From: an uncultured Bacteroidota bacterium | GTDB lineage: Bacteria; Bacteroidota; Bacteroidia; AKYH767-A; OLB10 | Direction of reading: 5' to 3' | NCBI GenBank assembly: GCA_900696575.1 | Contig: CAADHD010000025.1 | Location: forward strand, 85,753 to 149,752 | DNA: 64,000 nt | Shown: piece by piece, positions 1 to 64,000 of the stretch | How positions within the stretch are numbered: the stretch's first letter is position 1 | How the letters are laid out: each line of letters opens with the position of its first letter | Program-made: the position numbers and the translations under genes | The notes under the pieces: generated by a model | The model's database searches: none | What the model saw: the letters and a program-made list of their open reading frames with translations, nothing else | What the model was told of the DNA's origin: nothing

Positions 1-1834
1 CAAAAAAGAAAAACTCGTTAATGAGAAATACAAAGCTGTACGTACCAAAGGACTTGGCAATGCGGTAAACGAAGGGCCACATTTCTTTTTTACCATTGGC
101 GATGTAGGCACTTTTGAAAAAAAACTTGATGAAGCGCAGGCCACAGCAGAAGTTGAAAAAGTACCGGTTGCTTACAACAACAAAGAAGGCAGTTACTGGG
201 ATTTCGTCATAACCTGGCTATTGCTTCCTGCTTTGCTAATTTTCGTTTGGATTCTCATCATGCGAAGAATGAGTGGTGCCGGGCCGGGCAGCCAGATTTT
301 CAACATCGGCAAATCAAGAGCACAGTTATTCGATAAAGACCTCCATGTTAAAGTAACTTTTAATGATGTTGCCGGATTGGAAGAAGCCAAGGTAGAGGTA
401 ATGGAAATTGTTGATTTTTTGAAAAACCCGAAAAAATACACTCAATTGGGCGGTAAAATTCCGAGGGGAGCCCTGTTAGTCGGCCCACCGGGAACAGGTA
501 AAACACTTTTGGCAAAGGCTGTTGCCGGAGAAGCGCAGGTTCCGTTCTTCTCACTTTCCGGTTCCGATTTCGTAGAAATGTTTGTAGGTGTAGGCGCATC
601 GCGTGTCCGCGATTTATTTAAACAGGCCAAAGAAAAAGCTCCCAGCATAATTTTTATAGATGAGATTGATGCCATTGGCCGTGCCCGAGGCAAAGCACCC
701 TCCTTTAGTGCCAACGATGAACGCGAAAGCACACTTAATCAGTTGCTAACCGAAATGGACGGATTCGGCAGCAACAGTGGTGTGATTATTCTTGCCGCCA
801 CTAACCGTGCCGATGTGCTTGACCGTGCCTTGCTTCGCCCCGGTCGCTTCGATCGCCAGATTTATGTGGAACTTCCTGATTTGAACGGCAGAAAAGAAAT
901 TTTTAAAGTACACATCAAACCGCTCAAGCTGGATGATTCTGTTGACATTGATTTTCTTGCCAAACAGACTCCCGGCTTCTCAGGAGCCGACATTGCCAAC
1001 CTTTGCAATGAAGCAGCTTTAATAGCTGCACGCAGAAATAAAACCTCTATCGGTAAACAGGATTTTCTGGATGCTGTTGACCGTATTATCGGAGGATTGG
1101 AGAAGAAAAACAGAATTATCTCCTCGCATGAGAAAAAAGTAATTGCCTATCATGAAGCCGGACATGCATCGGTAAGCTGGCTTCTGGAGCATGCGCATCC
1201 ATTAGTAAAAGTTACCATTGTACCAAGAGGAAATTCGCTTGGTGCGGCCTGGTATCTGCCCGAAGAAAGAAGCATTACTACCAAAGAGCAGATTTATGAT
1301 GAAATGTGTGCTGCTTTGGGAGGACGCGCTTCTGAAGAAGTTACTTTCGGAACTATTTCAACCGGTGCCCTTAGTGATCTTGAAAAAATTACCAAACAGG
1401 CCTATGCTTCCGTTGCCATTTTCGGATTAAATGAAAAACTCGGCAATATCAGTTATTACGATTCATCAGGAAGCCAGGAATTTGCATTTACCAAACCTTA
1501 CAGCGAAAAAACCGCTGAGCTTATTGATGAGGAAGTAGGCAAGTTAATAGACTCTGCTTACAACAAAACAAAAACTCTGTTGTTAAGCAACAAAGAAAAG
1601 CTTGATAAGCTGGCTAACCGATTACTTGAAAAGGAAGTGATTTTCAAAGAAGACCTTGAAGAGATTTTCGGTAAACGCCAGTGGGAAACTCCCGAAGAAA
1701 GAGCAGCACGCGAAGCGCAGGCAACCAAGCAATCCTCCGGTGAAGCAGATACCCTGACGCCACCTCAGAGCAGCAATGGTGCTTCACATCCCCGCGAAAC
1801 TCAGCAAGTAGATCAACCCGAAGAGAATAAATAA
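1..1834 (+). CDS. ftsH: ATP-dependent zinc metalloprotease FtsH (5' end truncated by the window edge; the frame is open from nt 2)
   Basis: Walker A GPPGTGKT, Walker B IIFIDEID, second region of homology (SRH), zinc-binding HEAGHA motif, TM helix at the start of the visible region. The reading frame has no stop back to the window start. Confidence 0.9.
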
Positions 1835-1853
1835 ACCGGCCGGATCTTCCATC

Positions 1854-2453
1854 ATGAATGAAAGCAAAACGAGAGATAAAATTTTAAAACGCATCCGGCA
1901 GGCACTTCTTGATAAAGCACCTGATCCGTTTCCCGATGTAAACTTTGCTGCGAAATTAGAAGAGTATGATGAACAGGAATTTCCTGAATTACTCTTTGCA
2001 GAAAATTTTATTTCAGCAGGCGGCCATTTTACTTTTTGTGAAAAGGAGTCGGAACTGAAGGCCTTTCTTCTGTATGTATTGCAGCAATTGAATGCCAAAA
2101 CCATAGTATGCACGCATTCGAAACTTAAAAATTTAACTGATGGAACAAACTCCTTTACAGACACTCCCGACATTTCCATCAGCAGTTGTTTCAGCCTTGC
2201 AGCCTATCCCCCATCCCTGATATTAAGTTCATCTTCCTGCTTTCACCGGGCACCGAATCATATTATAGTGGCGGCAGCACAGGATACTGTTCATGATTTA
2301 AAATCAGGTCTAACCAGAATAAAAGAAGTCGTGCGTTATGGCAATGAAAACAATTTTGAGATTATTTCATTTGCAGAAAGCGGTAATGATGAAAACGCTA
2401 TTGTTTATCCTGCAAAGAATTTTTTTATTGCCATGATTGATTGGAAGCTATGA
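1854..2453 (+). CDS. LUD (lactate-utilisation LutB/LutC-like) domain protein
   Basis: About 200 aa, with N-terminal pattern DKILKRIRQAL and length typical of the LutC/YkgG family. Assigned by similarity recognised by eye only. Confidence 0.45.
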   Translation: MNESKTRDKILKRIRQALLDKAPDPFPDVNFAAKLEEYDEQEFPELLFAENFISAGGHFTFCEKESELKAFLLYVLQQLNAKTIVCTHSKLKNLTDGTNSFTDTPDISISSCFSLAAYPPSLILSSSSCFHRAPNHIIVAAAQDTVHDLKSGLTRIKEVVRYGNENNFEIISFAESGNDENAIVYPAKNFFIAMIDWKL

Positions 2454-2659
2454 CGCAAAACGAATGGATAAAAGTGTACAGCCATCACGAACCGCACAAA
2501 GTGGAAATTGTTAAAGCCGTATTGCTTGATAATAACATTGAATCGGCAGTGATTGATAAACGCGACCGTTCCTATATTTCCATTGGTGAAATGGAATTGT
2601 ATGTAAAACCCGGTGATGATGTACTGGCGCAGGTAATTATCAAGAATAATAACCTATGA
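2441..2659 (+). CDS. small DUF2007-like (putative signal-transducing) protein
   Basis: 72-aa ORF between the LUD gene and cdsA. It overlaps the upstream gene end and overlaps the cdsA start by 4 nt (translational coupling). Confidence 0.4.
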   Translation: MEAMTQNEWIKVYSHHEPHKVEIVKAVLLDNNIESAVIDKRDRSYISIGEMELYVKPGDDVLAQVIIKNNNL

Positions 2660-3480
2660 ATAACCTTAAGAAACGAACGGTTACCGGGGCCTTGTTTGCC
2701 GGAACAATAATAGGCATGACTATAGCAGGACCGATGACATTCGGCATTCTGCTTTTCATCATTTCTGCCTGGAGCATTCTTGAATTTTATTCGCTCTTCA
2801 CCACACGAAACGTATATCCTCAGAAATTTTTCGGTATTGCCATTTCTCAACTGTTTATCATCCTGATGATTTTGGTAGCACGCAATGCAATACCTGTAAA
2901 ATGGCTACTGGTCATGATTCCTCTGCTCTTCAGCGTTTTCATTGCAGAACTTTTCCGTAAACAGGAGCATCCTTTTTTGAACATTGCCATTACCCTTACC
3001 GGTTTGATTTATATTACCATTCCCATCAGCCTTTTCGGATTGATGATTTTTAATGTAAACCTGATTGGCGATTTTAACCGGCATCTGGCTCTGGGCATCT
3101 TCTTTCTTCACTGGGCTAACGATACAGGTGCCTACCTCATTGGCTCACGTTTCGGAAAAAGAAAATTATTCAAACGCCATTCACCTAACAAAACATGGGA
3201 AGGAAGCATTGGCGGTGCGCTGATGGCATTGCTGGTTGCCTATGCATCAGGAAGTTTTTTTACTGAATTGGATATGGTTCACTGGTTAGCAGTTGCGGTT
3301 ATCATTGTAATATCCGGTTCGTTTGGCGATTTGGCAGAAAGCATGCTGAAACGCAGCCTTCAACTGAAAGACACCGGTACTATATTTCCGGGTCATGGTG
3401 GTATGTTAGATCGCTTTGACGGTCTTTTGCTTTCTCTTCCGTTTATCGCTTTCTATTTGTTCTTTTGTCATGTTATCTGA
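2656..3480 (+). CDS. cdsA: phosphatidate cytidylyltransferase
   Basis: Polytopic membrane protein with the C-terminal CdsA signature FGDLAESMLKRSLQLKDTGTIFPGHGGMLDRFDGLL. Confidence 0.85.
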   Translation: MNNLKKRTVTGALFAGTIIGMTIAGPMTFGILLFIISAWSILEFYSLFTTRNVYPQKFFGIAISQLFIILMILVARNAIPVKWLLVMIPLLFSVFIAELFRKQEHPFLNIAITLTGLIYITIPISLFGLMIFNVNLIGDFNRHLALGIFFLHWANDTGAYLIGSRFGKRKLFKRHSPNKTWEGSIGGALMALLVAYASGSFFTELDMVHWLAVAVIIVISGSFGDLAESMLKRSLQLKDTGTIFPGHGGMLDRFDGLLLSLPFIAFYLFFCHVI

Positions 3481-3486
3481 CCTGGA

Positions 3487-5049
3487 ATGAAAACAGCAGA
3501 AAAAGAAAAGCAGTTTGTTACCGATTCTGGAATTGTAATTGAAAGAGTGTATTCAAAACCTTTCTCCCTTAACGAAGAACCCGGAAAGTTTCCTTTTACA
3601 AGAGGCATTCAGCCCGATATGTACCGCGGTAAACTCTGGACTATGCGCCAGTATGCCGGTTTCTCAACAGCTCGTGAGTCTAATAAACGATATCATTACT
3701 TATTAAAACAAGGTACTACAGGATTATCCGTTGCATTCGATCTTCCCACACAAATTGGTTATGACAGCAGCCATCCCCTTTCCGAAGGCGAAGTCGGAAA
3801 ATCTGGCGTTGCCATTGATTCACTACGCGACATGGAAATTCTTTTTGATGGCATAGATCTCGAAAAGATTACCACTTCCATGACCATCAATGCTACCGCT
3901 TCCATCCTGCTTGCTATGTACATTGCCCTTGCCAAAAAACAAGGCGCTGATTTGAATAATATTTCCGGCACTATTCAGAACGATATTCTGAAAGAATATG
4001 CTGCGCGCGGTACTTATATCTATCCGCCTAAGCCTTCCATGCGCATCATCACCGATATTTTTGATTATTGCAGCAACCATGTGCCTAAGTGGAACACCAT
4101 TTCCGTTTCGGGTTATCACATACGCGAAGCAGGTGCAACGGCAGTTCAGGAATTAGCTTTTACCCTGGCTGATGGAAAAGCATATTTAATAGCAGCCATT
4201 GACAAAAGACTTGACATCAATGTTTTTGCACGAAGAATCTCTTTCTTCTTTAATGCGCATAATAACCTATTTGAAGAAGTAGCCAAGTTCAGAGCTGCCA
4301 GACGGATGTGGGCAACTATCACTAAAGAGTTAGGAGCTACCGATCCACGTGCTCAGATGCTGCGCTTTCACACTCAAACGGGAGGCAGTACGCTTACAGC
4401 TCAACAACCACATAATAACATCATACGCATTACCTTACAGGCATTGAGCGCTGTACTGGGCGGTACACAGTCATTACATACCAATGGTTTTGACGAAGCA
4501 CTGGCATTGCCAACCGAAGATGCCGCACGCATTGCCTTGCGCACCCAGCAAATTATTGCTTATGAAAGCGGAGTAACCCAAACCGTGGATCCGCTGGGAG
4601 GATCTTATTTTGTGGAAGAGTTGACTAATCAGGTTGAAAAAGAAGCCTGGAAATATATTCAGCGCATTGATGACATGGGTGGCGCTGTGGCAGCCATTGA
4701 AGCCGGTTATATTCAGAACGAAATTGCTGCCTCTGGCTATGCCTATCAGCGGGCTATTGAATCAGGTGAAAAAATTATTGTCGGGCAAAATAAATTTACC
4801 ATAGACGAGCCGCCTTATGACGATTTGCTGCAGATTGATGACAGCGTAAGAAATGAACAGATTAAAGCTATTGAAAAATTAAAAACAGAGAGAAATAATA
4901 CTGCCGTTTCAGAATCATTGTCTGATTTGAAAAAAGCAGCCGAAGGCAATGATAACCTTATGCCTTTTATTATCCGAGGTGTTGAAGAGTATTGTACGTT
5001 GGGCGAGATTGCCGATACCCTGCGTGAAGTATTCGGTGAGTTTAAATAA
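3487..5049 (+). CDS. methylmalonyl-CoA mutase family protein, substrate-binding (TIM-barrel) subunit without a B12-binding domain
   Basis: Motifs [25 protein letters not shown] and [11 protein letters not shown] are typical of the MCM/ICM large-subunit N-terminal barrel. Its 520-aa length ends before the cobalamin-binding domain. Confidence 0.8.
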
Positions 5050-5103
5050 GCACAAGACTTACCTTGGCACCTATCGGCAAAGTATGCCCTGAAAATTTTT
5101 TTT

Positions 5104-5460
5104 TCATTTTTTCTTTTCCTGCTTTACTCCGAACTCATGCATCAGTTCAAGCCCATAATTTCTTATTTGTTCAACAAGCCTGATAGCTTTCTTGCCGCGC
5201 GGGGTGATTCTGTATTCGACACGAGGAGGCACTTCGGCAAAAACTTTGCGGGAAATAAATCCTTCTGCTTCGAGTTCTTTCAGTTGTGAAGCCAGCATTT
5301 TATCGGTAATTCGCGGAATGTCTTTTTTCAATTCTCCATAGCGCATTACCTTCTCCTTTAATCGCCATAAAATAGGCATCTTCCATGTGCCGCCAATTCT
5401 GTCCATAGCAAACTCAACAGGATTGTAGTACAGTTTATTCTTGTAAATGAACTCTGGCAT
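5104..5460 (-). CDS. HxlR-family winged-helix transcriptional regulator
   Basis: 118 aa, with WKMPILWRL...YGELKKDIPRITDKMLASQLKELEAEGFISR, typical of HxlR/YtcD-type regulators. Confidence 0.8.
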   Translation of the reverse strand: MPEFIYKNKLYYNPVEFAMDRIGGTWKMPILWRLKEKVMRYGELKKDIPRITDKMLASQLKELEAEGFISRKVFAEVPPRVEYRITPRGKKAIRLVEQIRNYGLELMHEFGVKQEKKK

Positions 5461-5516
5461 ATTCGTTTTGAATTACTTTCCTAAAAGTGAGCAAATGTGA
5501 AAATTGATAGTATTAT

Positions 5517-5547
5517 GGCAAAAGTAGTTAGCTATGTCACTTTTGCC
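5517..5547. promoter_or_regulatory. perfect 9-bp inverted repeat GGCAAAAGT-N13-ACTTTTGCC in the divergent intergenic region (candidate HxlR operator)
   Basis: Read directly from the sequence. It lies 18 nt upstream of the DJ-1-family gene start and about 57 nt upstream of the divergent HxlR gene start. Confidence 0.35.
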
Positions 5548-5564
5548 CAATAAAAAAATTAAAT

Positions 5565-6383
5565 ATGAAAAAACTGATTCTCTCCTTAAGCACACTGCTT
5601 TTCTTGAATTTTATCCATGCTTCTGCCAGCAATCATGATCAGAAATCTAAAGGTAAAATTTTAATGATTGCCGCCAATCCATCTGTTTCATCCATTACGG
5701 GATGGCCGATCGGATGCTGGGCGGCTGAACTCACTCACCCCTTCTGGGAGTTTACCCATGCCGGTTATGAAGTAATGATTGTAAGTCCGTCAGGAGGAAA
5801 ACTGGAGTTTGACAGCTACAGTAATCCATTGGATGAAAGTGGTTATTCGGCACACGACCTTATTTCATTAGGTTGGATACACTCTAAGAAACACATGACC
5901 TTGATTGAAAACACACCTAAACTTTCTGATATTAATCCTGATGAATATGCAGCCATTTTTGTGGTGGGTGGCCAAAGCCCGATGTTTACTTTCAGACACA
6001 ATAAACACTTAACCGACTTTATCGTTAAATTTTATCAGACCGGAAAGCCAACAGCCTTGGTTTGTCACAGTACCTGTATTCTTCTGGATGCAAAACTTCC
6101 AAATGGAAAGTATCTTGTAGAAGGAAAAAAATGGACAGGGTTTGCCAACAGCGAAGAGCAGTTTGCCGATAATTTTGTAGGTAAAAGAATTCAGCCTTTT
6201 TGGATAGAAGACGAAGCCAAAAAAATTCCGAACACAAAATTTTTGGTTAAAGAAGCATTCACTCCTTTTGCTATTGCCGATGGAAACCTGATAACCGGAC
6301 AGCAGCAGAACAGCGGAACAGAGGCCGCCAGATTTCTGATTAATCAACTTGCCCAAAACGCCAAAGTACCCGCGAAAAAATGA
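5565..6383 (+). CDS. secreted DJ-1/PfpI (type 1 glutamine amidotransferase-like) family protein
   Basis: N-terminal signal peptide, and a nucleophile-elbow region ALVCHST typical of the DJ-1/ThiJ/PfpI fold. Confidence 0.7.
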   Translation: MKKLILSLSTLLFLNFIHASASNHDQKSKGKILMIAANPSVSSITGWPIGCWAAELTHPFWEFTHAGYEVMIVSPSGGKLEFDSYSNPLDESGYSAHDLISLGWIHSKKHMTLIENTPKLSDINPDEYAAIFVVGGQSPMFTFRHNKHLTDFIVKFYQTGKPTALVCHSTCILLDAKLPNGKYLVEGKKWTGFANSEEQFADNFVGKRIQPFWIEDEAKKIPNTKFLVKEAFTPFAIADGNLITGQQQNSGTEAARFLINQLAQNAKVPAKK

Positions 6384-7039
6384 TTCGATACTCCGGATCA
6401 TTCTGTTTTTGTCTGCTGATGTTTGTACTCTCCACAAAAGCTCAATTACCATTTGAAGTATTCACCGGACACAGGCGCACAACGGCTGACCTGATGTTTT
6501 TCAAATATATCAAACACAAAGAAGGCAGTTCCCCGTTTTTATTCTTCAATAGAAACAGGGCTTCTGTTGACTACAGGCAAACATCCGTTCAGTACATGCC
6601 TCAGTTTGGATTTACGGAAGCCTTATCTTACAATCATAAATCATTAAAAGGTTTTGCCCCGGTTGTTTTGATTCAGATACTAAACAACGGCACATTTCCA
6701 AAAGCAGGAATTCAAAAAGCTGCCACAAAAAAAGATTTTCTCTTCTTTTCATGGTTGGTAACTAATCTAAGAAAAAATCCGGGTATTGACTGGTTTCTGT
6801 TGATGCGATTTACTCCGAAAATCACAGAGAAAACTAAAATTTTCCTGCAGGCAGAAACCATTCATACTTATCCTGATTTAAAATTTAAAACACCGAATAG
6901 TACCTTACGGGCAAGAGCAGGATTGCAATGGCAGCGATTTCAAACAGGGGCCGGATGCGATCAGATACTTTCAGGCAAATCTGTCTCTCATCGCAATAAC
7001 ACAGGTATTTTTGTGAGATATAATTTCAACGGAAACTGA
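6380..7039 (+). CDS. hypothetical secreted protein
   Basis: Signal-peptide-like N-terminus (FCFCLLMFVLSTKAQ). It overlaps the upstream stop by 4 nt. No motif recognised. Confidence 0.4.
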   Translation: MIRYSGSFCFCLLMFVLSTKAQLPFEVFTGHRRTTADLMFFKYIKHKEGSSPFLFFNRNRASVDYRQTSVQYMPQFGFTEALSYNHKSLKGFAPVVLIQILNNGTFPKAGIQKAATKKDFLFFSWLVTNLRKNPGIDWFLLMRFTPKITEKTKIFLQAETIHTYPDLKFKTPNSTLRARAGLQWQRFQTGAGCDQILSGKSVSHRNNTGIFVRYNFNGN

Positions 7040-7044
7040 TCACT

Positions 7045-7665
7045 ATGAAAATTGCCATTATCGGAAGCGGAAACGTTGGCGGGGCATTAGCCCAAAGCTT
7101 AATCAAAGCAGGACACACAGTGATTGTCGGAATACGGTTTCCGGCCAGCAGAAAGTCTGTTGAACTGATGGCTAAAATCGGTGAGGACAGATTTACGGAT
7201 TGGAAATCGGCCGTTAAGCAATGCGAAACCGTCATTGTTACAACGCCTCCCGATTCAATTATTGATTTGCTGGACGGAATAAAAAGATTGAACCTGAGCG
7301 ACAAAATTTTTATTGATGCATCAAACAGCATAACAAAAAAGCCGGAAGGATTTGCTACTGCATACCATGCCATCAAGGCAGCCGGAATTGATCATGTGGC
7401 GAAATGTTTTAATACAACAGGTTTTGAAAATATGCTGAACCCGGTTTATCAGGATAGTGCGGCCGATATGTTTTGTGCGGGAAACAGCGAAAGAGCTAAA
7501 AAAACAGCCATGAAATTGTCTTCGGATATCGGATTCGGCAAATGCTACGATTTTGGCGGAGACGACAAAGCAGAACTACTGGAGCAACTTGCTTTTTGCT
7601 GGATAAATCTGGCTTTCATGCAAAAAGAAGGAAGACACATTGCTTTTAAAATACTGAGAAAATAA
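7045..7665 (+). CDS. NAD(P)-binding oxidoreductase (NADPH-dependent F420 reductase / pyrroline-5-carboxylate reductase-like)
   Basis: N-terminal Rossmann motif MKIAIIGSGNVGGALA; 206 aa. Confidence 0.65.
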   Translation: MKIAIIGSGNVGGALAQSLIKAGHTVIVGIRFPASRKSVELMAKIGEDRFTDWKSAVKQCETVIVTTPPDSIIDLLDGIKRLNLSDKIFIDASNSITKKPEGFATAYHAIKAAGIDHVAKCFNTTGFENMLNPVYQDSAADMFCAGNSERAKKTAMKLSSDIGFGKCYDFGGDDKAELLEQLAFCWINLAFMQKEGRHIAFKILRK

Positions 7666-7670
7666 ACCTG

Positions 7671-8468
7671 TTATTTTACCACAAACCACTCATTCAGCAA
7701 ATCAGGTTTGTTGTATTGCATAAGCTTTCCGGAATGATAATTTAAAACTGCTTTTCCGGCATACATCACCACAGCCTGACCGGCAGCCGTATCCCATTCC
7801 ATAGTGGGAGCCAGGCGAGGATAAACATCAGCAGCACCTTCGGCTACCAGACAAAGTTTTAACGAACTGCCCGATGATTTGAATTCTATGTCTCCATGTT
7901 CATTTTTCAAATCATCAATAAATTTTTCTGTTTCAGAAGAGAGATGTGACCGGCTGGCTACTACCGTAAACTTTCGTCCGTTCTGATTGATGGGCAGGCT
8001 AACGGCTGAACGGATGATATCCTCTGCATTTATTTCCCCGCCCTGATTCCACTCTGCTTTAAAACTGCCTTTAGATTTTTCTCCGAAGTAAATTTTATTC
8101 AATGCCGGAGCATACACCACTCCCAATACCGGAATTTGATTTTCGACAAGTGCGATATTCACTGTAAATTCTCCGTTTCGTTTAATAAACTCTTTGGTAC
8201 CGTCCAACGGATCAACCATCCAGAACGGATTCCAGTTTTTTCTCTCTTCAAAGGGAATGGTTTTGCCTTCTTCGCTCAGAACAGGAAAATAATTTTTGAG
8301 TCTTTCCTGAATTACTTTATGTGAGCTTTTGTCGGCTTCGGTTAATGGTGAGCTGTCATTTTTAAATTCAACATGAAAGCCGGCATTGTAAACCTGCAAT
8401 ATTTCATGACCTGCTTTAAGAGCGGTATCAATTACTTCAGCAAGCAGATGATGGTAACCTTCACTCAT
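7671..8468 (-). CDS. cysQ: 3'(2'),5'-bisphosphate nucleotidase
   Basis: Inositol-monophosphatase-fold motifs (EEGK, WMVDPLDGTKEF). It is the last gene of the cys operon and overlaps cysN by 4 nt. Confidence 0.85.
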   Translation of the reverse strand: MSEGYHHLLAEVIDTALKAGHEILQVYNAGFHVEFKNDSSPLTEADKSSHKVIQERLKNYFPVLSEEGKTIPFEERKNWNPFWMVDPLDGTKEFIKRNGEFTVNIALVENQIPVLGVVYAPALNKIYFGEKSKGSFKAEWNQGGEINAEDIIRSAVSLPINQNGRKFTVVASRSHLSSETEKFIDDLKNEHGDIEFKSSGSSLKLCLVAEGAADVYPRLAPTMEWDTAAGQAVVMYAGKAVLNYHSGKLMQYNKPDLLNEWFVVK

Positions 8469-9754
8469 ATAATCATACCGGCTGCTACGGTTTCATTGGT
8501 TCCTTCGTCAATAAGAATCACGCTTCCGGTTATTCTGTTTTTGCGGTAACTGTCATAAAAAAGAGGAACCGTAGTACGAATCAGGATTCTGCCAATGTCG
8601 TTCATACCGATTTCTTTGTCCTGTTCATTGCGGTGAAGCGAATTAATATCTACTTTATAACGCACATCTTTAATAATGCAGCGGGCTTCTTTGGTGGTAT
8701 GCCTGATAGCATACTTTCCGTTGGGAACAAGTTTCTTATCATTCATCCAGCAAACCATCATGTCAATATCCTGGCCAACGGTTGGTGTATTATTCTCACG
8801 TACAATCATATCGCCTCTGCTGATATCTACATCCGTATCGAGGGTGATGGTAACACTTTGCGGTGAGAATGCTTCGTCAAGCGCTTCGAGTTCACCGTGT
8901 TCAACCTGATGAATGGCTGTAATCTGAGCGGCAAAACCCGATGGCAATACTTTTACCTTATCGCCCGGTTTAAATACCCCGCTGGCAATACGGCCGGCAT
9001 AGCCTCTGTAATCATGAAACTCCTTTTGCTGCGGCCGGATAACATACTGAACCGGAAAGCGGCAGTCAATATGGTTTTCATCACCGGTAATATGAACATG
9101 CTCTAACAAATAAAGCAAGGTAGGGCCCTGATACCAGTCCATGTTCTGCGAGCGTTCAACTACATTATCTCCATTTAAAGCACTGATAGGTATGAAGTGT
9201 ACATCTTTTACATCCAGTTTTGAGGATAGCTTTTTATACTCCTGAACAATTCCTTCAAAAACCACTTCACTGTATTCAACCAGATCCATTTTGTTGATGC
9301 AGACAATGATATGCGGAATACCAAGCAGTGAAGCAATGAATGAATGACGGTTGGTTTGCTCAACCACGCCTTTTCGTGCATCAATCAGTATAATGGCAAG
9401 GTTGGCAGTGGAAGCACCTGTTACCATATTGCGCGTGTACTGAATATGGCCTGGCGTATCGGCAATGATGAATTTCCTTTTAGGAGTAGCAAAATACCGG
9501 TAAGCCACATCAATAGTGATTCCCTGTTCGCGCTCGGCTTTTAATCCATCGGTTACTAAAGAGAGGTCAACGTGACTGAATCCTTTGCGCCTGCTGGTTT
9601 GTTCAACCGCTTCAAGCTGATCTTCAAAAATGGCTTTGCAGTCTAAAAGTAAACGTCCAATCAATGTGCTTTTGCCATCATCCACGCTGCCTGCCGTTGT
9701 AAAGCGCAGCAGTTCCATGTTTAAATAAGATTCCTGATTAAACGGGGGGGACAT
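8465..9754 (-). CDS. cysN: sulfate adenylyltransferase subunit 1 (GTPase)
   Basis: GTPase motifs GSVDDGKST, DTPGH and NKMD, plus an EF-Tu-like domain II. Confidence 0.9.
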   Translation of the reverse strand: MSPPFNQESYLNMELLRFTTAGSVDDGKSTLIGRLLLDCKAIFEDQLEAVEQTSRRKGFSHVDLSLVTDGLKAEREQGITIDVAYRYFATPKRKFIIADTPGHIQYTRNMVTGASTANLAIILIDARKGVVEQTNRHSFIASLLGIPHIIVCINKMDLVEYSEVVFEGIVQEYKKLSSKLDVKDVHFIPISALNGDNVVERSQNMDWYQGPTLLYLLEHVHITGDENHIDCRFPVQYVIRPQQKEFHDYRGYAGRIASGVFKPGDKVKVLPSGFAAQITAIHQVEHGELEALDEAFSPQSVTITLDTDVDISRGDMIVRENNTPTVGQDIDMMVCWMNDKKLVPNGKYAIRHTTKEARCIIKDVRYKVDINSLHRNEQDKEIGMNDIGRILIRTTVPLFYDSYRKNRITGSVILIDEGTNETVAAGMII

Positions 9755-9898
9755 ATTTTTTTTGAGTTAAAACTTATCTGGTGAGTGGTGTGCTTTGTTC
9801 GAAATAAGAATGATAGTTCTGAACGGGGTTTTTAGAGTCAGGAACTTTTAGTCAGTCATTTTTTATCTTCCATCTAAATACTCTGTACTGAGAACTGC

Positions 9899-10828
9899 CT
9901 AAAAATACCCGGCTTTCTTCCTGTCTTCCATGGCTGTTTCGGAGCGTTTGTCATCTGCCCGTGTTCCGCGTTCGGTAACACGGCTGGCAGCTACTTCAAT
10001 GATAATATCATCAATACTTGCAGCCGGTGAAAGTACAGCGCCAGTGCAGGTCATATCGCCAATAGTACGAAAGCGGACTCTCATGCGCTGCGGCTTTTCA
10101 TCTTCGCGCAGATACAGATAATCAGACTTTGCAAGAATCATATTGCCACGCGAAATGCAATCGCGTTCATGGGAAAAATAAAGATTTGGAAGTTCAATTT
10201 TTTCCATGGCAATGTATTGCCAGATGTCAAGTTCTGTCCAGTTACTTAATGGAAAAATTCTAAAATGCTCACCTGCATGTCTTCGTGCATTGAACAGATA
10301 CCACAATTCGGGCCGTTGGTTCTTCGGATCCCATTGGCTGAACTCATCACGATGAGAAAAAAAGCGCTCTTTAGCTCTGGCTTTTTCTTCGTCTCTTCGG
10401 GCTCCGCCCAAAGCAGCATCCACTTTTAATTCTTCAAGTGCATCGAGCAACGTAACGGTTTGCAAAAGATTACGGCTGGCATTCGGGCCTTTTTCTTCGG
10501 TAGCACGGCCTTTATCAATACTGTCTTGCACAAAGCGTACTTCAAGCCGTACACCTAATTTGTTCACCAGGTTATCGCGATACTCTATCGTCTCAGGAAA
10601 GTTGTGGCCGGTATCAATGTGAAGCAACGGAAACGGAATACGTGCCGGGTAAAAAGCTTTATAGGCAAGATGCGTCATTACAATGCTGTCTTTTCCGCCT
10701 GAAAAAAGCAGTACAGGATGTTCAAACTGGGCTGCCGCTTCTCTTATTACGAATATGGCTTCTGATTCCAACTGATGCAAATGGCTCAGGTGATAGTAGT
10801 GCATGTTATCTGATCTGTAACGTAACAT
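9899..10828 (-). CDS. cysD: sulfate adenylyltransferase subunit 2
   Basis: PAPS-reductase-fold PP-loop SGGKDS and the conserved CysD C-terminus. Confidence 0.9.
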
Positions 10829-11474
10829 AATTAATGATGTGGCTTACGGATTCTTCAATAGATTGTTGCTGGGTATTAACTTCAATTTCGGGATTTAAGG
10901 GAGGCTCATAAGGTGAACTAATCCCGGTAAAATCTTTTATTTCTCCGGCTCTTGCTTTTTTATAAAGACCTTTAGTATCGCGCTGCTCGCAGACTTCAAG
11001 AGGGCAGTTGACATATACTTCAATAAAATCCTTGTCTTTCATTATGGAACGTACCATGGTTCTGTCTTCACGGAATGGCGATATAAAAGCAGTAAGCGTT
11101 ACAATTCCGGCATCGTTAAAAAGTTTGGCTACTTCCCCAATTCTGCGGATGTTTTCCTTACGGCCTGCTTCGCTAAAATCAACATTGCTGTTCAGCCCAT
11201 GGCGGATGTTATCGCCATCAAGCAGGTAAGTATGAATTCCCATAGCAGCCAATTTTTCCTCTACGGCTCCGGCAATTGTACTTTTTCCCGAACCGGAAAG
11301 GCCTGTAAACCAAACCACACAACTGCGGTGGCCGTTTAGCTTTTCACGGTCCTTTCGCGTAATTTTATGATGATGATAAACAATGTTCAAACGCTCTCTC
11401 TTTTTCGGTTCGTTACTAACGAGGTGCGAAGGTACATAAATGGAGGTTACCATGTTTGAATTCTGCAATTTCAA
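10806..11474 (-). CDS. cysC: adenylyl-sulfate (APS) kinase
   Basis: P-loop [11 protein letters not shown] and the APS kinase fold. It overlaps the cysD start by 23 nt. Confidence 0.9.
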
Positions 11475-11523
11475 TTTTAACTATGGAAAAGAAGCAGTAA
11501 ATCAAATAGAAAATCTATCTTTT

Positions 11524-12012
11524 TTAAATATACTTTTTCTTGACTGCACATCTATCAATCGCCCTTTCATAAACTGCAATAAGGTCGTTATCAAATCCTG
11601 AGAGAATAGCTTTTTTGTAATAAGCTACTGCCTCATCCAGTTTACCCTGTGCCTCATGCAACAGTCCGCTCAGATGATTCACCTTATCCTTTGAAACTCC
11701 GCTTATGGCCGAGGCTTTGTTGATAACGGCATTGAATTCAGCAAAGCGCTCATGCCTGAAAAGCAAATCGGCATAAAACAAATAGGTTTCTGCATAGGAC
11801 GCATCTTTTTCAATGGCGGATGTAAACAACTTTTCGGCTCCGGCATCGTCTTTAAAATAATTTGATTTGATATGCCCCATCCAGGCCAGAGGGATAGCAG
11901 ACGAGTCATCTTCGTGAAAAGATTTTTCAAAATGCTCAAAAGCCTCATCGGGGCGGTTTTCCCTCAATGCTTTTAACCCCTGAAAAATATATGACTCAGC
12001 CTTCAACATCAT
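11524..12012 (-). CDS. TPR-repeat protein
   Basis: Degenerate 34-residue helical repeats recognisable by eye; 162 aa. Confidence 0.5.
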   Translation of the reverse strand: MMLKAESYIFQGLKALRENRPDEAFEHFEKSFHEDDSSAIPLAWMGHIKSNYFKDDAGAEKLFTSAIEKDASYAETYLFYADLLFRHERFAEFNAVINKASAISGVSKDKVNHLSGLLHEAQGKLDEAVAYYKKAILSGFDNDLIAVYERAIDRCAVKKKYI

Positions 12013-12066
12013 GCTAAAAATACATTCATGAGTGCCAAACTAATAAAACTATGGGCGAATCAGCGC

Positions 12067-13647
12067 TTAAGCCTTGCCACCTTCATTATCTAAAGGGTGA
12101 AAATGAGCCTTTACGGATATGAACAGGGACATGAAAAACATAACGAACGTAATTCCTGCCTGGGTTTCGAGGGTATCTTCGGTCAAAAAACTAAGGGCAG
12201 AAATGGATAGAAAAATGCAGAACAGAACAGATGGATTCCTGAATTTTAAAACGGGATAGAAAAATGTCAACAGAAAATACAGTAAACCGCCAATGCCGAA
12301 TGTTAATGCAATAGTGAGGTACTGGTTATGTGCTCTCAGCCGCCAACGTTCATCCAGCGAAGAATCAAGTTCAATATACTTTTCATGAAATGCTTTTTTC
12401 ACATCGCCTGTTCCTGTTCCGATAAGCCAATGGTCTTTAAAAATAGACCATCCGGCTTTCCAAAATTCAAACCGCTGCACCAGCGAACTTCCGGATGGGT
12501 TTTTTCCTGATTGATACAGTTTAATTTCAGCCAAGGTTTTATGAATCCTAATCATCAAACTTCCTTTCTGATTATAGTTCACATTGGCAATTCCGTTTTC
12601 AATGCCGGCAATATCTTTTTCAGCAAGCGCTTTAACGCCTTCTGCATCTTTTCTTAATCCTTTTGAAGCCAGGTATCTTAACAAAGTGTATTTCAGTTCA
12701 TGTCCTTGTTTATCGAGGCCGTTGTAAGGCAGATGACTGCGTTTAGCCCACTCCTCTTTCAATTCTGGTTCGCAGATATAAATGTAAACCGGTGTGCTGT
12801 TTTCCATTTCATCGCAATCAAAACAATGCTGATATTCGTTTCCGTTTTTGGTTTTTTCTTCTTTATTAATGTTTGAATAATCAAATGGATGATAAGACTG
12901 CTGATACCTCTGAAAAAGAAAACAACCGGTATAAACAGTGAAAAATAACAGAAAGGATAATCCGACAATACCGGTTTTATAGTATCTGTACTTAAACAGC
13001 AGCATTGCAGAAAAAATAAACAGGCAGGCTAAAAGAATAATCATGCCGGTCATACTTTCCAGGATAAAAAGGAAAGCAATAAACCAAAGGGCAAGCATTG
13101 CATCGGCAATGACGAAAGCATAGTTCTTTTTTTGATGATGATTTCTGATAAACCAAAGCAGCAGAAAAAAAGAAAACACTACGCAGAGAGAAAGCCTGAT
13201 GTGAGAAATAAAAATCGAAATCTGGCGGATGTCGGTAATCTCCTTTTTATAAGGAATTATTTCAAGCCAAATTCCGGTACTGATAAAGGTTGAAACGGCC
13301 GTAGCCATTACAAAAACTTTAAAAACCGTCAGGTAATATTTTCTGATAAGGGCAGGAAAGGAGGACAAAAGAAAAGGAAGCAGCAGCAATGGCAATTTTA
13401 TTCTGAGATCATTGGCCAGGTAAACGGTATCGCTGCTCCAAAGCGAGCCTAAAAGATGCAGGCCGTAGAATCCGCACCAAAGCAATGAGGCCTTGTTCGA
13501 ATAAAAAAGTTTCAGTTTGGTTCTGTAATCTTTGTCAAGAAGCCAGGCACCAGCCATGATAAACTGCGCAAGGCTCATTCCAAACACCGAAAGCGGAATG
13601 GAAGCAGCCATCAACAGCATTCCGAATAGAAAAAGTTTGCGGGGCAT
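12067..13647 (-). CDS. O-antigen ligase / Wzy_C-family polytopic membrane protein
   Basis: Multiple TM helices, a large periplasmic loop and the motif RAHNQYL that matches the Wzy_C signature. Confidence 0.65.
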   Translation of the reverse strand: MPRKLFLFGMLLMAASIPLSVFGMSLAQFIMAGAWLLDKDYRTKLKLFYSNKASLLWCGFYGLHLLGSLWSSDTVYLANDLRIKLPLLLLPFLLSSFPALIRKYYLTVFKVFVMATAVSTFISTGIWLEIIPYKKEITDIRQISIFISHIRLSLCVVFSFFLLLWFIRNHHQKKNYAFVIADAMLALWFIAFLFILESMTGMIILLACLFIFSAMLLFKYRYYKTGIVGLSFLLFFTVYTGCFLFQRYQQSYHPFDYSNINKEEKTKNGNEYQHCFDCDEMENSTPVYIYICEPELKEEWAKRSHLPYNGLDKQGHELKYTLLRYLASKGLRKDAEGVKALAEKDIAGIENGIANVNYNQKGSLMIRIHKTLAEIKLYQSGKNPSGSSLVQRFEFWKAGWSIFKDHWLIGTGTGDVKKAFHEKYIELDSSLDERWRLRAHNQYLTIALTFGIGGLLYFLLTFFYPVLKFRNPSVLFCIFLSISALSFLTEDTLETQAGITFVMFFMSLFISVKAHFHPLDNEGGKA

Positions 13648-13678
13648 TCAGGTCAGGTATGCAGATTCAGAAACGCCA

Positions 13679-14164
13679 TCAGTGCTTACTTATTATTTCA
13701 TTCAGCAAGCGGTATAGTTCATCCGCTTTTTGTGTTCCGATAAGATAAACCAAACCGTCATCCGTTAAAATTTTAACAGCATCATTTCCGGTTGAATAAA
13801 ATTTAAGAACGCCTTCGCGGTGAAGATTAAAAACCGGATTGTTAATCTGGTATTGACTGTATTTCTGTTTTTCGACCGAGCGGATATTACTGACAGGAAT
13901 TATCACATTGCGCGCTACTCCTACTCCTTTCAGTTGAATCATTTCACCGGTTACCCAGATGCGAATGTGTGTTACAAAAAGAGAAAGAATATGAAACAAT
14001 AATATGGCGCATCCCAGGTAAAAGAAAACATTGCCGTTTAGCTCGCGGTTTTCAGTCCAGTAATAGGCAATAAAACAAAACAGCACGAGCACCAAATTTC
14101 TCGTCATGGTCATACGGTTAAAACCGATGTGCTGCTTTTCTTCAAACAGAATTTTGTCTTTCAT
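13679..14164 (-). CDS. hypothetical membrane protein
   Basis: Two predicted TM helices followed by a soluble domain. It overlaps the tilS stop by 4 nt, suggesting co-transcription. Confidence 0.35.
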   Translation of the reverse strand: MKDKILFEEKQHIGFNRMTMTRNLVLVLFCFIAYYWTENRELNGNVFFYLGCAILLFHILSLFVTHIRIWVTGEMIQLKGVGVARNVIIPVSNIRSVEKQKYSQYQINNPVFNLHREGVLKFYSTGNDAVKILTDDGLVYLIGTQKADELYRLLNEIISKH

Positions 14165-15534
14165 TCCTTTTCAAAAACGATTTCGATGCAAGCGGAAGTA
14201 TCATCTGTGATTCTGAATGCATGTTCCTGTCTTATACCGGTTACCCAAACAATGCGGTCTCCGGAAACCAGCAGCCAGATATTTTCTTTTGCCGCAGCTG
14301 ATAGCTTTAAATCAGTAAACAGATCACTTAGTTTTTTCCGGCCTTTCATTCCCAAAGGATGAAACTCATCTCCTTTTTGCCATTTACGCAAAATGAGCGG
14401 ATACTTCAATTTTGAAGCATCAATCCAGATTACATTCGGATCGGTATATCCGCCTGATATAATTTTTTCTTTCAGGTCGTAAGTCAAATGAATTTTACGG
14501 AATGCCAGCGAACCGGCTTCCCAACTGAACTGATGCCAGTCTTCCTGTATTTCGTACTGATTAGCCGTTTTAGCTTTTGCTGATTTTGCCATAAGGTATT
14601 GTCTGTCGGTTATGAGTTCATAGATTTGAGAAAAAAATTTTTTTCCGGGCGGTGAATGAAGCGAGCGGTAAATATCGAAACAAGTCTGCCTGTTGAATCC
14701 ATAGGGATGCAAAAATTCAAAAGTTAAGGTAAATCCGGCAGGATGGTTAACTAAAAAATCGCGGTCAAAAAATACCATGTTCTTTTCTGTTTTTACATGC
14801 TTTGCCCTAAGCATTTCTACATATTCATTGTAAAGGATGGCAGCGCCCTGCATGTTTTCAATATGCCTTTCTATCACTTGCCGGTACGAGGGGCTAATCA
14901 TGTCAAGCACTGGCATTAAATGATGACGAATGCGGTTTCTTAAATAATGGTCTCCTGCATTGGAAGAATCTTCCCTCCAGTCAATTTTTTTCTCACGGGC
15001 ATAATCTTCAATTTCACTTCGCAAGGCAAACAGCAATGGCCTTACAATGTTACCCTGCTTAACAGCAATGCCTGCTTCACCGGCAATACCCGTTCCCCGG
15101 AGCAAATGAATAAAAAACGTTTCGGCATTGTCATCGGCATGATGGGCTGTAGCGCAGTAATCATAACCATGCCTTTTGCACAACTCCGAAAAGAATAAGT
15201 AACGTAAGTGGCGCGCTGCAGCCTGTATGGATAAATTATGTTTTTTGGCATACTGAGCTGTGTCAAACTTTTTGACATAGGTTTCGGCTTTCAGATACTT
15301 TGCTTCCCTGCGGACAAACTTTTCATCATACATACTTTCCTCTCCTCTTAACTGAAAATTGCAGTGCACTACGGCAAAAGGAAATCCGGCCCGGTGGTAC
15401 AAATGCATCATGACCATGCTGTCCAATCCTCCACTGATGGCTAATAAGGTAGGTTTACGTTTTGCAACCAAATCTCTTCTATTGATAAACTCTTCAAATT
15501 TTGCCTCTAACGGGTGCCTTGATTTGCCTTTCAT
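14161..15534 (-). CDS. tilS: tRNA(Ile)-lysidine synthetase
   Basis: PP-loop SGGLDSMV, with the ATP-pyrophosphatase fold and a TilS C-terminal domain. Confidence 0.85.
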   Translation of the reverse strand: MKGKSRHPLEAKFEEFINRRDLVAKRKPTLLAISGGLDSMVMMHLYHRAGFPFAVVHCNFQLRGEESMYDEKFVRREAKYLKAETYVKKFDTAQYAKKHNLSIQAAARHLRYLFFSELCKRHGYDYCATAHHADDNAETFFIHLLRGTGIAGEAGIAVKQGNIVRPLLFALRSEIEDYAREKKIDWREDSSNAGDHYLRNRIRHHLMPVLDMISPSYRQVIERHIENMQGAAILYNEYVEMLRAKHVKTEKNMVFFDRDFLVNHPAGFTLTFEFLHPYGFNRQTCFDIYRSLHSPPGKKFFSQIYELITDRQYLMAKSAKAKTANQYEIQEDWHQFSWEAGSLAFRKIHLTYDLKEKIISGGYTDPNVIWIDASKLKYPLILRKWQKGDEFHPLGMKGRKKLSDLFTDLKLSAAAKENIWLLVSGDRIVWVTGIRQEHAFRITDDTSACIEIVFEKE

Positions 15535-15800
15535 TTCAGCAACGAAGATAAAATAATTTCAGCCGGCTCAGGCAGGCACCCCTCTTGCGCGCGTTTATAA
15601 CGCGTGCCGTTTTCAATCCAAATAAGCAACCATTTCCGTTAAAAAACATTTTGATAACTATCATTTCTACTTTTCTCACAAAATAATAACTTTCCTATTT
15701 TCGGCATAATTATTTTGGGAAATTTACGCGCCCGTAATCTGAAACCAAACTTCGCCCCAATCGTTTTAATTCTGTCTTCCCGTCAAATTTCCAACCAATA

Positions 15801-18800
15801 ATGGCTACTTCCTTAACTGCCAAACAAAAAGACATGCTCGAACGGTTTAACCATACCGATGTCAGCTTTCCGGATTTAACCCTTGCTGCCCTTTTCAATC
15901 TTCAGGTTATTTCAACTCCCGGAGCGGAAGCAGTACGTTACCACCAACATTCGCTTACTTATTCTCAACTGAATCAGAAAGCAAACCGGTTAGCACATTT
16001 TTTAAGAAGAAAAGGAGCCGGGCGAAATGAGTATATCGGCCTATGTGTTGACCGCTCCCTGGAAATGGCATGGAGCATTTTGGGTATCCTTAAATCAGGT
16101 GCTGCTTATGTTCCGTTTGATGCCTTTTATCCAATGGAAAGAATTAGCTACATGATTCGCCAGTCGGACATCAAAACCGTAATGGTTCAGAAAGAATATA
16201 CCTCGCTCTTCAACAGTTCAGGAATTGAGGTAATCACTTTTGAAGAGCTTGATGATTTGTTGAAAAACGAAAACCCGGAAAATCCGCAGGTAATCAATCA
16301 GCCTGACGATGCCGCTTATGTGCTTTTTACATCCGGCTCTACCGGTAATCCTAAAGGGGTGGAGATGATTCACAGGGCACTGATTAATCTTCTGCATTGG
16401 CAAAACACAAAAACCACCTTAGGTACAAAAGCCGTTACGCTTCAGTTTGCTCCCGTAAGTTTTGATGTTTCATTTCAGGAATTTTTTTCCACGTGGACAA
16501 CAGGCGGCTGTATTGTCATGATAGATGATGATTTCCGTTTGAATGCTGTCAAACTTTTGCATTTCATCGAAGATCAGAAAATTGAAAGATTATTTCTTCC
16601 ATTCATTGCCCTGCAGTATCTGGCTCAGGTAGCTGTTGAAAGTAACATTTTTCCAAAGTGTTTGAAAGATGTCATCACAGCCGGTGAGCAACTGCGCATT
16701 ACGGCTGCCATCCGGAAGTTTTTTACTGAGTTGCCGCATACTAAACTTCACAACCATTATGGCCCTACAGAAACACATGTTATCACTGCTTTCACTTTGC
16801 CTGTTGATGTTTCCCGATGGACAGAATTACCCCCTATAGGCACACCCATTTCAAACACTAAAATTTTTTTACTGAATGATGCCATGCTTCCGGTTGAAAT
16901 TGGTGAAGAAGGCGAACTCTATGCAGCGGGTGAAGCGCTGGCGCGCGGTTATATTCACGCAGAGGAATTGACCAATGAGCGGTTTCTGAAAAATCCGTTT
17001 GGCGAAGGAAGAATTTACAAGACAGGCGACCTGGCCCGTTATCTGCCCGATGGCAACATTGAATACTTAGGCCGTGCCGATGGACAAGTAAAAGTACGCG
17101 GATACCGTATTGAACTGGCTGAAGTTGAATCAGCCGTTGAAAAATGGCAAGACGTAAAACAGGCCGTTGCCATTGTGCGTGAAGATGAGCCGGGCAATAA
17201 AAAATTGGCTGTGTATGTGAGGATGAAAGAAGAAAAAAATTTCAGTCCGGCTAAAATCCGTTCACACCTGAAAGCCATTCTGCCTGATTACATGATATCA
17301 TCATTCATTGTTCAGGTAAATGATTTCCCGAGAACACCCAGCGGAAAAATTGATAAACGTTCGCTGCCGAAACCTGATAATAAACGCCCCGATCTTGGCA
17401 ATGTATTTATGGAGCCGGCAAGTGATCTACAGAAACTGTTAGCCGCACTCTGGTGCGATTTGCTCGGAATTGACCATGCCGGAACGGAAGATAATTTCTT
17501 CGACCTTGGAGGAAATTCTCTGCTTGCACTCCAAATGATTGCCCGATTGAAAACAGAACATGGCTATGATTTGCCGGTCGTAAAACTTTACCGGCATCCT
17601 ACCATCAAAGGCATTGAAAAAGATTTATCCGGAAATGATTCAGAATCCTTTTATGATAAAGCCCATGCACGGCTGAAAAAAGAAAAAGTTCCTGCAGAAA
17701 TTAAATCGGTGGAAGACGGTATTGCCATCATCGGCATGGCCGGCAAATTTCCGGGAGCAAAAAATACGGATGAGCTATGGCAGATTCTTGAACAGGGAAA
17801 AGAAACCACAAAGTTTTTCAGCAAGGAAGAATTAGACAGCACTATTCCTGAGGAAATAAAAAATGATCCCTCCTATGTGGCTGCACGCGGAGTAATTGAT
17901 GATTCCGACAAGTTTGATGCAGCCTTCTTCGGTATGAATCCCAAAGTGGCTGAGCTGATGGATCCGCAGCAACGAGTCATGCTTGAAACAGCCTGGGCTG
18001 CACTGGAAAATTCCGGATATACTGCCGATAAATTTCAAGGGCTTATTGGCGTTTTTGCCGGTATGGGTAATAACACATATTTTACACACAATGTTCTTTC
18101 CGATAAAGAAGCCATTGAACGGGTAGGTTCATTTCTGGTGATGACAGCCAATGAGAAAGATTACATTGCTACGCGCATTGCGCATGAGATGAACCTTAAA
18201 GGTCCTGCCATTAGTATTCATACTGGTTGTTCGACTTCGCTTGTTGCTGTGGCTTCTGCCTTTGAGAGTTTGTTAAACCATAAATGCGATATGGCTTTAG
18301 CAGGCGGAGTGTCCATTACCTCGCCTGTAAACAGCGGGCATTTATATAACGAAGGCGGTATGTTTTCTTCTGATGGCCATACCCGCCCGTTTGATGCCAA
18401 AGCCACCGGCACTGTGTTCAGCGATGGCTGTGGTGTGGTGGTTATGAAACGTTACAGCGATGCCGTACACGATGGCGATACCATTCATGCCGTTATCCGT
18501 GGTGCTGCATTGAATAATGACGGTGCGGAGAAAGCCAGTTTTACTGCACCCAGTGTGGAAGGCCAGGCTATGGTTGTTGCCATGGCGCAGGCTCAGGCAG
18601 GCATTGAACCCGATTCAATTACTTATATTGAAACGCATGGAACTGCAACTCCTCTTGGCGATCCTATCGAAGTGGAAGCGCTCACCCTTGCTTTCAGGGA
18701 TAAAACCGATAAAAAACAATTCTGTGCAATTGGTTCCGTAAAAAGCAATTTCGGGCATCTTACTCCTGCTGCCGGTGTAACCGGTCTGATTAAAACAGTG

Positions 18801-21800
18801 CTGGCCATGAGGAATAAAAAAATTCCGGCCACACTGCACTTCTGTTCTCCTAATCCGGCTATTGATTTTGAAAACAGCCCGTTTTATGTAAATAATAAAC
18901 TGATTGACTGGAAAACCGATGACATTCCGCGAAGGGCTGGAATCAGTTCTTTTGGCGTAGGCGGAACCAATGTGCATGTGATTGTGGAAGAACCCCCCGA
19001 ACAGCGGCCCTCGGGCATTGCAAGTAGCAGGCATCTGATGCTGATTTCGGCCAAAACAGAAAATGCATTGGAAGAATCAACTTCCAATCTTAAAACTTAT
19101 TTATCCGGTAATCCCGGAATCAATCTGGCTGATGCTGCTTATACTCTTCAAACCGGAAGAAAACATTTCCATCACCGTAGGTTTCTAGTATGCAGTAATC
19201 ACCAGTTTGATACTATCACTCCAAAAAATTCAGGTAGCAGAAAATTAGAATCACCGGCCACGGGCGTAGTATTTATGTTTCCCGGTCAGGGCTCGCAGTA
19301 TGCCGGCATGGGACAGAATCTTTACCGCGATGAAATGGTTTTTAAACATGCCGTTGATCAATGTGCCGCTCAGTTCGAAAAGCATCTGAAACGCGACATA
19401 CGCCAAATACTTTTTCCTTCACCTGAAAAAGTATCAGAAGCGGATCAACTCATCAAAGAAACCGTTTATACACAGTCCACACTTTTCACCATAGGGTATG
19501 CATTATCCGAATTATGGATGAGTTGGGGAATGAAACCTTCAGCGCTCATCGGCCACAGTATTGGCGAGTATGCAGCCGCCTGCATTGCCGGAATCATGTC
19601 GCTTGAAGATGCCTGTTTCCTGGTAGCCCATCGCGGAAGCATGATGCAAAGCATGCCACCGGGAAGTATGCTCAGCGTTAGGGCTGCCCATGCTGAAGTG
19701 GAAAAACATCTTAGCCCTAAACTTTCCATTGCCGCCATTAACGGGCCGGAACTCTGTGTGGTGGCAGGTGAATCTTCAGAAGTTGAAAAACTGCAAACCG
19801 AACTGGAGAAAAAAGAAATCGTCTGCAAATTGCTGGCTACCTCTCATGCTTTTCATTCGGTAATGATGGAGCCTGTGGTAATACCCTTTGAAGAAAAAGT
19901 AAGAAGCATAAAATTAAATGAGCCTCAAATTCCGGTTTTTTCAACTGTTACGGCCAACCTGATGAAGCCCGAAGAAGCAACCGATGCCTCATACTGGAGT
20001 AACCAGATACGTAAGCCTGTTCGTTTTGCCGAAGGCATTCAAACCATCTGGAAAGCACATCCGGGTTATGTAATGCTTGAACTTGGCCCGCGTAATACGG
20101 CCACTACCATGGCGCGGCAGCAAAGTGCCGACCCTAAAAAACAAATTGCCATTCCTTCGCTTGGAGATACCAGCCTGAACGATGCCGAATGGGAATCCAT
20201 GTTTTCAGCCATTGGGCAATTGTGGCTTTGCGGATTGGAAATAAACTGGCAGAACTTTTATGCGTTAGAAACCAGAAATCGTGTTCCGCTGCCTACTTAT
20301 CCGTTTGAAAGAAAACGATACTGGAAAGATGTTTTTCCGGAAAAACAACAACCTTCAATGCAACCGGTGCCCGCACCTACCGTTTTAACCACACCTGAAA
20401 TCAATTATCCTGTTCAAAAAATTATTACCTCACAAGAAAATACTGCCATGACAAACAGAAAAGAAAGGCTGATGGCCGAATTAAAAGATATGTTTGAAGA
20501 TGCATCAGGAATTGACATGAAAAATGCAAACCCCGATGTTTCCTTCCTCGAAATAGGTCTTGATTCATTATTTCTGACTCAATCTGCATTAAGTATTTCC
20601 AAACGATATGGAGTTAAAGTTACCTTCCGTCAATTGAATGACGACTTAAGTTCACTTTCTGCTCTTACTTCTTATCTGGATAATAAACTTCCGGCCGAAG
20701 CATCCACACCCCCTTCCTCTTCAGCAACCACACAGCCACCCTCTTCGCTTTTATCCGTTAACGTCCCTCCGTCCTTACCGCCCGGCACCTCCAATCTTAA
20801 CCTGTTCATGATGCAGCAAATGCAGATGATGCAGATGATGATGCAACAGATGATGCAGCAAAACACACCACAGCCGGTTGCCCCTTCAGTGCAGGCTCAC
20901 ATTGAAAAAAGCGTGGAAATAAAATCGCATACCAAAAAAGAAGACATTACGGAAAACGAAAAAGCTGATCTGGCAAAACCTTTTGGCGCTATTGCCCGCA
21001 TTGAAAAATCAGGCCATGCAGAACTGACCGAAACCCAGAAAAAATGGCTGAGCGATTTCTTGGATAAATACATCAGCAAAACCAAAAAATCAAAGACCTA
21101 CTGTCAGGAATACCGATCCTGGCTGGCCGACCCGCGCGTGGTAACCGGTTTTAAACCTGCCTTAAAAGAAATCATTTATCAGGTAGTAGTCAACAAATCA
21201 AAAGGGGTTAAGATGTGGGATCTGGATGGCAATGAATATGTAGATGTTTTAAATGGTTTCGGAAGCAATTTCTTCGGATGGGGCTGCGATGTGCTGTTGA
21301 ATGTTTGGAAAAAGCAATTGGAAGAAGGCGTTGAACTGGGCCCGCAGACTCCGCTGGCTGGCGAATGCGCCAGGCTGATTTGCGAGCTAACCGGCTACGA
21401 CCGCGCTGGTTTCTGCAACACAGGCAGCGAAGCTGTGCTGGGTGCCATGCGCATTGCGCGTACTGTAACCGGTAAGAACCTGATTGTATGTTTTAACGGC
21501 TCTTATCACGGAATCAATGATGAGGTAATTGTAAGGGGAACAAAGTCCCTGAAATCATTTCCTGCTGCTGCCGGTATTCCGAAAGAAAGCGTGCAGAATA
21601 TGCTCGTTCTTGATTACGGAACCAAAGAATCGCTCGACATCATTAAAGAGCGTATTGACGAGATAGCGGCTGTGTTGATAGAACCGATTCAAAGCCGCAG
21701 GGCTTATTTTCATCCTCGTGAATTCATACATGATGTAAGAAAAGTTACCCAGGAGAATGGAGTACTGATGATTTTTGATGAAGTGATAACCGGTTTCCGT

Positions 21801-22532
21801 TTACGTCTTGGCGGAGCTCAGGAATACTACAATGTAAAAGCTGACCTGAGTACTTACGGAAAAGTAATCGGAGGCAACATGCCCATTGGCGCTATCGCAG
21901 GTCGCAGGGAATTTATGGATGCTTTAGATGGTGGCTTCTGGCAGTTTGGAGATAACTCGGTTCCCGAAGTAGGGGTTACATATTTTGCCGGAACATTTGT
22001 CCGTCATCCTTTAGCCATGGCTGCCATGAAAGAAGTTTTATTGTACCTCAAAAGAGAAGGCAAGCCGCTGTACGAAAAACTGAATGCAAAAACACTTCGC
22101 CTGACCGAAGAAGTAAACGCACATTCAAAACAGTTGGGTTCTCCTTTCAAATTAGTAACCTTCGGTTCGTTATTTAAAGGTAAATGGGAAACAGAACCGC
22201 AGTTCACTGAATTGTTATTTGCCTTAATGCGTTACAAAGGTGTACACATAATGGATGGATTCCCTTGCTTCTTAACCCTGGCTTATACTGATGCTGATGT
22301 TGATTTTGTAATTAAATGTTTCAAAGAATCATTGAGCGAACTCTGTTCACTGGGTTTCATTCCAACAGCGAAAGCAAATGGAATTTCATCAAACGGTTCA
22401 ACCGGACACGCAAATGCCCAAACCATGCCTCCCGTTCCTGGAGCTAAGCTTGGTAAAGATGCCAATGGCAAGCCTGCCTGGTTTATTCCTGACCCGGAAA
22501 GGCCCGGTAAGTATATGCAGGTGATGAAATAA
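15801..22532 (+). CDS. hybrid NRPS-PKS megasynthase. The domain order is adenylation (aa 25-525), PCP (Ser573), ketosynthase (aa 640-1065, Cys810), malonyl-specific acyltransferase (aa 1155-1450, Ser1253), ACP (Ser1589), an M/Q-rich linker, then a class-III (GSA-like) aminotransferase (aa 1770-2180, Lys2021).
   Basis: A motifs LFTSGSTGNPKG (A3), FDVSF (A4, Asp present), NHYGPTE (A5), YKTGDLARY (A7), GRADGQVKVRGYRIELAEVE (A8), PSGKIDK (A10). PCP has GGNSL. KS has HTGCSTS, ETHGTATPLGDP and NFGHL. AT has GQGSQ, GHSIGE and HAFHS. ACP has GLDSL. The aminotransferase has DEVITGFR and the PLP-lysine motif YGKVIGGN. Catalytic residues were verified at nt 17517, 18228, 19557, 20565 and 21861. Confidence 0.9.
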   Translation: MATSLTAKQKDMLERFNHTDVSFPDLTLAALFNLQVISTPGAEAVRYHQHSLTYSQLNQKANRLAHFLRRKGAGRNEYIGLCVDRSLEMAWSILGILKSGAAYVPFDAFYPMERISYMIRQSDIKTVMVQKEYTSLFNSSGIEVITFEELDDLLKNENPENPQVINQPDDAAYVLFTSGSTGNPKGVEMIHRALINLLHWQNTKTTLGTKAVTLQFAPVSFDVSFQEFFSTWTTGGCIVMIDDDFRLNAVKLLHFIEDQKIERLFLPFIALQYLAQVAVESNIFPKCLKDVITAGEQLRITAAIRKFFTELPHTKLHNHYGPTETHVITAFTLPVDVSRWTELPPIGTPISNTKIFLLNDAMLPVEIGEEGELYAAGEALARGYIHAEELTNERFLKNPFGEGRIYKTGDLARYLPDGNIEYLGRADGQVKVRGYRIELAEVESAVEKWQDVKQAVAIVREDEPGNKKLAVYVRMKEEKNFSPAKIRSHLKAILPDYMISSFIVQVNDFPRTPSGKIDKRSLPKPDNKRPDLGNVFMEPASDLQKLLAALWCDLLGIDHAGTEDNFFDLGGNSLLALQMIARLKTEHGYDLPVVKLYRHPTIKGIEKDLSGNDSESFYDKAHARLKKEKVPAEIKSVEDGIAIIGMAGKFPGAKNTDELWQILEQGKETTKFFSKEELDSTIPEEIKNDPSYVAARGVIDDSDKFDAAFFGMNPKVAELMDPQQRVMLETAWAALENSGYTADKFQGLIGVFAGMGNNTYFTHNVLSDKEAIERVGSFLVMTANEKDYIATRIAHEMNLKGPAISIHTGCSTSLVAVASAFESLLNHKCDMALAGGVSITSPVNSGHLYNEGGMFSSDGHTRPFDAKATGTVFSDGCGVVVMKRYSDAVHDGDTIHAVIRGAALNNDGAEKASFTAPSVEGQAMVVAMAQAQAGIEPDSITYIETHGTATPLGDPIEVEALTLAFRDKTDKKQFCAIGSVKSNFGHLTPAAGVTGLIKTVLAMRNKKIPATLHFCSPNPAIDFENSPFYVNNKLIDWKTDDIPRRAGISSFGVGGTNVHVIVEEPPEQRPSGIASSRHLMLISAKTENALEESTSNLKTYLSGNPGINLADAAYTLQTGRKHFHHRRFLVCSNHQFDTITPKNSGSRKLESPATGVVFMFPGQGSQYAGMGQNLYRDEMVFKHAVDQCAAQFEKHLKRDIRQILFPSPEKVSEADQLIKETVYTQSTLFTIGYALSELWMSWGMKPSALIGHSIGEYAAACIAGIMSLEDACFLVAHRGSMMQSMPPGSMLSVRAAHAEVEKHLSPKLSIAAINGPELCVVAGESSEVEKLQTELEKKEIVCKLLATSHAFHSVMMEPVVIPFEEKVRSIKLNEPQIPVFSTVTANLMKPEEATDASYWSNQIRKPVRFAEGIQTIWKAHPGYVMLELGPRNTATTMARQQSADPKKQIAIPSLGDTSLNDAEWESMFSAIGQLWLCGLEINWQNFYALETRNRVPLPTYPFERKRYWKDVFPEKQQPSMQPVPAPTVLTTPEINYPVQKIITSQENTAMTNRKERLMAELKDMFEDASGIDMKNANPDVSFLEIGLDSLFLTQSALSISKRYGVKVTFRQLNDDLSSLSALTSYLDNKLPAEASTPPSSSATTQPPSSLLSVNVPPSLPPGTSNLNLFMMQQMQMMQMMMQQMMQQNTPQPVAPSVQAHIEKSVEIKSHTKKEDITENEKADLAKPFGAIARIEKSGHAELTETQKKWLSDFLDKYISKTKKSKTYCQEYRSWLADPRVVTGFKPALKEIIYQVVVNKSKGVKMWDLDGNEYVDVLNGFGSNFFGWGCDVLLNVWKKQLEEGVELGPQTPLAGECARLICELTGYDRAGFCNTGSEAVLGAMRIARTVTGKNLIVCFNGSYHGINDEVIVRGTKSLKSFPAAAGIPKESVQNMLVLDYGTKESLDIIKERIDEIAAVLIEPIQSRRAYFHPREFIHDVRKVTQENGVLMIFDEVITGFRLRLGGAQEYYNVKADLSTYGKVIGGNMPIGAIAGRREFMDALDGGFWQFGDNSVPEVGVTYFAGTFVRHPLAMAAMKEVLLYLKREGKPLYEKLNAKTLRLTEEVNAHSKQLGSPFKLVTFGSLFKGKWETEPQFTELLFALMRYKGVHIMDGFPCFLTLAYTDADVDFVIKCFKESLSELCSLGFIPTAKANGISSNGSTGHANAQTMPPVPGAKLGKDANGKPAWFIPDPERPGKYMQVMK

Positions 22533-22694
22533 CTTCTGATTGTTATTTAAAAACCTTAATTAATTTTTTTTAAAGGATTACTTTTAGTACTGTTTTACTC
22601 AATTTCACCTGGTTTCAGTTTTTTGATTCTTTCCGAATCAAAACAGTTACTTCCCTTTAACATCTCTTTAACTACCTGCCTGTAAGTGCGCCCG

Positions 22695-22702
22695 TACATT
22701 TG
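22695..22702 (+). promoter_or_regulatory. Bacteroidota-type -7 promoter box TACATTTG (consensus TAnnTTTG) upstream of the moxR-bat operon
   Basis: Perfect match to TAnnTTTG, 63 nt upstream of the moxR start codon. Confidence 0.35.
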
Positions 22703-22764
22703 TGCGCGAACAACCTATTAACATTTACTTGTATCATTCTTAAAATCACTTTCACGCTGTTGCT

Positions 22765-23781
22765 ATGACCTTAGCCACCGGAAACAACACTGTTATGACC
22801 GACATAAAAGAAATCAATGAGCGCATTCATCATGAGAGCGCATTTGTGGAAATTCTGCACCTTGAAGTAGGAAAAAAAATCATCGGACAACGTTACATGC
22901 TCGACCGCCTGCTCATTGGCTTGCTGGCTAACGGCCATCTGCTTCTTGAAGGCGTTCCCGGCCTTGCAAAAACATTGGCCATCAAATCGCTTTCATCAGC
23001 CATTGATGCCCGTTTCAGCCGCATTCAATTTACTCCTGATTTGCTTCCTGCCGACTTAATCGGCACCATGATTTACAACCAGCGCAAAGAAGAATTTACA
23101 GTGAGAAAAGGCCCCATCTTCGCTAACTTTATTCTGGCTGATGAAATAAACCGCGCCCCCGCTAAAGTACAGAGCGCTTTGCTCGAAGCCATGCAGGAAA
23201 AGCAGGTAACCATAGGTGAAGAAACTTTTAAACTTGATGAACCTTTTTTAGTTCTTGCAACCCAGAATCCTATTGAACAGGAAGGCACCTATCCTTTACC
23301 AGAAGCTCAGTTAGACCGTTTCATGCTGAAAGTAGTGATAGGCTATCCCAATAAAGAAGAAGAAAAACAAATCATCCGGCAGAATCTTAAATCAGAAGAA
23401 ACTCGCATAAATGCTGTTTTGAAAAAGGAAGATGTGTTGCGCGCGCGCAAGGCATTGCACGATGTGTATATGGATGAAAAGATTGAGCATTACATTCTGG
23501 ATATTGTTTTTGCCACCCGTAATCCCGAAGAGCATAAACTCAGCAAAATCAAAAACCTGATAAGTTATGGCGGATCTCCCCGTGCAAGTATAAATCTGGC
23601 TCTTGCTTCCAAGGCATTTGCGTTCATCAAACGCAGAGGTTATGTAATTCCTGAAGATGTGCGGGCTGTAGCGCATGATGTTTTACGTCACCGTATCGGC
23701 CTCACTTACGAAGCCGAAGCAGAAAATATAACACAGGAGCATATAGTGAGTGAAATTCTGAATGCAGTCGAAGTTCCTTAA
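22765..23781 (+). CDS. MoxR-family AAA+ ATPase
   Basis: Walker A GVPGLAKT, Walker B ILADEINRA and the MoxR C-terminal region. It is the first gene of the aerotolerance operon. Confidence 0.85.
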   Translation: MTLATGNNTVMTDIKEINERIHHESAFVEILHLEVGKKIIGQRYMLDRLLIGLLANGHLLLEGVPGLAKTLAIKSLSSAIDARFSRIQFTPDLLPADLIGTMIYNQRKEEFTVRKGPIFANFILADEINRAPAKVQSALLEAMQEKQVTIGEETFKLDEPFLVLATQNPIEQEGTYPLPEAQLDRFMLKVVIGYPNKEEEKQIIRQNLKSEETRINAVLKKEDVLRARKALHDVYMDEKIEHYILDIVFATRNPEEHKLSKIKNLISYGGSPRASINLALASKAFAFIKRRGYVIPEDVRAVAHDVLRHRIGLTYEAEAENITQEHIVSEILNAVEVP

Positions 23782-23822
23782 TGGTTTGAAAACCCATTAG
23801 CTTGAAATTATTCCTTGCCTGA

Positions 23823-24707
23823 ATGCACAACATGGAAACAACAGACTTACTCAGAAAAGTCCGCAAGATTGAGATTAAGACAAGGGGATTGTCGAGTCAG
23901 ATATTTTCGGGCGAGTATCACTCTGCTTTTAAAGGCCGCGGTATGGCATTCAGTGAAGTAAGGGAGTACATGCCCGGTGATGATATCCGCAGTATTGACT
24001 GGAATGTAACAGCCCGTTTCAATCATCCTTATGTAAAAGTATTTGAAGAAGAAAGGGAGTTAACCGTAATGCTGCTGGTGGACGTAAGCGGCTCGGGTTC
24101 TTTCGGTACACGAAAGCAGTTAAAGCGTGATCTGATTACCGAACTCTGTGCTGTGCTTTCATTCTCCGCCATTCAGAATAATGATAAAGCCGGTGTGATT
24201 TTTTTTAGCGATAAAATTGAATTGTTCATTCCTCCCAAAAAAGGAAAGACACACATTCTGCGCATTATCCGTGAACTGATCAACCTCGAACCCGAATCGC
24301 ACGGAACTGATCTCGGTATGGCATTGCGTTATTTCACCAACATGATTAAAAAACGAAGCATCGCTTTTGTCATTTCCGATTTCAAAAGTAAAAATTTTGA
24401 AGACTCCCTTAAAATAGCTTCACGAAAACACGATACCGTAGCTATTCGCATTGCTGACCGCCATGAAAAACATTTACCGGATGTTGGCTTAGTCAGAATG
24501 CAGGATGCCGAAACCGGCCAATTCCGGTGGGTGGATACATCCAGCGCTGCCGTAAGACTCAGGTTTGAACAGTGGAACAGAACATACACCGCTCAGCTCG
24601 AATCTATGTTTAACCGCAGTGGCATTGACCACACTGTTATAGAAACAGGTATGAATTACGTTACTCCGTTAATCAATCTTTTTAAAGCGCGCGAACGAAG
24701 ATTTTAA
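23823..24707 (+). CDS. DUF58 domain protein (vWA-like partner of MoxR)
   Basis: The DUF58 core sequence VREYMPGDDIRSIDWNVTAR. Confidence 0.8.
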   Translation: MHNMETTDLLRKVRKIEIKTRGLSSQIFSGEYHSAFKGRGMAFSEVREYMPGDDIRSIDWNVTARFNHPYVKVFEEERELTVMLLVDVSGSGSFGTRKQLKRDLITELCAVLSFSAIQNNDKAGVIFFSDKIELFIPPKKGKTHILRIIRELINLEPESHGTDLGMALRYFTNMIKKRSIAFVISDFKSKNFEDSLKIASRKHDTVAIRIADRHEKHLPDVGLVRMQDAETGQFRWVDTSSAAVRLRFEQWNRTYTAQLESMFNRSGIDHTVIETGMNYVTPLINLFKARERRF

Positions 24708-24710
24708 ATT

Positions 24711-25664
24711 ATGAGGCCGGTACTGCTATTATTCATTCTTATTGTTTCCTTCCGTTCCTTCGGACAGAAAGCGGTTGCCACCCTTGACAGTACCGAAATG
24801 CAGATAGGCCGTCAAATCAACTTGCATCTTGAACTTACTCATCCTAAAGGAAAAACATTTACATGGCCTTCCCTGCCCGATTCGATTCAGAAAATCGAAG
24901 TGCTAAAACGCTCGCAGCTTGATACCTCCTTCAGCGCTGACGGTAATGAGCTTACCATTCGCCAATCCATTTTACTTACCTGTTTCGATTCCGGCTATTA
25001 TGCCATTCCTCCATTTCGTTTTACCGATACTGCCAATAAAGATTCATTAACCAATTATTCGGAAACGGCTCCGCTGCTGCTCTCTGTTTTTACGGTTGAA
25101 GTAGATACCACTGCCTCTATCAAGGACATCAAGCCCGTCATTGAAATGCCCCTGACATGGAAAGATTTTGTTCCCTATGCTGCCGGTGTATTGGCGCTTG
25201 GCCTGGCAGTTTTTATTGGCATACTTCTTTACCGGAAGTTTAAAAAGAAACCGGTTATGGCTGAAAAGAAAATTCCTTCGCTCCCTGCCCATGAAATTGC
25301 CTTAAAGTCATTGGCGCAACTCGAAGAGAAAAAGCTTTGGCAGCAGGGTCAGATAAAATCTTACTACACCGAACTTACCGACATTTTGCGAATCTACCTT
25401 GACCATCGCTGGCAGATGAATGCCATGGAAATGACTTCAGATGAAATTCTGCAGTATCCTGTTGTTTACAAGTTAGATGATTCAGTCAAAAACAGGCTGC
25501 GATACATTTTCACCATTGGCGACCTGGTCAAGTTTGCCAAAATGATAACAGTACCTCACGAAAACGAACAGTGCATGATGAATGCCTATGAATTTGTTAA
25601 TGCAACTGCTCATAAAACATTAGCAGATGGAAATTCTGTAAGAAAGGAGGAAATGGCAGTATGA
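24711..25664 (+). CDS. hypothetical membrane protein of the Bat operon
   Basis: Signal peptide plus a central TM helix. Its position between DUF58 and batA matches the Bacteroides bat operon architecture. Confidence 0.5.
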   Translation: MRPVLLLFILIVSFRSFGQKAVATLDSTEMQIGRQINLHLELTHPKGKTFTWPSLPDSIQKIEVLKRSQLDTSFSADGNELTIRQSILLTCFDSGYYAIPPFRFTDTANKDSLTNYSETAPLLLSVFTVEVDTTASIKDIKPVIEMPLTWKDFVPYAAGVLALGLAVFIGILLYRKFKKKPVMAEKKIPSLPAHEIALKSLAQLEEKKLWQQGQIKSYYTELTDILRIYLDHRWQMNAMEMTSDEILQYPVVYKLDDSVKNRLRYIFTIGDLVKFAKMITVPHENEQCMMNAYEFVNATAHKTLADGNSVRKEEMAV

Positions 25665-26656
25665 TGCACGATATTGTATTTGCACAACCCGGTTACTTCT
25701 GGCTGCTGCTGCTCATTCCGGTTATGATTGCTTATGAATTTCTTGTAGCAAGAAAAAAAAGACCGCAGATAATTTATTCCGACCTTGAACCCTTTGAAAA
25801 AAAACCGTTGACTTTCAGAGAACGATTTGTGAATACTCCGTTGTTTTTACGCTCTGTTGCTGTTGCTTTGATTATCGCAGCACTTGCGCGGCCGCAGTCA
25901 TCATCAAAAAGCACCAGCGTAACTACTGAAGGAATTGCCATTATGCTGGCTATGGACCTTTCAAGCTCCATGTTAGCCGAAGATTTAAAACCCAACCGGG
26001 TTGAAGCGGCCAGAAAAACAGCTATTGATTTTGTTGATGCACGAACAAATGACATGATTGGCCTCGTGATTTTCAGCGGTGAATCGTTTACCCAATGTCC
26101 GTTAACAAGCGACCATGCCGTGTTAAAAAACATGATTGCCAAAATGAAAAGCGGAATGCTGCTTGACGGAACCGCTATTGGCGAAGGATTGGCAACTGCC
26201 ATTTCACGGCTCAAAGACAGTCCTGCAAAAAGTAAAGTCATCATTCTTTTAACTGACGGAGTAAACAATGCAGGCGCTATTGCTCCGGTTACTGCCGGAG
26301 AGATTGCAAAGTCCTTCGGTATTCGTGTTTATACTATCGGAGTCGGCAAGCAGGGCATGGCTCCCTACCCGGTGAAAACTCCATTCGGCATTCAATATGT
26401 AAACCAGGAAGTACAGATTGACGAAGACATCATGAAACAGATTTCATCGGCTACCGATGCCAAATACTTCCGCGCTACCGACAATAAAAGTTTGAAAAAC
26501 ATTTATGCAGAAATTGACAAACTGGAAAAGACCAAGGTGGAAGTTTCGGAATACAAACGATACAGCGAAGAATACCTGCCATGGTTGTTGGCAGCCGGTT
26601 TGTTTCTTCTATTGGAAATGGTTTTACGCTACACTTTATTCAGAACATTGCCATGA
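25661..26656 (+). CDS. batA: aerotolerance protein BatA (vWA domain)
   Basis: Two N-terminal TM helices and a vWA MIDAS motif DLSSSM. Confidence 0.8.
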   Translation: MMHDIVFAQPGYFWLLLLIPVMIAYEFLVARKKRPQIIYSDLEPFEKKPLTFRERFVNTPLFLRSVAVALIIAALARPQSSSKSTSVTTEGIAIMLAMDLSSSMLAEDLKPNRVEAARKTAIDFVDARTNDMIGLVIFSGESFTQCPLTSDHAVLKNMIAKMKSGMLLDGTAIGEGLATAISRLKDSPAKSKVIILLTDGVNNAGAIAPVTAGEIAKSFGIRVYTIGVGKQGMAPYPVKTPFGIQYVNQEVQIDEDIMKQISSATDAKYFRATDNKSLKNIYAEIDKLEKTKVEVSEYKRYSEEYLPWLLAAGLFLLLEMVLRYTLFRTLP

Positions 26657-27699
26657 TACGCTTTGCAAATCCCGAATTCCTGTGGCTGCTGGCCGTGATT
26701 CCCGCTATGACATTCATTTTTATTTTAATGCTATGGTGGAGAAAACGGGCATTAAAAAGATGGAGCGATACTGAATTACTTGGAAATCTGATACCGACAA
26801 AATCCTCTGTAAAACCTGTTATTCGGTTTGTGCTGCTGATGCTGGCATCGGCTTCCATAATACTTGCCATTGCCCGTCCGCAAATAGGAACAAAGATGGA
26901 AGAAGTAAAACGCAAAGGCTCTGACATCATGATTTGCCTGGATGTAAGCAATTCCATGAATGCAGAAGATATACGCCCTACCAGACTGGAGCGCAGCAAG
27001 CAGGCAATTTACCGCATGATTGAAAAATTGCGGGGAGACAGAATCGGATTAATTGTGTTTGCCGGTCAGGCTTATGTACAGTTGCCCATTACTACCGATT
27101 ACAGCGCTGCCAAACTTTTTCTTTCTACCGTCAGTACCGATATGGTACCCACACAGGGAACTGCCATTGGTGCAGCCATTGACCTTGCCATGGAAAGCAT
27201 TAATGACTCCATAGGAAAGAATACCACTTTTGTAATTATTACCGATGGAGAAAGTCATGAAGACAATCCGGTTGAGAGTGCAAAAGCAGCCGCTGAAAAA
27301 GGAATTGTAATTCATACCATTGGCATGGGGTCGCCCGAAGGGGCACCCATTCCGGTTTATCGAAACGGAATACGTACGGGGTTTATGCAAGATAATTCGG
27401 GAAGTACGGTAATCACCAAAATGAATCCGGTAGCCCTTAGCGAAATTGCAGAAGCCGGCAGAGGAAAATTTGTACAGGCCAGTAATTCGGATGACGGATT
27501 AGACATTATCCTTAAAGAAATCAACGAAATGGAAAAGAAAGAGCTTGGCACTTTGCTTTATACTGATTACGAAGAACAGTATCAGTACTTTATACTGTTT
27601 GCATTGTTATTTCTGATGATGGAGTTTTTGATGAACGAACGCAGAAGCCGCTGGATTGAAAAATTAAAATCAATAGCCGAATACAGAAAAGCCGCATGA
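26653..27699 (+). CDS. batB: aerotolerance protein BatB (vWA domain)
   Basis: Start placed at the ATG that overlaps the batA stop (ATGA). The track's upstream Met at 26581 lies inside batA. MIDAS motif DVSNSM. Confidence 0.8.
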   Translation: MIRFANPEFLWLLAVIPAMTFIFILMLWWRKRALKRWSDTELLGNLIPTKSSVKPVIRFVLLMLASASIILAIARPQIGTKMEEVKRKGSDIMICLDVSNSMNAEDIRPTRLERSKQAIYRMIEKLRGDRIGLIVFAGQAYVQLPITTDYSAAKLFLSTVSTDMVPTQGTAIGAAIDLAMESINDSIGKNTTFVIITDGESHEDNPVESAKAAAEKGIVIHTIGMGSPEGAPIPVYRNGIRTGFMQDNSGSTVITKMNPVALSEIAEAGRGKFVQASNSDDGLDIILKEINEMEKKELGTLLYTDYEEQYQYFILFALLFLMMEFLMNERRSRWIEKLKSIAEYRKAA

Positions 27700-28424
27700 G
27701 AAGTTTGATTGCATATCTGCGACTATGGGTAAGCCTCTTGATGCTTTTTCCCCTCCTGCTCCATGCCCAGCCTGAAAAAGGAAATATCCGCAGTGGAAAT
27801 AAAGCATATCAGAAAAATAATTTCAATGAAGCGGAAATCAGATACCGCAAAGCGCTGGAAAAAAACAATGCATCCTTCAATGCCAATTATAACCTTGGCA
27901 ACGCCCTTTACAAACAGGAAAAGTTTGAAGAAGCATCGCGCCAGTATAGCGCTGCCGCCAACCTTTCCCCCGATAAAAGTTCATCAGCACGCGATTATCA
28001 TAATCTGGGTAACAGTTTTTTTAAGCAACATAAATTTAAGGAGAGTATTGAAGCCTATAAGAATGCTTTACGCATAAATCCTTCTGACGAAGAGACAAGA
28101 TACAATCTTGCTTATGCACAAAAAATGCAGAAAGAGCAGGAACAAAATCAGCAGAATAAAAATAAAGACAACCAGAATCAGGATAAGAATCAGGATAAGA
28201 ACGAAAATCAACAGAATGAAGACGGGCAGAAAAAGCAGCAGAATGAACAGAGTCAGCAACAAAATGCCGCTAATCAGCAAAAACAACCCGGGCAACCTGA
28301 ACAGAAAATTTCAAAGGAAGATGCCGAGCGCTTACTTCAGGCGTTAAGAAACAATGAAAAAGAAATTCAGAAACGGTTGAACAAAATAGAAGGGCAACGG
28401 ACAAGAACAGAAAAGCAATGGTAA
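27696..28424 (+). CDS. batC: aerotolerance protein BatC (TPR protein with a Q/N/K-rich low-complexity tail)
   Basis: Signal peptide, TPR repeats and operon position. Confidence 0.7.
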   Translation: MRSLIAYLRLWVSLLMLFPLLLHAQPEKGNIRSGNKAYQKNNFNEAEIRYRKALEKNNASFNANYNLGNALYKQEKFEEASRQYSAAANLSPDKSSSARDYHNLGNSFFKQHKFKESIEAYKNALRINPSDEETRYNLAYAQKMQKEQEQNQQNKNKDNQNQDKNQDKNENQQNEDGQKKQQNEQSQQQNAANQQKQPGQPEQKISKEDAERLLQALRNNEKEIQKRLNKIEGQRTRTEKQW

Positions 28425-30280
28425 GAACTCATTTTACTTTAGTGCTAAAGAAAGGCGCATCAGCCGGCATCCTGATGTTGTTGACTGCATGCTATCAGGC
28501 AAACAGTCAATCGCTTTCCGCTTCCGTGTCACGAAATCCTGTAGCCGTTGGCGAACAATTTCAACTTACTTTTACCCTGAATGCCACAGGAAGTAATTTC
28601 GAAGGTCCATCGCTGAGCGATTTTTTTGTACTAAGCGGCCCCAATCAGTCTTCAAGTGTTCAGATTATCAATGGCAGCATTTCGCAATCGCAGTCTTTTA
28701 CTTATTACCTTCAGGCAAAAACAGAAGGGCAATTTAAAATCGGCTCTGCATCCATCATCAGCAATGGAAAAAAATTAGAATCTCCGCCTTTTACGCTTAC
28801 GGTGACCAAAGGCCAGCCACAACAGTCAACTCAGCAAGGCCAGCCACAGCGCCAGGAAAGCGATGGCGTAACGGGCAATGATGTTTTTATACGTGCTATT
28901 GTTGACAAAACCAATGTGTACCGTGGAGAAGGTATCTCCATCACTTACCGTTTGTACACCCGCGTGCAATTGGTCAATTATGCCATAACCAAAGCGGCCA
29001 CTCTAAATGGTTTTTATACACAAGATGTGCCTTTGCCGGCCCAACTAGATATCAGCAGGGTGGAAACCATTAATGGTGTGCAATACAATTATGGCGATAT
29101 CCGAAAAATTATTGCCTTTCCTCAGCAAAGCGGCTCGCTTACCATTGACCCAATGGAAGGTGAATGCATTGCGCGGGTGCGGGTTCAACGCAAACGAAAC
29201 CCTAACGACCCGTTTGATGTTTTCAATGATCCGTTTTTTAATGATCCGTTCTTCGGCCGCGGAGTACGCGATGTGAAGATAGCATTAACCAGTACGCCAA
29301 TAAAAATCACGGTTAAAGATTTACCTGCCGGTGCCCCTGCTTCGTTTAAAGGAATGGTCGGTAAGTTTTCTTTTGAAGCAAAACTTGATAAAGATGTTAC
29401 CAATACCAATGAAGCCGTTGCGCTAAGAATAAAACTGAACGGAAAAGGGAATATCAAACTGTTTGATGCCCCGCCACTCGATGTTCCTCCCGGCATTGAA
29501 TCGTATGAACCGAAACAGAATGATAACATAAATGTAAATGCTAACGGTGTTTCGGGCTCACGCTTATATGAATACCTGCTCATACCCCGCAATGAAGGTC
29601 AGTATGAAATTCCAGCGGTTGAACTCTCCTATTTCGATCTGGAGAAAAAAGCCTATCAGACATTCACCTCACCGGCTTTCAAACTTAAAGTTAACAAAGG
29701 AACCGGCAGCTCTTCAGTTTCTGTAGCATTATCCCCCTCCAAAAGCGAAGTGCAGTTACTGGGCAAAGACATACGCTTCATCAAAACCGGGCCAGTTGCT
29801 TTTATCAGAATGGATGAATCGGCTGGTACTGACTTTACCTGGTGGATGATGGCTTTGATTCCTGTAGTTCTTATTATCCTGCTGCTCATTATGAAAAACA
29901 GAATTGAAGCCATGAATGCAGACGCTGTGCTGATGCGAAGCCGAAAAGCCGCATCCATAGCCAAAAAGAAATTATCAGCCGCAAAAAAACATCTGGATAA
30001 AAATGAGCATGAACAGTTTTATACCGAGGTAACCCGTGCCCTTTGGGAATTTACAGGTGGAAAACTGAACATTCTTCCTTCTGCACTTTCAAAAGAAACG
30101 GCAACTGAAGAAATGAAAAAGCGAATGGTACCGGAAGAAATTATTAAGCAGTTCAATAATACGATTGATGCCTGCGAAATGTCGCGTTATGCAGGTGGCT
30201 ATACTACGCAGAGCAGTGCTGCCGTTTATGCTGATGCCGTGAATATAATTTCTGTCTTACAGGAAAAATTGAAACGATGA
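28418..30280 (+). CDS. batD: aerotolerance protein BatD
   Basis: 620 aa, with an N-terminal signal, a C-terminal TM helix and a cytoplasmic tail. Operon position matches batD. Confidence 0.75.
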   Translation: MVRTHFTLVLKKGASAGILMLLTACYQANSQSLSASVSRNPVAVGEQFQLTFTLNATGSNFEGPSLSDFFVLSGPNQSSSVQIINGSISQSQSFTYYLQAKTEGQFKIGSASIISNGKKLESPPFTLTVTKGQPQQSTQQGQPQRQESDGVTGNDVFIRAIVDKTNVYRGEGISITYRLYTRVQLVNYAITKAATLNGFYTQDVPLPAQLDISRVETINGVQYNYGDIRKIIAFPQQSGSLTIDPMEGECIARVRVQRKRNPNDPFDVFNDPFFNDPFFGRGVRDVKIALTSTPIKITVKDLPAGAPASFKGMVGKFSFEAKLDKDVTNTNEAVALRIKLNGKGNIKLFDAPPLDVPPGIESYEPKQNDNINVNANGVSGSRLYEYLLIPRNEGQYEIPAVELSYFDLEKKAYQTFTSPAFKLKVNKGTGSSSVSVALSPSKSEVQLLGKDIRFIKTGPVAFIRMDESAGTDFTWWMMALIPVVLIILLLIMKNRIEAMNADAVLMRSRKAASIAKKKLSAAKKHLDKNEHEQFYTEVTRALWEFTGGKLNILPSALSKETATEEMKKRMVPEEIIKQFNNTIDACEMSRYAGGYTTQSSAAVYADAVNIISVLQEKLKR

Positions 30281-31074
30281 TAAACAGGTTCATACATTCG
30301 GGTATCTTCTTACGGTCAAAATACGTGATCCATGCATTGATGGTGCTGCTCATGCTGCCGCTTACCTCCATCGCTAAAATGCAAACTGAACAATTTAAAC
30401 TGGCAAACGAACATTTTCAGAAAGGAAACTACAAAGAAGCCATTCAGCAATACGAAGCCATTATTAATGCAGGATATGAAGCTCCGGAGTTGTACTTCAA
30501 CCTCGGAAATGCTCATTATAAAAATTCAAACATTCCGGCTGCTATACTCAATTACGAGCGTGCGCTGAAACTGTCTCCTGGCGATACCGACACTGAATTT
30601 AATTTGAAATTAGCCAATAGCCAGACAATTGATAAAATTGAATCCTTACCTGAAGTTTTTTACAAAAGATGGCTTAACAAGTGGCTGATGAACACTCCGG
30701 CCGAAAATAAATTCAGTTGGGTTATTATTCTTTTATGGATTTGTTTGGCATGGACTGCAGCCTGGTTGTTTATTCCGGTACGATGGATAAAGCAAATCGC
30801 TTTTGCTTGTGCTTTGATAAGTCTGTCAGGAAGCATTTCAGTTTATGCCATTGCCACATGGCAGCAAAAACAAATTCGCTCGGATAATTATGCCATCATT
30901 TTTCAATCGAATGTATATGTAAAATCATCGCCAGATGAAAAAAGTGCCAATCTGTTTATGCTTCATGGCGGAACAAAAGTGAAAATGATGGATGAACTGA
31001 GCGGTTGGAAACGCATCCGGCTCCCTAACGGTCATGAAGGCTGGATTCAGGAAAATGCTTTGGAGAAAATCTGA
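30277..31074 (+). CDS. batE: aerotolerance protein BatE (TPR plus a C-terminal SH3b-like domain)
   Basis: TPR repeats, a TM helix and a C-terminal SH3-like region GWKRIRLPNGHEGWI. Confidence 0.65.
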   Translation: MINRFIHSGIFLRSKYVIHALMVLLMLPLTSIAKMQTEQFKLANEHFQKGNYKEAIQQYEAIINAGYEAPELYFNLGNAHYKNSNIPAAILNYERALKLSPGDTDTEFNLKLANSQTIDKIESLPEVFYKRWLNKWLMNTPAENKFSWVIILLWICLAWTAAWLFIPVRWIKQIAFACALISLSGSISVYAIATWQQKQIRSDNYAIIFQSNVYVKSSPDEKSANLFMLHGGTKVKMMDELSGWKRIRLPNGHEGWIQENALEKI

Positions 31075-31100
31075 ATATTCTGCTCCTTCAGAATAAGTTT
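31075..31100. terminator. weak bidirectional hairpin between the convergent batE and pyrD genes
   Basis: 7-bp stem TATTCTG / CAGAATA with a 6-nt loop, followed by GTTTT on the plus strand and U-rich sequence on the minus strand. Confidence 0.3.
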
Positions 31101-32119
31101 TAGGCTAATGACTTCTCAATTCTTTTCACCAAAGCCGGCCCTTCGTAAATAAACCCTGTGTAAACCTGAACCAGATCAGCACCAATTTTTATTTTTTCAA
31201 GGGCATCCTCAGGCGAGTGTATTCCACCACTGGCAATTAATGAAAATCTCTTTCTGCGGTGAGCAGCAATATACGCCAATACTTCATCGCTTTTCTTTTT
31301 AACGGGTTTGCCGCTTAATCCGCCAACTTGATTAACCAGATCAGAATTTGATTTCAATCCATCGCGGCTTATCGTAGTGTTGGCTGCAATTATGCCGGCA
31401 AGATTCGTTTCTTCAACAATAGAAATTATTTGATCAAGCTGCGTTTCAGTAAGATCAGGAGCTATTTTAAGAAAAACCGGTTTCTTAAAAGGCATTTTCT
31501 TATTCTCTTCCTGCAATACATTCAGAATTTTGCGGAGCATATCGCCATCCTGCAATTCGCGTAGTCCGGGGGTGTTTGGCGAACTTACATTCACCGTAAA
31601 AAAATCAACAACCGGGAATAACTTATTAAAACAATACAGGTAGTCGTCTGCTGCATTCTCATTGGGTGTGTCTTTGTTCTTTCCAATGTTTCCTCCAACG
31701 ATGAGTTTACTTTTTCGTTTGCTTAATCGCAGGGCAATAGCATCTGCACCGTCATTGTTAAATCCCATACGGTTAATGATGGCTTCGTCTTTCGGCAATC
31801 TGAACAGTCTGGGTTTGGGATTGCCGGCCTGTGGCCGCGGAGTGATGGTTCCAACTTCAATGAAAGAAAACCCGAAATACTCCCATTCATCCACAAGCAT
31901 TGCATTCTTATCAAATCCTGCGGCCAGTCCAACCCTGCCGGGAAATGCAAGGCCATTTAGTACAACAGGATTTGTTTGGTGTTGACAAAAAATCTTTCTC
32001 AGCAATAAACTTAAAAACGGAATCCTAACCAACCGTTTAATACAGCGAAAAGTGAAATGATGGGCCTGTTCGGCATCCATCATAAAAAGTAAAGGGCGGA
32101 TGATTGCCTTATAAATCAT
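31100..32119 (-). CDS. pyrD: dihydroorotate dehydrogenase (quinone), class 2
   Basis: N-terminal membrane-association helix and the FMN-binding TIM-barrel motifs GGIHSPEDA and GADLVQVYTG. Confidence 0.85.
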   Translation of the reverse strand: MIYKAIIRPLLFMMDAEQAHHFTFRCIKRLVRIPFLSLLLRKIFCQHQTNPVVLNGLAFPGRVGLAAGFDKNAMLVDEWEYFGFSFIEVGTITPRPQAGNPKPRLFRLPKDEAIINRMGFNNDGADAIALRLSKRKSKLIVGGNIGKNKDTPNENAADDYLYCFNKLFPVVDFFTVNVSSPNTPGLRELQDGDMLRKILNVLQEENKKMPFKKPVFLKIAPDLTETQLDQIISIVEETNLAGIIAANTTISRDGLKSNSDLVNQVGGLSGKPVKKKSDEVLAYIAAHRRKRFSLIASGGIHSPEDALEKIKIGADLVQVYTGFIYEGPALVKRIEKSLA

Positions 32120-32142
32120 GACGCAAAAGTAATCGGCAGGTT

Positions 32143-32175
32143 GCTAAACTATTTTAGGCTAATCTAAATTATTTT
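32143..32175. promoter_or_regulatory. operator-like repeats: direct repeat CTAAA-N-TATTTTA x2 enclosing the inverted repeat TTTTAG-N6-CTAAAT
   Basis: Read from the sequence. It resembles DtxR/MntR-type AT-rich palindromic boxes and lies immediately upstream of and abutting the -7 box of the regulator gene. Confidence 0.35.
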
Positions 32176-32183
32176 ATATGTTT
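32176..32183 (+). promoter_or_regulatory. -7 promoter box TATGTTTG (TAnnTTTG) for the dtxR-like/mntH operon
   Basis: Perfect consensus match 16 nt upstream of the start codon, with a TTG triplet about 35 nt upstream of the box. Confidence 0.4.
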
Positions 32184-32198
32184 GCCAAAATTTAAATT

Positions 32199-32864
32199 AT
32201 GCCATCCCTTACGGCTGAGAATTACCTGAAAACGATTTATCACCTGCTGGAGCAGGAACCTGACGGAGTAACTACCAATACACTGGCCGCTTCGCTCAGT
32301 ATAAAACCCGCTACGGTTACCGACATGCTACGTAAGCTTTCAACAGACAAATTGGTGAAACATGAGAAGTACTATGGCGTTACCTTAACGGATAAAGGCC
32401 GTAAAACAGCACTTGAAATCATCCGCAGACACAGATTATGGGAAGTTTTTCTTGCGCAGAAACTGCAGTTTGCATGGGACGAAGTTCATGACATGGCTGA
32501 GCAGTTAGAGCATGTTCAATCTGATGAATTAATTGAGCGATTAGATAAATTTTTAGGTTATCCGAAAACCGACCCTCATGGCGACCCGATACCTGATAAG
32601 AGAGGAAAAATTTCCATCCATGATTTCAAACCGTTATGTGTACTGACGCAAAAACAAACCGGAGTAATCTCAGGAGTAACGGAACATTCGCCTTCCTTTC
32701 TGCAATACCTCGAAAAAAACGGATTGAGCCTTGGTAATGAGATTGAAGTAATGGAAGTACATGCTTTTGATATGTCAGCCGATGTAAAACTGAATCAGAA
32801 GAAAGTTATTCACCTGAGTTATGATGTAACGAAAAACATTTTGATAAAGCAACATGGAAAGTAA
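32199..32864 (+). CDS. DtxR/MntR-family metal-dependent transcriptional regulator with a C-terminal FeoA-like domain
   Basis: Helix-turn-helix region NTLAASLSIKPATVTDMLRKL, a metal-binding and dimerisation region, and an SH3-like C-terminus. Confidence 0.85.
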   Translation: MPSLTAENYLKTIYHLLEQEPDGVTTNTLAASLSIKPATVTDMLRKLSTDKLVKHEKYYGVTLTDKGRKTALEIIRRHRLWEVFLAQKLQFAWDEVHDMAEQLEHVQSDELIERLDKFLGYPKTDPHGDPIPDKRGKISIHDFKPLCVLTQKQTGVISGVTEHSPSFLQYLEKNGLSLGNEIEVMEVHAFDMSADVKLNQKKVIHLSYDVTKNILIKQHGK

Positions 32865-34728
32865 TACAATACGCCCTTCCCTTTCGGAAGTAAATGCATC
32901 GGTTGACACGAATAAAAAATCTGTCGGAAAAAAACTGCTGGCTTTTTTGGGTCCGGCATATTTAGTCAGTGTCGGGTACATGGATCCGGGTAACTGGGCG
33001 ACCGATCTTGCCGGAGGCAGCAGGTATGGATATACCCTGATATGGGTTTTGCTGATGAGCAACCTGATTGCATTGCTGCTGCAAAGTTTATGCGCCCGGT
33101 TAGGAATAGTGCGCAGCCGCGATCTGGCTCAGGCTTCGCGTGAAATGTATCCGAAGCCCGTCAACTATTTTTTATGGTTTCTTGCCGAAATTGCAATAGC
33201 TGCCACTGATCTTGCCGAAGTTTTAGGGATGGCCATAGGTCTTCAACTGCTCTTTGATATTCCGCTCATGTGGGGAGTAACGATTACCGTACTGGATACC
33301 TTCATCGTATTGCTGCTGCTCAACCGGGGAATGCGCGCCATGGAGGCATTCATCATCACAATGGTTGCCATCATCGGTCTGTGCTTTCTGGCTCAAATGT
33401 TCTTTTCAAAGCCGGATATTGCGGAAGTAGCGGGTGGTTTAATTCCCTCCATTCCTGACAGCACCGCACTTTACATTGCCATTGGAATTATTGGGGCCAC
33501 GGTTATGCCGCATAATCTCTACCTGCATTCTTCTTTAGTACAGACACGCAAGTTTGAGCGAACATCAACAGAAATTAAAAAAGCCATCCGTTTCAATATT
33601 ATTGATTCTGCCATTGCATTAAATATGGCATTTCTTGTAAACTCAGCAATACTGATTCTTGCCGCAGCTACTTTTTATAAAAACGGTTTGTTTGAAGTTG
33701 CAGAAATTCAGGATGCTCATAAACTGCTTGAGCCTTTACTTGGCACTCAATGGGCGCCTGTACTTTTTGCCGTAGCATTGATTGCTGCCGGGCAAAGTTC
33801 AACCGTTACCGGAACCTTAGCCGGTCAAATTGTAATGGAAGGTTATTTAAACATCAGGCTTGCACCTTGGCTCAGGAGGCTGATTACCCGCTTGATTGCC
33901 ATTATTCCCGCATACATCAGCATATCTGTTTTCGGTGAAGGAAGTACCGGTGATTTGCTGGTGTTGTCTCAGGTAATTTTGAGTTTGCAGTTAGGCTTTG
34001 CCATTATTCCGTTGATTCATTTTGTAAGCGACAAAAAAGCAATGGGTCAATTCGCAGCCGGCATGTGGATTAAAATTCTTGCCTGGATTTCTGCTTTGAT
34101 TATCATTGGTTTGAATGTTCAGTTGGTCATTGAAACATTTGGCGAATGGATGACTGGTGAGTATGCCTTTGTCCTTCAACTGACAGTACTCCCGCTGGCA
34201 GTAATCACTCTTGGAGTTTTGTTATACATCTCAATTATGCCCTTATTTAAAGGAATGAAGAAAGAAGAAAGCCGGGTTCCCCATGGATTGTACGATGAGT
34301 TTCAGCTCTCCTCCCCTGTCCCTTACAAAAAAATTGCCGTTACGCTTGACTTCAGTGAACATGATCACCTTGCCATCAATCATGCATTAAAGCAAGGGGG
34401 AAAAGAGGCGGAATACCTGCTTATTCACATCACCGAGTCTCCTACGGCATTTATGTTTGGAAAAGAAACGAGGGACTATGAATCAGAATCGGACAAGATT
34501 AACATGCAGAAATATATTGATAGTCTGACTGCCCTCGGATATAAGTGTACAAAAGTGATTGGCTTCGGCAAACCGCGAAACCAGATACCCAAACTGGTAA
34601 AAGATTTTGATGCTGATCTTTTAGTTATGGGTGCTCACGGACATCAGACCATGAAAGACATTTTGTTTGGTTCAACGGTTAATGCAGTAAGACATAAAGT
34701 AAAAATTCCTGTTCTAATTGTAAGATGA
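32854..34728 (+). CDS. mntH: Nramp-family divalent metal (Mn2+/Fe2+) transporter fused to a C-terminal universal stress protein (UspA) domain
   Basis: Nramp motifs GPAYLVSVGYMDPGNWATDLAGG and MPHNLYLHS across 11-12 TM helices, followed by a roughly 140-aa Usp-like domain (LVMGAHGH...VPVLIV). Confidence 0.85.
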   Translation: MESNTIRPSLSEVNASVDTNKKSVGKKLLAFLGPAYLVSVGYMDPGNWATDLAGGSRYGYTLIWVLLMSNLIALLLQSLCARLGIVRSRDLAQASREMYPKPVNYFLWFLAEIAIAATDLAEVLGMAIGLQLLFDIPLMWGVTITVLDTFIVLLLLNRGMRAMEAFIITMVAIIGLCFLAQMFFSKPDIAEVAGGLIPSIPDSTALYIAIGIIGATVMPHNLYLHSSLVQTRKFERTSTEIKKAIRFNIIDSAIALNMAFLVNSAILILAAATFYKNGLFEVAEIQDAHKLLEPLLGTQWAPVLFAVALIAAGQSSTVTGTLAGQIVMEGYLNIRLAPWLRRLITRLIAIIPAYISISVFGEGSTGDLLVLSQVILSLQLGFAIIPLIHFVSDKKAMGQFAAGMWIKILAWISALIIIGLNVQLVIETFGEWMTGEYAFVLQLTVLPLAVITLGVLLYISIMPLFKGMKKEESRVPHGLYDEFQLSSPVPYKKIAVTLDFSEHDHLAINHALKQGGKEAEYLLIHITESPTAFMFGKETRDYESESDKINMQKYIDSLTALGYKCTKVIGFGKPRNQIPKLVKDFDADLLVMGAHGHQTMKDILFGSTVNAVRHKVKIPVLIVR

Positions 34729-35480
34729 TGATTAAAAAAGTTGTTCTGATTACATTGCTTTTGCCGGTTTCTGTTGCAGCTCAGGAACTATCAACCGACA
34801 GGCCTGATCAGACCGAAGCTCCTTTTGTGGTTCCATTCCGTACGATTCAAATCGAATGTGGATTTCTCCACAGAAATGAAAAATCCGGCAAAAGCGCTGA
34901 GCTTCCCTCTATTCTTTGGAGATTAAGTCTTTCTGAAATTATGGAAATGCGAATCATCACTACCCATTTAAAAAACAGAACTGGCGAATGGAAAGAAAAT
35001 GGAATTACACCTGTGGAGATCGGTTTTAAAATAAAGGTGTGTGATGAAAAAGGAATACGACCTCAAATCGGATTTATTCATCATTTGGTTTTGCACCGGA
35101 TTGCTTCAGAAAATTTCAAAGCAAATAATTATGCTACTAATTTTCGTTTTGCTGTACAACATAATCTGAGTGATAAAGTAAACTTAAGTTACAATGCCGG
35201 TATGGAATGGGAACCTTACCGAAGTACCGGTAATTTTGTTTACACCCTTACTTCAAGCTTTGGGATGACAGATAAACTCAGTGTTTATGTTGAGATATTC
35301 GGAACAATACCTGAACAGGAAAGCAACATACACAGTTTTGACGGAGGTATGGCTTTTCTTTTATTTCCCAACCTTCAGTTGGATGTATCAGCCGGAGCTG
35401 ATTTCAAAAACCCTTCGGAAAACTATTTTATCAGTTCCGGAATTTCGTGGAGATTTTCAACAAAGAAATATTCAAATTAA
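34725..35480 (+). CDS. outer-membrane beta-barrel protein (MetA-pathway / transporter family)
   Basis: Signal peptide, then the motif TDRPDQTEAPF typical of the Phenol_MetA_deg-like OM barrels. These are commonly linked to Nramp genes in Bacteroidota. Confidence 0.5.
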   Translation: MMIKKVVLITLLLPVSVAAQELSTDRPDQTEAPFVVPFRTIQIECGFLHRNEKSGKSAELPSILWRLSLSEIMEMRIITTHLKNRTGEWKENGITPVEIGFKIKVCDEKGIRPQIGFIHHLVLHRIASENFKANNYATNFRFAVQHNLSDKVNLSYNAGMEWEPYRSTGNFVYTLTSSFGMTDKLSVYVEIFGTIPEQESNIHSFDGGMAFLLFPNLQLDVSAGADFKNPSENYFISSGISWRFSTKKYSN

Positions 35481-35933
35481 ATTTCGGGCGCTTAAAGGTA
35501 AAAACTCAATAACACTTCCATTGTTTCTGTAAATATCCCGAAGTATGGTAGAACTGATTGCACTCAGTTCAGGCCGGCATGGAACAAACAATGTCTGAAC
35601 TTCTGCACTAAGTGACTGATTAATCTGTGCAATGGATTGCTCAAACTCAAAATCACCTGCATGACGCAGACCGCGGATGATGTATCCGGCTTTTATCTTT
35701 TTACAAAAGTCAACGGTTAAACCGCTGTATTCTGCAACTTCAATTTGTTTATTCTGCCGGAATACCGATTGGATAATCGCTTTTCTTTTTTCAAGTGGAA
35801 ACAGATACTGTTTTGAAGTATTGTTTCCGATTCCGATTACCACTTGGTCAAACAGCGGAAGAATCCGGTTTACAATGTCCTCATGGCCTTTGTGAAAAGG
35901 ATCGAAGGAGCCGGGAAACAAAGCTGTTTTCAT
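35472..35933 (-). CDS. coaD: pantetheine-phosphate adenylyltransferase
   Basis: FPGSFDPFHKGHEDIV (the T/HxGH nucleotidyltransferase motif). Confidence 0.85.
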   Translation of the reverse strand: MKTALFPGSFDPFHKGHEDIVNRILPLFDQVVIGIGNNTSKQYLFPLEKRKAIIQSVFRQNKQIEVAEYSGLTVDFCKKIKAGYIIRGLRHAGDFEFEQSIAQINQSLSAEVQTLFVPCRPELSAISSTILRDIYRNNGSVIEFLPLSARNLI

Positions 35934-35935
35934 AG

Positions 35936-36478
35936 TTATTTTGTTTGAGCAAAGAAACTGAATGCAACATTACCGAACCTGCGCGATTCAGTAAAATACT
36001 TTTGTTCTTCAAATTTGTCTGTAGCCTGATGCTCCAGAACAAAAAGGCCATTCTGAGTGAACGATTTTTCCATAACCAATTCAATCAGTTTTTCATAAAG
36101 TTCATAACCGAAATCAAAAGGAGGATCAGCAAAAACAAGATCGTAAACCGGTTGGCAGGTTTTCAGAAAACGGAATGCTTCCGAGTGAATAATAACTGCA
36201 TTCTCTTCTTCAAACATTTCAGCCGTTTTTTTCAGGTGAAGGATGCTGCGCTTATCACTGTCTAACATGGTTACGCGTTCACATCCGCGTGAGAGCAATT
36301 CAAAGCCAATGCTGCCGGTGCCTGCAAATAGATCGAGGGCATGAGTACCTTCAACATTCAAACGGTGCTCCATCATGCTGAACAAACCGGTTCGTGCAAA
36401 ATCGGTAGTTGGACGCGTATGCCGGAGCCATGTGTCAGGAATTTTCCGGCTTTTATACTTGCCGGAAATTATTCGCAT
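35936..36478 (-). CDS. rsmD: 16S rRNA (guanine966-N2)-methyltransferase
   Basis: MRIISGKYKSRKI N-terminus, the SAM motif DLFAGTGSIGFE and DPPF. The start was moved to the internal Met of the track ORF. Confidence 0.8.
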   Translation of the reverse strand: MRIISGKYKSRKIPDTWLRHTRPTTDFARTGLFSMMEHRLNVEGTHALDLFAGTGSIGFELLSRGCERVTMLDSDKRSILHLKKTAEMFEEENAVIIHSEAFRFLKTCQPVYDLVFADPPFDFGYELYEKLIELVMEKSFTQNGLFVLEHQATDKFEEQKYFTESRRFGNVAFSFFAQTK

Positions 36479-37281
36479 AATAATGCATTGCAAAGAAACG
36501 GAAACAGCCATTCCGAATCTTGATTTTTATGAGGCTTTAGCACATCCATCGAGATAAAAGCAGGAATAAAGTTCCGGCAAACGGTAAGTAAGTTTTCATT
36601 ATCCATTGAAGCTTTGAAATAAACTGTCTGCCTTACCGGCTCCATTTCCAATTGTTCCATTACAAAGAGTGTGTAATAGGCTACATCTTCTGCACTGTTA
36701 ACTTCAAATGAATTGTAAAAAAGCGGAGTTCCTTCATTTACTGCATAAATAAACAATCTTTTTTGATACAGTTCAATGACCATTGAAGGCTGCTTCAGTT
36801 TAGCATGATTCATCATCCACCATAAAACCGGAAGCGAATGGTGCATCAGTACCGCTCCCGGAAACTGATTTCTGATTAGCGCAAGAAGGCTTTTTCCGGC
36901 CAGAAAGCATACAACAGCCGGAAAAGAAGCCGGTTTATGTTCTGCTACTTCATAATGGTCATTCACCGTGAAAAACCTGTGTAACAATTCGTCCCGGTTT
37001 TTACGGAATACTTCGGGGAGAAGTAACGCTGCATCCGCGCGGAACAACACCAAAGCAGGAAGAGATTGTTTCAGAGCTGCAATTTTGCTTTGAGAAAACC
37101 ATTCATCAATCCATTCCTCAAAACTGAATTGCTCAAAGGCGAGAACATTTTCATTATCCAGTAAGGCTATAGACAGATGGTTTGATTCAATCATCAGGCA
37201 CTGGCGGGCATGAATAGCCGATTCGTAATGATCGGTAAAGAATGACTTATTCAGCAGCAGGCTATTCCCAATTTCCGGCAT
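36469..37281 (-). CDS. hypothetical protein (DUF3822-like, conserved next to rsmD/coaD in Bacteroidota)
   Basis: ORF only; no catalytic motif recognised. Confidence 0.4.
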   Translation of the reverse strand: MPEIGNSLLLNKSFFTDHYESAIHARQCLMIESNHLSIALLDNENVLAFEQFSFEEWIDEWFSQSKIAALKQSLPALVLFRADAALLLPEVFRKNRDELLHRFFTVNDHYEVAEHKPASFPAVVCFLAGKSLLALIRNQFPGAVLMHHSLPVLWWMMNHAKLKQPSMVIELYQKRLFIYAVNEGTPLFYNSFEVNSAEDVAYYTLFVMEQLEMEPVRQTVYFKASMDNENLLTVCRNFIPAFISMDVLKPHKNQDSEWLFPFLCNALLCE

Positions 37282-37786
37282 TGGTAGGTTCAGTCATCGA
37301 ACCGACTTTAAGAACATGCTTTGGATCGAACGGTTTGGTATCAACCACTTCGAACACATTGACCATTACATTACCTTTTTCAATTTTACCGGCACTCATT
37401 TTAAACTTAGCGCCATCACCAAAAGGAATAATCGGAAGTGAATCAATGGCATCGGCTCTGCCTTTGAAAAGCGAATCGCGAACCGGAACAAAGGTAGTAT
37501 CACGGATGACTACGGCTGTGCTGTCTTCAGGATCGCCAATCTGTTTTACAACAGTAAAATTTCCGTTTTTCAAAAACTGAATGAGCGATTCAAAATTCTC
37601 GGCATACTCTCCTTTTTCGGCACGGTAGGCTGTTTGCGCTGTCCGGATTTCCTTAAGCCTTTCAATTACTTTTCCGTAACGCATTTTCTTTTCTTTTTGC
37701 CAGTCAATCGGGTCTTTTATTCCTTTATAAATCAAAAAGGCAAGCACAAGGCTTATCACAGTCAAAACTATTCTTGCGATTTTCAT
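37262..37786 (-). CDS. hypothetical N-terminally membrane-anchored protein
   Basis: One N-terminal TM helix followed by a soluble domain. Confidence 0.35.
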   Translation of the reverse strand: MKIARIVLTVISLVLAFLIYKGIKDPIDWQKEKKMRYGKVIERLKEIRTAQTAYRAEKGEYAENFESLIQFLKNGNFTVVKQIGDPEDSTAVVIRDTTFVPVRDSLFKGRADAIDSLPIIPFGDGAKFKMSAGKIEKGNVMVNVFEVVDTKPFDPKHVLKVGSMTEPTNAGNWE

Positions 37787-37841
37787 AAGAAGTCGGTAGG
37801 ATTTATTTCGGGGGTAAAACTAACATTTTCCTGTTATGCCA

Positions 37842-38387
37842 TCAGGTAATTCCTTTTTCGGGATACTTTCCTTTAATGGTTCTGAAAAAGTCAAGAATCA
37901 TGGGTAAATCGGCTTCCAATGTTCCTGAAGGATAAAACGGCTCATGAATGCGGACTTCGCGTGAAGGATAATCAAAACCTACCATCAGAATGGGAATGTT
38001 AAGTCGGGTTGCAATGTGATAAAATCCGGTTTTAAGTTTATTGGTCTTGCTTCTTGTTCCTTCAGGGGCAATACAAATAGAAAACTCCTCATACCGGTTG
38101 AAAATACCGGCAACTTCCTCAACCATATTGGCACTTCTGGAACGATCAACCGGATAACCGCCCAGGTATCTGAAAACAATACCAAACGGAAAACGAAACA
38201 ATTCTTTTTTGCCGAGATAGCGGGTGTTAATTTTAAGAATGCTTCGTGCAGCAAGACCCACCAGAAAATCCCAGTTGCTGGTATGAGGTGCAACTATCAT
38301 GACGTACTTCTGAATTTCATAGGGAAACCGTCCGGTTATTTTCCATCCGGCTTTCTCAAAAAGGAATTTATAAATCAGTCGGAACAA
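37842..38387 (-). CDS. lysophospholipid (1-acyl-sn-glycerol-3-phosphate) acyltransferase, PlsC family
   Basis: Acyltransferase HX4D motif HTSNWD and the PEGTR block. Confidence 0.7.
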   Translation of the reverse strand: MFRLIYKFLFEKAGWKITGRFPYEIQKYVMIVAPHTSNWDFLVGLAARSILKINTRYLGKKELFRFPFGIVFRYLGGYPVDRSRSANMVEEVAGIFNRYEEFSICIAPEGTRSKTNKLKTGFYHIATRLNIPILMVGFDYPSREVRIHEPFYPSGTLEADLPMILDFFRTIKGKYPEKGIT

Positions 38388-38461
38388 GGAGATTTGTTTA
38401 TGAAATCTTCTGCGATGTTACACTATAATTTTGAATTGAACTTTAACTGCCAGCGGGGAAT

Positions 38462-40681
38462 TCAATAGATAGTAAACCTCAATCCAGCGTAAAACATCCG
38501 TCCTGTAACCGGGCCCCAGAGAATACCTGTATCAAAATCATTTCCGAACGGATAATCCGGATTGATGACAGGATTATGCTGCCGGTAATCGCCTATATTC
38601 TCTGAGCCTGCATACACATCCCATTTTCCGCTCATGTAAGTAATCTGACCCAACGAGCGGAAAAAAGCCGGAGCTTCCGTTATGGCAGGCTCGTCATGCA
38701 AATGATGGTCAGCCTTATGATCTATGAATGGCGGCAATTTCTGTTTTCCTGAATACTGTAAAGTAAAATCAGCTTTCCATTTTCCATTGGGTGTTTCATA
38801 AGCGGCATTAAACAAAGCACGCTGCTGCGGATTTAATGGTTTTTCCATCAGTTTGCCATTAAATGTGGTTTTAACCTCATTGTACTTCCAGGCTGCTTTT
38901 AGTTTTAGATTGGTAATGGGTTCGTACATGATTTCGGCCTGCAAACTGTTTGAATAACTTTTTCCGTTAAGGTTATAGATATAAGCAGTACGGGTTTCTG
39001 TGTATAAATCAACAATGGTTTGATTCAGGAATTCTGTACGGTAAGCATCAATGGAAAACTTAGCTTCTCTTCCATTGACCAGAAAACAGAGAGCATAATT
39101 GAGTCCTGCATTCCAGGCATGTTCTGCTTTAAGTTTTTCGGTAATGATGATTTGCTTTGAAGAAGCCGGCAGAAAAGTATTTTCAGCAAGAATATGCGGA
39201 GTATGATGTCCGCTTCCGGCTGAGGCCCTGATGGATGAATTTTCCGAAATTTTATACCTGGCATGCAAACGCGGATTAACAAACCAGTCGTATTCGCTGT
39301 TGTAATCGGCACGGATGCCGGGCACAATCGTCCAGTGGTGCAAATCATCATAGGTAAATTCGAAGAAAGCGCCCGGAACAATTTCTTCGCTTACCATCAG
39401 TAAAGAATCAAGATGGTCATGATAGGTATCGGCCATAAAACTAAGTCCGGTTCTGAACTTATAGCGTGTATCACCAATAACAGACTGGTAAATGAGGTTG
39501 GAATAAAAAGTCTGCTCCTGCGCATCATAGTTCCGTAATCCGTAATAAGCATCCGTTTGATGATGAATATAGGAAAGCTGCAGCCCGATACTTTGGTATT
39601 CACTGTTTGGAAAACTGTAGCTTGTTTTAGCAAACGTTTCGAGCCGGCCGGTTTCAATGCCTATGCCGTAATAATTAGTTGTAAGTTTATCGGTTTTCGG
39701 GTTAAAGCGTATGTCTCCGGCCGAACGGTCATCCTTCAGGTAGCGGATTCCGAACATACTTTCTAATCTTTTTCCGGAGTCAAACTTCCACCGGTTCATA
39801 ACCTGATACTGTTTATTGAGCGGAACATCAAGAAAATTATCATGGTTGTGGTCCATTTTATTCTGCATTACATTTCCGCTGAGCAAATACATGGTACTCC
39901 AACTGCTGTCAAGCCTGAAACTCTGCAACATGTTTGATTCGAATCGCCCTTCATTATTGCCGTATAAATTCAGAAAAAATTTTTCAGCACGTTCAGGCTT
40001 TTTCAGTTCGACATCAATCTGGCCGGTAATGGATTCATATCCGTTTACCACACTGCCATTTCCTTTCGAAACATAGATATTTTCCACCCAGGATCCCGGA
40101 ATAAAATTAAAACCGAAACTTGTATTCAGCCCGCGGATATGGGGAAGTACATCCACCAGCGACTGAACATACGTTCCTGATAACCCCAGCATCTGAATTT
40201 GCCGTGCACCGGTTACGGCATCAGAGTAAGAAGCATCAACCGTTGGGTTCGATTCAAAACTTTCACTCAGGTTACAACAGGCATTTTTCTCAAGTTCAGT
40301 GGTAGTAAGCACTTCTGTTTTTAACGGGTTTACCTGCGATATGTAGGTATCAGGACGGCTTCCTTTTATTTCCACCCCTTTCAGTGTAACAGCATCTTTT
40401 AATACCACTTTGTTATTTGTTCCTTCTGCCGGAATGGTATCATTAACAAAACCAACAAAACTGATCACAAGTTTATTTACAGATGGACCGGGTTTATCAA
40501 GACGAAAACTGCCGTCATTGGCAGTGAAGGTTCCGGTAGTGGTACCCGGAAAGTAAACGCTGGCACCGGCCAGCGGTACTTCCTTATTGTTCTCTTTGGC
40601 TAAAACCCGCCCCGTTACCTGCTGTGCAAAAAGTATTTGCCATTGCAGTAAGAGCATAACGGCTATAATTATTTTTTTCAT
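38462..40681 (-). CDS. TonB-dependent outer-membrane receptor with an N-terminal carboxypeptidase-regulatory-like domain
   Basis: Signal peptide MKKIIIAVMLLL. The track start at 40762 is an upstream Met, and the 5' coordinate here is approximate to within a few nt. It has a plug domain, a beta-barrel and a C-terminal aromatic residue. Confidence 0.8.
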   Translation of the reverse strand: MKKIIIAVMLLLQWQILFAQQVTGRVLAKENNKEVPLAGASVYFPGTTTGTFTANDGSFRLDKPGPSVNKLVISFVGFVNDTIPAEGTNNKVVLKDAVTLKGVEIKGSRPDTYISQVNPLKTEVLTTTELEKNACCNLSESFESNPTVDASYSDAVTGARQIQMLGLSGTYVQSLVDVLPHIRGLNTSFGFNFIPGSWVENIYVSKGNGSVVNGYESITGQIDVELKKPERAEKFFLNLYGNNEGRFESNMLQSFRLDSSWSTMYLLSGNVMQNKMDHNHDNFLDVPLNKQYQVMNRWKFDSGKRLESMFGIRYLKDDRSAGDIRFNPKTDKLTTNYYGIGIETGRLETFAKTSYSFPNSEYQSIGLQLSYIHHQTDAYYGLRNYDAQEQTFYSNLIYQSVIGDTRYKFRTGLSFMADTYHDHLDSLLMVSEEIVPGAFFEFTYDDLHHWTIVPGIRADYNSEYDWFVNPRLHARYKISENSSIRASAGSGHHTPHILAENTFLPASSKQIIITEKLKAEHAWNAGLNYALCFLVNGREAKFSIDAYRTEFLNQTIVDLYTETRTAYIYNLNGKSYSNSLQAEIMYEPITNLKLKAAWKYNEVKTTFNGKLMEKPLNPQQRALFNAAYETPNGKWKADFTLQYSGKQKLPPFIDHKADHHLHDEPAITEAPAFFRSLGQITYMSGKWDVYAGSENIGDYRQHNPVINPDYPFGNDFDTGILWGPVTGRMFYAGLRFTIY

Positions 40682-40767
40682 TGTTAAATGATTTAAACGT
40701 TTGCATGGAAATAAAGTTGATGAATAAAAGGGGTTTATTTGGCCAATGGCCATGCAAAACATTTAAA

Positions 40768-41124
40768 TCAAATTCTCAGAACTGTGGTTTTGGTTGATTC
40801 AAAAAACAGTAGCGGATCAGGATTATAACCTGTCTTAAAATCATTCGAATAACAATCCTTGAGGGGTGCAGAAAAAACGGATACTGTAAAGGGAATAAAA
40901 TCAAATGCAGAAAAAATTTTGGATTCCGACTGTTTAACCGTTTCAATGGTCAGCCTGATGACCTTAATGTCTTTTTTGCAGCAATCGTCATTGCAGTTGC
41001 TGCAACAGGCATAATTCGCTGTGGTTTTTCCGGCAATCATGCAGTAGTGGTTCACCACATACACTCCGGCTGTAGCCGTGAGCAGGATTACCGGAATAAA
41101 AACCGACAGGAATTTTTTCATCAT
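40768..41124 (-). CDS. small secreted cysteine-rich protein
   Basis: Signal peptide and the cluster CMIAGKTTANYACCSNCNDDCC (seven Cys in 22 residues). Confidence 0.4.
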   Translation of the reverse strand: MMKKFLSVFIPVILLTATAGVYVVNHYCMIAGKTTANYACCSNCNDDCCKKDIKVIRLTIETVKQSESKIFSAFDFIPFTVSVFSAPLKDCYSNDFKTGYNPDPLLFFESTKTTVLRI

Positions 41125-41130
41125 AAAAAA

Positions 41131-41439
41131 TTAATGGTTATGACCTTCGTGATTGTCATGATCGTGAGCAGCAGTATCGGCTGCAACAGGTTCAGCATTC
41201 ACCTTTACTTCGGTTAATTCCATACCGCACACCGGGCAATTACCGGCAGCAGCAAACATTTTTCCATCGCATTTCATCGGGCATTCCCAATACGACTCAA
41301 GGCCATCAGTGCTGGTAATTTCTGCAGGAACATTTTCAATTGCCGGCTCCTGTTGTACTTCCTGTTTCTGTTCGCCTGAACCACAGGCAGCAAACATTAA
41401 AGTCATAATGCCTGCCAAAAGATAAGTTTTTATTTTCAT
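41131..41439 (-). CDS. lipoprotein with a heavy-metal-binding domain (CxxC...CPxCGM) and a His-rich C-terminus
   Basis: Lipobox LMFAAC, then ECPMKCDG...CPVCGM and the tail HDHDNHEGHNH. The start was set at the ATG (MKIKTYL), because the track start at 41463 is a TTG. Confidence 0.55.
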   Translation of the reverse strand: MKIKTYLLAGIMTLMFAACGSGEQKQEVQQEPAIENVPAEITSTDGLESYWECPMKCDGKMFAAAGNCPVCGMELTEVKVNAEPVAADTAAHDHDNHEGHNH

Positions 41440-41460
41440 ATCATCTAAATTTTGGATGGG

Positions 41461-41468
41461 CAAATGTA
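41461..41468 (-). promoter_or_regulatory. -7 promoter box TACATTTG (minus strand) for the HMBD-lipoprotein/Cys-rich/TonB-receptor operon
   Basis: Perfect TAnnTTTG match 22 nt upstream of the ATG at 41439. Confidence 0.3.
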
Positions 41469-41564
41469 CATAACCATTCCGTTCTTAAAAATACTTCTTT
41501 ATTTATCGAACTATATATCTCATTCATTTTTCACCTTCGCAGCATCTAAATAAAATTTCCGGCA

Positions 41565-42272
41565 ATGAAAATCATACTTATTGGTTACGGTAAAATGGGC
41601 AAAGCAATAGAACAAGTTGCTGTGGATAAGGGACATGAAGTCATACATACAATCACATCCTCAAATAAAACCGAATTAAACCCAGATCTGATTCGCAAAG
41701 CCGATGCTGTGATTGAGTTTACCCGGCCTGATTCTGTTTATGAAAATCTGAAGCTATGTATTGATGCCGGTATTCCTGTAGTTAGCGGTACCACAGGCTG
41801 GATAGAAAAGCTGAATGAAATGGAACAATACTGTTTACAGAAGGATGGTGCCATGCTATGGGCCTCTAATTTCAGCATAGGAGTCAATATATTTTTTGAG
41901 ATTAATGAAAGGCTGGCTCAATTACTTGCAGGGCAGAATTACCAGGTTGATATAAAAGAGACTCATCATATTCATAAACTTGATAAACCCAGCGGAACGG
42001 CCATTACCCTTGCCGGAAAATTTATTGAGGCTGGAGTCTACCAGGGCTGGAGTCTGGAAAATGAAAAAAATAAGCTTCCGGTTATCTGTGAAAGAAAAGA
42101 TGAAATTACAGGCATTCATACAGTTAATTGCATTTCGGATGACGACAGAATTTTATTAACCCATGAAGCCTTCAACAGGAAAGCATTTGCCAAGGGTGCA
42201 TTACTGGCAGCAGAATGGCTCCAAGGAAAAAGGGGCGTATTCAGCATGAAAGATGTTATCAGCAAAAGCTGA
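41565..42272 (+). CDS. dapB: 4-hydroxy-tetrahydrodipicolinate reductase
   Basis: N-terminal Rossmann motif IILIGYGKMGKAI and the DapB C-terminal domain; 235 aa. Confidence 0.85.
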   Translation: MKIILIGYGKMGKAIEQVAVDKGHEVIHTITSSNKTELNPDLIRKADAVIEFTRPDSVYENLKLCIDAGIPVVSGTTGWIEKLNEMEQYCLQKDGAMLWASNFSIGVNIFFEINERLAQLLAGQNYQVDIKETHHIHKLDKPSGTAITLAGKFIEAGVYQGWSLENEKNKLPVICERKDEITGIHTVNCISDDDRILLTHEAFNRKAFAKGALLAAEWLQGKRGVFSMKDVISKS

Positions 42273-42354
42273 AAAATAAAGATTGCCTGCTATTATATTT
42301 TTCACGTATTTTGCTGACGAACCGATTATTATTAAAACTTCAAATTCAACTTTT

Positions 42355-45300
42355 ATGAAAAAATTAATTCTGATTTTATGGGCTTTCATTTTCTTTTTTC
42401 AATCGCATGCTCAGGTATTAAGAGGGACAGAAGCCATGCTTGCAGTACCGGGAAGCGAAACTGTGCGCATGGATGATCATGCACTCACTCCGTTGCATGT
42501 TGTTTATGCACGTAATCAGCAACCCTCATTTACTCAACCTGAGAAATTTTTAAAAGAACAATTTTCGCTTCCTTCTTCTTTTGGATTAGAAATCCTTTCG
42601 ATGGAAGAAGATCAAATGGGAATGAAACATTATCGCTACAGGGCTACATCTGATGGAATTCCCATCATAGGTTCTATGTACCTCTTTCATACCGAAATCG
42701 GGAAAATTAATTCATTTAATGGCTTTATTCCTAAATATGTTCCGGCAGTTAAGCCGAAGCCTTCCATTATCCGTGACCAGGCGCTGAATATTGCCCTTAG
42801 CCATATAGGAGCTGCCACTTATAAATGGCAAATGCCGGCCGAAGAGGCATTTCTTAAAGCAGAACAACATAATCCTAATGTTACCTTTTATCCCGAAGGA
42901 AGATTAGTTTATGCTCCGAAAAGTATTGAAGGAATTGAAACCGAATTTGTGCTGGCATGGGAATTTGATATCTATGCTCATGAGCCTATGTCAAGACGGC
43001 AGATCTATGTTGATGCGATTACCGGAAACATTGTTCACGAAAATGATTTGATTCATCATGCCGATGCAGCCGGTACTGCAGTAACTGCTTATGTTGGTAC
43101 AAAACCGATAACTGCCGATTTTACAGGAAGTACCTATCGCCTGCGTGAAACGGGTAGAGGCCTTGGAGTAGAAACTTATAACCTTCAGAAAGGAACGAGT
43201 TATGCTGCAGCCGTTGATTTTACAGATGCCGATAATTACTGGAACAATGCAAATGCAAACCTTGATCAATATGCAGGAGATGCACATTATGGCGCTGAAA
43301 TGACTTATGATTATTACTTTAATACCTTCGGAAGAAACAGTATTAATAATGCCGGTATGAAGCTGCTTAGTTATATTCATTACAGCACCAATTATGTTAA
43401 TGCTTTCTGGGACGGATCAAGAATGACTTATGGTGATGGCAACGCTTCTTATACTCCGCTAACATCCCTTGATATTTGCGGGCATGAAATCACTCATGGA
43501 CTTACTACCTTTACGGCTAACCTGAATTATTCGTATCAATCAGGGGCATTGAATGAGTCGTTCAGCGATATTTTCGGAACAGTGATTGAGTTCTATGCTC
43601 ATCTTCCTACAGCCGACTGGCTTATTGGTGAAGATATCGGCTCTGCTTTCCGCAGCATGTCAAATCCTAATGCTTATTCAAATCCTGACACGTATCTGGG
43701 AACCTACTGGTACACCGGAAGCGGTGATAATGGCGGTGTTCATTACAACAGCGGAGTTCAGAATTACTGGTTTTACCTGCTTACACAAGGCGGCAGCGGA
43801 ACCAACGATATAGGCAATTCATTTAATGTAACCGGTATCGGGATGAGCAAAGCTGCAGCTATTGCCTACCGAACTTTGACAGTTTACCTTACTCCTACTT
43901 CTCAGTATGCCGATGCACGATATTATTCTATTCAGGCTGCACAGGATTTGTACGGACCTTGCTCGCCAGAAGTAATTTCTACTACCAATGCATGGTATGC
44001 AGTAGGTGTTGGTGCTGCTTTTTCAGCCACTGTAAATGCTGATTTTACCGCATCAGCAACAACAACCTGCAATGTTCCGTTCACGGTTACTTTTACCAAC
44101 ACTTCTACCAATGCCAATGTTGCCAACTGGTCTTTTGGCGATGGCGGTACAAGCACTCAATATAATCCTACTTATACCTACAACACCCCCGGAACTTACT
44201 CTGTAACATTGACTGCCAGCAGTTCCTGCGGAACAAATACAACAACAAAAACAAACTACATTGTCATCAATGCTCCCGCTGCTCCTCAGGCAAACGATGT
44301 GGTAAGTTGCAGCCCTGCCAGTGTAACGCTGAATGCAACAGGAAGCGGGTCTTTATTCTGGTTCAATCAGGCTTCAGGAGGCACACAGCTCGGAACCGGC
44401 AACAGTTACACAACCCCGGTGCTGAATAATACCACAACTTATTATGTTGAAAACCGGGTTGCACAGCCAAATCAGAATGTTGGCCCGTCAACCTATAATT
44501 TCGGACAGGGTGGATTCCATAATAATTCCACTGCACAATATCTAACATTTACCGTTCAGCAACCTTGCACCCTCGTTTCTGTTCTTGTTAATTCAGGAGC
44601 AGCAGGAACACGCAATATAGTTTTATGGAACGCACAGGGAACAGTGTTGCAAACAATTCCTGTCAATTTTGCCTCAGGTGTACAGACTGTTACGTTGAAT
44701 CTGGCGCTTAACCCGGGTTCTTATCGTTTAGGCGGCTCATCCATGAACCTTTACCGAAATACCAGTGGTGCATCATATCCCTACTCCATCAGTAACCTAA
44801 TCAGTATAACCGGAGCATCGGCCGGCAGCTCCTATTATTATTACTACTACAATTGGCTTGTTCAGCCGCAGGCATGTGTAAGCGCGCGCACCGCAGTTAA
44901 TGCTATTATCAGCAATTCTTCGGCATCGCTTTCCTCTTTACCTCCTGTTTGTGAAGGATCTGCTTCTTTTGCTTTAACAGGTGGTAGTCCTGCAGGCGGA
45001 ACCTATAGCGGAACCGGAGTTTCAAATAATTTTTTCAATCCTTCTGTCGGACCCGGCAATTACACCATCACCTACTCTTATGCGGATGCGTATGGCTGCA
45101 TTCGAACAGCCTCTTCTTCACAAACAGTTAATGCATTGCCAACCGTTAATGCCGGTTCTTATAATCCTGTATGTGTAAATGAAGGCGCTGTACAATTATC
45201 AGGAATGCCCTTAGGCGGAACTTTCAGCGGAACAGGAGTAACAGGAAATCAGTTTAATCCTTCTGTTGGCCCTGGTACTTATACCATCAGTTATTCTTAC

Positions 45301-46680
45301 ACCGATGCCAACGGATGCAGCAACAGTAACTCCACTTCAATTATCGTAAATGCTTTGCCAACTGTAAATGCAGGAAGTTATCCGGCAGTTTGTAATACGG
45401 CTGCTCCCGTGCAGCTTAATGGGACACCCTCAGGCGGCACCTTCAGCGGAACCGGAGTAAGCGGAAATCAGTTTAATCCTTCTGTCGGTCCCGGCACATA
45501 TATTCTAACATACAACTACACCGATGGAAACGGTTGCAGCAATTCTGCCACAGCATCAATTACCGTTAATGATTGCTCATGTAATCCGCCATCACAACCC
45601 GGAAGTATTTCCCAAACCGGTACACCATCAAAAGTTTGTCCGGGCGAAATAAGAAATTATTCAGTGCCTGCCGTAAGCGGAGTTTCCTATCAATGGACAG
45701 TTCCTAATCCCGGAGCAACCATTCTAAGCGGACAAGGATTCAACAGTATTTCCGTTTTGTTTGACAGTCAGCTTCCCAATTCAAGTGTTATCAGTGTTGT
45801 TGCCATAAATGCCTGCGGAAGCAGTATTGCCAGAACGCGAACCATTACAAAAAATACACCTTCTATTCCATCCGTTATCAGTGGTCCTGCTTCCGGAACC
45901 TGCAATTCACAACAATCTTATTCTATAACAAATGTAGCAGGTATTACATATAACTGGTGGTTTGATAACCCGACAAGCGCAACTGTGATTACAGGACAGG
46001 GTACAAATGCCATAACGGCCGCATTCCTGAATAACTTTACATCTTCCAAACTTAATGTAACAGCCAATAATCAATGTGCATCAAGTGCGGTGAGATCCAT
46101 AACTGTTAAAGGCGGACCGGGAACTCCTCCTGCAGTTACAGGCCCGACTGGAGTTTGTTTGAATCAACAAGCTGTTCCTTACAGCAGCGGCCCTGTTAGC
46201 GGTGCTAGCGATTATCAATGGACTGTCCCTTCAGGAGCACGAATCAGTGATGGAGTAAATACTTCAACTTCAACCACGCTTATTACCACTGCCACTGCAG
46301 TTACCGTTAACTGGAAAACCACAGCAGGTAACGTCAGAATGGTAGCCAGAAACACATGCGGATCAAGTTCTGTTTCTCTATTAGCCGTATCTTTTGTTTG
46401 CAGGGAATCTGTCCATGAAACATTCTCTCAATTTGAACTTAATGCCTATCCGAATCCGGTGAAAGAGCAATTTATGCTGAATTTAATTTCAAGTTCAGAA
46501 GAACCGATACAAGTGTTTATTAATGATGTAACCGGACGTGTCATTTCAGAAACAGAATTAACTGCTAAAGCCGGCAACTCTGAATACTCATTTAACGCAG
46601 AAAGTTTATCGCCCGGAGTTTATTTCATCACGGCCATTCAGGATGGAATCTCAAAAACAATCAGAATTATAAAACAATAG
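42355..46680 (+). CDS. T9SS-secreted M4 (thermolysin-like) zinc metallopeptidase with a propeptide, a PKD domain, three tandem 73-aa repeats, further Ig-like domains and a Por C-terminal sorting domain
   Basis: Signal peptide MKKLILILWAFIFFFQSHAQ, zinc motif HEITHG plus the downstream NESFSD, and a PKD motif WSFGDGG. The C-terminal roughly 80 aa match the T9SS CTD pattern (ending GVYFITAIQDG...IRIIKQ). Confidence 0.85.
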   Translation: MKKLILILWAFIFFFQSHAQVLRGTEAMLAVPGSETVRMDDHALTPLHVVYARNQQPSFTQPEKFLKEQFSLPSSFGLEILSMEEDQMGMKHYRYRATSDGIPIIGSMYLFHTEIGKINSFNGFIPKYVPAVKPKPSIIRDQALNIALSHIGAATYKWQMPAEEAFLKAEQHNPNVTFYPEGRLVYAPKSIEGIETEFVLAWEFDIYAHEPMSRRQIYVDAITGNIVHENDLIHHADAAGTAVTAYVGTKPITADFTGSTYRLRETGRGLGVETYNLQKGTSYAAAVDFTDADNYWNNANANLDQYAGDAHYGAEMTYDYYFNTFGRNSINNAGMKLLSYIHYSTNYVNAFWDGSRMTYGDGNASYTPLTSLDICGHEITHGLTTFTANLNYSYQSGALNESFSDIFGTVIEFYAHLPTADWLIGEDIGSAFRSMSNPNAYSNPDTYLGTYWYTGSGDNGGVHYNSGVQNYWFYLLTQGGSGTNDIGNSFNVTGIGMSKAAAIAYRTLTVYLTPTSQYADARYYSIQAAQDLYGPCSPEVISTTNAWYAVGVGAAFSATVNADFTASATTTCNVPFTVTFTNTSTNANVANWSFGDGGTSTQYNPTYTYNTPGTYSVTLTASSSCGTNTTTKTNYIVINAPAAPQANDVVSCSPASVTLNATGSGSLFWFNQASGGTQLGTGNSYTTPVLNNTTTYYVENRVAQPNQNVGPSTYNFGQGGFHNNSTAQYLTFTVQQPCTLVSVLVNSGAAGTRNIVLWNAQGTVLQTIPVNFASGVQTVTLNLALNPGSYRLGGSSMNLYRNTSGASYPYSISNLISITGASAGSSYYYYYYNWLVQPQACVSARTAVNAIISNSSASLSSLPPVCEGSASFALTGGSPAGGTYSGTGVSNNFFNPSVGPGNYTITYSYADAYGCIRTASSSQTVNALPTVNAGSYNPVCVNEGAVQLSGMPLGGTFSGTGVTGNQFNPSVGPGTYTISYSYTDANGCSNSNSTSIIVNALPTVNAGSYPAVCNTAAPVQLNGTPSGGTFSGTGVSGNQFNPSVGPGTYILTYNYTDGNGCSNSATASITVNDCSCNPPSQPGSISQTGTPSKVCPGEIRNYSVPAVSGVSYQWTVPNPGATILSGQGFNSISVLFDSQLPNSSVISVVAINACGSSIARTRTITKNTPSIPSVISGPASGTCNSQQSYSITNVAGITYNWWFDNPTSATVITGQGTNAITAAFLNNFTSSKLNVTANNQCASSAVRSITVKGGPGTPPAVTGPTGVCLNQQAVPYSSGPVSGASDYQWTVPSGARISDGVNTSTSTTLITTATAVTVNWKTTAGNVRMVARNTCGSSSVSLLAVSFVCRESVHETFSQFELNAYPNPVKEQFMLNLISSSEEPIQVFINDVTGRVISETELTAKAGNSEYSFNAESLSPGVYFITAIQDGISKTIRIIKQ
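44899..45567 (+). repeat. three tandem intragenic repeats, with units of 231, 219 and 219 nt
   Basis: Repeat unit N-A-[IL]-P-T-V-N-A-G-S-Y ... G-T-[FY]-S-G-T-G-V-[ST]-[GN]-N-Q-F-N-P-S-V-G-P-G-T-Y ... G-C-S-N-S. The nucleotide starts are at 44899, 45130 and 45349. Confidence 0.7.
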
Positions 46681-46702
46681 ATTCGCTGATTAATCTTAAA
46701 GC

Positions 46703-46736
46703 AAAGGCTGTTCTACCGAACAGCCTTTTCTTTTTC
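46703..46736. terminator. bidirectional rho-independent terminator between the convergent genes
   Basis: An 11-bp stem AAAGGCTGTTC / GAACAGCCTTT with loop TACC, followed by TCTTTTTC on the plus strand. Confidence 0.7.
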
Positions 46737-46750
46737 AAAGCGATGAAGAA

Positions 46751-47113
46751 TTATTTTTTATCGCGCATAAACAGATAGCGTGTAATAAAGATACCGGTAC
46801 TTTTATCTGCGCTGTAAACTCCGGGGGTGATGTGTTTCAGTTCCCAGCCTTCGCGGTACAGATCACCAATTTTATCGGCAATGATTTTATCATTCAGTCT
46901 TACATTGCCGAAATTAATTCCGGTAAACGAAAAGAAGTTTTCCAGCTTGATTTCGTCCATGCTTCCGTCAGGTTTATGTGTAATCATCCGCGAACGGCCT
47001 AAACCTCCGGGAACAACGGATTCAACAGTGGTTACCTGCAGAAATTCTTTCTCCTGCGCAAATAATGTTATGGCCGTTATGGCCAAACAAACAGTAAGGA
47101 TTGATTTTTTCAT
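46751..47113 (-). CDS. hypothetical secreted protein or lipoprotein
   Basis: Signal peptide MKKSILTVCLAITAITLFAQ. Confidence 0.4.
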   Translation of the reverse strand: MKKSILTVCLAITAITLFAQEKEFLQVTTVESVVPGGLGRSRMITHKPDGSMDEIKLENFFSFTGINFGNVRLNDKIIADKIGDLYREGWELKHITPGVYSADKSTGIFITRYLFMRDKK

Positions 47114-47137
47114 AGATATGATGTTTGAAGCTTAAGT

Positions 47138-47503
47138 TTACAGTATCGGAGAAATCCGTTTCAGCCTGCTGTCAACATACAGCATGATGGTAAAACGGTT
47201 ATCAATGGCCACAGCCGGCAAATTAAACTCACGGCATGCACGGATGATTTCCTCATTGATGGATGAGGTAAGTCCTTTTTTAAGAATAACATCGGTAACT
47301 CTTCCGCTGTCGGCCGTCAGAATCATGAGCATCTCTCCGGCAATGCCATTGCTGATTTCCTCTTCCTGAAAAATCACATGCTCATTAAGATGGGCAATCA
47401 GCGCCTGATTTACTTTGTAAAAGGCAGATTGTGCCGAAACATGACGGATAGTAAGCACAAAAAAGACCGGAAAAATTTTTCTGATGAAAAAATCCATAAA
47501 CAA
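47138..47503 (-). CDS. hypothetical secreted protein
   Basis: Signal peptide with cleavage after VSAQS. Confidence 0.35.
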   Translation of the reverse strand: MFMDFFIRKIFPVFFVLTIRHVSAQSAFYKVNQALIAHLNEHVIFQEEEISNGIAGEMLMILTADSGRVTDVILKKGLTSSINEEIIRACREFNLPAVAIDNRFTIMLYVDSRLKRISPIL

Positions 47504-47518
47504 TTCCTTTGTGAAAAC

Positions 47519-48697
47519 TTAATTGAGAAGTTCAAAAATACCGGCAGCTCCCTGGCCGGTACCAACACACATGGTTACCATTCCGTATTTGTTTTTACGC
47601 CTGCGCATTTCATTAAATAACTGAACGGAAAGCTTGGCTCCGGAACATCCGAGCGGATGGCCTAAGGCAATAGCACCACCGTTTACATTAACGATTTCAG
47701 GTTTCAAATCAAGTTTTCTGATTACAGCCAGTGACTGCGATGCAAATGCTTCATTCAATTCTATCAATTCGATATTGTTAAGCTTTAAACCGGAAGATTT
47801 AACGGCAGCAGGAATAGCTTCAACAGGTCCAATTCCCATAATTCGCGGTTCAACACCTGCAACCGCATAGCTCATTAACCGTGCAACTGGTTTAACATTG
47901 AGTTTCTTCAACATGGTCTCTGATACAATCAGCACAAAAGCAGCTCCATCGCTGGTCTGAGAGGAATTGCCTGCGGTAATGCTTCCATTAGCTGCAAACA
48001 CCGGTTTTAGTTGTGCAAGTTTTTCCGGTGATGTATCGGCACGCGGGCCTTCATCCGTATCGGCTATAAACTCTTTTGATTTTTTCCTGAAATTTTCGTC
48101 AAGATATGTTTCCGTAATCCTTACCGGAACAATTTCATCCTTAAACTTTCCATCTGCAATTGCTTTTATTGCTTTCTGATGCGACTGAAAGGAAAAGACA
48201 TCCTGGTCTTCGCGTTTAACATTAAATTCACTGGCTACTGCTTCTGCCGTTAAACCCATATTCCAGTACCAGTCCGGATTAGTTTTAGCAACATCAGGAT
48301 TTGGCACTATCCGCCAACCGCCAAAAGGAATGGGCGACATGCATTCAGCTCCTCCGGCAATTATACAATGAGACATTCCTGCCTTTATTTTAGCGGTAGC
48401 AATGGCAATCGTTTCAAGGCCTGAGGCACAGTAACGATTTACCGTCATACCGGGCACTTTAACTGTATCAAGCCCCATAAGTGAAACCATTCTGCCCATA
48501 TTCAAGCCCTGCTCTGCTTCGGGCGTAGCATTTCCAACAATGACATCGTCTATTTCGTTCTTATCAAGCGAAGGAATGGAATCAACCAGATGTTTGATGA
48601 CATGAACTGCTAAATCATCAGGCCGGGTAAACCGAAACATTCCGCGCGGAGCTTTTCCAACTGCGCTTCGGAATCCGGCAACAATAAATGCATCCAT
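47519..48697 (-). CDS. acetyl-CoA C-acyltransferase (thiolase)
   Basis: Active-site Cys in VNRYCASGL, the C-terminal GHPLGCSGA and CxG motif CVGTGQG. Confidence 0.85.
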   Translation of the reverse strand: MDAFIVAGFRSAVGKAPRGMFRFTRPDDLAVHVIKHLVDSIPSLDKNEIDDVIVGNATPEAEQGLNMGRMVSLMGLDTVKVPGMTVNRYCASGLETIAIATAKIKAGMSHCIIAGGAECMSPIPFGGWRIVPNPDVAKTNPDWYWNMGLTAEAVASEFNVKREDQDVFSFQSHQKAIKAIADGKFKDEIVPVRITETYLDENFRKKSKEFIADTDEGPRADTSPEKLAQLKPVFAANGSITAGNSSQTSDGAAFVLIVSETMLKKLNVKPVARLMSYAVAGVEPRIMGIGPVEAIPAAVKSSGLKLNNIELIELNEAFASQSLAVIRKLDLKPEIVNVNGGAIALGHPLGCSGAKLSVQLFNEMRRRKNKYGMVTMCVGTGQGAAGIFELLN

Positions 48698-48717
48698 TTA
48701 ATCAGGTATTAAAAAAA

Positions 48718-49398
48718 TTATTTGGGTTGTTCAGGTTTTACTTGAGTAGGCGGAGAGGGTGTTTGAACGGGAGGTTGATTTCTTTTTGCTTTTTCTTCTG
48801 CTGCTTTTTTGGCATCTGCTGCTTTTTTGGCTTCAGCCGCTTTAGCAGCTTCTACGGTTTTAACATCCTGCCCGTCTTTATACGTGATGGTTTGAACCTG
48901 CTCGCCTTTCCGGTTGTAAAACTTCCATTCTCCATCTTTCACATTATTCTTAAAGGCTCCTGTATTTCTTACTTGCCCATCGCTGTAATAGGATGTCCAT
49001 ACTCCGTTCTTTTTTCCATTGGCATACTCCCCTTCCAAACGAATCTGGCCGTTGTAATAATACCTGCGGTATGCGCCTTCTTTAATCCCATTCTGATATT
49101 CTGTCTCTTCCTGAATTTTGTTATAGGGATAGTACTTTTTTGACAGGCCGTGGCGGATATCATCCACATATTCAATTTCCTGTGTAATATCGCCCATAGC
49201 ATTGTAAAACTTCCAAACACCTTGCCTCCTGCTCAGCTCATCAAGTCGGTTACGATGCTTTTCCTTTCCGGGCGCATACTTTGGTTTCTCTTCAAACTGG
49301 GCTGTAACAATAAGTGGAAATACAATTAAAAGTAACAACAACTTCAGGAGGTGTTTCATATCAGAAAATGCGGTTGATTGATGGGGTAAAAGTAACAA
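48718..49398 (-). CDS. MORN-repeat (YwqK-like) secreted protein with a Lys/Ala-rich C-terminal tail
   Basis: Signal peptide, repeated G-x-W-x-x-Y-Y-x-x-G motifs and the tail EAAKAAEAKKAADAKKAAEEKAKR. Confidence 0.6.
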   Translation of the reverse strand: MLLLPHQSTAFSDMKHLLKLLLLLIVFPLIVTAQFEEKPKYAPGKEKHRNRLDELSRRQGVWKFYNAMGDITQEIEYVDDIRHGLSKKYYPYNKIQEETEYQNGIKEGAYRRYYYNGQIRLEGEYANGKKNGVWTSYYSDGQVRNTGAFKNNVKDGEWKFYNRKGEQVQTITYKDGQDVKTVEAAKAAEAKKAADAKKAAEEKAKRNQPPVQTPSPPTQVKPEQPK

Positions 49399-49618
49399 TT
49401 CAGAACAACTGTGAAACGAATCAGAAATGTTGTTTTAAATAGGATTTTTAACAGAGTTACTAACCTGCCATTAAAACATTTGCAGGACTGTAAAATCACC
49501 TTTGTATTTTATTGATTTAAACCCATTCCTGACCTTTTTGATTTATTGTTGCCATAAGTTCTGATTTGAATCATTATTACAATTGTATTTTTCAGCTTAC
49601 TTTGGGCATTCATTAAAT

Positions 49619-51295
49619 ATGAAAAACACCATCACTTTATCGCTTTTGTTTTTCGGATGTTTATTTTCTTACGGGCAACCTTTTTCCAACCCGATGCCTG
49701 TACCACCCTTAATATCCGGCAACCAGTTCAATCTTACCATAGCACCCGGTTCAAAGCAGTTTTATCCGGGTATAAATACGAGTAATTTATTTCTGATAAA
49801 CGGAAATTACTTAGGTCCTACCCTTGAATTTATTCAAAATGACACGGTAGAGATTGATGTAGTTAACAACCTTAATGTAAACACCACCGTGCATTGGCAT
49901 GGCCTGCATGTGCCTGCTGTTTATGACGGAGGTCCTCATATCGAAATTCCTGCCGGAACTACCTGGACACCCCGATTCAAAGTGCTGAATAAAGCTGCTA
50001 CTTACTGGTATCATGCCCATACTCACATGCTTACTCAAAGTCATGTAACCCGCGGAATGGCAGGTTTCATCATTGTCAGAGATACAGAAGAAGCTCAGTT
50101 AAATCTGCCGCGCACTTATGGGGTGGATGATTTTCCGGTTGTAATACAAGACAGACGCTACAGCCCTTCCGGTAATTTTCAATTAGCGGCCTTAGGCGAT
50201 TCGGTTTTAATAAACGGAACAGCAAATGCATTTCTTGATTTACCGGCACAGGTAATAAGACTTCGATTGCTCAACGGCTCCAATGCCCGTGTGTACAATA
50301 TCGGCTTCAGCGATAACCGCTCCTTTCAGGTTATTGCTTCTGATGGCAGCCTTTTTAATCAGCCTGCCACTTTAAACAGATTGGTAATTAGCAATGGGGA
50401 GCGCTTTGAAATTCTCCTTGACCTGACCGGCCAGCAGGGAACTGGTTTTACCATGTGGAGTTATGCTACGGAAATGATGACTGATATACCCGGTGCCGTG
50501 CAGGGAATGGGTATGGACAACAGTTACCTTAATGGCATTGACTTCCCGCTTTTTCAGATTAATGTTGTTGCCCCTACGGCAAACCCTGTTACTTCAGTTC
50601 CGGCAACACTTATAAATATCCCTCCTGTTGACACAAGCGGAACCTCACGGATTAGATTTAAAACACTTTCAGGACAGGGAATGGTAAGCATGGGTAATTT
50701 TTTTATTGCCGGACAGCAGTTCGACATAAATGTAATTAACGATACCATCATCCTTAATGATAAAGAACTGTGGGAGTTTGTGAATGTTTCAAACCTTGCC
50801 CACCCTATGCATTTGCACGATATTCAGTTCAGAGTTCTTCAACGCAATGGAAATCCTCCTCCCCTGCATGAGTCAGGTTGGAAGGATGTTGTATTGGTTC
50901 ATTCTATGGAAAGCGTAAAACTTTCTATGCGCTTCGAAACTTACAGTAACGATACCATTCCCTATATGTATCACTGCCATAACCTGGCCCATGAAGATAT
51001 GGGAATGATGCTATCTTTTGCAGTGATTGATACTTCCGGAGTTTCAACTGTTCAGCAAATCAACGGACAAGCTTTTTCAGTTTCATACACTGACAATGAC
51101 TGGATAATCAGGCATGACCTAAAAGGAAAATTAATTGTTGACATAATGGATGTTTCAGGAAGAATCATTTCAAGTTTTAAATTATCTGAGAAAGAAGAAA
51201 CCATCCGCATTCCCTGTCATACCCTTCCGCATGGAGTCTATTTGATCCGTATTCGGCACTCAACCGGCACATCAACCCTTAAAACTGTGAAATAA
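49619..51295 (+). CDS. T9SS-secreted multicopper oxidase
   Basis: Copper-binding motifs HWHGLHVP and HCHNLAHEDMGMM, with a T9SS CTD at the C-terminus. The start was set at the Met before the signal peptide (MKNTITLSLLFFG). Confidence 0.8.
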   Translation: MKNTITLSLLFFGCLFSYGQPFSNPMPVPPLISGNQFNLTIAPGSKQFYPGINTSNLFLINGNYLGPTLEFIQNDTVEIDVVNNLNVNTTVHWHGLHVPAVYDGGPHIEIPAGTTWTPRFKVLNKAATYWYHAHTHMLTQSHVTRGMAGFIIVRDTEEAQLNLPRTYGVDDFPVVIQDRRYSPSGNFQLAALGDSVLINGTANAFLDLPAQVIRLRLLNGSNARVYNIGFSDNRSFQVIASDGSLFNQPATLNRLVISNGERFEILLDLTGQQGTGFTMWSYATEMMTDIPGAVQGMGMDNSYLNGIDFPLFQINVVAPTANPVTSVPATLINIPPVDTSGTSRIRFKTLSGQGMVSMGNFFIAGQQFDINVINDTIILNDKELWEFVNVSNLAHPMHLHDIQFRVLQRNGNPPPLHESGWKDVVLVHSMESVKLSMRFETYSNDTIPYMYHCHNLAHEDMGMMLSFAVIDTSGVSTVQQINGQAFSVSYTDNDWIIRHDLKGKLIVDIMDVSGRIISSFKLSEKEETIRIPCHTLPHGVYLIRIRHSTGTSTLKTVK

Positions 51296-51310
51296 TTTTT
51301 TCTTTGCCGT

Positions 51311-52453
51311 GTGCTGCCACGGATTCTTTTCTACTTTTTATTAATAAGTTTTTGCAATGCCTCAGCCCAGAATTATGTTCAGGCCGGACTGCTGACAGGA
51401 AGAATTATTGAGAATCATCCCGGTTTTCCTGAAGTAAAAAACTTTTCAGCAGGCATGGAATTACGGGCAGGCAGTAAACTGAATGGCCGAAAACCATGGC
51501 ACCGGTCTTATAAATATGCAGATGCCGGGGTAGCTTTTACTTATGGCAGTATTGGTAATTCCGAAATTCTGGGCAGCTACTTTTCTGTTATTCCTGAACT
51601 AACCATCCCATGGAAAGAGCCGGGCAGATGGAAAACATCCGTATCGCTTGGACTGGGCGCTGCCTGTTTTAACAAACCATTTGACAAGTTAACCAACCGT
51701 GAAAACATTGTAATTGGTTCGCGTTTTTCATTTTGTGCCAACGCAGCTTTCAATGCTGAATATGGTTTGAATAAAAGCTGGTTTTTTTGCATACGCCCTC
51801 AGATTTATCATGCGTCAAATTCACATTCGAACCTGCCGAATGTCGGCATGAATCTCCCGGTCTTGACTGCCGGAGTGAAATACCGGTTTGAAGAAAAGGA
51901 TAAAATCATTCCCGATTCAGCACGGAGTTTTAATGATAAAATTTATTTCACCATCCGTGCAGGACTTGGATACAATCAATTCGGAGGGACAACGGGCCCT
52001 GGCGGACCCTACTATCCGATCTATCTTGTTTCGTTGCTGGTGACTAAAAAACTTTCTTTGGTCAACAAAATTCAAACAGGAATCGAAGCCTGGTATAATA
52101 CCGGAGTGTATGAGTTTATTCTCAGTCAGGATTTTTATAAAGAAAATCAACGGCAAAAAAGTTATTCCATGGCCTGGATTGCCGGGCATGAATTCCTGAT
52201 GGGGCATATCAGTCTGGTAACACAAGGAGGAATTTACCTTTATCATCCCTTTTACCGCGACCGGCTTAAACGTTTTGAATCTTACACCATGAAAGAAAAA
52301 CTGAAAACCATTTTTCCTGCCCGCATCGGATTGCAGTATTATATGTATGACGAAACCGCTCGCACAAAAAACAATCTCTTCATCGGGGTTTACATTAAAA
52401 CTAATCTTGGCCAAGCCGATTTTATGGATACAGGAATCGGGTATCGTTTCTGA
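51311..52453 (+). CDS. hypothetical outer-membrane protein (possibly acyloxyacyl-hydrolase / lipid A deacylase-like barrel)
   Basis: Signal peptide, a beta-rich sequence and a C-terminal aromatic residue. The functional call is weak. Confidence 0.35.
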   Translation: MLPRILFYFLLISFCNASAQNYVQAGLLTGRIIENHPGFPEVKNFSAGMELRAGSKLNGRKPWHRSYKYADAGVAFTYGSIGNSEILGSYFSVIPELTIPWKEPGRWKTSVSLGLGAACFNKPFDKLTNRENIVIGSRFSFCANAAFNAEYGLNKSWFFCIRPQIYHASNSHSNLPNVGMNLPVLTAGVKYRFEEKDKIIPDSARSFNDKIYFTIRAGLGYNQFGGTTGPGGPYYPIYLVSLLVTKKLSLVNKIQTGIEAWYNTGVYEFILSQDFYKENQRQKSYSMAWIAGHEFLMGHISLVTQGGIYLYHPFYRDRLKRFESYTMKEKLKTIFPARIGLQYYMYDETARTKNNLFIGVYIKTNLGQADFMDTGIGYRF

Positions 52454-52475
52454 AACAGAGAATCCACCATTATCA

Positions 52476-52511
52476 GAATAAAACAAAAGCCCCACCGGTT
52501 AAGATGGGGCT
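52476..52511 (-). terminator. rho-independent terminator of rplS
   Basis: On the minus strand, a stem GCCCCA / UGGGGC with a 10-nt loop, followed by UUUUGUUUUAUU. Confidence 0.6.
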
Positions 52512-52531
52512 GATGTTAACAATGGTATCTG

Positions 52532-52918
52532 CTAAGAAACAACTGTTTCGGTTTCGTTGGCCACGGCTGCACGCTTTTCTTCGATACGCGCTGCTTTGCC
52601 ACTGTATTTACGCAGGTAGAAAATTCTGGCTCTGCGTACTTTTCCGCGTTTGTTCACTTCAATTTTTGAAATTTTGGGACTGAACAACGGAAATATCCTT
52701 TCAACACCCACCCCATGCGACATTTTACGGACTGTAAAAGTTTGCGTAGCTCCTTGTCCCTTGCGTTGTAATACCACGCCCTGGAACTGCTGCTCGCGCT
52801 CTTTGTTACCTTCAATGATTTTGTAAAAAACAGTAATTGTATCTCCTGCTTTAAAATCAGGTTTTGATTCCTGATTAATAGCGGCATTCTCGGCCACCTT
52901 CATTAAATCTACCTTCAT
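52532..52918 (-). CDS. rplS: 50S ribosomal protein L19
   Basis: Conserved L19 core (FKAGDTI...[14 protein letters not shown]...GVERIFPL). Confidence 0.9.
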
Positions 52919-53084
52919 GTCTTTAAAAGTTTTGTGATTATCAAAATGCGTGTGTTCTGTGAAAAGGACTGCAAGTTTAAGTCATTTTGATGGTTCGGCC
53001 ATCTTTTTCAATGAAAAAATAATTGAACAGACAGTCTTCTGTGACCTTATTTAAATTGAATAAAATAATTTATACTATTGATTT

Positions 53085-53762
53085 TTAGCTATTTAGTAAG
53101 TCAGGCCTTCTTTTTTTAGTGCGATTAACAGCCTGTTCATACCTCCATGCAGTTATATTTTGCTCATGGCCCGAAAGCAGGACATCCGGAACTTTCATTC
53201 CCCTGAAATCAGCCGGACGGGAATAGACCGGTGGAGATATCAAATCATCCTGAAACGAGTCGCTTAACGCTGATGTTTCATCATTAATGACCCCCGGTAT
53301 AAGCCTGATGGCGGCATCACACACTACTACGGCTGCCGGCTCTCCACCGCTTAATACATAGTCGCCTATAGAAATTTCTTTTGTTATAAAATGTTGGCGG
53401 AACCTTTCATCTATTCCTTTATAATGCCCGCAAAATAAAATCAGATTGCTTTTAAGCGAAAGCTGATTGGCCATTGACTGATTGAACAGTTCTCCATCAG
53501 GTGTCAGGTAAATCACCTCATCATATTTTCTCTTCTGCTGTAAATCTTCAAGACAAAGAACCAGAGGTTCAATCATCATGACCATACCTGCTCCACCGCC
53601 ATACTGATAATCATCAACACTTCGGTGTTTGTCGGTGGCATAATCGCGGAGGTTAATAAGGTTAATCGAAACCAGATTGGCCTGAACTGCTCTTTTCAAA
53701 ATAGAATGTTCAAAGGCTCCGGCAAACAGCCCTGGATGAATGGTTACAATGTCAATATGCAT
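53085..53762 (-). CDS. trmD: tRNA (guanine37-N1)-methyltransferase
   Basis: [14 protein letters not shown]-terminus and the SPOUT-fold motifs. It is upstream of rplS, as in the rimM-trmD-rplS operon. Confidence 0.9.
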
Positions 53763-53826
53763 AAATACTTCAATAAAAAATGGCTGCCGGTTAATTGACA
53801 GCCATTTAGATGATCAATGTGTTATG

Positions 53827-55377
53827 TTACTCAATGACTAATTTACTTACTGAAAGCCCGGCATCTGATATTACTTTAACAAAATAAATACCTGAACTAA
53901 GGGCAGTACAATTCAACTGTTTGGAAAAAACATTAACCTTATCCAATAATCTAACTGTTTTTCCTGAAGCATCACACATTTCAATTCTGCTGATAACTCC
54001 TTTTGTGCTATTTATGTTTATCGTTTGGTCTTTGCTTACCAAAGAAGGATAAATGGTAATTCCAGTATTGGCTGCCTGAATTTCGCTAATGCTTGTTGGC
54101 AGATTCAGACAGTAAACAATACGTGGATTCAAATAGCCCATAATGGTATCAATGTAGGCCATGGCTTTGGCTTTGCTCATATCGGGATTGGTAAGCAAGG
54201 CATTTGAATAATACACAGCCGCCTGGCTGGCCGGTATTCCATATTGAGCAGCTCCAGCAATAGTGGCTGTAGAGTCAAACCATTCCCATGGGCCTGCCTG
54301 CACCGGGGGAATGGTAGCAAAAGGATATAATCCGTCATTACCATTATTGAGGGTGTTAGCCTGGGTGGTATAAACATCGGTAAAACCGGCATTGATAAAA
54401 CAGTCATTATTTCCAAGAGCATTAGCCATTGGAATAAAAGCACCGGAACCGCTTACTTCAACAACAATTTGCGGAGGATTGCCGGGCACATAAACAATAC
54501 CGTTACCATAAGGTGCAAACGGGTCGCCAATGACATGCATGGCCACCATGGGAGCATCACCGGCTTCAAGAAAACTGCTGTCGCCAATTGCGCCCCCCAT
54601 ATTAAAGGCAAACTGAATGTTATTCGGAAATCCGGGTGAGTTATTAGGGTTATTCAACTGAGGGATGCCTCCATAACCGTCAAAATCGCCAAGCAGAGCC
54701 TGATTAACATACGATTGTCCGGCTACAAAACCATAAGTCGGCTCGGTGGTACTGCTGATGAATTTGGGCAGATTAATTTCAGCTACTTTATCCAGAGTTG
54801 CATAATTAATGGCTATGTAACCTCCGGTGCCTTGCCCGCCAAGGATAATAGTATTCGGATCAATTTTATAGGTGTTGGCACCGGCTGCTTCTGCCCTGAA
54901 AAACCTTACACAAGCTTTGGCATCCTGCACTGCGCGGTAAATTGCAGTGAGAATGGTACCTCTGCGAATATCAAGTGTTGTACCCTGCGGATTCCAGCCA
55001 ACGCGGTAATCCATATTAGCTACAACATATCCGCGTCTTGCCAATCGTTTGCAAATTTCAACAGTTGCGCTGTCGTTACGGCTGCCGGTGGGTGTTTGGT
55101 TTACAAATGGCGGAAGAAAACTGCCGGTGTGCATAAATATAATCAGCGGACGCTGTGTCATAGGATCAGGTGCACCGGCCGGCTCATATACATCACATAT
55201 CAGATCAATCATAGCGGGTGTCGGGGGAGGAAATACGGAAATGTTTTCTCCGTACTTGATGTTGGCTGTTACCTGAACTGAAGGAAATACTTCAGTTAAA
55301 AAGCGTTGTGCAAATGCATTGCCTGATGCAAGTATCAGCATGCATGCAATAAAGTTGTTGAATAATTTTTTTCTCAT
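53827..55377 (-). CDS. T9SS-secreted alpha/beta-hydrolase (carboxylesterase/lipase-like)
   Basis: Signal peptide, an HTGSF oxyanion-region and a GGQGTGG nucleophile-elbow-like motif, with a C-terminal T9SS sorting domain (GIYFVKVISDAG...KLVIE). Confidence 0.7.
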   Translation of the reverse strand: MRKKLFNNFIACMLILASGNAFAQRFLTEVFPSVQVTANIKYGENISVFPPPTPAMIDLICDVYEPAGAPDPMTQRPLIIFMHTGSFLPPFVNQTPTGSRNDSATVEICKRLARRGYVVANMDYRVGWNPQGTTLDIRRGTILTAIYRAVQDAKACVRFFRAEAAGANTYKIDPNTIILGGQGTGGYIAINYATLDKVAEINLPKFISSTTEPTYGFVAGQSYVNQALLGDFDGYGGIPQLNNPNNSPGFPNNIQFAFNMGGAIGDSSFLEAGDAPMVAMHVIGDPFAPYGNGIVYVPGNPPQIVVEVSGSGAFIPMANALGNNDCFINAGFTDVYTTQANTLNNGNDGLYPFATIPPVQAGPWEWFDSTATIAGAAQYGIPASQAAVYYSNALLTNPDMSKAKAMAYIDTIMGYLNPRIVYCLNLPTSISEIQAANTGITIYPSLVSKDQTININSTKGVISRIEMCDASGKTVRLLDKVNVFSKQLNCTALSSGIYFVKVISDAGLSVSKLVIE

Positions 55378-55457
55378 GTTTTTTGGTTTTAAAGTGCGGT
55401 AAAAATAATAAGAATCCAGTTGGCAATGGATGGTTGGTTCTTCAAAAAAAATTTGTT

Positions 55458-55856
55458 TTATGCCAGACGGCTGTAACGGTCAACCAGCAGGTCAAGAAAA
55501 TTCTTTAATGGCTTTTCGGCCATCAGTTTCAGCATGGGATTAAGATCGGCATCAAAGGCAAGCTGCAGAGTAGAGTTGTTCTTACCACTGCTGTTAATGA
55601 CACAATGCAGTTTAAAATCAAACGGTGCCTTACCGTCTCTTTCAATAGTAATGTGTTCGCTCTCCTTCCGTTCAATGATTTTCATTCCTAAAGAAGCCAT
55701 GCCTTTAATGGTGAAACTGCATTGATCAGCAGTTGCCTGCCAATCGGTTACCTGTTCAGGCATGATGTTGCTGAAGTTTCTGAAATCAGAAAGGAAGGAA
55801 TACACTTCAGAAGCAGGTTTGGCTACTTCGCGGATTTCACTTTCTATCCTTGTCAT
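55458..55856 (-). CDS. SRPBCC (polyketide cyclase/dehydrase-like) family protein
   Basis: 132 aa with a Bet v1-like pattern. Confidence 0.7.
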   Translation of the reverse strand: MTRIESEIREVAKPASEVYSFLSDFRNFSNIMPEQVTDWQATADQCSFTIKGMASLGMKIIERKESEHITIERDGKAPFDFKLHCVINSSGKNNSTLQLAFDADLNPMLKLMAEKPLKNFLDLLVDRYSRLA

Positions 55857-55886
55857 CTATTTTAAACGGAAAGTATCAGATAAATT

Positions 55887-56948
55887 TTATCTGCCCATTT
55901 TCTTTAAAAACTTGATGTGCGAAACTACAGCCTGCCTCATGGTTGGCCATTCATGATATGTCAATCCATGATCGCGACAGGTAGCTCTTACTATTTCGCT
56001 AAGTTTCGGATAATGCACATGTGAAATTTGCGGAAACAGGTGATGTTCAATCTGGTAATTCAATCCGCCTGTAAAGAAAGTAATGAGAGGGTGGCCTGTA
56101 GCAAAATTGGCGGTGGTTTTTACCTGATGCGTTGCCCAGTCGTATTGTAAAGTATTTTCATTTTCAGGGTTGAAGAATTCAGGACCTTCTACTCCATGAG
56201 CTAATTGAAAAATAACGCTGATGATCAATCCGGTAGTAAAGGTAAAAATCATGAAACCAATAATAAAGTGTCCGGTCTTTATAAAAAACAATGGGAGCAC
56301 TATGAAGACTCCGATATAAGCTAACTTGGTAAACCAGAAACCTACATGCTGGCTAAAGGTCATTTTTATATTTTCCTTTCCACCAATACGCCTGCGGAAA
56401 TACTTTACAAAATCAAGATACAACACCCAGGCAAGGTACATCAAACCATAAGCGATAACCCAATAAATATGCTGAAAACGCTGAAACCAATAGGTTTTTT
56501 GCGATGACTGCATACGGATGAATGGCTCGTTTTCTATGTCGTCATCATGTCCTTCAACATTAGTAAAAGTATGATGCAACTGATTGTGTTTTATATTCCA
56601 AAGGAAGGCGCTGCCGCCAAGCATGTTTAGCGTAAGCGCTGCCAATCTGTTTATTTTTTTATTTGAAGAGAGGCTTCCATGACCGCCATCGTGCATAATG
56701 TTAAAACCAATGGCTGCAGCTGTTACTCCCAATACCATGCAAAGCAGAATGCTCAACCATGGAGCAGGAGTAAAAAATACAAGCAATGCATAAACACCAA
56801 AAAAGGTAACCAGAAACAAGGCTGCTTTAAAATACAAGTATGCGTTGCCATGTTTGCTTAGTCTGTTCTTTTCAAAGTAAGCATTTACTCTTGTTTTAAG
56901 ATCAGTATAAAACGGTGACTGATTTCCGGGAAATTTTAATGCACTCAT
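55887..56948 (-). CDS. membrane fatty-acid desaturase
   Basis: Three histidine boxes (HDGGHGS, HNQLHH, QIEHHLFP) and four TM helices. Confidence 0.8.
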   Translation of the reverse strand: MSALKFPGNQSPFYTDLKTRVNAYFEKNRLSKHGNAYLYFKAALFLVTFFGVYALLVFFTPAPWLSILLCMVLGVTAAAIGFNIMHDGGHGSLSSNKKINRLAALTLNMLGGSAFLWNIKHNQLHHTFTNVEGHDDDIENEPFIRMQSSQKTYWFQRFQHIYWVIAYGLMYLAWVLYLDFVKYFRRRIGGKENIKMTFSQHVGFWFTKLAYIGVFIVLPLFFIKTGHFIIGFMIFTFTTGLIISVIFQLAHGVEGPEFFNPENENTLQYDWATHQVKTTANFATGHPLITFFTGGLNYQIEHHLFPQISHVHYPKLSEIVRATCRDHGLTYHEWPTMRQAVVSHIKFLKKMGR

Positions 56949-57063
56949 GTTAACTTATATATATTGCAGGTTTGATTTAACGTCTGCAAAGAAATAAACA
57001 CCTTTTTAATTTTAAACATCTCATTGCTCATGTAAAACTAAGTTTTCAAGGATGAACTTTTAA

Positions 57064-58821
57064 TTACCATCTTTTCATTTTCTCCTTTTTTCCGGGCTTT
57101 GACGACCTGAACGGCCTGTCATCCTGTCTGGAAGAGCGAAATGGTCTGTCGTCCTGCCTGAATGATCTTCCTTTATTTCCGCCTCCTTCTCTTCGTCCTC
57201 TGCCTCCGCCTGCACCTGAAGGTGCATTGCCCGAATCAACACGAACCTTCCTGCCTTTGTAAACTTCGCCTGTAAACGATTCTATGAATAATGGCAGTTT
57301 CTGAACAGGAATATGCAGGAACGAATAAACTCCTTTAATAATAACATGAGATATCTCATCTGCTTTAATACCGCTAACCTCTTCGGCATACTTTCTCATG
57401 GATGAGTCATTAAATCCATCCATGCTTCCGAGGTTAATAAACACTTTGGCTCCATCTGCATAATTTTTACCTGCACCGGCTTTATCAGAATGTGCAATAT
57501 CTACATTCAAATCAGGAGCATGACGGTAATAATCCAGAAATCGGTTAAACTCAATGCTTACCATGCGGGTAATGAGTTCCTCCTTTTCGAGCATTGCCAG
57601 TTCATCCATTACGGATGGAAGGTATTTGGCAATACCGGCTTCATTCACTTTAACATCTTTAATTTTTTTAATTAACTTCATCAGTTGCTGCTCGCAAACT
57701 TCAACAGCACCCGGAACTTTTGAAAGATGGAATTTGGCATTAATCTTCTTTTCAATTTGCCTGATCTTACCCATCTCCTGACGGTTAACCAACACTGCCG
57801 ATATACCGGATTTGCCTGCTCTTGCCGTTCTGCCGCTGCGGTGAGCATAACTTTCGGCTTCATCGGGCAGATGATACTGAATAACATGCGTTACATCATC
57901 CACATCAATGCCGCGAGCGGCCACATCGGTGGCTACCAGAATCTGCAGCAACCGTGATCGGAAGCGGCTCATTACCTTATCGCGCTGCTGCTGGCTCAGA
58001 TCGCCATGCAACGAATCGGCATTATAGCCGTCTTTAATAAGGTTCTCTGCAATTTTCTGTGCATCGTGCTTAGTGCGGGCAAATACAATGGCAAAAATTT
58101 CAGGTGCTGCATCCAGTATTCTTTTCAAGGCAGCATAGCGGTCGCGTTCGTTTACTATGTAATAATGATGCTCAATGTTCTGTGCTGCTTCATTACGTCT
58201 GCCAATGGTAAGTTCATGCGGATTCTGCATGTACCTGTCGGCAATTCTTCTTATTTCTACGGGCATCGTGGCCGAAAAAAGCCAGACCCTTTTCTCCCCG
58301 GGAGTATGGCTCAGTATCTCTTCAATATCATCCTGAAAACCCATGTTCAGCATTTCATCAGCTTCATCAAGCACTACAAAGCGGATGGATTTGAGGTTTA
58401 TTACTTTTCGTTCAATCAAATCAATCAGCCGGCCCGGTGTAGCGGTAATTATCTGAGCTCCGCCTTTTATTTCGCGGATTTGTTTTTCCATACTGGCGCC
58501 ACCGTAAACAGCAGCAATTTTGAAATTCATGAATTTTGAAAACGATTCAAAATCTTTTGAAATCTGAACACACAACTCTCTGGTTGGGGCAAGCACTAAA
58601 GCCTGTACAGAATGCAGGTTCTCATCAAGCAGTTCGAGTAAAGGAAGGCCGAAGGCGGCTGTTTTTCCGGTGCCGGTTTGGGCAAGGCCGAGAAAATCTT
58701 GTTGGTTTTGTAATAATAAGGGAATGGCTTGTTGCTGAACAGGAGTAGGCGTTTCGAAACCAATCTCTTCGATTGCTTTCAGGACCCTGTCGCCAACTCC
58801 CAGTTCGCGGAAGGATGACAT
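57064..58821 (-). CDS. DEAD-box ATP-dependent RNA helicase (DeaD/CsdA-like) with a DbpA-type RNA-binding domain and an RGG/Arg-rich tail
   Basis: Q-motif, AQTGTGKT, DEAD, SAT and HRSGRTARAG motifs, and a C-terminal tail containing RQDDRPFRSS twice. Confidence 0.85.
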   Translation of the reverse strand: MSSFRELGVGDRVLKAIEEIGFETPTPVQQQAIPLLLQNQQDFLGLAQTGTGKTAAFGLPLLELLDENLHSVQALVLAPTRELCVQISKDFESFSKFMNFKIAAVYGGASMEKQIREIKGGAQIITATPGRLIDLIERKVINLKSIRFVVLDEADEMLNMGFQDDIEEILSHTPGEKRVWLFSATMPVEIRRIADRYMQNPHELTIGRRNEAAQNIEHHYYIVNERDRYAALKRILDAAPEIFAIVFARTKHDAQKIAENLIKDGYNADSLHGDLSQQQRDKVMSRFRSRLLQILVATDVAARGIDVDDVTHVIQYHLPDEAESYAHRSGRTARAGKSGISAVLVNRQEMGKIRQIEKKINAKFHLSKVPGAVEVCEQQLMKLIKKIKDVKVNEAGIAKYLPSVMDELAMLEKEELITRMVSIEFNRFLDYYRHAPDLNVDIAHSDKAGAGKNYADGAKVFINLGSMDGFNDSSMRKYAEEVSGIKADEISHVIIKGVYSFLHIPVQKLPLFIESFTGEVYKGRKVRVDSGNAPSGAGGGRGRREGGGNKGRSFRQDDRPFRSSRQDDRPFRSSKPGKKEKMKRW

Positions 58822-58969
58822 GTATTTTTTAAATTAAGGGGCGAAGGTAGTCATTTAATTCCGGTGACACTTTTTAATTGTACTCCTTAAGCATAAACCG
58901 ACCATAGCCGGCAAAACAATACTTTCTACTGACGGTTGTATTTTTACGCCCTGTTTACATCATCTATCA

Positions 58970-59506
58970 ATGACACAAATCGTTAAATCACCTCCCGGCT
59001 TTGAAGGTCCGGGGTTTTTCGCTACCAAACTTGATGAAGCTGTTGGTCTGGCACGTGCCAATTCGCTTTGGCCGTTGCCCTTTGCTACTTCCTGCTGCGG
59101 TATTGAATTTATGGCTACGATGGCTTCGCATTACGACTTTGCCCGTTTCGGAGCTGAGCGTTTGAGTTTCTCTCCGCGCCAGGCCGATTTACTGATGGTG
59201 ATGGGAACCATTGCTAAAAAGATGGGGCCTGTTCTAAGGCAGGTATATGAGCAGATGGCCGAACCGCGATGGGTGCTTTCTGTTGGCGCCTGTGCCAGCA
59301 GCGGTGGTATATTCGATACTTACAGCGTGCTGCAAGGTATTGACCGCATTATTCCGGTTGATGTTTATGTACCCGGCTGCCCGCCACGCCCCGAACAGAT
59401 TCTTGACGGAGTTATGCAGATTCAGAAATTGGTAAAAAGCGAAAGCATCCGCAGGCGCGATTCGTCTGAATATAAAGAGTTGTTGGCTTCTTATGGAATG
59501 CAATGA
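58970..59506 (+). CDS. nuoB: NADH-quinone oxidoreductase subunit B
   Basis: Fe-S cluster N2 ligands CCGIEF...GACASSGG...PGCPP. Confidence 0.9.
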   Translation: MTQIVKSPPGFEGPGFFATKLDEAVGLARANSLWPLPFATSCCGIEFMATMASHYDFARFGAERLSFSPRQADLLMVMGTIAKKMGPVLRQVYEQMAEPRWVLSVGACASSGGIFDTYSVLQGIDRIIPVDVYVPGCPPRPEQILDGVMQIQKLVKSESIRRRDSSEYKELLASYGMQ

Positions 59507-59681
59507 CAGTTTGTAGTGGGGAGTAATGGAGTTTGTAGTTGTTAGCAGTTTGAGTTTTCTCCTCTGTGCTTATGGAGGATGAGTTAGTAAAAGAAGGTGC
59601 GTTTGACTGTATGTTTGCAGGGATGTGTCATTTTCAATCTTAATTTTAATTTAAAACAATATCATTATTAAGAATACTTAC

Positions 59682-60179
59682 ATGTTCAACACCATAGACC
59701 CGGCAGAAATGCAGGCCATGCTCACCGAAAAGTTTGGTCATGATATCATCACCATCGAAAAACATTACGATGTTACCGTAACTACCGTAAAACTCGAAAA
59801 GTTAAAAGAGGTCATTACCCACCTCAAAGATTCCGGATTTACGTTTCTTACTTCGGCCTGCGGCATTCACTTTCCCGATGCCGAAGAACCCTTCGGAATG
59901 ATTTATCATCTGCACCATATGCCGCGAAACCTGCGCATCCGGATAAAAGCTTTTACCAAACACGATCCGCCACACTTCCCTACTATGACCGATATTTTTC
60001 CATCTGCCAACTGGATGGAACGCGAAGCTTATGATTTTTACGGCTTCCGTTTTGACGGTCATCCCCATCTGCGCAGAATTCTGAATGTTGACGATATGGA
60101 AGGCTTTCCCCTCCGCAAGGAATTTCCGCTTGAAGACCAGAACCGTTATGACAAGGATGATAAAATGTTCGGAAGATGA
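59682..60179 (+). CDS. nuoC: NADH-quinone oxidoreductase subunit C
   Basis: The 30-kDa subunit motif ERE[AV]YD[FM]YG. Confidence 0.85.
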   Translation: MFNTIDPAEMQAMLTEKFGHDIITIEKHYDVTVTTVKLEKLKEVITHLKDSGFTFLTSACGIHFPDAEEPFGMIYHLHHMPRNLRIRIKAFTKHDPPHFPTMTDIFPSANWMEREAYDFYGFRFDGHPHLRRILNVDDMEGFPLRKEFPLEDQNRYDKDDKMFGR

Positions 60180-60479
60180 ATCGAGATTAGGAATGTACGA
60201 TTCACCATTTGTGTTCTTCTGCCTGAAACTTTACTACAATACCCTCAGAAGATAAGGCAAACGACAAGAAAAACAGTCTCTCTCTGCCTTGTTACATCAC
60301 TGCGAGTGCTTCAAAAGCAAGGGCTGATGAAGCAACTAAGCAGTCTTATGAACCATTCCACCTATTAAAAATTCTAAATTCAACTCAATCTTGAATCATG
60401 CATTATGTACCATGAATCCTTAATCACTAAACCCGTTTCCATTGCCGGCATGACTTATTAAGAATGTTACTTTTGCCCC

Positions 60480-61676
60480 ATGCAATCCGACCTCATTCAA
60501 AAGGAATACACCACCCTCAACCTCGGCCCTACCCACCCCGCTACCCACGGCATTTTTCAGAATGTGCTTAAGATGGATGGCGAAATTATTATTGATGCCG
60601 AGCCCACGATAGGCTACATTCACCGTGCCTTCGAAAAATTAGCCGAGCGCAGGCCTTATGCCCAGATTACTCCCATAACCGACCGACTTAATTACTGCTC
60701 CTCGCCAATCAACAACATGGGCTGGCACATGACAGTAGAGAAACTTATTGGTGCCAAACTTCCTAAGCGTGTCGAATACCTCCGCGTTATCATTATGGAA
60801 CTGGCCCGAATATCAGACCATATCATCTGCAATTCTGTTATTGGTGTTGACAGCGGAGCCATGACCGGCTTCCTTTACATCTTCCAGTTCCGCGAACATA
60901 TATATGAAATTTACGAAGAGATTTGCGGAGCCAGACTTACTACCAACATCGGAAGAATCGGAGGCCTCGAACGCGATTTCTCTCAAAACGCATGGTCTAA
61001 AATTGAAAAACTGCTCAAAGAACTTCCGGCCGGCTTAAAGGAATTTGAAAAACTTCTTGTTCGCAACCGGATTTTTATGGATAGAACTATCGGCTGCGGG
61101 CCTATCTCTGCCGAACGCGCCTTGCAGTACTCCTTCACCGGCCCAAACCTGCGTGCTGCCGGTGTTGATTATGATGTGCGGGTGATGAACCCCTATTCTT
61201 CCTACGAAGAATTTGATTTTATCATCCCCGTTGGCACGCAGGGCGATACGTATGACCGCTTTATGGTTCGCCAGCAGGAAATGTGGGAAAGCCTCAGCAT
61301 CATTCGCCAGGCTATTGAAAAATTAGATAAGCTTGAAGACAAAACTTCCATCTGCGGTGATGTTCCTGAGTTTTATCTGCCACCTAAAGAAGATGTTTAC
61401 AATACCATGGAAGGGTTAATCTGGCATTTCAAAATTGTAATGGGAGAAACCGATGTTCCCACCGGTGAAGTGTATCATTGCGTTGAAGGCGGAAACGGTG
61501 AACTGGGTTATTACTTAGTAAGCGATGGCGGCCGTACACCTTACCGTTTACACATGCGCAGACCATGTTTTATTTACTATCAGGCTTATCCCGAAATGAT
61601 AAAAGGAAGCATGTTGAGTGATGCCATATTAACCATGAGTTCCATGAATGTGATAGCCGGAGAGTTAGATGCATAA
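60480..61676 (+). CDS. nuoD: NADH-quinone oxidoreductase subunit D
   Basis: 49-kDa subunit with N-terminal LNLGPTHPATHG and the C-terminal conserved region. Confidence 0.9.
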   Translation: MQSDLIQKEYTTLNLGPTHPATHGIFQNVLKMDGEIIIDAEPTIGYIHRAFEKLAERRPYAQITPITDRLNYCSSPINNMGWHMTVEKLIGAKLPKRVEYLRVIIMELARISDHIICNSVIGVDSGAMTGFLYIFQFREHIYEIYEEICGARLTTNIGRIGGLERDFSQNAWSKIEKLLKELPAGLKEFEKLLVRNRIFMDRTIGCGPISAERALQYSFTGPNLRAAGVDYDVRVMNPYSSYEEFDFIIPVGTQGDTYDRFMVRQQEMWESLSIIRQAIEKLDKLEDKTSICGDVPEFYLPPKEDVYNTMEGLIWHFKIVMGETDVPTGEVYHCVEGGNGELGYYLVSDGGRTPYRLHMRRPCFIYYQAYPEMIKGSMLSDAILTMSSMNVIAGELDA

Positions 61677-61682
61677 AAAATA

Positions 61683-62225
61683 ATGAACGTGAAAAAAGAA
61701 ATAGCCTTTTCGCCCGAAGCGCTGGCGCTGGTTCATAAGCTGCTGAGCCGCTACCCTGATGGCAAACAGAAGTCTGCTCTTTTGCCCATCCTTCACCTTG
61801 CCCAAACAGAATTTGACGGATGGCTCAGCCCCGAAGTAATGGACTATGTGGCTTGCCTTCTCAACATTCAACCGGTTGAAGTATATGAAGTAGCTTCGTT
61901 TTACTCTATGTTCAATCTTAAACCCGTTGGAAAATGTTTAATTGAAGTCTGCCGGACGGGTCCATGCTGGCTGATGGGTGCTGAAGATGTGGTTAAATAC
62001 ATTGAGAAAAAACTTGGCATCAAAGACGGGCAAACCACCCCCGATGGAATGTTTACGCTTAAAACGGTTGAATGCCTTGCGTCCTGTGGTACTGCGCCTA
62101 TGATGCAGATTGGCGAAACTTATCACGAAAACCTCACACCTGAAAAGATTGATGACATACTGGGCAATTACGAAATGCTTAACGAGCGCGTAACACACTG
62201 GGATAAAAAACACATCAAAGCCTGA
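61683..62225 (+). CDS. nuoE: NADH-quinone oxidoreductase subunit E (2Fe-2S)
   Basis: Cys ligands CRTGPC and CLASCGTAP. Confidence 0.85.
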   Translation: MNVKKEIAFSPEALALVHKLLSRYPDGKQKSALLPILHLAQTEFDGWLSPEVMDYVACLLNIQPVEVYEVASFYSMFNLKPVGKCLIEVCRTGPCWLMGAEDVVKYIEKKLGIKDGQTTPDGMFTLKTVECLASCGTAPMMQIGETYHENLTPEKIDDILGNYEMLNERVTHWDKKHIKA

Positions 62226-62227
62226 TT

Positions 62228-63553
62228 ATGCCGAAGAAACTTTTACTGAAACATCTTGAAGTACCGGGCATTCAATCGCTCGATGTTTACCGTCAACAGG
62301 GCGGATATGAAAACCTGAAGAAAGCGCTATCCATGGTGCCTGATGCCATTACCGAAGAAGTAAAAAAATCAGGATTGCGGGGTCGGGGCGGTGCAGGCTT
62401 TCCTACAGGAATGAAATGGAGTTTTCTGGCCAAACCTCCGGGTGTACCCCGTTATTTAGTATGCAATGCCGATGAATCGGAACCCGGAACTTTTAAAGAC
62501 CGTTACCTCATGCAGCGCATTCCTCATCTTTTGCTTGAAGGAATGATCATTTCAAGTTTTGCATTGGGAGCAAATACATCTTACATCTACATCCGCGGTG
62601 AACTGATGTACGTTTATCACATCCTGCAAAAAGCCATTGACGAATGTTACGCTGCCGGACTTCTGGGCAAAAACATCATGGGCAGCGATTATTCGCTCCA
62701 TCTGCATGTGCATTGCGGAGCAGGTGCTTACATCTGCGGTGAAGAAACTGCTTTGATAGAATCATTGGAAGGCAAGCGCGGCAACCCGCGCATAAAACCT
62801 CCTTTTCCGGCTGTGAAAGGATTATGGGGATGTCCTACTGTAGTGAATAATGTAGAAACCATTGCGGCAGTAGTTCCTATTATTGAAATGGGCGGTGATG
62901 CGTATGCTGCCATCGGAGTCGGTAAATCAACCGGAACAAAACTGATTTCTGCTTCGGGTCACATTAACAAGCCCGGTGTGTATGAAATTGAATTAGGCGT
63001 TCCGGTAGAAGAATTTATTTACAGCGATGAATACTGCGGTGGTGTCCGTAACGGAAACAAACTGAAAGCGGTGGTTGCAGGAGGCTCTTCCGTTCCTATC
63101 CTTCCCGGTGATTTGATTTTAAAAACAACCAAAGGCGAACCGCGTCTGATGACTTATGAAAGTCTTGCCGATGGCGGATTTCAATCTGGCACCATGCTTG
63201 GTTCGGGCGGATTTATTGTAATGGATGAAACTGCAAGCATTGTGAAAAACCTGTGGAACTTTACGCGCTTCTATCATCATGAATCGTGCGGTCAATGTTC
63301 ACCCTGCCGCGAAGGAACAGGATGGATGGAAAAAATTCTCCATAAAATTCTTGACGGACATGGCGAAATGAAAGACATTGATCTGTTGTGGGATATTCAG
63401 TCAAAGATTGAAGGAAAAACCATTTGTCCGCTGGGCGATGCTGCTGCCTGGCCTGTGGCTTCGGCCATCCGACATTTCAGGTACGAATTTGAAGAACTGA
63501 TTAAATCAGGCGGAAAGGTTAATCGCCCTGCTTACGCAACTCATGCAGGATGA
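62228..63553 (+). CDS. nuoF: NADH-quinone oxidoreductase subunit F (FMN, 4Fe-4S)
   Basis: NADH/FMN motif GRGGAGFPTG and the 4Fe-4S motif ESCGQCSPCREG. Confidence 0.9.
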   Translation: MPKKLLLKHLEVPGIQSLDVYRQQGGYENLKKALSMVPDAITEEVKKSGLRGRGGAGFPTGMKWSFLAKPPGVPRYLVCNADESEPGTFKDRYLMQRIPHLLLEGMIISSFALGANTSYIYIRGELMYVYHILQKAIDECYAAGLLGKNIMGSDYSLHLHVHCGAGAYICGEETALIESLEGKRGNPRIKPPFPAVKGLWGCPTVVNNVETIAAVVPIIEMGGDAYAAIGVGKSTGTKLISASGHINKPGVYEIELGVPVEEFIYSDEYCGGVRNGNKLKAVVAGGSSVPILPGDLILKTTKGEPRLMTYESLADGGFQSGTMLGSGGFIVMDETASIVKNLWNFTRFYHHESCGQCSPCREGTGWMEKILHKILDGHGEMKDIDLLWDIQSKIEGKTICPLGDAAAWPVASAIRHFRYEFEELIKSGGKVNRPAYATHAG

Positions 63554-64000
63554 TTTCTGCCATCCGCTCAGCCACTATTTTGCGGCCTGCGTTGCTGAGG
63601 TGAACATTATCTCTGAAAATATGTTCTTCCGTTCCGTCAAACACATCTGACAAATCGTAAAACGATGAATCGGTTTCCGCAGAGCCGGTAATCATATTCC
63701 TCAGCATTTCAACATGCTGCTTCTCTCCTGCTCTTGATTCTGCAAAATTTCTTTCATCATCAGAAAGATTTTGTTTTGAATACACCGTTGGCTGAAAAAA
63801 AGTCATAAATCGTATGTTCATCAACCGGCATTGATTGTTTGTTTTCTGTTCATTACCAAGATAAACGTCAGCAATATCCTTTCTCCATTCTTCAGTTTGA
63901 TATCCCGCTTTAATACGCAGTGAAGTCTGCCTTGAAATTTTTTCAGCAAGGTATTTTTTTGCCAACAGTCTGAACAAGTTGCTTTTGTAAGCAAACAGTG
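63519..64000 (-). CDS. SGNH/GDSL-hydrolase-like protein, C-terminal part (the frame is open to the window edge, so the true start lies beyond nt 64000)
   Basis: C-terminal block-V-like motif DNVHLSNAG. The track start at 63977 is a TTG with no upstream in-frame stop inside the window. It overlaps the nuoF 3' end convergently. Confidence 0.4.
   Translation of the reverse strand, partial: LFAYKSNLFRLLAKKYLAEKISRQTSLRIKAGYQTEEWRKDIADVYLGNEQKTNNQCRLMNIRFMTFFQPTVYSKQNLSDDERNFAESRAGEKQHVEMLRNMITGSAETDSSFYDLSDVFDGTEEHIFRDNVHLSNAGRKIVAERMAEIILHELRKQGD

Follow-up and report, generated by a model that had tools for sequence, protein, structure and literature searches.

A megasynthase gene between tilS and moxR-bat

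The sequence that we analyzed, hereafter the window, is a stretch of 64,000 nucleotides from an uncultured Bacteroidota bacterium. It contains a megasynthase gene that runs from ATG to TAA with 0 internal stops (Table 1), and the encoded protein is 100% identical to P0312, a megasynthase of the same species. Pfam domain positions confirmed the order of the 2243-aa product given in an initial annotation of the locus, that is, adenylation (A), thiolation (T), ketosynthase (KS), acyltransferase (AT), ACP, and aminotransferase (AMT). The flanking genes were also as described, with tilS on one side and moxR, DUF58, and batA-E on the other. A PAPS-synthesis/Wzy-like block, which does not appear in the initial annotation, lies just upstream of tilS. 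When the other open reading frames of at least 150 aa in the window (about 40) were scanned with Pfam, we found no MbtH, PPTase, type-II thioesterase (TE), C-domain, or tailoring gene, in keeping with the reported lack of accessory biosynthetic genes.

Table 1. Positions of the megasynthase gene, its domains and linkers, and the flanking genes in the window
Feature	Position (nt)	Strand	Description
tilS	14161..15534	-	
Megasynthase gene	15801..22532	+	2243 aa + TAA; A-T-KS-AT-ACP-AMT-docking tail (putative)
Adenylation domain, aa 38-516	15912..17348	+	Pfam AMP-binding 38-384 and AMP-binding_C 441-516
Thiolation (PCP) domain, aa 546-606	17436..17618	+	Pfam PP-binding; Ser573 within GGNS
Ketosynthase, aa 640-1014	17718..18842	+	Pfam; triad Cys810/His946/His986 intact
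KS-AT linker, aa 1017-1135	18849..19205	+	KAsynt_C_assoc, CurL-like and RhiE-like linker families (Pfam)
Acyltransferase, aa 1157-1438	19269..20114	+	Pfam; active site GHSIGE; HAFH = malonyl specificity
ACP, about aa 1560-1625	20478..20675	+	Second Pfam PP-binding stretch; Ser1589 within GLDS
ACP-AMT linker, variable	20721..20960	+	Low amino-acid identity among relatives
Met/Gln-only run inside ACP-AMT linker, aa 1669-1687	20805..20861	+	FMMQQMQMMQMMMQQMMQQ
MycA-type class-III aminotransferase with N-terminal helical extension, aa 1721-2185	20961..22355	+	Pfam Aminotran_3 1794-2150; AF2 model; PLP lysine Lys2021
Tether, flexible and poorly conserved, aa 2186-2208	22356..22424	+	Low pLDDT; identity 37-78% among clade members
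C-terminal docking tail (putative), aa 2209-2243	22425..22529	+	MPPVPGAKLGKDANGKPAWFIPDPERPGKYMQVMK; three short beta strands predicted
moxR, DUF58, batA-E	22765..31074	+	

The protein appears to be catalytically equipped for chain assembly. The motifs GGNS, Cys810/His946/His986, GHSIGE with HAFH, GLDS, and Lys2021 are complete and conserved across 20 relatives, and Lys2021 of the AMT is invariant in the aligned relatives. In agreement with the annotated absence of C, TE, R, and Cy domains from the polypeptide, there was no match, linkers and C-terminal tail included, to Condensation, Thioesterase, NAD_binding_4, or heterocyclization families in Pfam at E<=0.1, and none occurred among the NCBIfam matches. 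Similarly, KR, DH, and ER domains were not found by Pfam at E<=0.1. A terminal domain that cleaves thioesters is absent, as Pfam matched only Aminotran_3 toward the C terminus and no NAD_binding_4, Thioesterase, or Aminotran_1_2.

Specificity codes of the A domains were extracted across the family. The code in the window is of the proline type (D-V-Q-F-I-A-H-V-I-K), with Asp at position 235, and the domain scored 401 bits against TIGR01733 (NCBIfam cutoff, 317), its best single solved relative being module 1 of TycB (440 bits). From this 10-residue code and homology, we infer a proline-type amino acid as the starter. An acyl-AMP ligase with a fatty-acyl starter and a lipopeptide product does not fit the TIGR01733 score, Asp235, and the Pro-type code. 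At the other end of the protein, the AMT aligned with the solved AMT of MycA (PDB 6KFM) at 407 bits (E=1.4e-120), which bears out the annotated likeness of the KS-AT-ACP-AMT part to MycA; HemL reached at most 199 bits, about half that score. The alignment with 6KFM ends at about residue 2189.

Gene order in the family

The protein belongs to a family with representatives in at least 586 species genomes, and many of these genomes are from isolates of Bacteroidota; the idea that the metabolite would be unusual for this phylum was not supported. Nearly all of the best 80 loci have the same layout: the megasynthase gene, ending in AMT and tail, is followed on the same strand by a gene for a C-A-T-TE protein or a longer NRPS. 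The C-A-T-TE gene comes directly after the megasynthase gene in about 70 of these loci, and an Sfp-type PPTase gene is next in 42, with a median gap of 21 bp. The A-domain code of the partner is about DPFS(L/I)GLYTK. No C domain follows the AMT in cis in the window, and a separate partner is adjacent in most relatives and present in the window's species (P0314/P0315). The description of the gene as an orphan that ends the assembly line did not hold up against this gene order and the same-species partner; the protein reads instead as a first subunit.

A conserved C-terminal tail and a peptide on the partner

A feature that does not appear in the initial annotation is that the last 35 residues, PPVPGAKLGK…PAWFIPDPERPGKY, are not a featureless tail but a conserved element in which P2210, P2211, A2215, G2218, G2223, W2227, P2232, R2234, G2236, and K2237 are invariant. 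AF2 predicted a tethered three-strand unit for the tail (pLDDT, 76-79) and gave pLDDT values of <50 to the tether at construct residues 472-485, which correspond to residues 2193-2206 of the protein. Among clade members, identity is 74-88% in the tail versus 37-78% in the tether. No Pfam or NCBIfam family, docking-domain families included, matched aa 2186-2243 at E<=0.1.

Among 109 proteins whose sequence stops behind the AMT, 104 carry the tail, compared to none of the four fused AMT-C forms (P0072, P0073, P0075, and P0079), which also have no DFDPF peptide. A profile of the tail matched 492 library representatives, nearly always at the extreme C terminus. All 69 separate partners carry a (V/I)DF(D/N)PF peptide 8-25 aa from the N terminus, and a strict regular expression for this peptide matched 65 of them compared to 50 of 2121 background ORFs. 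Because the tail is limited to split forms and a matching peptide occurs on every one of the separate partners, the two elements look like a docking pair. When the sequence lists were inspected by eye, there was no obvious pairwise covariation between tail and peptide.

Separate loci in the lone clade

The clade of the window, in which the gene has no adjacent partner (the lone clade), is monophyletic and nested among partnered lineages, so that absence of a neighboring partner is a derived condition in this family. In L090, a 68% relative, the partner gene lies 7.5 kb off, behind unrelated genes, while L091-L093 and L094 are loci of partner and PPTase genes with no megasynthase nearby. In the window's species, the contigs that carry megasynthases P0312 and P0306 measure 325,165 and 324,937 bp, and those that carry partners P0315 and P0314, respectively, have exactly these sizes. 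Furthermore, the megasynthase and partner from one MAG (MBL7929134.1 and MBL7929164.1) have accessions that are 30 apart, and an 89% relative has the same pattern, with P0303 and P0247 both on a 206,757-bp scaffold. Since the contig sizes are identical and the accession numbers are neighboring, we infer that the same-species partner is on the contig of the megasynthase, outside the 64-kb window. The N terminus of P0314, MSSPDFIPVDFNPFED, carries the putative docking peptide. A check of synteny for a partner gene encoded elsewhere, as the initial annotation had proposed, located a C-A-T-TE gene adjacent to the megasynthase gene in relatives and at a separate locus in the window's clade. For P0006 (on a 2.46-Mb contig), P0012, and P0019 of the lone clade, the best 120 matches listed included no same-contig ortholog of the partner, which may therefore be truly missing in some lineages.

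The thioesterase of the partner also differs between lineages. Its nucleophile is Cys in 21 partners of the window's lineage and Ser in 54 others, and in the partner of the window's species the nucleophile motif is G-L-C-Y-G. The best solved relatives of this TE were generic (7DXO and EntF), and SulM and ObiF were not among the matches listed.

A proposed two-subunit assembly line

Our results make it probable that the megasynthase is the first subunit of an NRPS-PKS-NRPS line that consists of two proteins and whose genes have become separated in this lineage. The domain architecture, the distribution of the family, the co-occurrence of the two terminal motifs, a partner in the same species, and purifying selection are observations. 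In the scheme that follows, the steps on the enzyme are read from intact motifs and homology, and physical docking, the substrates, the structure of the product, and how far apart the two genes lie are predictions. The A domain would load a proline-type amino acid onto T, the AT would load malonyl onto the ACP, and condensation by the KS would yield 3-oxo-3-(pyrrolidin-2-yl)propanoyl-S-ACP. The MycA-type AMT would then convert the beta-keto group to a beta-amine, as the initial annotation had expected, giving a 3,4-diamino-type acyl thioester. This chain would not be released at this point. The tethered 35-aa mini-domain may dock on the (V/I)DF(D/N)PF N-peptide of the separate C-A-T-TE protein, which in the window's species would be P0314/P0315. 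The C domain of the partner would link this beta-amino acyl chain with a second amino acid, after which a small peptide would be freed by the TE. In relatives, the gene for a dedicated Sfp-type PPTase comes immediately behind that of the partner. Of the release routes suggested earlier, a trans-acting enzyme encoded elsewhere is favored here, whereas a noncanonical mode of release is not necessary if a canonical NRPS termination module is recruited by docking.

The product is likely a small peptide based on a 3,4-diamino acid that derives from proline. A more ambitious proposal is that the family uses an undescribed type of docking pair and, jointly, that the split Cys-thioesterase line of the window's clade makes a new small strained-ring or bicyclic metabolite, a combination that we regard as doubtful. 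If it were true, these uncultured Bacteroidia would make a possibly bioactive metabolite of the lactam or lactone type from a proline-derived 3,4-diamino acid.

Alternative explanations

It is unlikely, in our assessment, that the megasynthase is self-contained and releases its beta-amino or beta-keto thioester without a partner. In such a case, with a logic that resembles fungal SwnK, the pyrrolidine nitrogen would attack the thioester and close a five-membered lactam, leading to 1-aminopyrrolizidin-3-one or pyrrolizidine-1,3-dione. On chemical grounds, we reason that a secondary-amine starter would ease gamma-lactam closure and that a proline-derived beta-amino thioester could self-cyclize. 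Consistent with this, most lone genes from several lineages have Pro-type codes (window, L006, L012, and L014). Yet Pro-type starters are also frequent in partnered clusters (L007, L009, L011, L030, and L076). An argument for self-release can likewise be made from the lack of C, TE, and R domains in the protein, the lack of a partner inside the window, and the three lone-clade megasynthases without a same-contig partner among the matches listed. Nevertheless, the window's species and its 89% relative encode a C-A-T-TE protein that bears the docking peptide, apparently on the same contig, and the tail is still under selection in the lone clade.

Alternatively, the tail could serve the AMT as an appendage with a structural or regulatory role, for example by clasping the dimer or forming a lid over the active site, and any pairing of subunits would occur via other surfaces. 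The predicted fold of the tail is only moderately confident, its interaction with the partner is a prediction from sequence, and the Pfam search for a docking-domain family was negative, all of which would be compatible with this view. We consider it quite improbable, however, given the fused relatives: their AMT is fully conserved in the absence of the tail, which is therefore not needed by the AMT. In addition, the presence of the tail depends on whether the module that comes next resides in its own protein, with the N-peptide present on 69 of 69 partners, and a disordered, fast-evolving tether lies between the tail and the AMT core.

Finally, the derived lone state might suggest a decaying, functionless remnant of a cluster that lost its partner, but this is scarcely credible, and no sign of a pseudogene is visible, as had been noted before. 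The 6.7-kb frame has stayed open in five diverged members of the clade, all catalytic motifs are kept, and dN/dS relative to the 89% relative L086 is 0.067 overall at a dS of about 0.96, which indicates strong purifying selection; such selection acts on every domain (KS, 0.038; AMT, 0.027).

Comparison with known systems

As the probable first subunit of a split line, the megasynthase has features in common with several known systems. With MycA and ItuA (mycosubtilin and iturin) and McyE (microcystin), it shares a KS-AT-ACP module that lacks reductive domains and, behind it, a class-III aminotransferase resembling GSA aminomutase. At the MycA-type junction, a beta-keto thioester is converted to a beta-amino thioester and an NRPS C domain comes next; in the window's line, the same conversion is predicted and the C domain would act in trans. 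The role of MycA is summarized in PMC3870968. MycA-type enzymes have a fused C domain and start from a fatty acid that an acyl ligase loads, whereas here an amino acid would be loaded by an NRPS A domain and the C domain would reside in a separate protein reached via the putative docking pair. Because the whole line comprises only two or three modules, the expected product is a small peptide rather than a lipopeptide.

Docking between NRPS and PKS subunits is known to involve COM helices or a beta-hairpin docking domain with a short linear motif, for example, TubB-TubC. Like these, the tail and N-peptide are short terminal elements that are confined to split junctions and would pair consecutive subunits. 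Unlike these, the folded element (three predicted strands) is at the upstream C terminus and the short peptide is at the downstream N terminus.

Fungal SwnK (swainsonine; A-T-KS-AT-KR-ACP-R) combines, in one protein, a cyclic imino acid loaded by an A domain with one malonyl extension, as is predicted for the window protein, and its terminal reductase releases an aldehyde for cyclization. The window protein has neither the KR nor the terminal reductase of SwnK and would hand its chain to an NRPS module. RedL and PigH (A-ACP-KS-AT-ACP-PLP domain; prodiginine) are likewise single polypeptides in which a minimal PKS module precedes a terminal PLP-dependent domain. Their terminal domains, however, are alpha-oxoamine synthases (class II fold), in which a decarboxylative Claisen condensation frees the chain, whereas that of the window is a class-III transaminase (PF00202), which does not cleave thioesters.

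PMC3870968, which mentions the prodigiosin PLP domain, catalogued the A-CP-KS-AT-CP-PLP layout of Pedobacter heparinus C6XWU5 in 2013 with an antiSMASH prediction of Nrp-Mal-Gly (Table 2 of that paper). C6XWU5 and its many uncharacterized orthologues ("amino acid adenylation domain-containing protein") have a domain layout identical to that of the window protein. The tail, together with a C-A-T-TE partner and a PPTase, is also found at the Pedobacter loci in our set. They differ in that partner and PPTase genes are adjacent instead of at a separate locus, the usual code for the starter is DVQFMAQVVK instead of DVQFIAHVIK, and the TE nucleophile of the partner is Ser instead of Cys. A Cys nucleophile is a property that the partner of the window's species shares with the strained-ring-forming thioesterases ObiF (beta-lactone) and SulM (beta-lactam), by the criteria of PMC11298585, although the motif is L-C-Y/F here and Gln-Cys-Asn in SulM.

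Domain architecture and predicted starter unit

Pfam matches and motifs support the domain order read in the initial annotation, A-T-KS-AT-ACP-aminotransferase (AMT), in an intact frame (see table). Condensation (C), thioesterase (TE), reductase, and other release-type domains were likewise absent from the protein in Pfam and NCBIfam searches at E ≤ 0.1. The catalytic motifs are complete, including GGNS in T, the Cys/His/His triad in KS, GHSIGE and a malonyl-type HAFH in AT, GLDS in ACP, and Lys2021 in AMT, and they are kept in 20 relatives with identity down to ~53%. The AMT scored 407 bits (E = 1.4e-120) against the solved AMT of MycA (6KFM) and at most 199 bits against any glutamate-1-semialdehyde aminomutase, which indicates an enzyme specifically of the beta-amino-forming MycA type, as first proposed. 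The variable linker between ACP and AMT contains a run of only Met and Gln (FMMQQMQMMQMMMQQMMQQ; window 20805..20861, aa 1669-1687), a position at which relatives are Q-rich with different sequences.

A score of 401 bits to TIGR01733 marks the adenylation (A) domain as one genuinely of the amino-acid type. Its closest single-domain PDB relative is the proline-activating module 1 of TycB (440 bits), and we take its 10-residue specificity code, DVQFIAHVIK, to be of the proline type (Stachelhaus Pro, DVQLIAHVVK). Most close relatives carry DVQF/YIAHVVK. The top PDB match, LgrA (626 bits), had pointed to its Gly module and so to a glycine starter, but this was a false lead because two A domains (304 and 321 bits) are added together in that score. 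From the proline-type code, the bound intermediate is predicted to be 3-oxo- and then 3-amino-3-(pyrrolidin-2-yl)propanoyl-S-ACP.

Among the main genes of loci L006-L085, starter codes vary widely. Specifically, DVQFMAQVVK occurs 21 times and DVQIFSQVVK five times, alongside Pro-type DVQFIAHVVK, Thr-like DFWNIGMVHK, Val-like DALWLGGTFK, and Asn-like DGTKVGEVCK and DLTCIGHIGK. Given this variety, the family seems to offer a general way of turning alpha-amino acids into peptides that contain 3,4-diamino acids.

Coordinates of the megasynthase, its domains, neighboring genes, and Cys-TE partners
Feature	Position	Strand	Remark
Megasynthase ORF	15801..22532	+	2243 codons, no interruption, TAA stop
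AMP-binding	aa 38-384		Pfam
AMP-binding_C	aa 441-516		Pfam
First PP-binding	aa 546-606		Pfam
KS	aa 640-1014		Pfam
KS-AT linker families	aa 1017-1135		Pfam
AT	aa 1157-1438		Pfam
Second PP-binding	around Ser1589		Pfam
Aminotran_3	aa 1794-2150		Pfam
cysQ-like	7671-8468	-	PAPS-synthesis block
cysN	8465-9754	-	PAPS-synthesis block
cysD	9899-10828	-	PAPS-synthesis block
cysC	10806-11474	-	PAPS-synthesis block
TPR protein	11524-12012	-	after PAPS-synthesis block
Wzy_C/O-antigen-ligase-like membrane protein	12067-13647	-	after TPR protein
tilS	14161..15534	-	flanks megasynthase
moxR-DUF58-batA-E	22765..31074	+	flanks megasynthase
M4 thermolysin-like peptidase	42283..46680		PKD repeats, T9SS sorting domain
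Multicopper oxidase, BD-FAE esterase-like protein	49583..51295, 53827..55377		secreted, T9SS C-terminal sorting domain
Cys-TE partners	P0314/P0315; L094:10001-14020; L089:16786-20802; L091:6445-10491

A widespread cluster with a release-carrying partner

The megasynthase had been described as an orphan, a view that does not hold once its relatives are considered. A homolog search returned more than 100 clusters that share its set of domains, and a scan of species-representative genomes with an alignment of AMT plus C-terminal tail (aa 2209-2243) found a relative in at least 586. Cultured carriers include Pedobacter, Mucilaginibacter, Parapedobacter, Spirosoma, Hymenobacter, Fibrisoma, Puia, and Flavisolibacter; others are Xanthomonadales (Lysobacter, Dyella, Pseudoxanthomonas), Microcoleus, Burkholderiales, and myxobacteria-like MAGs. 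The family is very common in Bacteroidota of soil and freshwater and in Xanthomonadales. When domains were mapped in the best 80 loci, nearly all had the megasynthase followed on the same strand by a separate C-A-T-TE protein (the partner) or a longer NRPS, usually after a gap of 3-200 bp. The commonest accessory gene encodes an Sfp-type PPTase (PF01648/PF22624); 42 loci carry it downstream of the partner, with a median gap of 21 bp. Rarer relatives are single fused proteins of 3.2-3.5 kaa (...AMT-C-A-T(-TE)). The same layout in Pedobacter heparinus (C6XWU5) was already part of a 2013 survey (PMC3870968), the only relevant entry in a literature search that found no characterised product for the family; a Collimonas cluster that surfaced there is unrelated.

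Some loci depart from this plan. Parapedobacter soli (L084) carries two complete tandem A-T-KS-AT-ACP-AMT-tail genes (4964-11536 and 11732-18250) amid other NRPS genes. In Microcoleus (L048, L057) the starter module is separate, giving [C-A-T][KS-AT-ACP-AMT-tail][Cupin_8][C-A-T-TE] with the same tail and partner peptide. In addition, the megasynthase/partner/PPTase cluster repeatedly adjoins polysaccharide-biosynthesis genes in Bacteroidota and in Gamma-, Beta-, and Deltaproteobacteria (loci L014, L023-L024, L028-L031, L033-L038, L040, L042, L044-L046, L050-L056, L060, L063-L064, L075-L079, and L082). These neighbors include GT2 (21 loci), Bac_transf (16), a Polysacc_synt (Wzx-type) flippase (15), and a second GT2 (13); a Wzz/BcsQ-like kinase (8) and a Cupin_8/JmjC hydroxylase (10) also occur.

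The lone arrangement seen in the window is shared by L086 (89% identity), L001/L006 (71%), L087 (68%), and L088 (63%). Together with the window's gene these make up a single clade, which is surrounded in the tree by lineages that have a partner. L086 has the same tilS/bat synteny and L001/L006 lie between argS and pgm; except for L086, each lone gene has its own distinct housekeeping context. The sisters of the clade, L007 and L089, both have a C-A-T-TE gene, and L089 also has a PPTase. At L090, a 68% relative, the partner gene is found 7.5 kb downstream of the megasynthase, separated from it by a sensor kinase and genes for T9SS cargo. Conversely, L091-L093 and L094 are partner-plus-PPTase loci that carry the putative docking peptide with no megasynthase nearby.

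The decisive evidence comes from the species to which the window belongs. Megasynthases in its 90% cluster include P0312 (325,165-bp contig; 100% identical to the window protein), P0306 (324,937-bp contig), and P0305 (MBL7929134.1), and a C-A-T-TE cluster contains P0315 (325,165-bp contig) and P0314 (324,937-bp contig; MBL7929164.1). P0314 begins with MSSPDFIPVDFNPFED and has a C domain with HHIIGDG. The 89% relative repeats the pattern, with megasynthase P0303 and partner P0247 on the same 206,757-bp scaffold. For the proteins P0006, P0012, and P0019, no same-contig partner appeared among the best 120 matches. We infer that the release-carrying partner is encoded elsewhere in the genome of the window's species. 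Because the ~33 genes downstream of the megasynthase within the window include no partner and only ~15 of the window's genes lie upstream, it is most likely located past the left edge of the window. The orphan appearance thus reflects the window boundary and a lineage-specific split of a common cluster.

Proposed pathway and release

In the pathway that we propose, the A domain would load a proline-type starter, which would undergo a single malonyl extension and then beta-transamination, for which MycA is the precedent. The product would be handed over by docking to the trans-acting C-A-T-TE protein, where a second amino acid would be coupled before the TE releases the chain. The partner A domain is Gly-like in most of the family (DIL(Q)LG(M/L/V)IWK); in the window's species its code, about DPFS(L/I)GLYTK, matches no assignable substrate. 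Such a pathway follows canonical logic, in contrast to the suggestion that the assembly line ends at the megasynthase and its product is released non-canonically. With a proline starter, lactamisation offers a chemically plausible means of self-release, yet this is disfavoured by the partner in the same species and by selection on the putative docking tail.

The TE nucleophile is Cys in 21 partners, those of the window's lineage and its sisters, and Ser in 54 from the rest of the family (motifs G-L-C-F/Y-G/S and mostly GYSFG, respectively). Known Cys-TEs include those of ObiF, which forms a beta-lactone, and SulM, which forms a beta-lactam; the products of both are small (PMC11298585). However, the partner TEs of the window's lineage lack the Gln-Cys-Asn motif of SulM, motif and similarity tests for a SulM/ObiF-like TE failed, and the TE resembles generic NRPS TEs. 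The resemblance to strained-ring formers is only a lead.

A putative docking pair at the split junction

The best-supported inference is that the tail is a docking element. These last 35 residues (PPVPGAKLGKDANGKPAWFIPDPERPGKY...) include ten positions invariant across the family and follow a variable tether of 23 residues; no Pfam family covers them. In an AlphaFold2 model built on the AMT-plus-tail alignment, the core of the AMT is confident, the tether is disordered (pLDDT <50), and the tail folds into a small three-strand unit (pLDDT 76-79). Of 109 proteins with no module beyond the AMT, 104 match the strict tail pattern, and the tail profile matched 492 representatives in a library of 1.84 billion proteins, nearly always at the extreme C-terminus of proteins of ~1.6 kaa (KS-AT-ACP-AMT) or ~2.1-2.6 kaa. 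On the other side of the junction, all 69 separate partners carry a (V/I)DF(D/N)PF(A/S)G peptide that lies 8-25 residues in from the N-terminus and directly before the C domain; a strict regular expression recovered 65 of the 69, compared with 50 of 2121 background ORFs. No tail is present in P0072, P0073, P0075, and P0079, fused proteins whose AMT runs directly into the C domain, and fused forms also lack the partner peptide. Because tail and peptide are present together only at split junctions and are lost together in fused forms, they behave like a docking pair, apparently one not previously described. A purely structural role for the tail is disfavoured, given that the AMT is normal in fused relatives, which lack the tail. 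No clean pattern of covariation between tail and peptide was visible by eye.

Within the lone clade, identity is 74-88% in the tail compared with 37-78% in the tether. These genes are not decaying: purifying selection between the window and L086 (dN/dS 0.067, dS ~0.96; KS 0.04, AMT 0.03) excludes a pseudogene, in agreement with the initial annotation.

Genomic neighborhood

The housekeeping flanks reported at first, tilS and the moxR-bat operon, were recovered. So was the lack of accessory genes; a Pfam scan of ~40 window ORFs found no NRPS/PKS or associated gene besides the megasynthase. The remaining genes (ftsH, cdsA, a mutase, pyrD, mntR/Nramp, dapB, a thiolase, trmD, nuo genes, and T9SS-tailed secreted proteins) are those of an ordinary Bacteroidota chromosome, and sorting domains on three secreted proteins confirm a T9SS-bearing Bacteroidota host. 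A 1465-aa ORF considered as a hidden partner is the M4 peptidase. The docking-peptide motif [VIAL][DENH][FYH][DN]PF was absent from a six-frame translation of the whole window, which also contains no tRNA, tmRNA, or Rfam family. Scans for sigma-70 promoters and intrinsic terminators near the megasynthase gave chance-level counts, Bacteroidota promoters being outside the models of the scan. Upstream of tilS and the megasynthase, and adjoining tilS, is a PAPS-synthesis/Wzy_C block (7671..13647, minus strand) that is kept in L086. It may be a sign of chemistry that yields sulfated polysaccharides or metabolites; its link to the megasynthase is one of position.

Implications

Our findings offer a cautionary example in which an orphan megasynthase without a release domain can be an artefact of viewing a single locus. 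Automated cluster callers would split or truncate the pathway in the window's clade, and yet a 35-residue tail sufficed to predict, and then locate, a partner elsewhere in the genome. The tail and peptide could provide a portable connector for engineered PKS-to-NRPS junctions. Furthermore, the family is compact (two proteins plus a PPTase) and should express easily, making it a good target for product discovery. Rather than a mechanistic anomaly, it represents an uncharacterised variation on the PKS-AMT-NRPS theme of the MycA type, from which it differs in its amino-acid starter, in a trans junction with a predicted docking pair, and, in this clade, in its Cys-TE.

Follow-up and report, generated by a model that had tools for sequence, protein, structure and literature searches.

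MycA and ItuA, the A subunits of the mycosubtilin and iturin synthetases, share with the protein described here a KS-AT-ACP-AMT arrangement in which a class III PLP-dependent domain aminates the beta-ketoacyl-S-ACP intermediate. Our protein is a 2243-residue hybrid NRPS-PKS encoded in a 64-kb stretch of DNA from an uncultured Bacteroidia bacterium, the whole of which was analyzed and is called the window below. The starter differs: MycA receives a fatty acid via an acyl-AMP ligase whereas the window protein has an A-T didomain for an amino acid, and its product would therefore carry a vicinal diamine. MycA continues with C-A-T, as do the partnered and fused relatives of the window protein, whereas in the window protein itself the AMT is followed by a conserved tail of 34 aa only.

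SwnK, the fungal swainsonine synthase, is organized as A-T-KS-AT-KR-ACP-R and converts pipecolate to an indolizidine with KR reduction and reductive release by the R domain. It is, like the window protein, a single-protein NRPS-PKS that combines a cyclic imino acid with one malonate, with a proposed ring-nitrogen closure giving a bicyclic core. The resemblance is in logic only; no SwnK-type KR/SDR or terminal thioester reductase was found in the window protein by Pfam. The window protein lacks KR and R and aminates instead, and a lactam would be its only possible outcome. Conversion of a ketone beside an amine-bearing carbon to a vicinal diamine by a class III aminotransferase has an analog in BioA, the 7,8-diaminopelargonate synthase, which is free-standing and acts on the free acid. 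BioA is not the closest relative of the AMT; GSA-aminomutase-like and MycA-like proteins score higher. The 1-aminopyrrolizidine core of the Epichloe lolines is made by a route without a PKS, in which LolC/LolD/LolT-type PLP enzymes act on free proline and homoserine derivatives. Pfam annotation revealed no LolC/LolD/LolT-type genes in the window, and any similarity to the lolines would be at the level of the product scaffold only.

In the literature we found no characterized member of the family to which the window protein belongs and no assigned product, the sole relevant item being an entry in a table of a 2013 survey of assembly-line PLP domains (PMC3870968). This entry, Pedobacter heparinus C6XWU5, has the domain order A-CP-KS-AT-CP-PLP1 and the GSA-like PLP class of the window protein (PMC3870968). 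It represents the partnered form, unlike the solo window gene, and is listed in that table without A-domain substrate or product; the predicted chain Nrp-Mal-Gly (PMC3870968) agrees with the Gly codes of the partner proteins described below.

The remainder of the window encodes core housekeeping functions (FtsH, cys genes, TilS, the Bat operon, PyrD, MntR/MntH, DapB and Nuo), with TilS upstream of the hybrid gene and MoxR, DUF58 and BatA-E downstream. Scanned over its full length with Rfam, the window gave no match, and so no riboswitch upstream, and a scan for sigma-70 promoters and terminators, a model unsuited to Bacteroidota, performed no better than on shuffled sequence. The gene and its domains are as follows.

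15801-22532, plus strand: hybrid NRPS-PKS gene, A-T-KS-AT-ACP-AMT, 2243 aa (ORF list, translation, Pfam).
15912-17348, plus strand: adenylation domain, residues 38-516 (Pfam AMP-binding 38-384 and AMP-binding_C 441-516; motif scan).
17436-17618, plus strand: peptidyl carrier (T) domain with phosphopantetheine site GGNS573L (Pfam PP-binding 546-606; motif scan).
17718-18842, plus strand: elongating ketosynthase with Cys810 (TGCSTS), His946 (ETHGTAT) and His986 (KSNFGH) (Pfam ketoacyl-synt plus Ketoacyl-synt_C, residues 640-1014; motifs).
19269-20114, plus strand: acyltransferase with GHS1253IG and HAFH (1349-1352) (Pfam Acyl_transf_1 1157-1438; motif scan).
20478-20690, plus strand: acyl carrier protein with attachment site GLDS1589L (second Pfam PP-binding stretch; motif scan).
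20703-20861, plus strand: ACP-AMT linker of low complexity, a Pro/Ser/Thr-rich run followed by MMQQMQMMQMMMQQMMQQ (translation).
21024-22367, plus strand: class III PLP-dependent aminotransferase, AMT (Pfam Aminotran_3 1794-2150; MycA match).
22428-22529, plus strand: conserved C-terminal tail PPVPGAKLGKDANGKPAWFIPDPERPGKYMQVMK (comparison of solo, split and fused forms).

The reading frame has no internal stop, and Pfam detected no C, KR, DH, ER, TE or R domain in the 2243-aa protein. The segment first flagged, 15870-17390, corresponds to the adenylation domain, in which a motif scan showed intact core motifs A3 (TSGSTGNPKG), A4 (FDVS), A5 (NHYGPTE), A7 (YKTGD), A8 (GRADGQVKVRG) and A10 (PSGK). 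The explanation that accounts best for these and the following data, and which we hold with somewhat better than even confidence, is that the protein acts as a stand-alone, proline-loading A-T-KS-AT-ACP-AMT synthase following a five-step scheme predicted from its domains.

In the first step L-proline, or a cyclic imino acid very close to it, would be activated by the A domain and loaded onto Ser573 of the T domain, an assignment from the pocket residues that we make with high confidence. The equivalents of Asp235 and Lys517, which bind the alpha-amino acid, are present as D222 and K516. The sequence-only reading had anchored the specificity code on five motifs, and all of them lie where it placed them in the 2243-aa ORF. 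The anchors and the code residues, the latter from alignments to GrsA, TycB1 and GrsB1, are listed here.

16461-16475, plus strand: anchor motif FDVSF, residues 221-225.
16590-16604, plus strand: anchor motif LFLPF, residues 264-268.
16671-16685, plus strand: anchor motif VITAG, residues 291-295.
16752-16784, plus strand: anchor motif NHYGPTETHVI, residues 318-328.
17337-17348, plus strand: anchor motif PSGK, residues 513-516.
16464-17348, plus strand: span of the ten-residue specificity code, DVQ(F/L)IAHVIK.
16464-16466 and 16476-16478, plus strand: code residues D222 and Q226, with V223 directly after D222.
16590-16595, plus strand: L264/F265, code position 278, register-dependent.
16674-16676, 16680-16682 and 16755-16757, plus strand: code residues I292, A294 and H319.
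16779-16784 and 17346-17348, plus strand: code residues V327 and I328, and K516 within the A10 motif.

The GrsA sequence used as reference yields DAWTIAAIC at residues 235-331, which confirms the numbering up to 331. Lys517, however, comes out one residue too early in it, and the last code residue, K, was taken from the A10 motif. Pairwise MAFFT alignment to GrsA supplied D222, V223, Q226, F265, I292, A294 and H319. The same alignment opened a gap after TET and gave I/T at positions 330/331; this was rejected as an artefact since phmmer comparison with TycB1/GrsB1 and hmmalign against a profile of 61 non-Pro A domains show no gap at this place and assign V327 and I328 to these positions. The code read by hand, DVQFIAHVIK, was thus reproduced exactly by alignment to GrsA-PheA, to TycB1/GrsB1 and to the hmmalign profile. 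A departure at three or more positions had been set as the point at which the code should be given up; the alignment-based code departs at 0 or 1 position only, and the reading stands.

The variable position is 278. The Pro-specific domains TycB1 and GrsB1 read DVQSIAHVV in the ungapped register, against the published DVQLIAHVVK, which implies that the published L stems from the neighboring residue (ILSLP, VLSFP). In that neighboring register the window protein (RLFLP) also has L and its code becomes DVQLIAHVIK. The claimed identity of 8/10 to DVQLIAHVVK hence applies to the ungapped register and rises to 9/10 in the neighboring one. Another 17 canonical codes match at no more than 4/10 positions, and the Pro-code match is far above chance.

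TycB module 1 is the best single-domain solved match to the A domain. With a 147-aa pocket segment as query it scored 114.5 bits and GrsB module 1 scored 106.2 bits, and the next solved A domain followed at 45.3 bits, more than 60 bits behind. Both share D235, V236, Q239, I299, A301, H322 and V330 with the window protein and align ungapped between A4 and A5; in the ungapped register the window protein has Phe instead of Ser at 278, and it has Ile instead of Val at 331. They sit in elongation modules behind a C domain, whereas the window A domain starts a PKS extension. The canonical code DVQ(L)IAHVVK occurs in 43 of 121 A domains (the 120 listed homologs plus the window protein), and orthologs carry DVQ(L)(F)IAHVVK. 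Judged by code, pocket similarity and homolog codes, the A domain very probably selects proline, so that the earlier proposal of proline, or a very close cyclic analog, as substrate is sustained. The Pro-type call by itself is routine.

In the second step malonyl would be placed on the ACP by the AT and condensed by the KS to 3-oxo-3-(pyrrolidin-2-yl)propanoyl-S-ACP, as suggested by the intact catalytic motifs. The HAFH motif is typical of malonyl-specific AT domains, methylmalonyl-specific ones having YASH. The malonate extension proposed earlier agrees with KS Cys810/His946/His986 and with the AT motif GHSIG combined with the malonyl-type HAFH. In the third step a MycA-type AMT would convert the beta-ketone to an amine, giving the vicinal diamine 3-amino-3-(pyrrolidin-2-yl)propanoate, still attached to the ACP. 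The beta-carbon transamination also envisaged in the earlier reading is supported by the motif DEVITGFR starting at residue 1993, by the PLP lysine K2021 in STYGK and by the absence of KR, DH and ER. The AMT follows directly after the ACP of the KR-less KS-AT-ACP module in the Pfam domain order. Among solved structures it is closest to the MycA AMT 6KFM, which matches over the whole domain (406.8 bits, E 1.5e-120, residues 1742-2189), compared to 198.4 bits for the best GSA aminomutase, and its AlphaFold model has a mean pLDDT of 77. Amination is proposed because the AMT is homologous to a biochemically characterized domain and reductive domains are absent. The domain order together with the malonyl-type AT and the MycA-like AMT makes proline loading, malonate extension and beta-transamination well supported, and malonate extension followed by beta-amination is jointly likely on these sequence grounds.

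The gene had been treated as an isolated curiosity, but it turned out to be a solo derivative within a very widespread family. At least 587 species have the architecture A-T-KS-AT-ACP-AMT, with a spread over Bacteroidota, Xanthomonadales, Burkholderiales, Myxococcota and Cyanobacteria. NCBIfam holds no equivalog model for it, and only a generic adenylation-domain model passes the cut-off. At 69 of 80 related loci examined the gene directly downstream encodes an NRPS that begins with a C domain (C-A-T-TE, with A mostly Gly; code DILQLGLIWK), and a PPTase is found near 34 of the 80. The resulting three-gene cassette, [A-T-KS-AT-ACP-AMT] + [C-A-T-TE] + [Sfp-type PPTase], occurs in Bacteroidota, Xanthomonadales and other groups, and its predicted starters are Pro, Ser, Thr, Val or Asx. 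Homologs at 55-59% identity carry the full cassette, and cassette members as a whole are 55-66% identical to the window protein, with the tail conserved.

Annotation of the whole window showed that the adjacent C-A-T-TE gene and the PPTase gene of the cassette are both missing beside the window gene, and that the 64 kb contain no gene for a partner, a TE or a PPTase. Five further orthologs, at 63-89% identity, likewise stand alone, in contexts that differ, and no partner, TE or PPTase was found within 8-10 kb of them. Together the six solo loci are spread over five unrelated housekeeping contexts. All 21 of 21 clusters with at least 63% identity to the window gene fall in one neighbor-joining clade. 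Six-frame searches detected no C-domain His motif (HHxxxDG) in the window and no VDFDPF-type partner N-terminus in the window or at the five solo loci, whereas the positive controls L085 and L089 were detected. A 1465-aa ORF at 42283-46680, considered as the missing NRPS partner, proved to encode an M4 protease of the thermolysin type that carries PKD domains and ends in a T9SS tail.

The separation of the solo genes from their partners could be one of genomic location only. The ACP-bound chemistry would then be unchanged and the enzyme would use its tail to dock onto a C-A-T-TE protein whose gene lies elsewhere in the genome, giving a (3-amino-3-pyrrolidin-2-yl-propanoyl)-Gly-type dipeptide or a cyclized form of it, as in the partnered relatives. 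We consider this a serious contender, though clearly short of even probability. The prevalence of the cassette and its mostly Gly partner codes point in this direction, and so does the tail. Between the end of the AMT and the C-terminus there are 54 residues; the relatives have a condensation domain after the AMT, and the window protein has none. The tail (consensus PPVPGAxLGKxxxGxPxWFxPDPxRPGKY) has ten invariant positions in 38 sequences and a dN/dS of 0.038. It is kept in the solo and the partnered split forms and missing in the fused forms, where the C domain follows directly; the N-terminal VDFDPF motif of the partner is likewise missing from fused relatives. In the AlphaFold model the tail forms three short beta-strands (pLDDT 75-83) behind a linker with pLDDT below 50, consistent with a small beta module after a disordered linker. 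From this distribution the tail is probably a docking element for the C-A-T-TE partner, and since tail and VDFDPF motif are read most simply as a docking pair, an unlinked partner would be predicted. Against this stand the absence of such a gene within 64 kb here and within 8-10 kb at the five other solo loci, the loss of the cassette PPTase as well, and the fact that interacting NRPS genes rarely stay apart in the long term. Furthermore, 17 positions are conserved within the solo and the partnered group but differ between them, and 14 of these lie in the AMT (Fisher p = 5e-6), and these fixed clade-specific substitutions hint at a changed role. The docking role itself is putative.

For the stand-alone synthase, step four is that a release activity is encoded neither in cis nor within 64 kb, the gene being a solo offshoot of the cassette in which a C-A(Gly)-T-TE gene usually comes second, and step five would be a TE-independent release, mainly by aminolysis through the ring nitrogen and otherwise by hydrolysis to the free diamino acid. 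TE-independent release appears the most likely outcome for the solo clade, although our confidence in it is slightly below even. Self-release as 1-aminopyrrolizidin-3-one, the product suggested by the sequence-only reading, is plausible in that it is chemically coherent; as the exact product, formed by intramolecular aminolysis, it is tentative and on balance unlikely. Most relatives of the enzyme pass the beta-amino intermediate to a C-A(Gly)-T-TE protein, which counts against self-release, as does the retained tail: in the partnered systems the bound beta,gamma-diamino thioester normally lasts until condensation, so lactamization need not be fast. In its favor counts that neither the 64 kb nor the 8-10 kb around the five other orthologs encode a partner, TE or PPTase. 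The full proposal that the solo clade forms a one-enzyme pathway, self-releasing after partner loss and turning proline, malonyl-CoA and an amine donor directly into a bacterial, loline-like 1-aminopyrrolizidin-3-one, is more doubtful still.

The identity of the starter could also deviate from proline. With position 278 ambiguous in register and Ile at 331 in place of the canonical Val, there is room for a proline analog such as pipecolate, 4-methyl- or 4-hydroxyproline, azetidine-2-carboxylate or a dehydroproline, and the family contains the variants DVQ.IAHVAK, DVQ.MAQVVK and DVQIFSQVVK. A related code, DVQFIAHVAK, is linked to 4-methylproline in cyanobacterial synthetases. We regard an analog as improbable, since the code matches Pro at 8-9 of 10 positions, the two nearest solved pockets belong to genuine Pro domains by the wide margin given above, sister orthologs carry the exact canonical residues, and the locus has no neighboring gene for the synthesis of a modified proline.

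The beta-keto intermediate could cyclize ahead of transamination. Attack of the ring nitrogen on the beta-ketoacyl thioester would release pyrrolizidine-1,3-dione, a bicyclic tetramic acid, and the AMT would then work on the free dione or be bypassed. Gamma-amino-beta-keto thioesters are classical tetramic acid precursors, and ahead of the A domain there is neither N-acylation nor a protecting C domain. Such an early release is nevertheless quite improbable, slightly more so than an analog starter, because no domain of the protein is more strongly conserved than the AMT (dN/dS 0.027), which is homologous to a domain working on ACP-bound substrates, and because partnered relatives evidently carry the intermediate through the AMT to the C domain.

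That the loss of the partner genes has left the gene behind as an inactive remnant, as the missing partner and PPTase at the locus might suggest, is highly improbable. The 6.7-kb reading frame is intact with every catalytic motif present, the solo clade has diverged to 63% identity with full length kept, and the selection analysis effectively refutes the idea: against the 89%-identical ortholog in L083 the overall dN/dS is 0.067 at a dS of ~0.95, with each domain below 0.18. The window gene is under strong purifying selection and functional, and the solo clade has retained the synthase under strong selection after loss of the adjoining release module.

An amino-acid-primed KS-AT-ACP-AMT module would yield beta,gamma-diamino acids, a motif for which, to our knowledge, almost no biosynthetic route has been described. 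If the proposed chemistry is correct, the parent cassette would define a class of metabolites that has gone unrecognized, vicinal diamines of the beta,gamma-diamino acid type. Because the enzyme has been kept without a neighboring release module, the solo gene is a compact single-gene target for heterologous expression, which might uncover a bacterial pathway, new to science, to alkaloids of the aminopyrrolizidine type or tell how NRPS-PKS partners function if their genes are separated. Fibrella forsythiae and a further Bacteroidia MAG also have solo genes, which occur there independently.

The region 15870-17390 encodes the A domain of a 2243-aa protein, and the ORF of 6732 nt that codes for this protein (15801-22532, + strand) holds the whole finding. 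Pfam domains and motifs found by scanning the translation were as follows.

residues 38-384, AMP-binding
residues 441-516, AMP-binding_C
residues 546-606, PP-binding (first)
residues 640-1014, Ketoacyl-synt N and C with CurL/RhiE-type KS-AT linkers; triad C810, H946, H986
residues 1157-1438, Acyl_transf_1; motifs GHS1253IG and HAFH
between Acyl_transf_1 and Aminotran_3, PP-binding (second stretch)
residues 1794-2150, Aminotran_3; motif DEVITGFR and the PLP lysine in YGK2021

This series gives the order A-T-KS-AT-ACP-AMT, where AMT is a PLP-dependent aminotransferase domain; Pfam detected no C, KR, DH, ER, TE or R domain in the protein. The core motifs of the A domain are complete and intact, and S573 and S1589 are the serines of the two carrier domains. 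In polyketide synthases the AT motif HAFH denotes malonyl-CoA. Amination of a beta-ketoacyl-S-ACP is established for the amine-transferase domain of MycA (mycosubtilin synthase), which was also the closest solved relative of the AMT domain (6KFM, 406.8 bits, E 1.5e-120), the best GSA aminomutase scoring only 198 bits, far below it. The ACP-AMT linker (20703-20861) is of low complexity, MMQQMQMMQMMMQQMMQQ coming after a run rich in Pro, Ser and Thr; the consensus of a 38-sequence alignment also shows a Q/M-rich stretch.

The specificity code had been read by eye as DVQFIAHVIK, closest to proline codes. All five anchors of that reading were found where it had placed them.

residues 221-225, FDVSF
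residues 264-268, LFLPF
residues 291-295, VITAG
residues 318-328, NHYGPTETHVI
residues 513-516, PSGK

The numbering followed a GrsA-PheA sequence, which yields DAWTIAAIC at 235-331 and is thus valid up to 331; it puts Lys517 one residue early, and the final K was therefore read from the A10 motif. Alignment to GrsA assigned D222, V223, Q226, F265, I292, A294 and H319. A MAFFT gap after TET, which shifted positions 330/331, was discarded; phmmer against solved structures and hmmalign, with a profile made from 61 non-Pro A domains, were ungapped there and gave V327 and I328. The hand-read code was recovered in full. For TycB1 and GrsB1, both genuine Pro domains, the ungapped register gives DVQSIAHVV, with S at position 278, so the L of the published DVQLIAHVVK must come from the residue next to it (ILSLP, VLSFP); read in this way, the window's RLFLP also supplies L, giving DVQLIAHVIK. 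Identity to the Pro code is 8-9 of 10 positions, depending on the register at 278, and at most 4 of 10 for 17 further canonical codes. Independently of any code convention, a 147-aa pocket segment scored 114.5 bits against TycB module 1 and 106.2 bits against GrsB module 1, the next solved A domain reaching only 45 bits. Among 121 A domains compared (the window protein and 120 full-length homologues listed), DVQ(L)(F)IAHVVK was the commonest code (43 domains), and the Ile variant occurred in 14, the window protein included. The Pro-type call is in itself ordinary. The interest lies in an AMT-terminated synthase that is solo, release-less and strongly conserved, and in the uncharacterised cassette from which it derives, which is very widespread.

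More than 120 full-length proteins of 2150-2270 aa carrying the identical Pfam set came up in a word-indexed search, as did longer homologues of 3150-3480 aa that run on as C-A-T(-TE). Scanning one genome per species with an AMT-domain alignment gave at least 599 stretches, at least 587 of them confirmed; the cassette of A-T-KS-AT-ACP-AMT, C-A-T-TE and PPTase genes occurs in at least 587 species of several phyla. At the best 80 loci the AMT-terminated gene was found in Pedobacter, Parapedobacter, Mucilaginibacter, Hymenobacter, Spirosoma, Fibrella, Maribacter, Euzebyella, Winogradskyella, Lysobacter, Luteimonas, Pseudoxanthomonas, Dyella, Rhodanobacter, Dokdonella, Janthinobacterium, Aquabacterium, Archangiaceae and Microcoleus. 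The first A domain carries Pro-like (DVQ..IAHVVK, DVQ.FMAQVVK, DVQIIFSQVVK), Ser-like (DVWHLSLIVK), canonical Thr (DFWNIGMVHK), Val-like (DA[FL]WLGGTAK) or Asx-like (DLTKIGHIGK) codes, a variation that suggests a general machine joining any amino acid to malonate with beta-amination. Pedobacter heparinus C6XWU5 is entered in a 2013 survey as A-CP-KS-AT-CP-PLP1 with the prediction Nrp-Mal-Gly, and that entry gives no product (PMC3870968). Neither the literature searched nor NCBIfam yielded a characterised member or an assigned product.

Clustering of neighbour genes at the best 80 loci placed an NRPS gene starting with a C domain directly downstream on the same strand at 69, and an Sfp-type PPTase nearby at 34. 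The typical partner is a C-A-T-TE protein of about 1340 aa whose A domain is mostly Gly-specific (DILQLGLIWK and close variants), with Val or Ile instead in a Flavobacteriales subgroup. The MAG loci of this subgroup (L017, L026, L036, L053, L057, L068, L074, L081) combine these partner domains with an unusual first code, DVQ(I)IFSQVVK. The order is inverted at three Maribacter loci (L040, L048, L079), where C-A-T-TE precedes the AMT-terminated gene and the PPTase comes after it; about 260 residues lie ahead of the A domain in the stop-to-stop ORF, which makes the start codon uncertain there.

Homologues that share 55-59% identity with the window protein (P0025, P0032, P0038 and P0045, the last at locus L004) are encoded in complete three-gene cassettes, whose setting is conserved. 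At 63% identity or more, every homologue checked was solo: no NRPS or PPTase gene lay within 8-10 kb of the genes for the window protein, P0002, P0006, P0012, P0018 and P0019. These six loci occupy five different housekeeping contexts, that of P0002 being syntenic with the window. Neighbour-joining grouped all 21 clusters of at least 63% identity in one clade adjoining partnered clades; solo genes of independent origin occur in Fibrella forsythiae HMF5405 and another Bacteroidia MAG.

The synthase gene of the window stands alone. Neither annotation nor motif search revealed a further biosynthetic gene, PPTase, C-domain His motif or thioesterase within the 64 kb, and an Rfam scan gave no match. 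Its surroundings are as follows.

upstream, divergent: TilS, a Wzy_C protein, a TPR protein and cysC/cysD/cysN/cysQ
7671-11474, - strand: sulfate activation genes (cysQ-like phosphatase, cysN, cysD, cysC as APS kinase), syntenic at L083, the locus of an 89%-identical solo orthologue
22765-31074, same strand, directly downstream of the synthase: complete aerotolerance-type operon MoxR-DUF58-(unknown)-BatA-BatB-BatC(TPR)-BatD-BatE(TPR-SH3), with PyrD downstream
32199-34728: DtxR/MntR-type metal repressor with FeoA domain, then an Nramp-universal stress protein fusion
42283-46680: secreted M4 (thermolysin-type) protease of 1465 aa with propeptide, several PKD/Ig domains and T9SS C-terminal sorting domain; annotated start codon TTG
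elsewhere: FtsH, CdsA, methylmalonyl-CoA mutase, CoaD, RsmD, TonB-dependent receptor, DapB, thiolase, multicopper oxidase, TrmD, desaturase, DEAD helicase and the start of the Nuo operon

The Bat operon and the T9SS sorting domains identify the chromosome as one of Bacteroidota, and the nearest named homologues carry the annotation Bacteroidia bacterium MAG. The BatB ORF as listed (26581-27699) shares 76 nt with BatA and probably starts further downstream in reality; the orthologous BatB of L083 is called shorter.

Every split form, solo or partnered, ends in the tail PPVPGAxLGKxxxGxPxWFxPDPxRPGKY (window copy 22428-22529), ten positions of which are invariant across 38 sequences. Fused forms lack it, their AMT part running directly into the C domain, and the partner N-terminal motif VDFDPF(A), conserved in split partners, is gone from them as well (comparison of loci L003, L004 and L006 and proteins P0074, P0066 and P0073). 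In the AlphaFold model the tail consists of three short beta-strands (pLDDT 75-83), preceded by a disordered linker (pLDDT <50). Read most simply, tail and motif look like an undescribed docking pair, in which case even solo enzymes, having kept the tail, would meet a partner. The AMT domain (21024-22367) holds 14 of the 17 conserved positions that separate solo from partnered enzymes, or 14/249 conserved positions against 3/623 elsewhere (Fisher p = 5e-6). They include T1850, L2003, N2026, M2073, M2076, E2078 and K2117; several of them adjoin the loop of the PLP lysine, N2026 being part of the GGG loop, five residues beyond that lysine, and L2003 adjoins GFR. The pattern suggests that the AMT domain shifted in function when the neighbour was lost. 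For release the two clues are opposed, the tail implying a partner and the substitutions a changed role.

Loading of proline, one malonate extension and beta-amination, as the sequence-only reading had supposed, are well supported by sequence: the first by the code and the pocket similarity to TycB1/GrsB1, the second by intact KS, AT (HAFH) and ACP motifs, and the third by an AMT domain closest to that of MycA together with the absence of reductive domains in Pfam. The A domain would load Pro, KS and AT would add malonate, and the AMT domain would then give ACP-bound 3-amino-3-(pyrrolidin-2-yl)propanoate, for which neither the protein nor the 64 kb encodes a release activity. TE-independent release of this intermediate is the likeliest outcome, at slightly under even odds. 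The ring nitrogen would mainly attack the thioester and form a five-membered lactam, the 1-aminopyrrolizidin-3-one proposed earlier, plausible though less likely than not as the precise product; alternatively, hydrolysis would free the diamino acid. That an unlinked C-A(Gly)-T-TE partner takes over is a tentative reading, favoured by the tail kept in solo enzymes if it is one half of a docking pair. Premature cyclisation to pyrrolizidine-1,3-dione and a proline analogue as substrate are minor possibilities. Pseudogenisation, also minor, is effectively excluded by selection: against the 89%-identical orthologue overall dN/dS was 0.067 at dS ~0.95 (A 0.081, KS 0.038, AT 0.068, ACP 0.138, AMT 0.027, C-terminal tail 0.038), and the solo gene is alive, not decaying.

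MycA and ItuA share this logic but use a fatty-acid starter in place of an amino acid, and BioA makes a vicinal diamine likewise, but on a free substrate. Fungal SwnK is similar in that one protein leads from a cyclic imino acid to the core of a bicyclic alkaloid; the window protein lacks its defining KR and reductase features, so the likeness is functional only. The fungal loline pathway is unrelated, save possibly in product scaffold.

The GC content of 16001-22000, within the synthase gene, is 0.44-0.46 against 0.39-0.43 in the flanks, a mild excess that could reflect coding constraints or foreign origin. At L084 (8467-9864), the locus of solo orthologue P0018, SDR and SAM-methyltransferase genes directly precede the synthase gene in the same orientation; both may serve in tailoring, and the window lacks them. 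An arginyl-tRNA synthetase gene adjoins two different solo synthase genes (L002, 8034-9836; L007, 11517-13304), and L002 also carries arginase and Orn/Arg decarboxylase; these neighbours may be coincidental or may tie the synthases to ornithine/proline metabolism.

Follow-up and report, generated by a model that had tools for sequence, protein, structure and literature searches.

A predicted DR2539-type operator at the promoter of an mntR, mntH-usp and outer-membrane barrel gene cluster in Bacteroidota

Upstream of three genes that encode a DtxR/MntR-family regulator, an Nramp transporter and an outer-membrane barrel we found an inverted repeat, TTTAG-N6-CTAAA, which we predict with high confidence to be bound as an operator by the three-domain MntR-type repressor encoded next to it. 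When loaded with metal, probably Mn2+, this repressor would shut the transcript of mntR, mntH-usp and the barrel gene. The explanation is based on the sequence anatomy of the region, the phylum-wide conservation of the repeat, its position with respect to the promoter boxes and the homology of the regulator to a crystallised protein-DNA complex. From these data we infer binding, metal dependence, repression and the structure of the transcript. The site, called O1 in the following, is a real, conserved and mechanistically ordinary regulatory element: It extends a known mechanism and does not overturn the current understanding.

The window, i.e. the whole stretch of 64,000 nucleotides that was analysed, contains a 79 nt long intergenic region (32120-32198) between pyrD on the minus strand and the three-gene cluster on the plus strand. 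Its layout is GACGCAAAAGTAATCGGCAGGTTG-CTAAACTATTTTA-GGCTAAT-CTAAATTATTTTA-TATGTTTG-CCAAAATTTAAATT-ATG. The positions of all features are collected in Table 1.

Table 1. Genes, promoter boxes, repeats and predicted operator sites in the pyrD-mntR region (positions within the window).
Feature	Position	Strand	Remarks
pyrD (dihydroorotate dehydrogenase), divergent neighbour	31100..32119	-	Pfam DHO_dh 6.2e-82
pyrD -7 box TACTTTTG	32124..32131	-	4 nt from pyrD ATG; within GACGCAAAAGTAA
Direct-repeat copy 1 CTAAACTATTTTA	32144..32156	+	upstream flank (CTAAACTA) and left operator arm; CTAAAC part not kept in L081
Primary operator O1 (predicted), TAT-TTTAG-GCTAAT-CTAAA-TTA	32150..32171 (core 32153-32168)	.	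predicted dimer site of the MntR-type repressor
Direct-repeat copy 2 CTAAATTATTTTA	32164..32176	+	right operator arm and AT-rich spacer running to the -7 box
Candidate weak secondary operator O2, TTT-TATAT-GTTTGC-CAAAA-TTT	32172..32193	.	22 bp downstream of O1, over -7 box and start site; speculative
Bacteroidetes-type -7 box TATGTTTG (TAnnTTTG), mntR operon	32177..32184	+	exact match; identical in L081
DtxR/MntR-family regulator, three-domain, 221 aa	32199..32864	+	Pfam Fe_dep_repress, Fe_dep_repr_C, FeoA
MntH (Nramp) fused to C-terminal Usp domain	32854..34728	+	Pfam Nramp 1.8e-136, Usp 3.7e-22
Outer-membrane barrel, Phenol_MetA_deg family, last gene of the operon	34725..35480	+	Pfam PF13557 4.1e-21

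Among the NCBIfam models the regulator matched best the Thermus/Deinococcus-type MntR (NF047407) with 164.3 bits. Since this score does not pass the cut-off of 350, we consider the protein as a member of a related Bacteroidota subfamily and not as an equivalog. Its best match among solved structures was MntR from M. tuberculosis (Rv2788; 5zr4/5zr6), with 1.7e-45 for 5zr4 over residues 5-190; DR2539 from D. radiodurans (8pvt) was matched with 8e-34. The transporter reached 599 bits for its NCBIfam MntH match, which is over the cut-off of 430. Fusions of Nramp and Usp are common among the related loci described below. Homologues of the Phenol_MetA_deg barrel encoded by the last gene adjoin the regulon in 8 loci with 3 different gene orders, which suggests that the barrel may be a Mn-regulated Mn2+ channel of the outer membrane.

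An initial annotation of the intergenic region had described a 13-nt direct repeat with 12/13 identity, which encloses the dyad TTTTAG-N6-CTAAAT and is abutted by the -7 box. These elements are present as described. A repeat finder returned the two copies with 12/13 identity at a start-to-start spacing of 20, and the -7 box TATGTTTG follows directly after copy 2. The inverted repeat consists of TTTTAG (32152-32157), the spacer GCTAAT and CTAAAT (32164-32169), with perfect complementarity in the TTTAG/CTAAA core. Likewise, the gene calls reproduced exactly the annotated overlaps, in which the regulator gene runs 11 nt into mntH and mntH runs 4 nt into the barrel gene. Shuffling the 79-nt intergenic region 5000 times yielded a 12/13 direct repeat in approximately 0.1% of the cases, with the same result when the operator and -7 box were kept in place. 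Within the 64-kb window the 13-nt unit had 10 matches at ≤2 mismatches compared to 7.9 expected. With a count this close to expectation, we rejected the 13-mer as a dispersed repeat family. The short dyad was not significant within the window either (3 matches at ≤1 mismatch vs 3.5 expected). Because it is too short to become significant within one window, we assessed its significance in related loci.

A search with the regulator against one genome per species and against metagenomes provided 160 Bacteroidota loci, in which the identity of the regulator protein was 47-58%, plus one locus (L081) at 81%. Where the regulator is followed by Nramp, the exact TTTAG-N6-CTAAA was found upstream of the regulator in 71 of the 74 loci, and where the two genes are divergent it was found there in 19 of 19. 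For the reversed order, with Nramp-Usp preceding the regulator, none of the 16 loci had the exact site upstream of the regulator; in L074 and L080, the only two of them with enough flanking sequence, it is located upstream of Nramp instead. Within the first 80 loci (633 kb) we counted 81 exact sites, 69 of which were within 200 nt upstream of the regulator. It is this conservation from which the significance of the dyad derives. The other 12 sites belong to loci without a determined regulator start, lie at a greater upstream distance (in L074 and L080 in front of Nramp) or are intragenic (three copies, of the same kind as the near-operator at 32552-32567 described below). Loci that lack Nramp have this operator and regulator ahead of ZnuA/TroA-type ABC transporters, ZIP transporters or TonB-dependent receptors. 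Taken with and without Nramp, the surveyed loci therefore reveal a site that tracks the divalent-metal uptake promoters of operons carrying this regulator.

The consensus of the operator in Bacteroidota is TTTTTAG-ACTAGT-CTAAAAA with A/T flanks, and the related loci differ from each other in the central 6 bp and in the flanks. In terms of phylogenetic footprinting, O1 is kept upstream of orthologous operons within surroundings that have diverged, and it stays with the promoter when the gene order changes. From 87 unique Bacteroidota sites we built a symmetrised position weight matrix (PWM), on which the training sites had a median score of 27.9 bits. O1 scored 26.3 bits and the next best match in the 64 kb scored 7.1 bits, such that the PWM revealed no second strong operator site in the window. 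An intragenic near-operator at 32552-32567 was rejected as functional, since the codons of the conserved peptide FLGYPK account for the match, and another one at 9479, inside an ORF, was rejected as well. Altogether, the TTTAG-N6-CTAAA dyad is very probably the binding site of the adjacent repressor.

The nearest relative, L081, allows the two kinds of repeat to be separated. There the operator arms, the T-run spacer and the -7 box are kept, the central 6 bp differ and the upstream CTAAAC (32144-32149 in the window) is replaced by CATTAC. With CTAAAC missing and the central 6 bp changed, the direct repeat as such is not conserved. The initial annotation had ranked the direct repeat first; this order has to be reversed, as conservation is confined to the inverted repeat that it encloses. 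Judged from these comparisons, the inverted repeat and not the direct repeat is the functional element. The direct repeat is mostly a by-product, in which one half of each copy is an operator arm and the other half an AT-rich flank or promoter spacer, and it supplies at most weak auxiliary half-sites.

Bacteroidetes sigma-A promoters are characterized by a -33 TTTG and a -7 TAnnTTTG element, as described in promoter studies on Bacteroides and Flavobacterium. We therefore used TAnnTTTG instead of the sigma-70 motif for the promoter search; a sigma-70 promoter/terminator scan, whose model is not applicable to Bacteroidetes promoters, gave 10 hits where 11 were expected. TAnnTTTG occurs far less often in the window than expected (25 vs 67 ± 8.6), and 2 of these 25 are arranged back to back between pyrD and the regulator gene, each of which has one of them. 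The box of the regulator gene is found 14 nt before the ATG and 8 nt after the right arm of O1. In the related loci, an exact -7 box follows the operator at a distance of 3-8 nt in 35 of 75 non-redundant sites and at 24-31 nt in another 18 of 75. At the -33 position, given a consensus spacing of approximately 19-21 nt, the only candidate is TTTA (3/4 of TTTG) at 32153-32156 in the left operator arm. The left arm TTTA(G) thus probably doubles as the -33 element. With its right arm 8 nt away from the -7 box, O1 would cover the expected -33 position, which is placed by the consensus spacing alone. With the -33 element expected on the left arm, promoter occlusion is the most likely mechanism. An Rfam scan of the whole window returned zero RNA family matches, and with a leader of at most about 14 nt no riboswitch is expected.

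The closest experimentally defined counterpart of O1 is the operator of DR2539, which recognises ATTTTAGTCGCGCCTAAAAT (ATTTTAG-N6-CTAAAAT) in the promoter of dr1709 (mntH) (bioRxiv 10.1101/2024.02.12.579695). The structure of the DR2539-DNA complex was solved at 2.2 Å, and mutations of the T bases in the arms abolish binding (bioRxiv 10.1101/2024.02.12.579695; PDB 8pvt/8pvz/8pw0). In vivo, repression of mntH by DR2539 depends on Mn(II) and Fe(II) (PMC3327659). Both systems have in common a three-domain regulator (winged helix, dimerisation/metal domain and SH3/FeoA-like domain) that controls an Nramp gene, and an operator with TTTAG/CTAAA arms, a 6-bp gap and A/T flanks (TAT and TTA in the window). 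The recognition helices, KPATVTDMLRKL in the window and APASVTGMLRKL in DR2539, share P-A-[ST]-V-T-x-M-L-R-K-L. Residues that read the DNA are the same as well, namely Pro37-Ala38, Arg45-Lys46 and the wing residue Tyr58 (Tyr59 in DR2539). Lys11 is common to both proteins, His97 of the window regulator corresponds to the critical His98 of DR2539, and both have a Glu/Glu/His primary metal site (Glu101/Glu104/His105 in the window). The dyad geometry, the position at an mntH promoter and a cognate regulator with the same DNA-reading residues are thus all found in the window. By geometry, location and reader residues the box is, at the level of sequence comparison, of the DR2539 type.

Nevertheless, there are differences between the two systems. 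The window regulator carries Asn8 in place of Asp11, Lys36 in place of Ala37 and Asp42 in place of Gly43. The central 6 bp are AT-rich in the window (GCTAAT) but GC-rich in Deinococcus (TCGCGC), and the DR2539 operator scores 16.5 bits on the Bacteroidota PWM. Phylum and promoter type differ as well, with the -33/-7 TAnnTTTG type being present in the window. Furthermore, unlike DR2539, the window regulator is predicted to be autoregulated and to be co-transcribed with mntH-usp and the barrel gene.

Other characterized systems resemble the locus in part. M. tuberculosis MntR, which likewise has three domains, represses mntH and an ABC transporter in a Mn-dependent manner (PMC11416365). Its validated targets reported there (e.g. 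CATTATTGCGACGTCGACGGTACAGTGCCA) do not contain TTTAG-N6-CTAAA, such that its operator specificity appears to be different. Within the phylum, PgMntR of P. gingivalis is co-transcribed with the Mn transporter under its control, and Mn2+ enhances its binding to DNA. That study used a 385-bp fragment in which the operator was left unmapped (PMC4805248). PgMntR is a two-FeoA regulator and differs in this architecture from the window regulator with its one FeoA domain. In the literature we found PgMntR as the only studied DtxR-family Mn regulator of Bacteroidota, and neither a mapped operator nor a description of the present box for this phylum. The DtxR/IdeR iron box (TTAGGTTAGCCTAACCTAA) and the B. 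subtilis MntR box (AATTTGCCTTAAGGAAACT) are, like O1, palindromic operators over metal-uptake promoters and belong to regulators of the same superfamily. The DtxR box additionally shares TTAG/CTAA-like elements with O1. It is, however, an odd palindrome of 19 bp with TTAG-N1-CTAA and TTAG-N11-CTAA, whereas O1 has TTAG-N6-CTAA. We rejected a classical DtxR/IdeR box, for which the best match was 14/19 and off the dyad centre and whose consensus scored 7.4 bits compared to 26 for O1. The B. subtilis MntR box was rejected as well, with -12.4 bits on the PWM; its MntR has no third domain, whereas the window regulator has the FeoA/SH3 domain. The resemblance to DtxR/MntR boxes noted in the initial annotation therefore holds for the DR2539-type TTTAG-N6-CTAAA and fails for the classical 19-bp DtxR/IdeR and the B. 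subtilis MntR types. Its prediction that the regulator, Nramp-Usp and the barrel form one unit under metal-dependent autorepression gains comparative as well as structural-homology support.

Could the repeats simply be chance AT-rich promoter sequence, or the site of an unrelated factor with no specific link to the regulator? The dyad is indeed short, with 5+5 specified bases, it is not enriched within the window and the intergenic region is AT-rich. Nonetheless, we strongly disfavour this explanation and consider it very improbable, given the phylum-wide positional conservation despite a variable spacer sequence, the tracking of the Mn-uptake promoter upon changes of the gene order and the geometry shared with the operator that experiments have defined for the homologous regulator DR2539. 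The identity of the metal leaves somewhat more room. An iron-responsive operator of the DtxR/IdeR kind, with the operon being a Fe2+ uptake unit repressed by iron, would be in line with DR2539, which responds to Fe(II) as well as to Mn(II), both in vitro and in vivo (PMC3327659), with the high-affinity Fe(II) binding of PgMntR (PMC4805248), with the ability of Nramp transporters to carry Fe2+ and with the 'iron dependent repressor' in the Pfam domain names. Fe-sensing DtxR, however, has the primary site Met10/Cys102/Glu105/His106 (PMC4805248), whereas the corresponding site of the window regulator, Asn8/Glu101/Glu104/His105, contains neither the Met nor the Cys. In the family searches MntR models and MntH scored best, the operator is not the 19-bp iron box (see the offset 14/19 match and the score difference above), and the regulon neighbours in the relatives include TroA/ZnuA-type ABC and ZIP transporters, which are typical for Mn/Zn uptake. 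We thus regard an iron-uptake unit as quite unlikely. The metal ligands and the genes of the regulon favour Mn2+ as the effector, and by analogy to the behaviour of DR2539 Fe2+ may possibly act as an effector as well.

A further alternative concerns the number of repressor dimers at the promoter. The operator could be composite, consisting either of phased half-sites (CTAAA 32144, TTTAG 32153, CTAAA 32164 and TTTAT 32173) or of O1 and O2 in tandem. At least two dimers would then bind cooperatively on one face of the DNA and reach over the -7 box and the start site. Apart from the low probability of the 12/13 direct repeat under shuffling, several family-wide observations point in this direction. 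Averaged over the family, the PWM score rises sharply to a secondary maximum at exactly +22, with a weaker maximum at -22, and 6 of 75 family sites score at least 5 bits at +22. CTAAA at -11 occurs in 7 and TTTAG at +22 in 6 of 73 non-redundant sites, compared to about 0.26 expected. The best direct repeats of the related promoters cluster at spacings of 20-22. In the window itself the +22 position, i.e. O2, is the 4th best PWM match of the 64 kb. Its score is low, however, with 3.2 bits or 0.7 bits when an AT-rich background is used. It is also weak in L081, and it lies over the -7 box, for whose conservation there is a separate reason. The extra half-sites of the window are found at -9 and +20 and are thus out of register with the recurrent -11 and +22, and the upstream CTAAAC is the part that the nearest relative lacks. 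Moreover, phased A/T runs in AT-rich flanks readily yield such repeats, and in the DR2539 crystal a single dimer occupies a 21-bp site. For the window we consequently hold a composite operator to be unlikely. A more general version for the phylum, which we put forward as a tentative and rather doubtful possibility, is a modular MntR operator. Here, a strong dyad at -33 would be combined with auxiliary half-sites or a second dyad approximately 22 bp (two helical turns) away, providing multi-dimer cooperativity over the -7 box, within a regulon that repeatedly recruits the Phenol_MetA_deg barrel and Nramp-Usp. If this were true, the barrel would serve the outer membrane of Bacteroidota as a channel dedicated to Mn2+, and Mn import would receive a stress or nucleotide signal through the Usp domain.

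For the preferred single-dyad operator we propose the following sequence of events. At sufficient intracellular Mn2+ (possibly also Fe2+) a metal-loaded dimer would bind to the dyad, with one winged-helix domain placed on each TTTAG half-site. The bound dimer would occlude the sigma-A contact at -33 as well as the spacer and thereby exclude RNA polymerase. The regulator gene, mntH-usp and the barrel gene, which would share a single transcript, would be shut off together in a case of negative autoregulation. Upon Mn limitation the apo-protein would leave the DNA and the uptake operon would be switched on.

The site provides a nucleotide-level operator motif for the DtxR/MntR-family Mn regulators of Bacteroidota, and the structural rules from the DR2539-DNA complex can probably be transferred to this large and environmentally dominant phylum. 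Mn regulons can be predicted directly from Bacteroidota genomes with this motif, and their members in the loci analysed here include Nramp-Usp, TroA-type ABC transporters, ZIP transporters, TonB-dependent receptors and the candidate outer-membrane Mn channel. In addition, a repressor half-site apparently also serves as the -33 element, which is unusual in Bacteroidetes promoters.

On the other side of the intergenic region, pyrD is a neighbour gene that we do not count among the predicted members of the regulon. A divergent pyrD neighbour is also found in the loci L046, L061 and L063. The upstream CTAAAC was rejected as a -33 element for pyrD, as it is 13 nt away from the pyrD -7 box and is not kept in L081. 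The short distance between the pyrD -7 box and the ATG (4 nt) suggests a leaderless pyrD mRNA. In L081 a pyrD-like reverse-strand ATG with a conserved leader is located at the same place, and the block GACGCAAAAGTAA, i.e. the pyrD leader that holds the -7 box, is invariant.

In some lineages, the predicted operator of the regulator (the main TTTAG-N6-CTAAA dyad) is accompanied by a second, almost complete dyad at a distance of exactly 22 bp. This extra dyad is found either upstream (e.g. TTTAG-TTAATT-GTAAA) or downstream of the main one, as for TTTAG-ATTTGT-GTAAA, which covers both the -7 box and the start codon (ATG). Main and extra dyads are putative tandem operators, two helical turns apart. 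Spirosomaceae loci (Larkinella, Fibrisoma, Spirosoma), where an Nramp gene without Usp diverges from the regulator, carry only one operator within the intergenic region common to both genes. It is located 25 nt upstream of the -7 box of the regulator, such that the predicted promoter-operator geometry differs from that of the window.

A near-operator, TTTAGGTTATCCGAAA, with 9 of 10 matching arm positions, occurs within the regulator coding sequence, and in several relatives it is an exact TTTAG-N6-CTAAA. Since this stretch encodes the conserved peptide F-L-G-x-P-K, the near-operator is most simply seen as a coding coincidence. Alternatively, it may constitute an internal low-affinity site.

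The Bacteroidetes -7 motif TAnnTTTG is strongly avoided across the window: 25 copies were found compared to 67 ± 8.6 expected, and all of 100 shuffled windows were richer in the motif than the real sequence. Two copies lie back-to-back in the pyrD/mntR intergenic region. The end of the pyrD -7 box is separated from the pyrD ATG by only 4 nt, so that the pyrD transcript should be leaderless or almost so. In many related regulators the distance from the -7 box to the ATG is likewise just 4–5 nt.

Genes for Phenol_MetA_deg (PF13557) outer-membrane barrels recur at the MntR regulon, in the window as well as in eight related loci. Their repeated attachment to the regulon in three gene orders (behind Nramp-Usp, immediately behind the regulator, or on the other side of the operator in divergent orientation) suggests that the barrel is a candidate outer-membrane channel under Mn regulation, which we presume to be similar in function to MnoP of Bradyrhizobium.

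Coordinates of the features in the window and in related Bacteroidota loci (L numbers)
Feature	Locus	Position	Strand
Extra dyad about 22 bp upstream	L022, L025, L026		
Extra dyad 22 bp downstream	L003, L004, L083		
Spirosomaceae divergent loci	L028-L041, L057, L059, L070, L077		
Intragenic near-operator	window	32552-32567	
Intragenic counterpart	L019	4351	
Intragenic counterpart	L030	409	
Intragenic counterpart	L068	3683	
Intragenic counterpart	L082		
TAnnTTTG	window	32124-32131	-
TAnnTTTG	window	32177-32184	+
Phenol_MetA_deg barrel	window	34725-35480	
Phenol_MetA_deg barrel	L006	3085-3915	
Phenol_MetA_deg barrel	L021	6509-7336	
Phenol_MetA_deg barrel	L045	3701-4510	
Phenol_MetA_deg barrel	L068	4214-5008	
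Phenol_MetA_deg barrel	L109	2096-2938	
Phenol_MetA_deg barrel	L153	666-1499	
Phenol_MetA_deg barrel	L001	3134-3940	-
Phenol_MetA_deg barrel	L159	667-1404	-
MntH-Usp	window	32854-34728	
ABC-3 permease fusion	L042	6428-7717	

In the window, MntH (Nramp) has a C-terminal universal stress protein (Usp) domain, as it does in over 60 of the 160 related loci. The fusion is kept across several Bacteroidota orders; the divergent Nramp of the Spirosomaceae type is without Usp. In L042 a TroA/ZnuA-type ABC transporter lies downstream of the same regulator and operator as elsewhere in the loci. Its ABC-3 permease carries a C-terminal Fe_dep_repr_C domain (DtxR metal-binding/dimerisation), combining transporter and metal-sensor domain in one protein.
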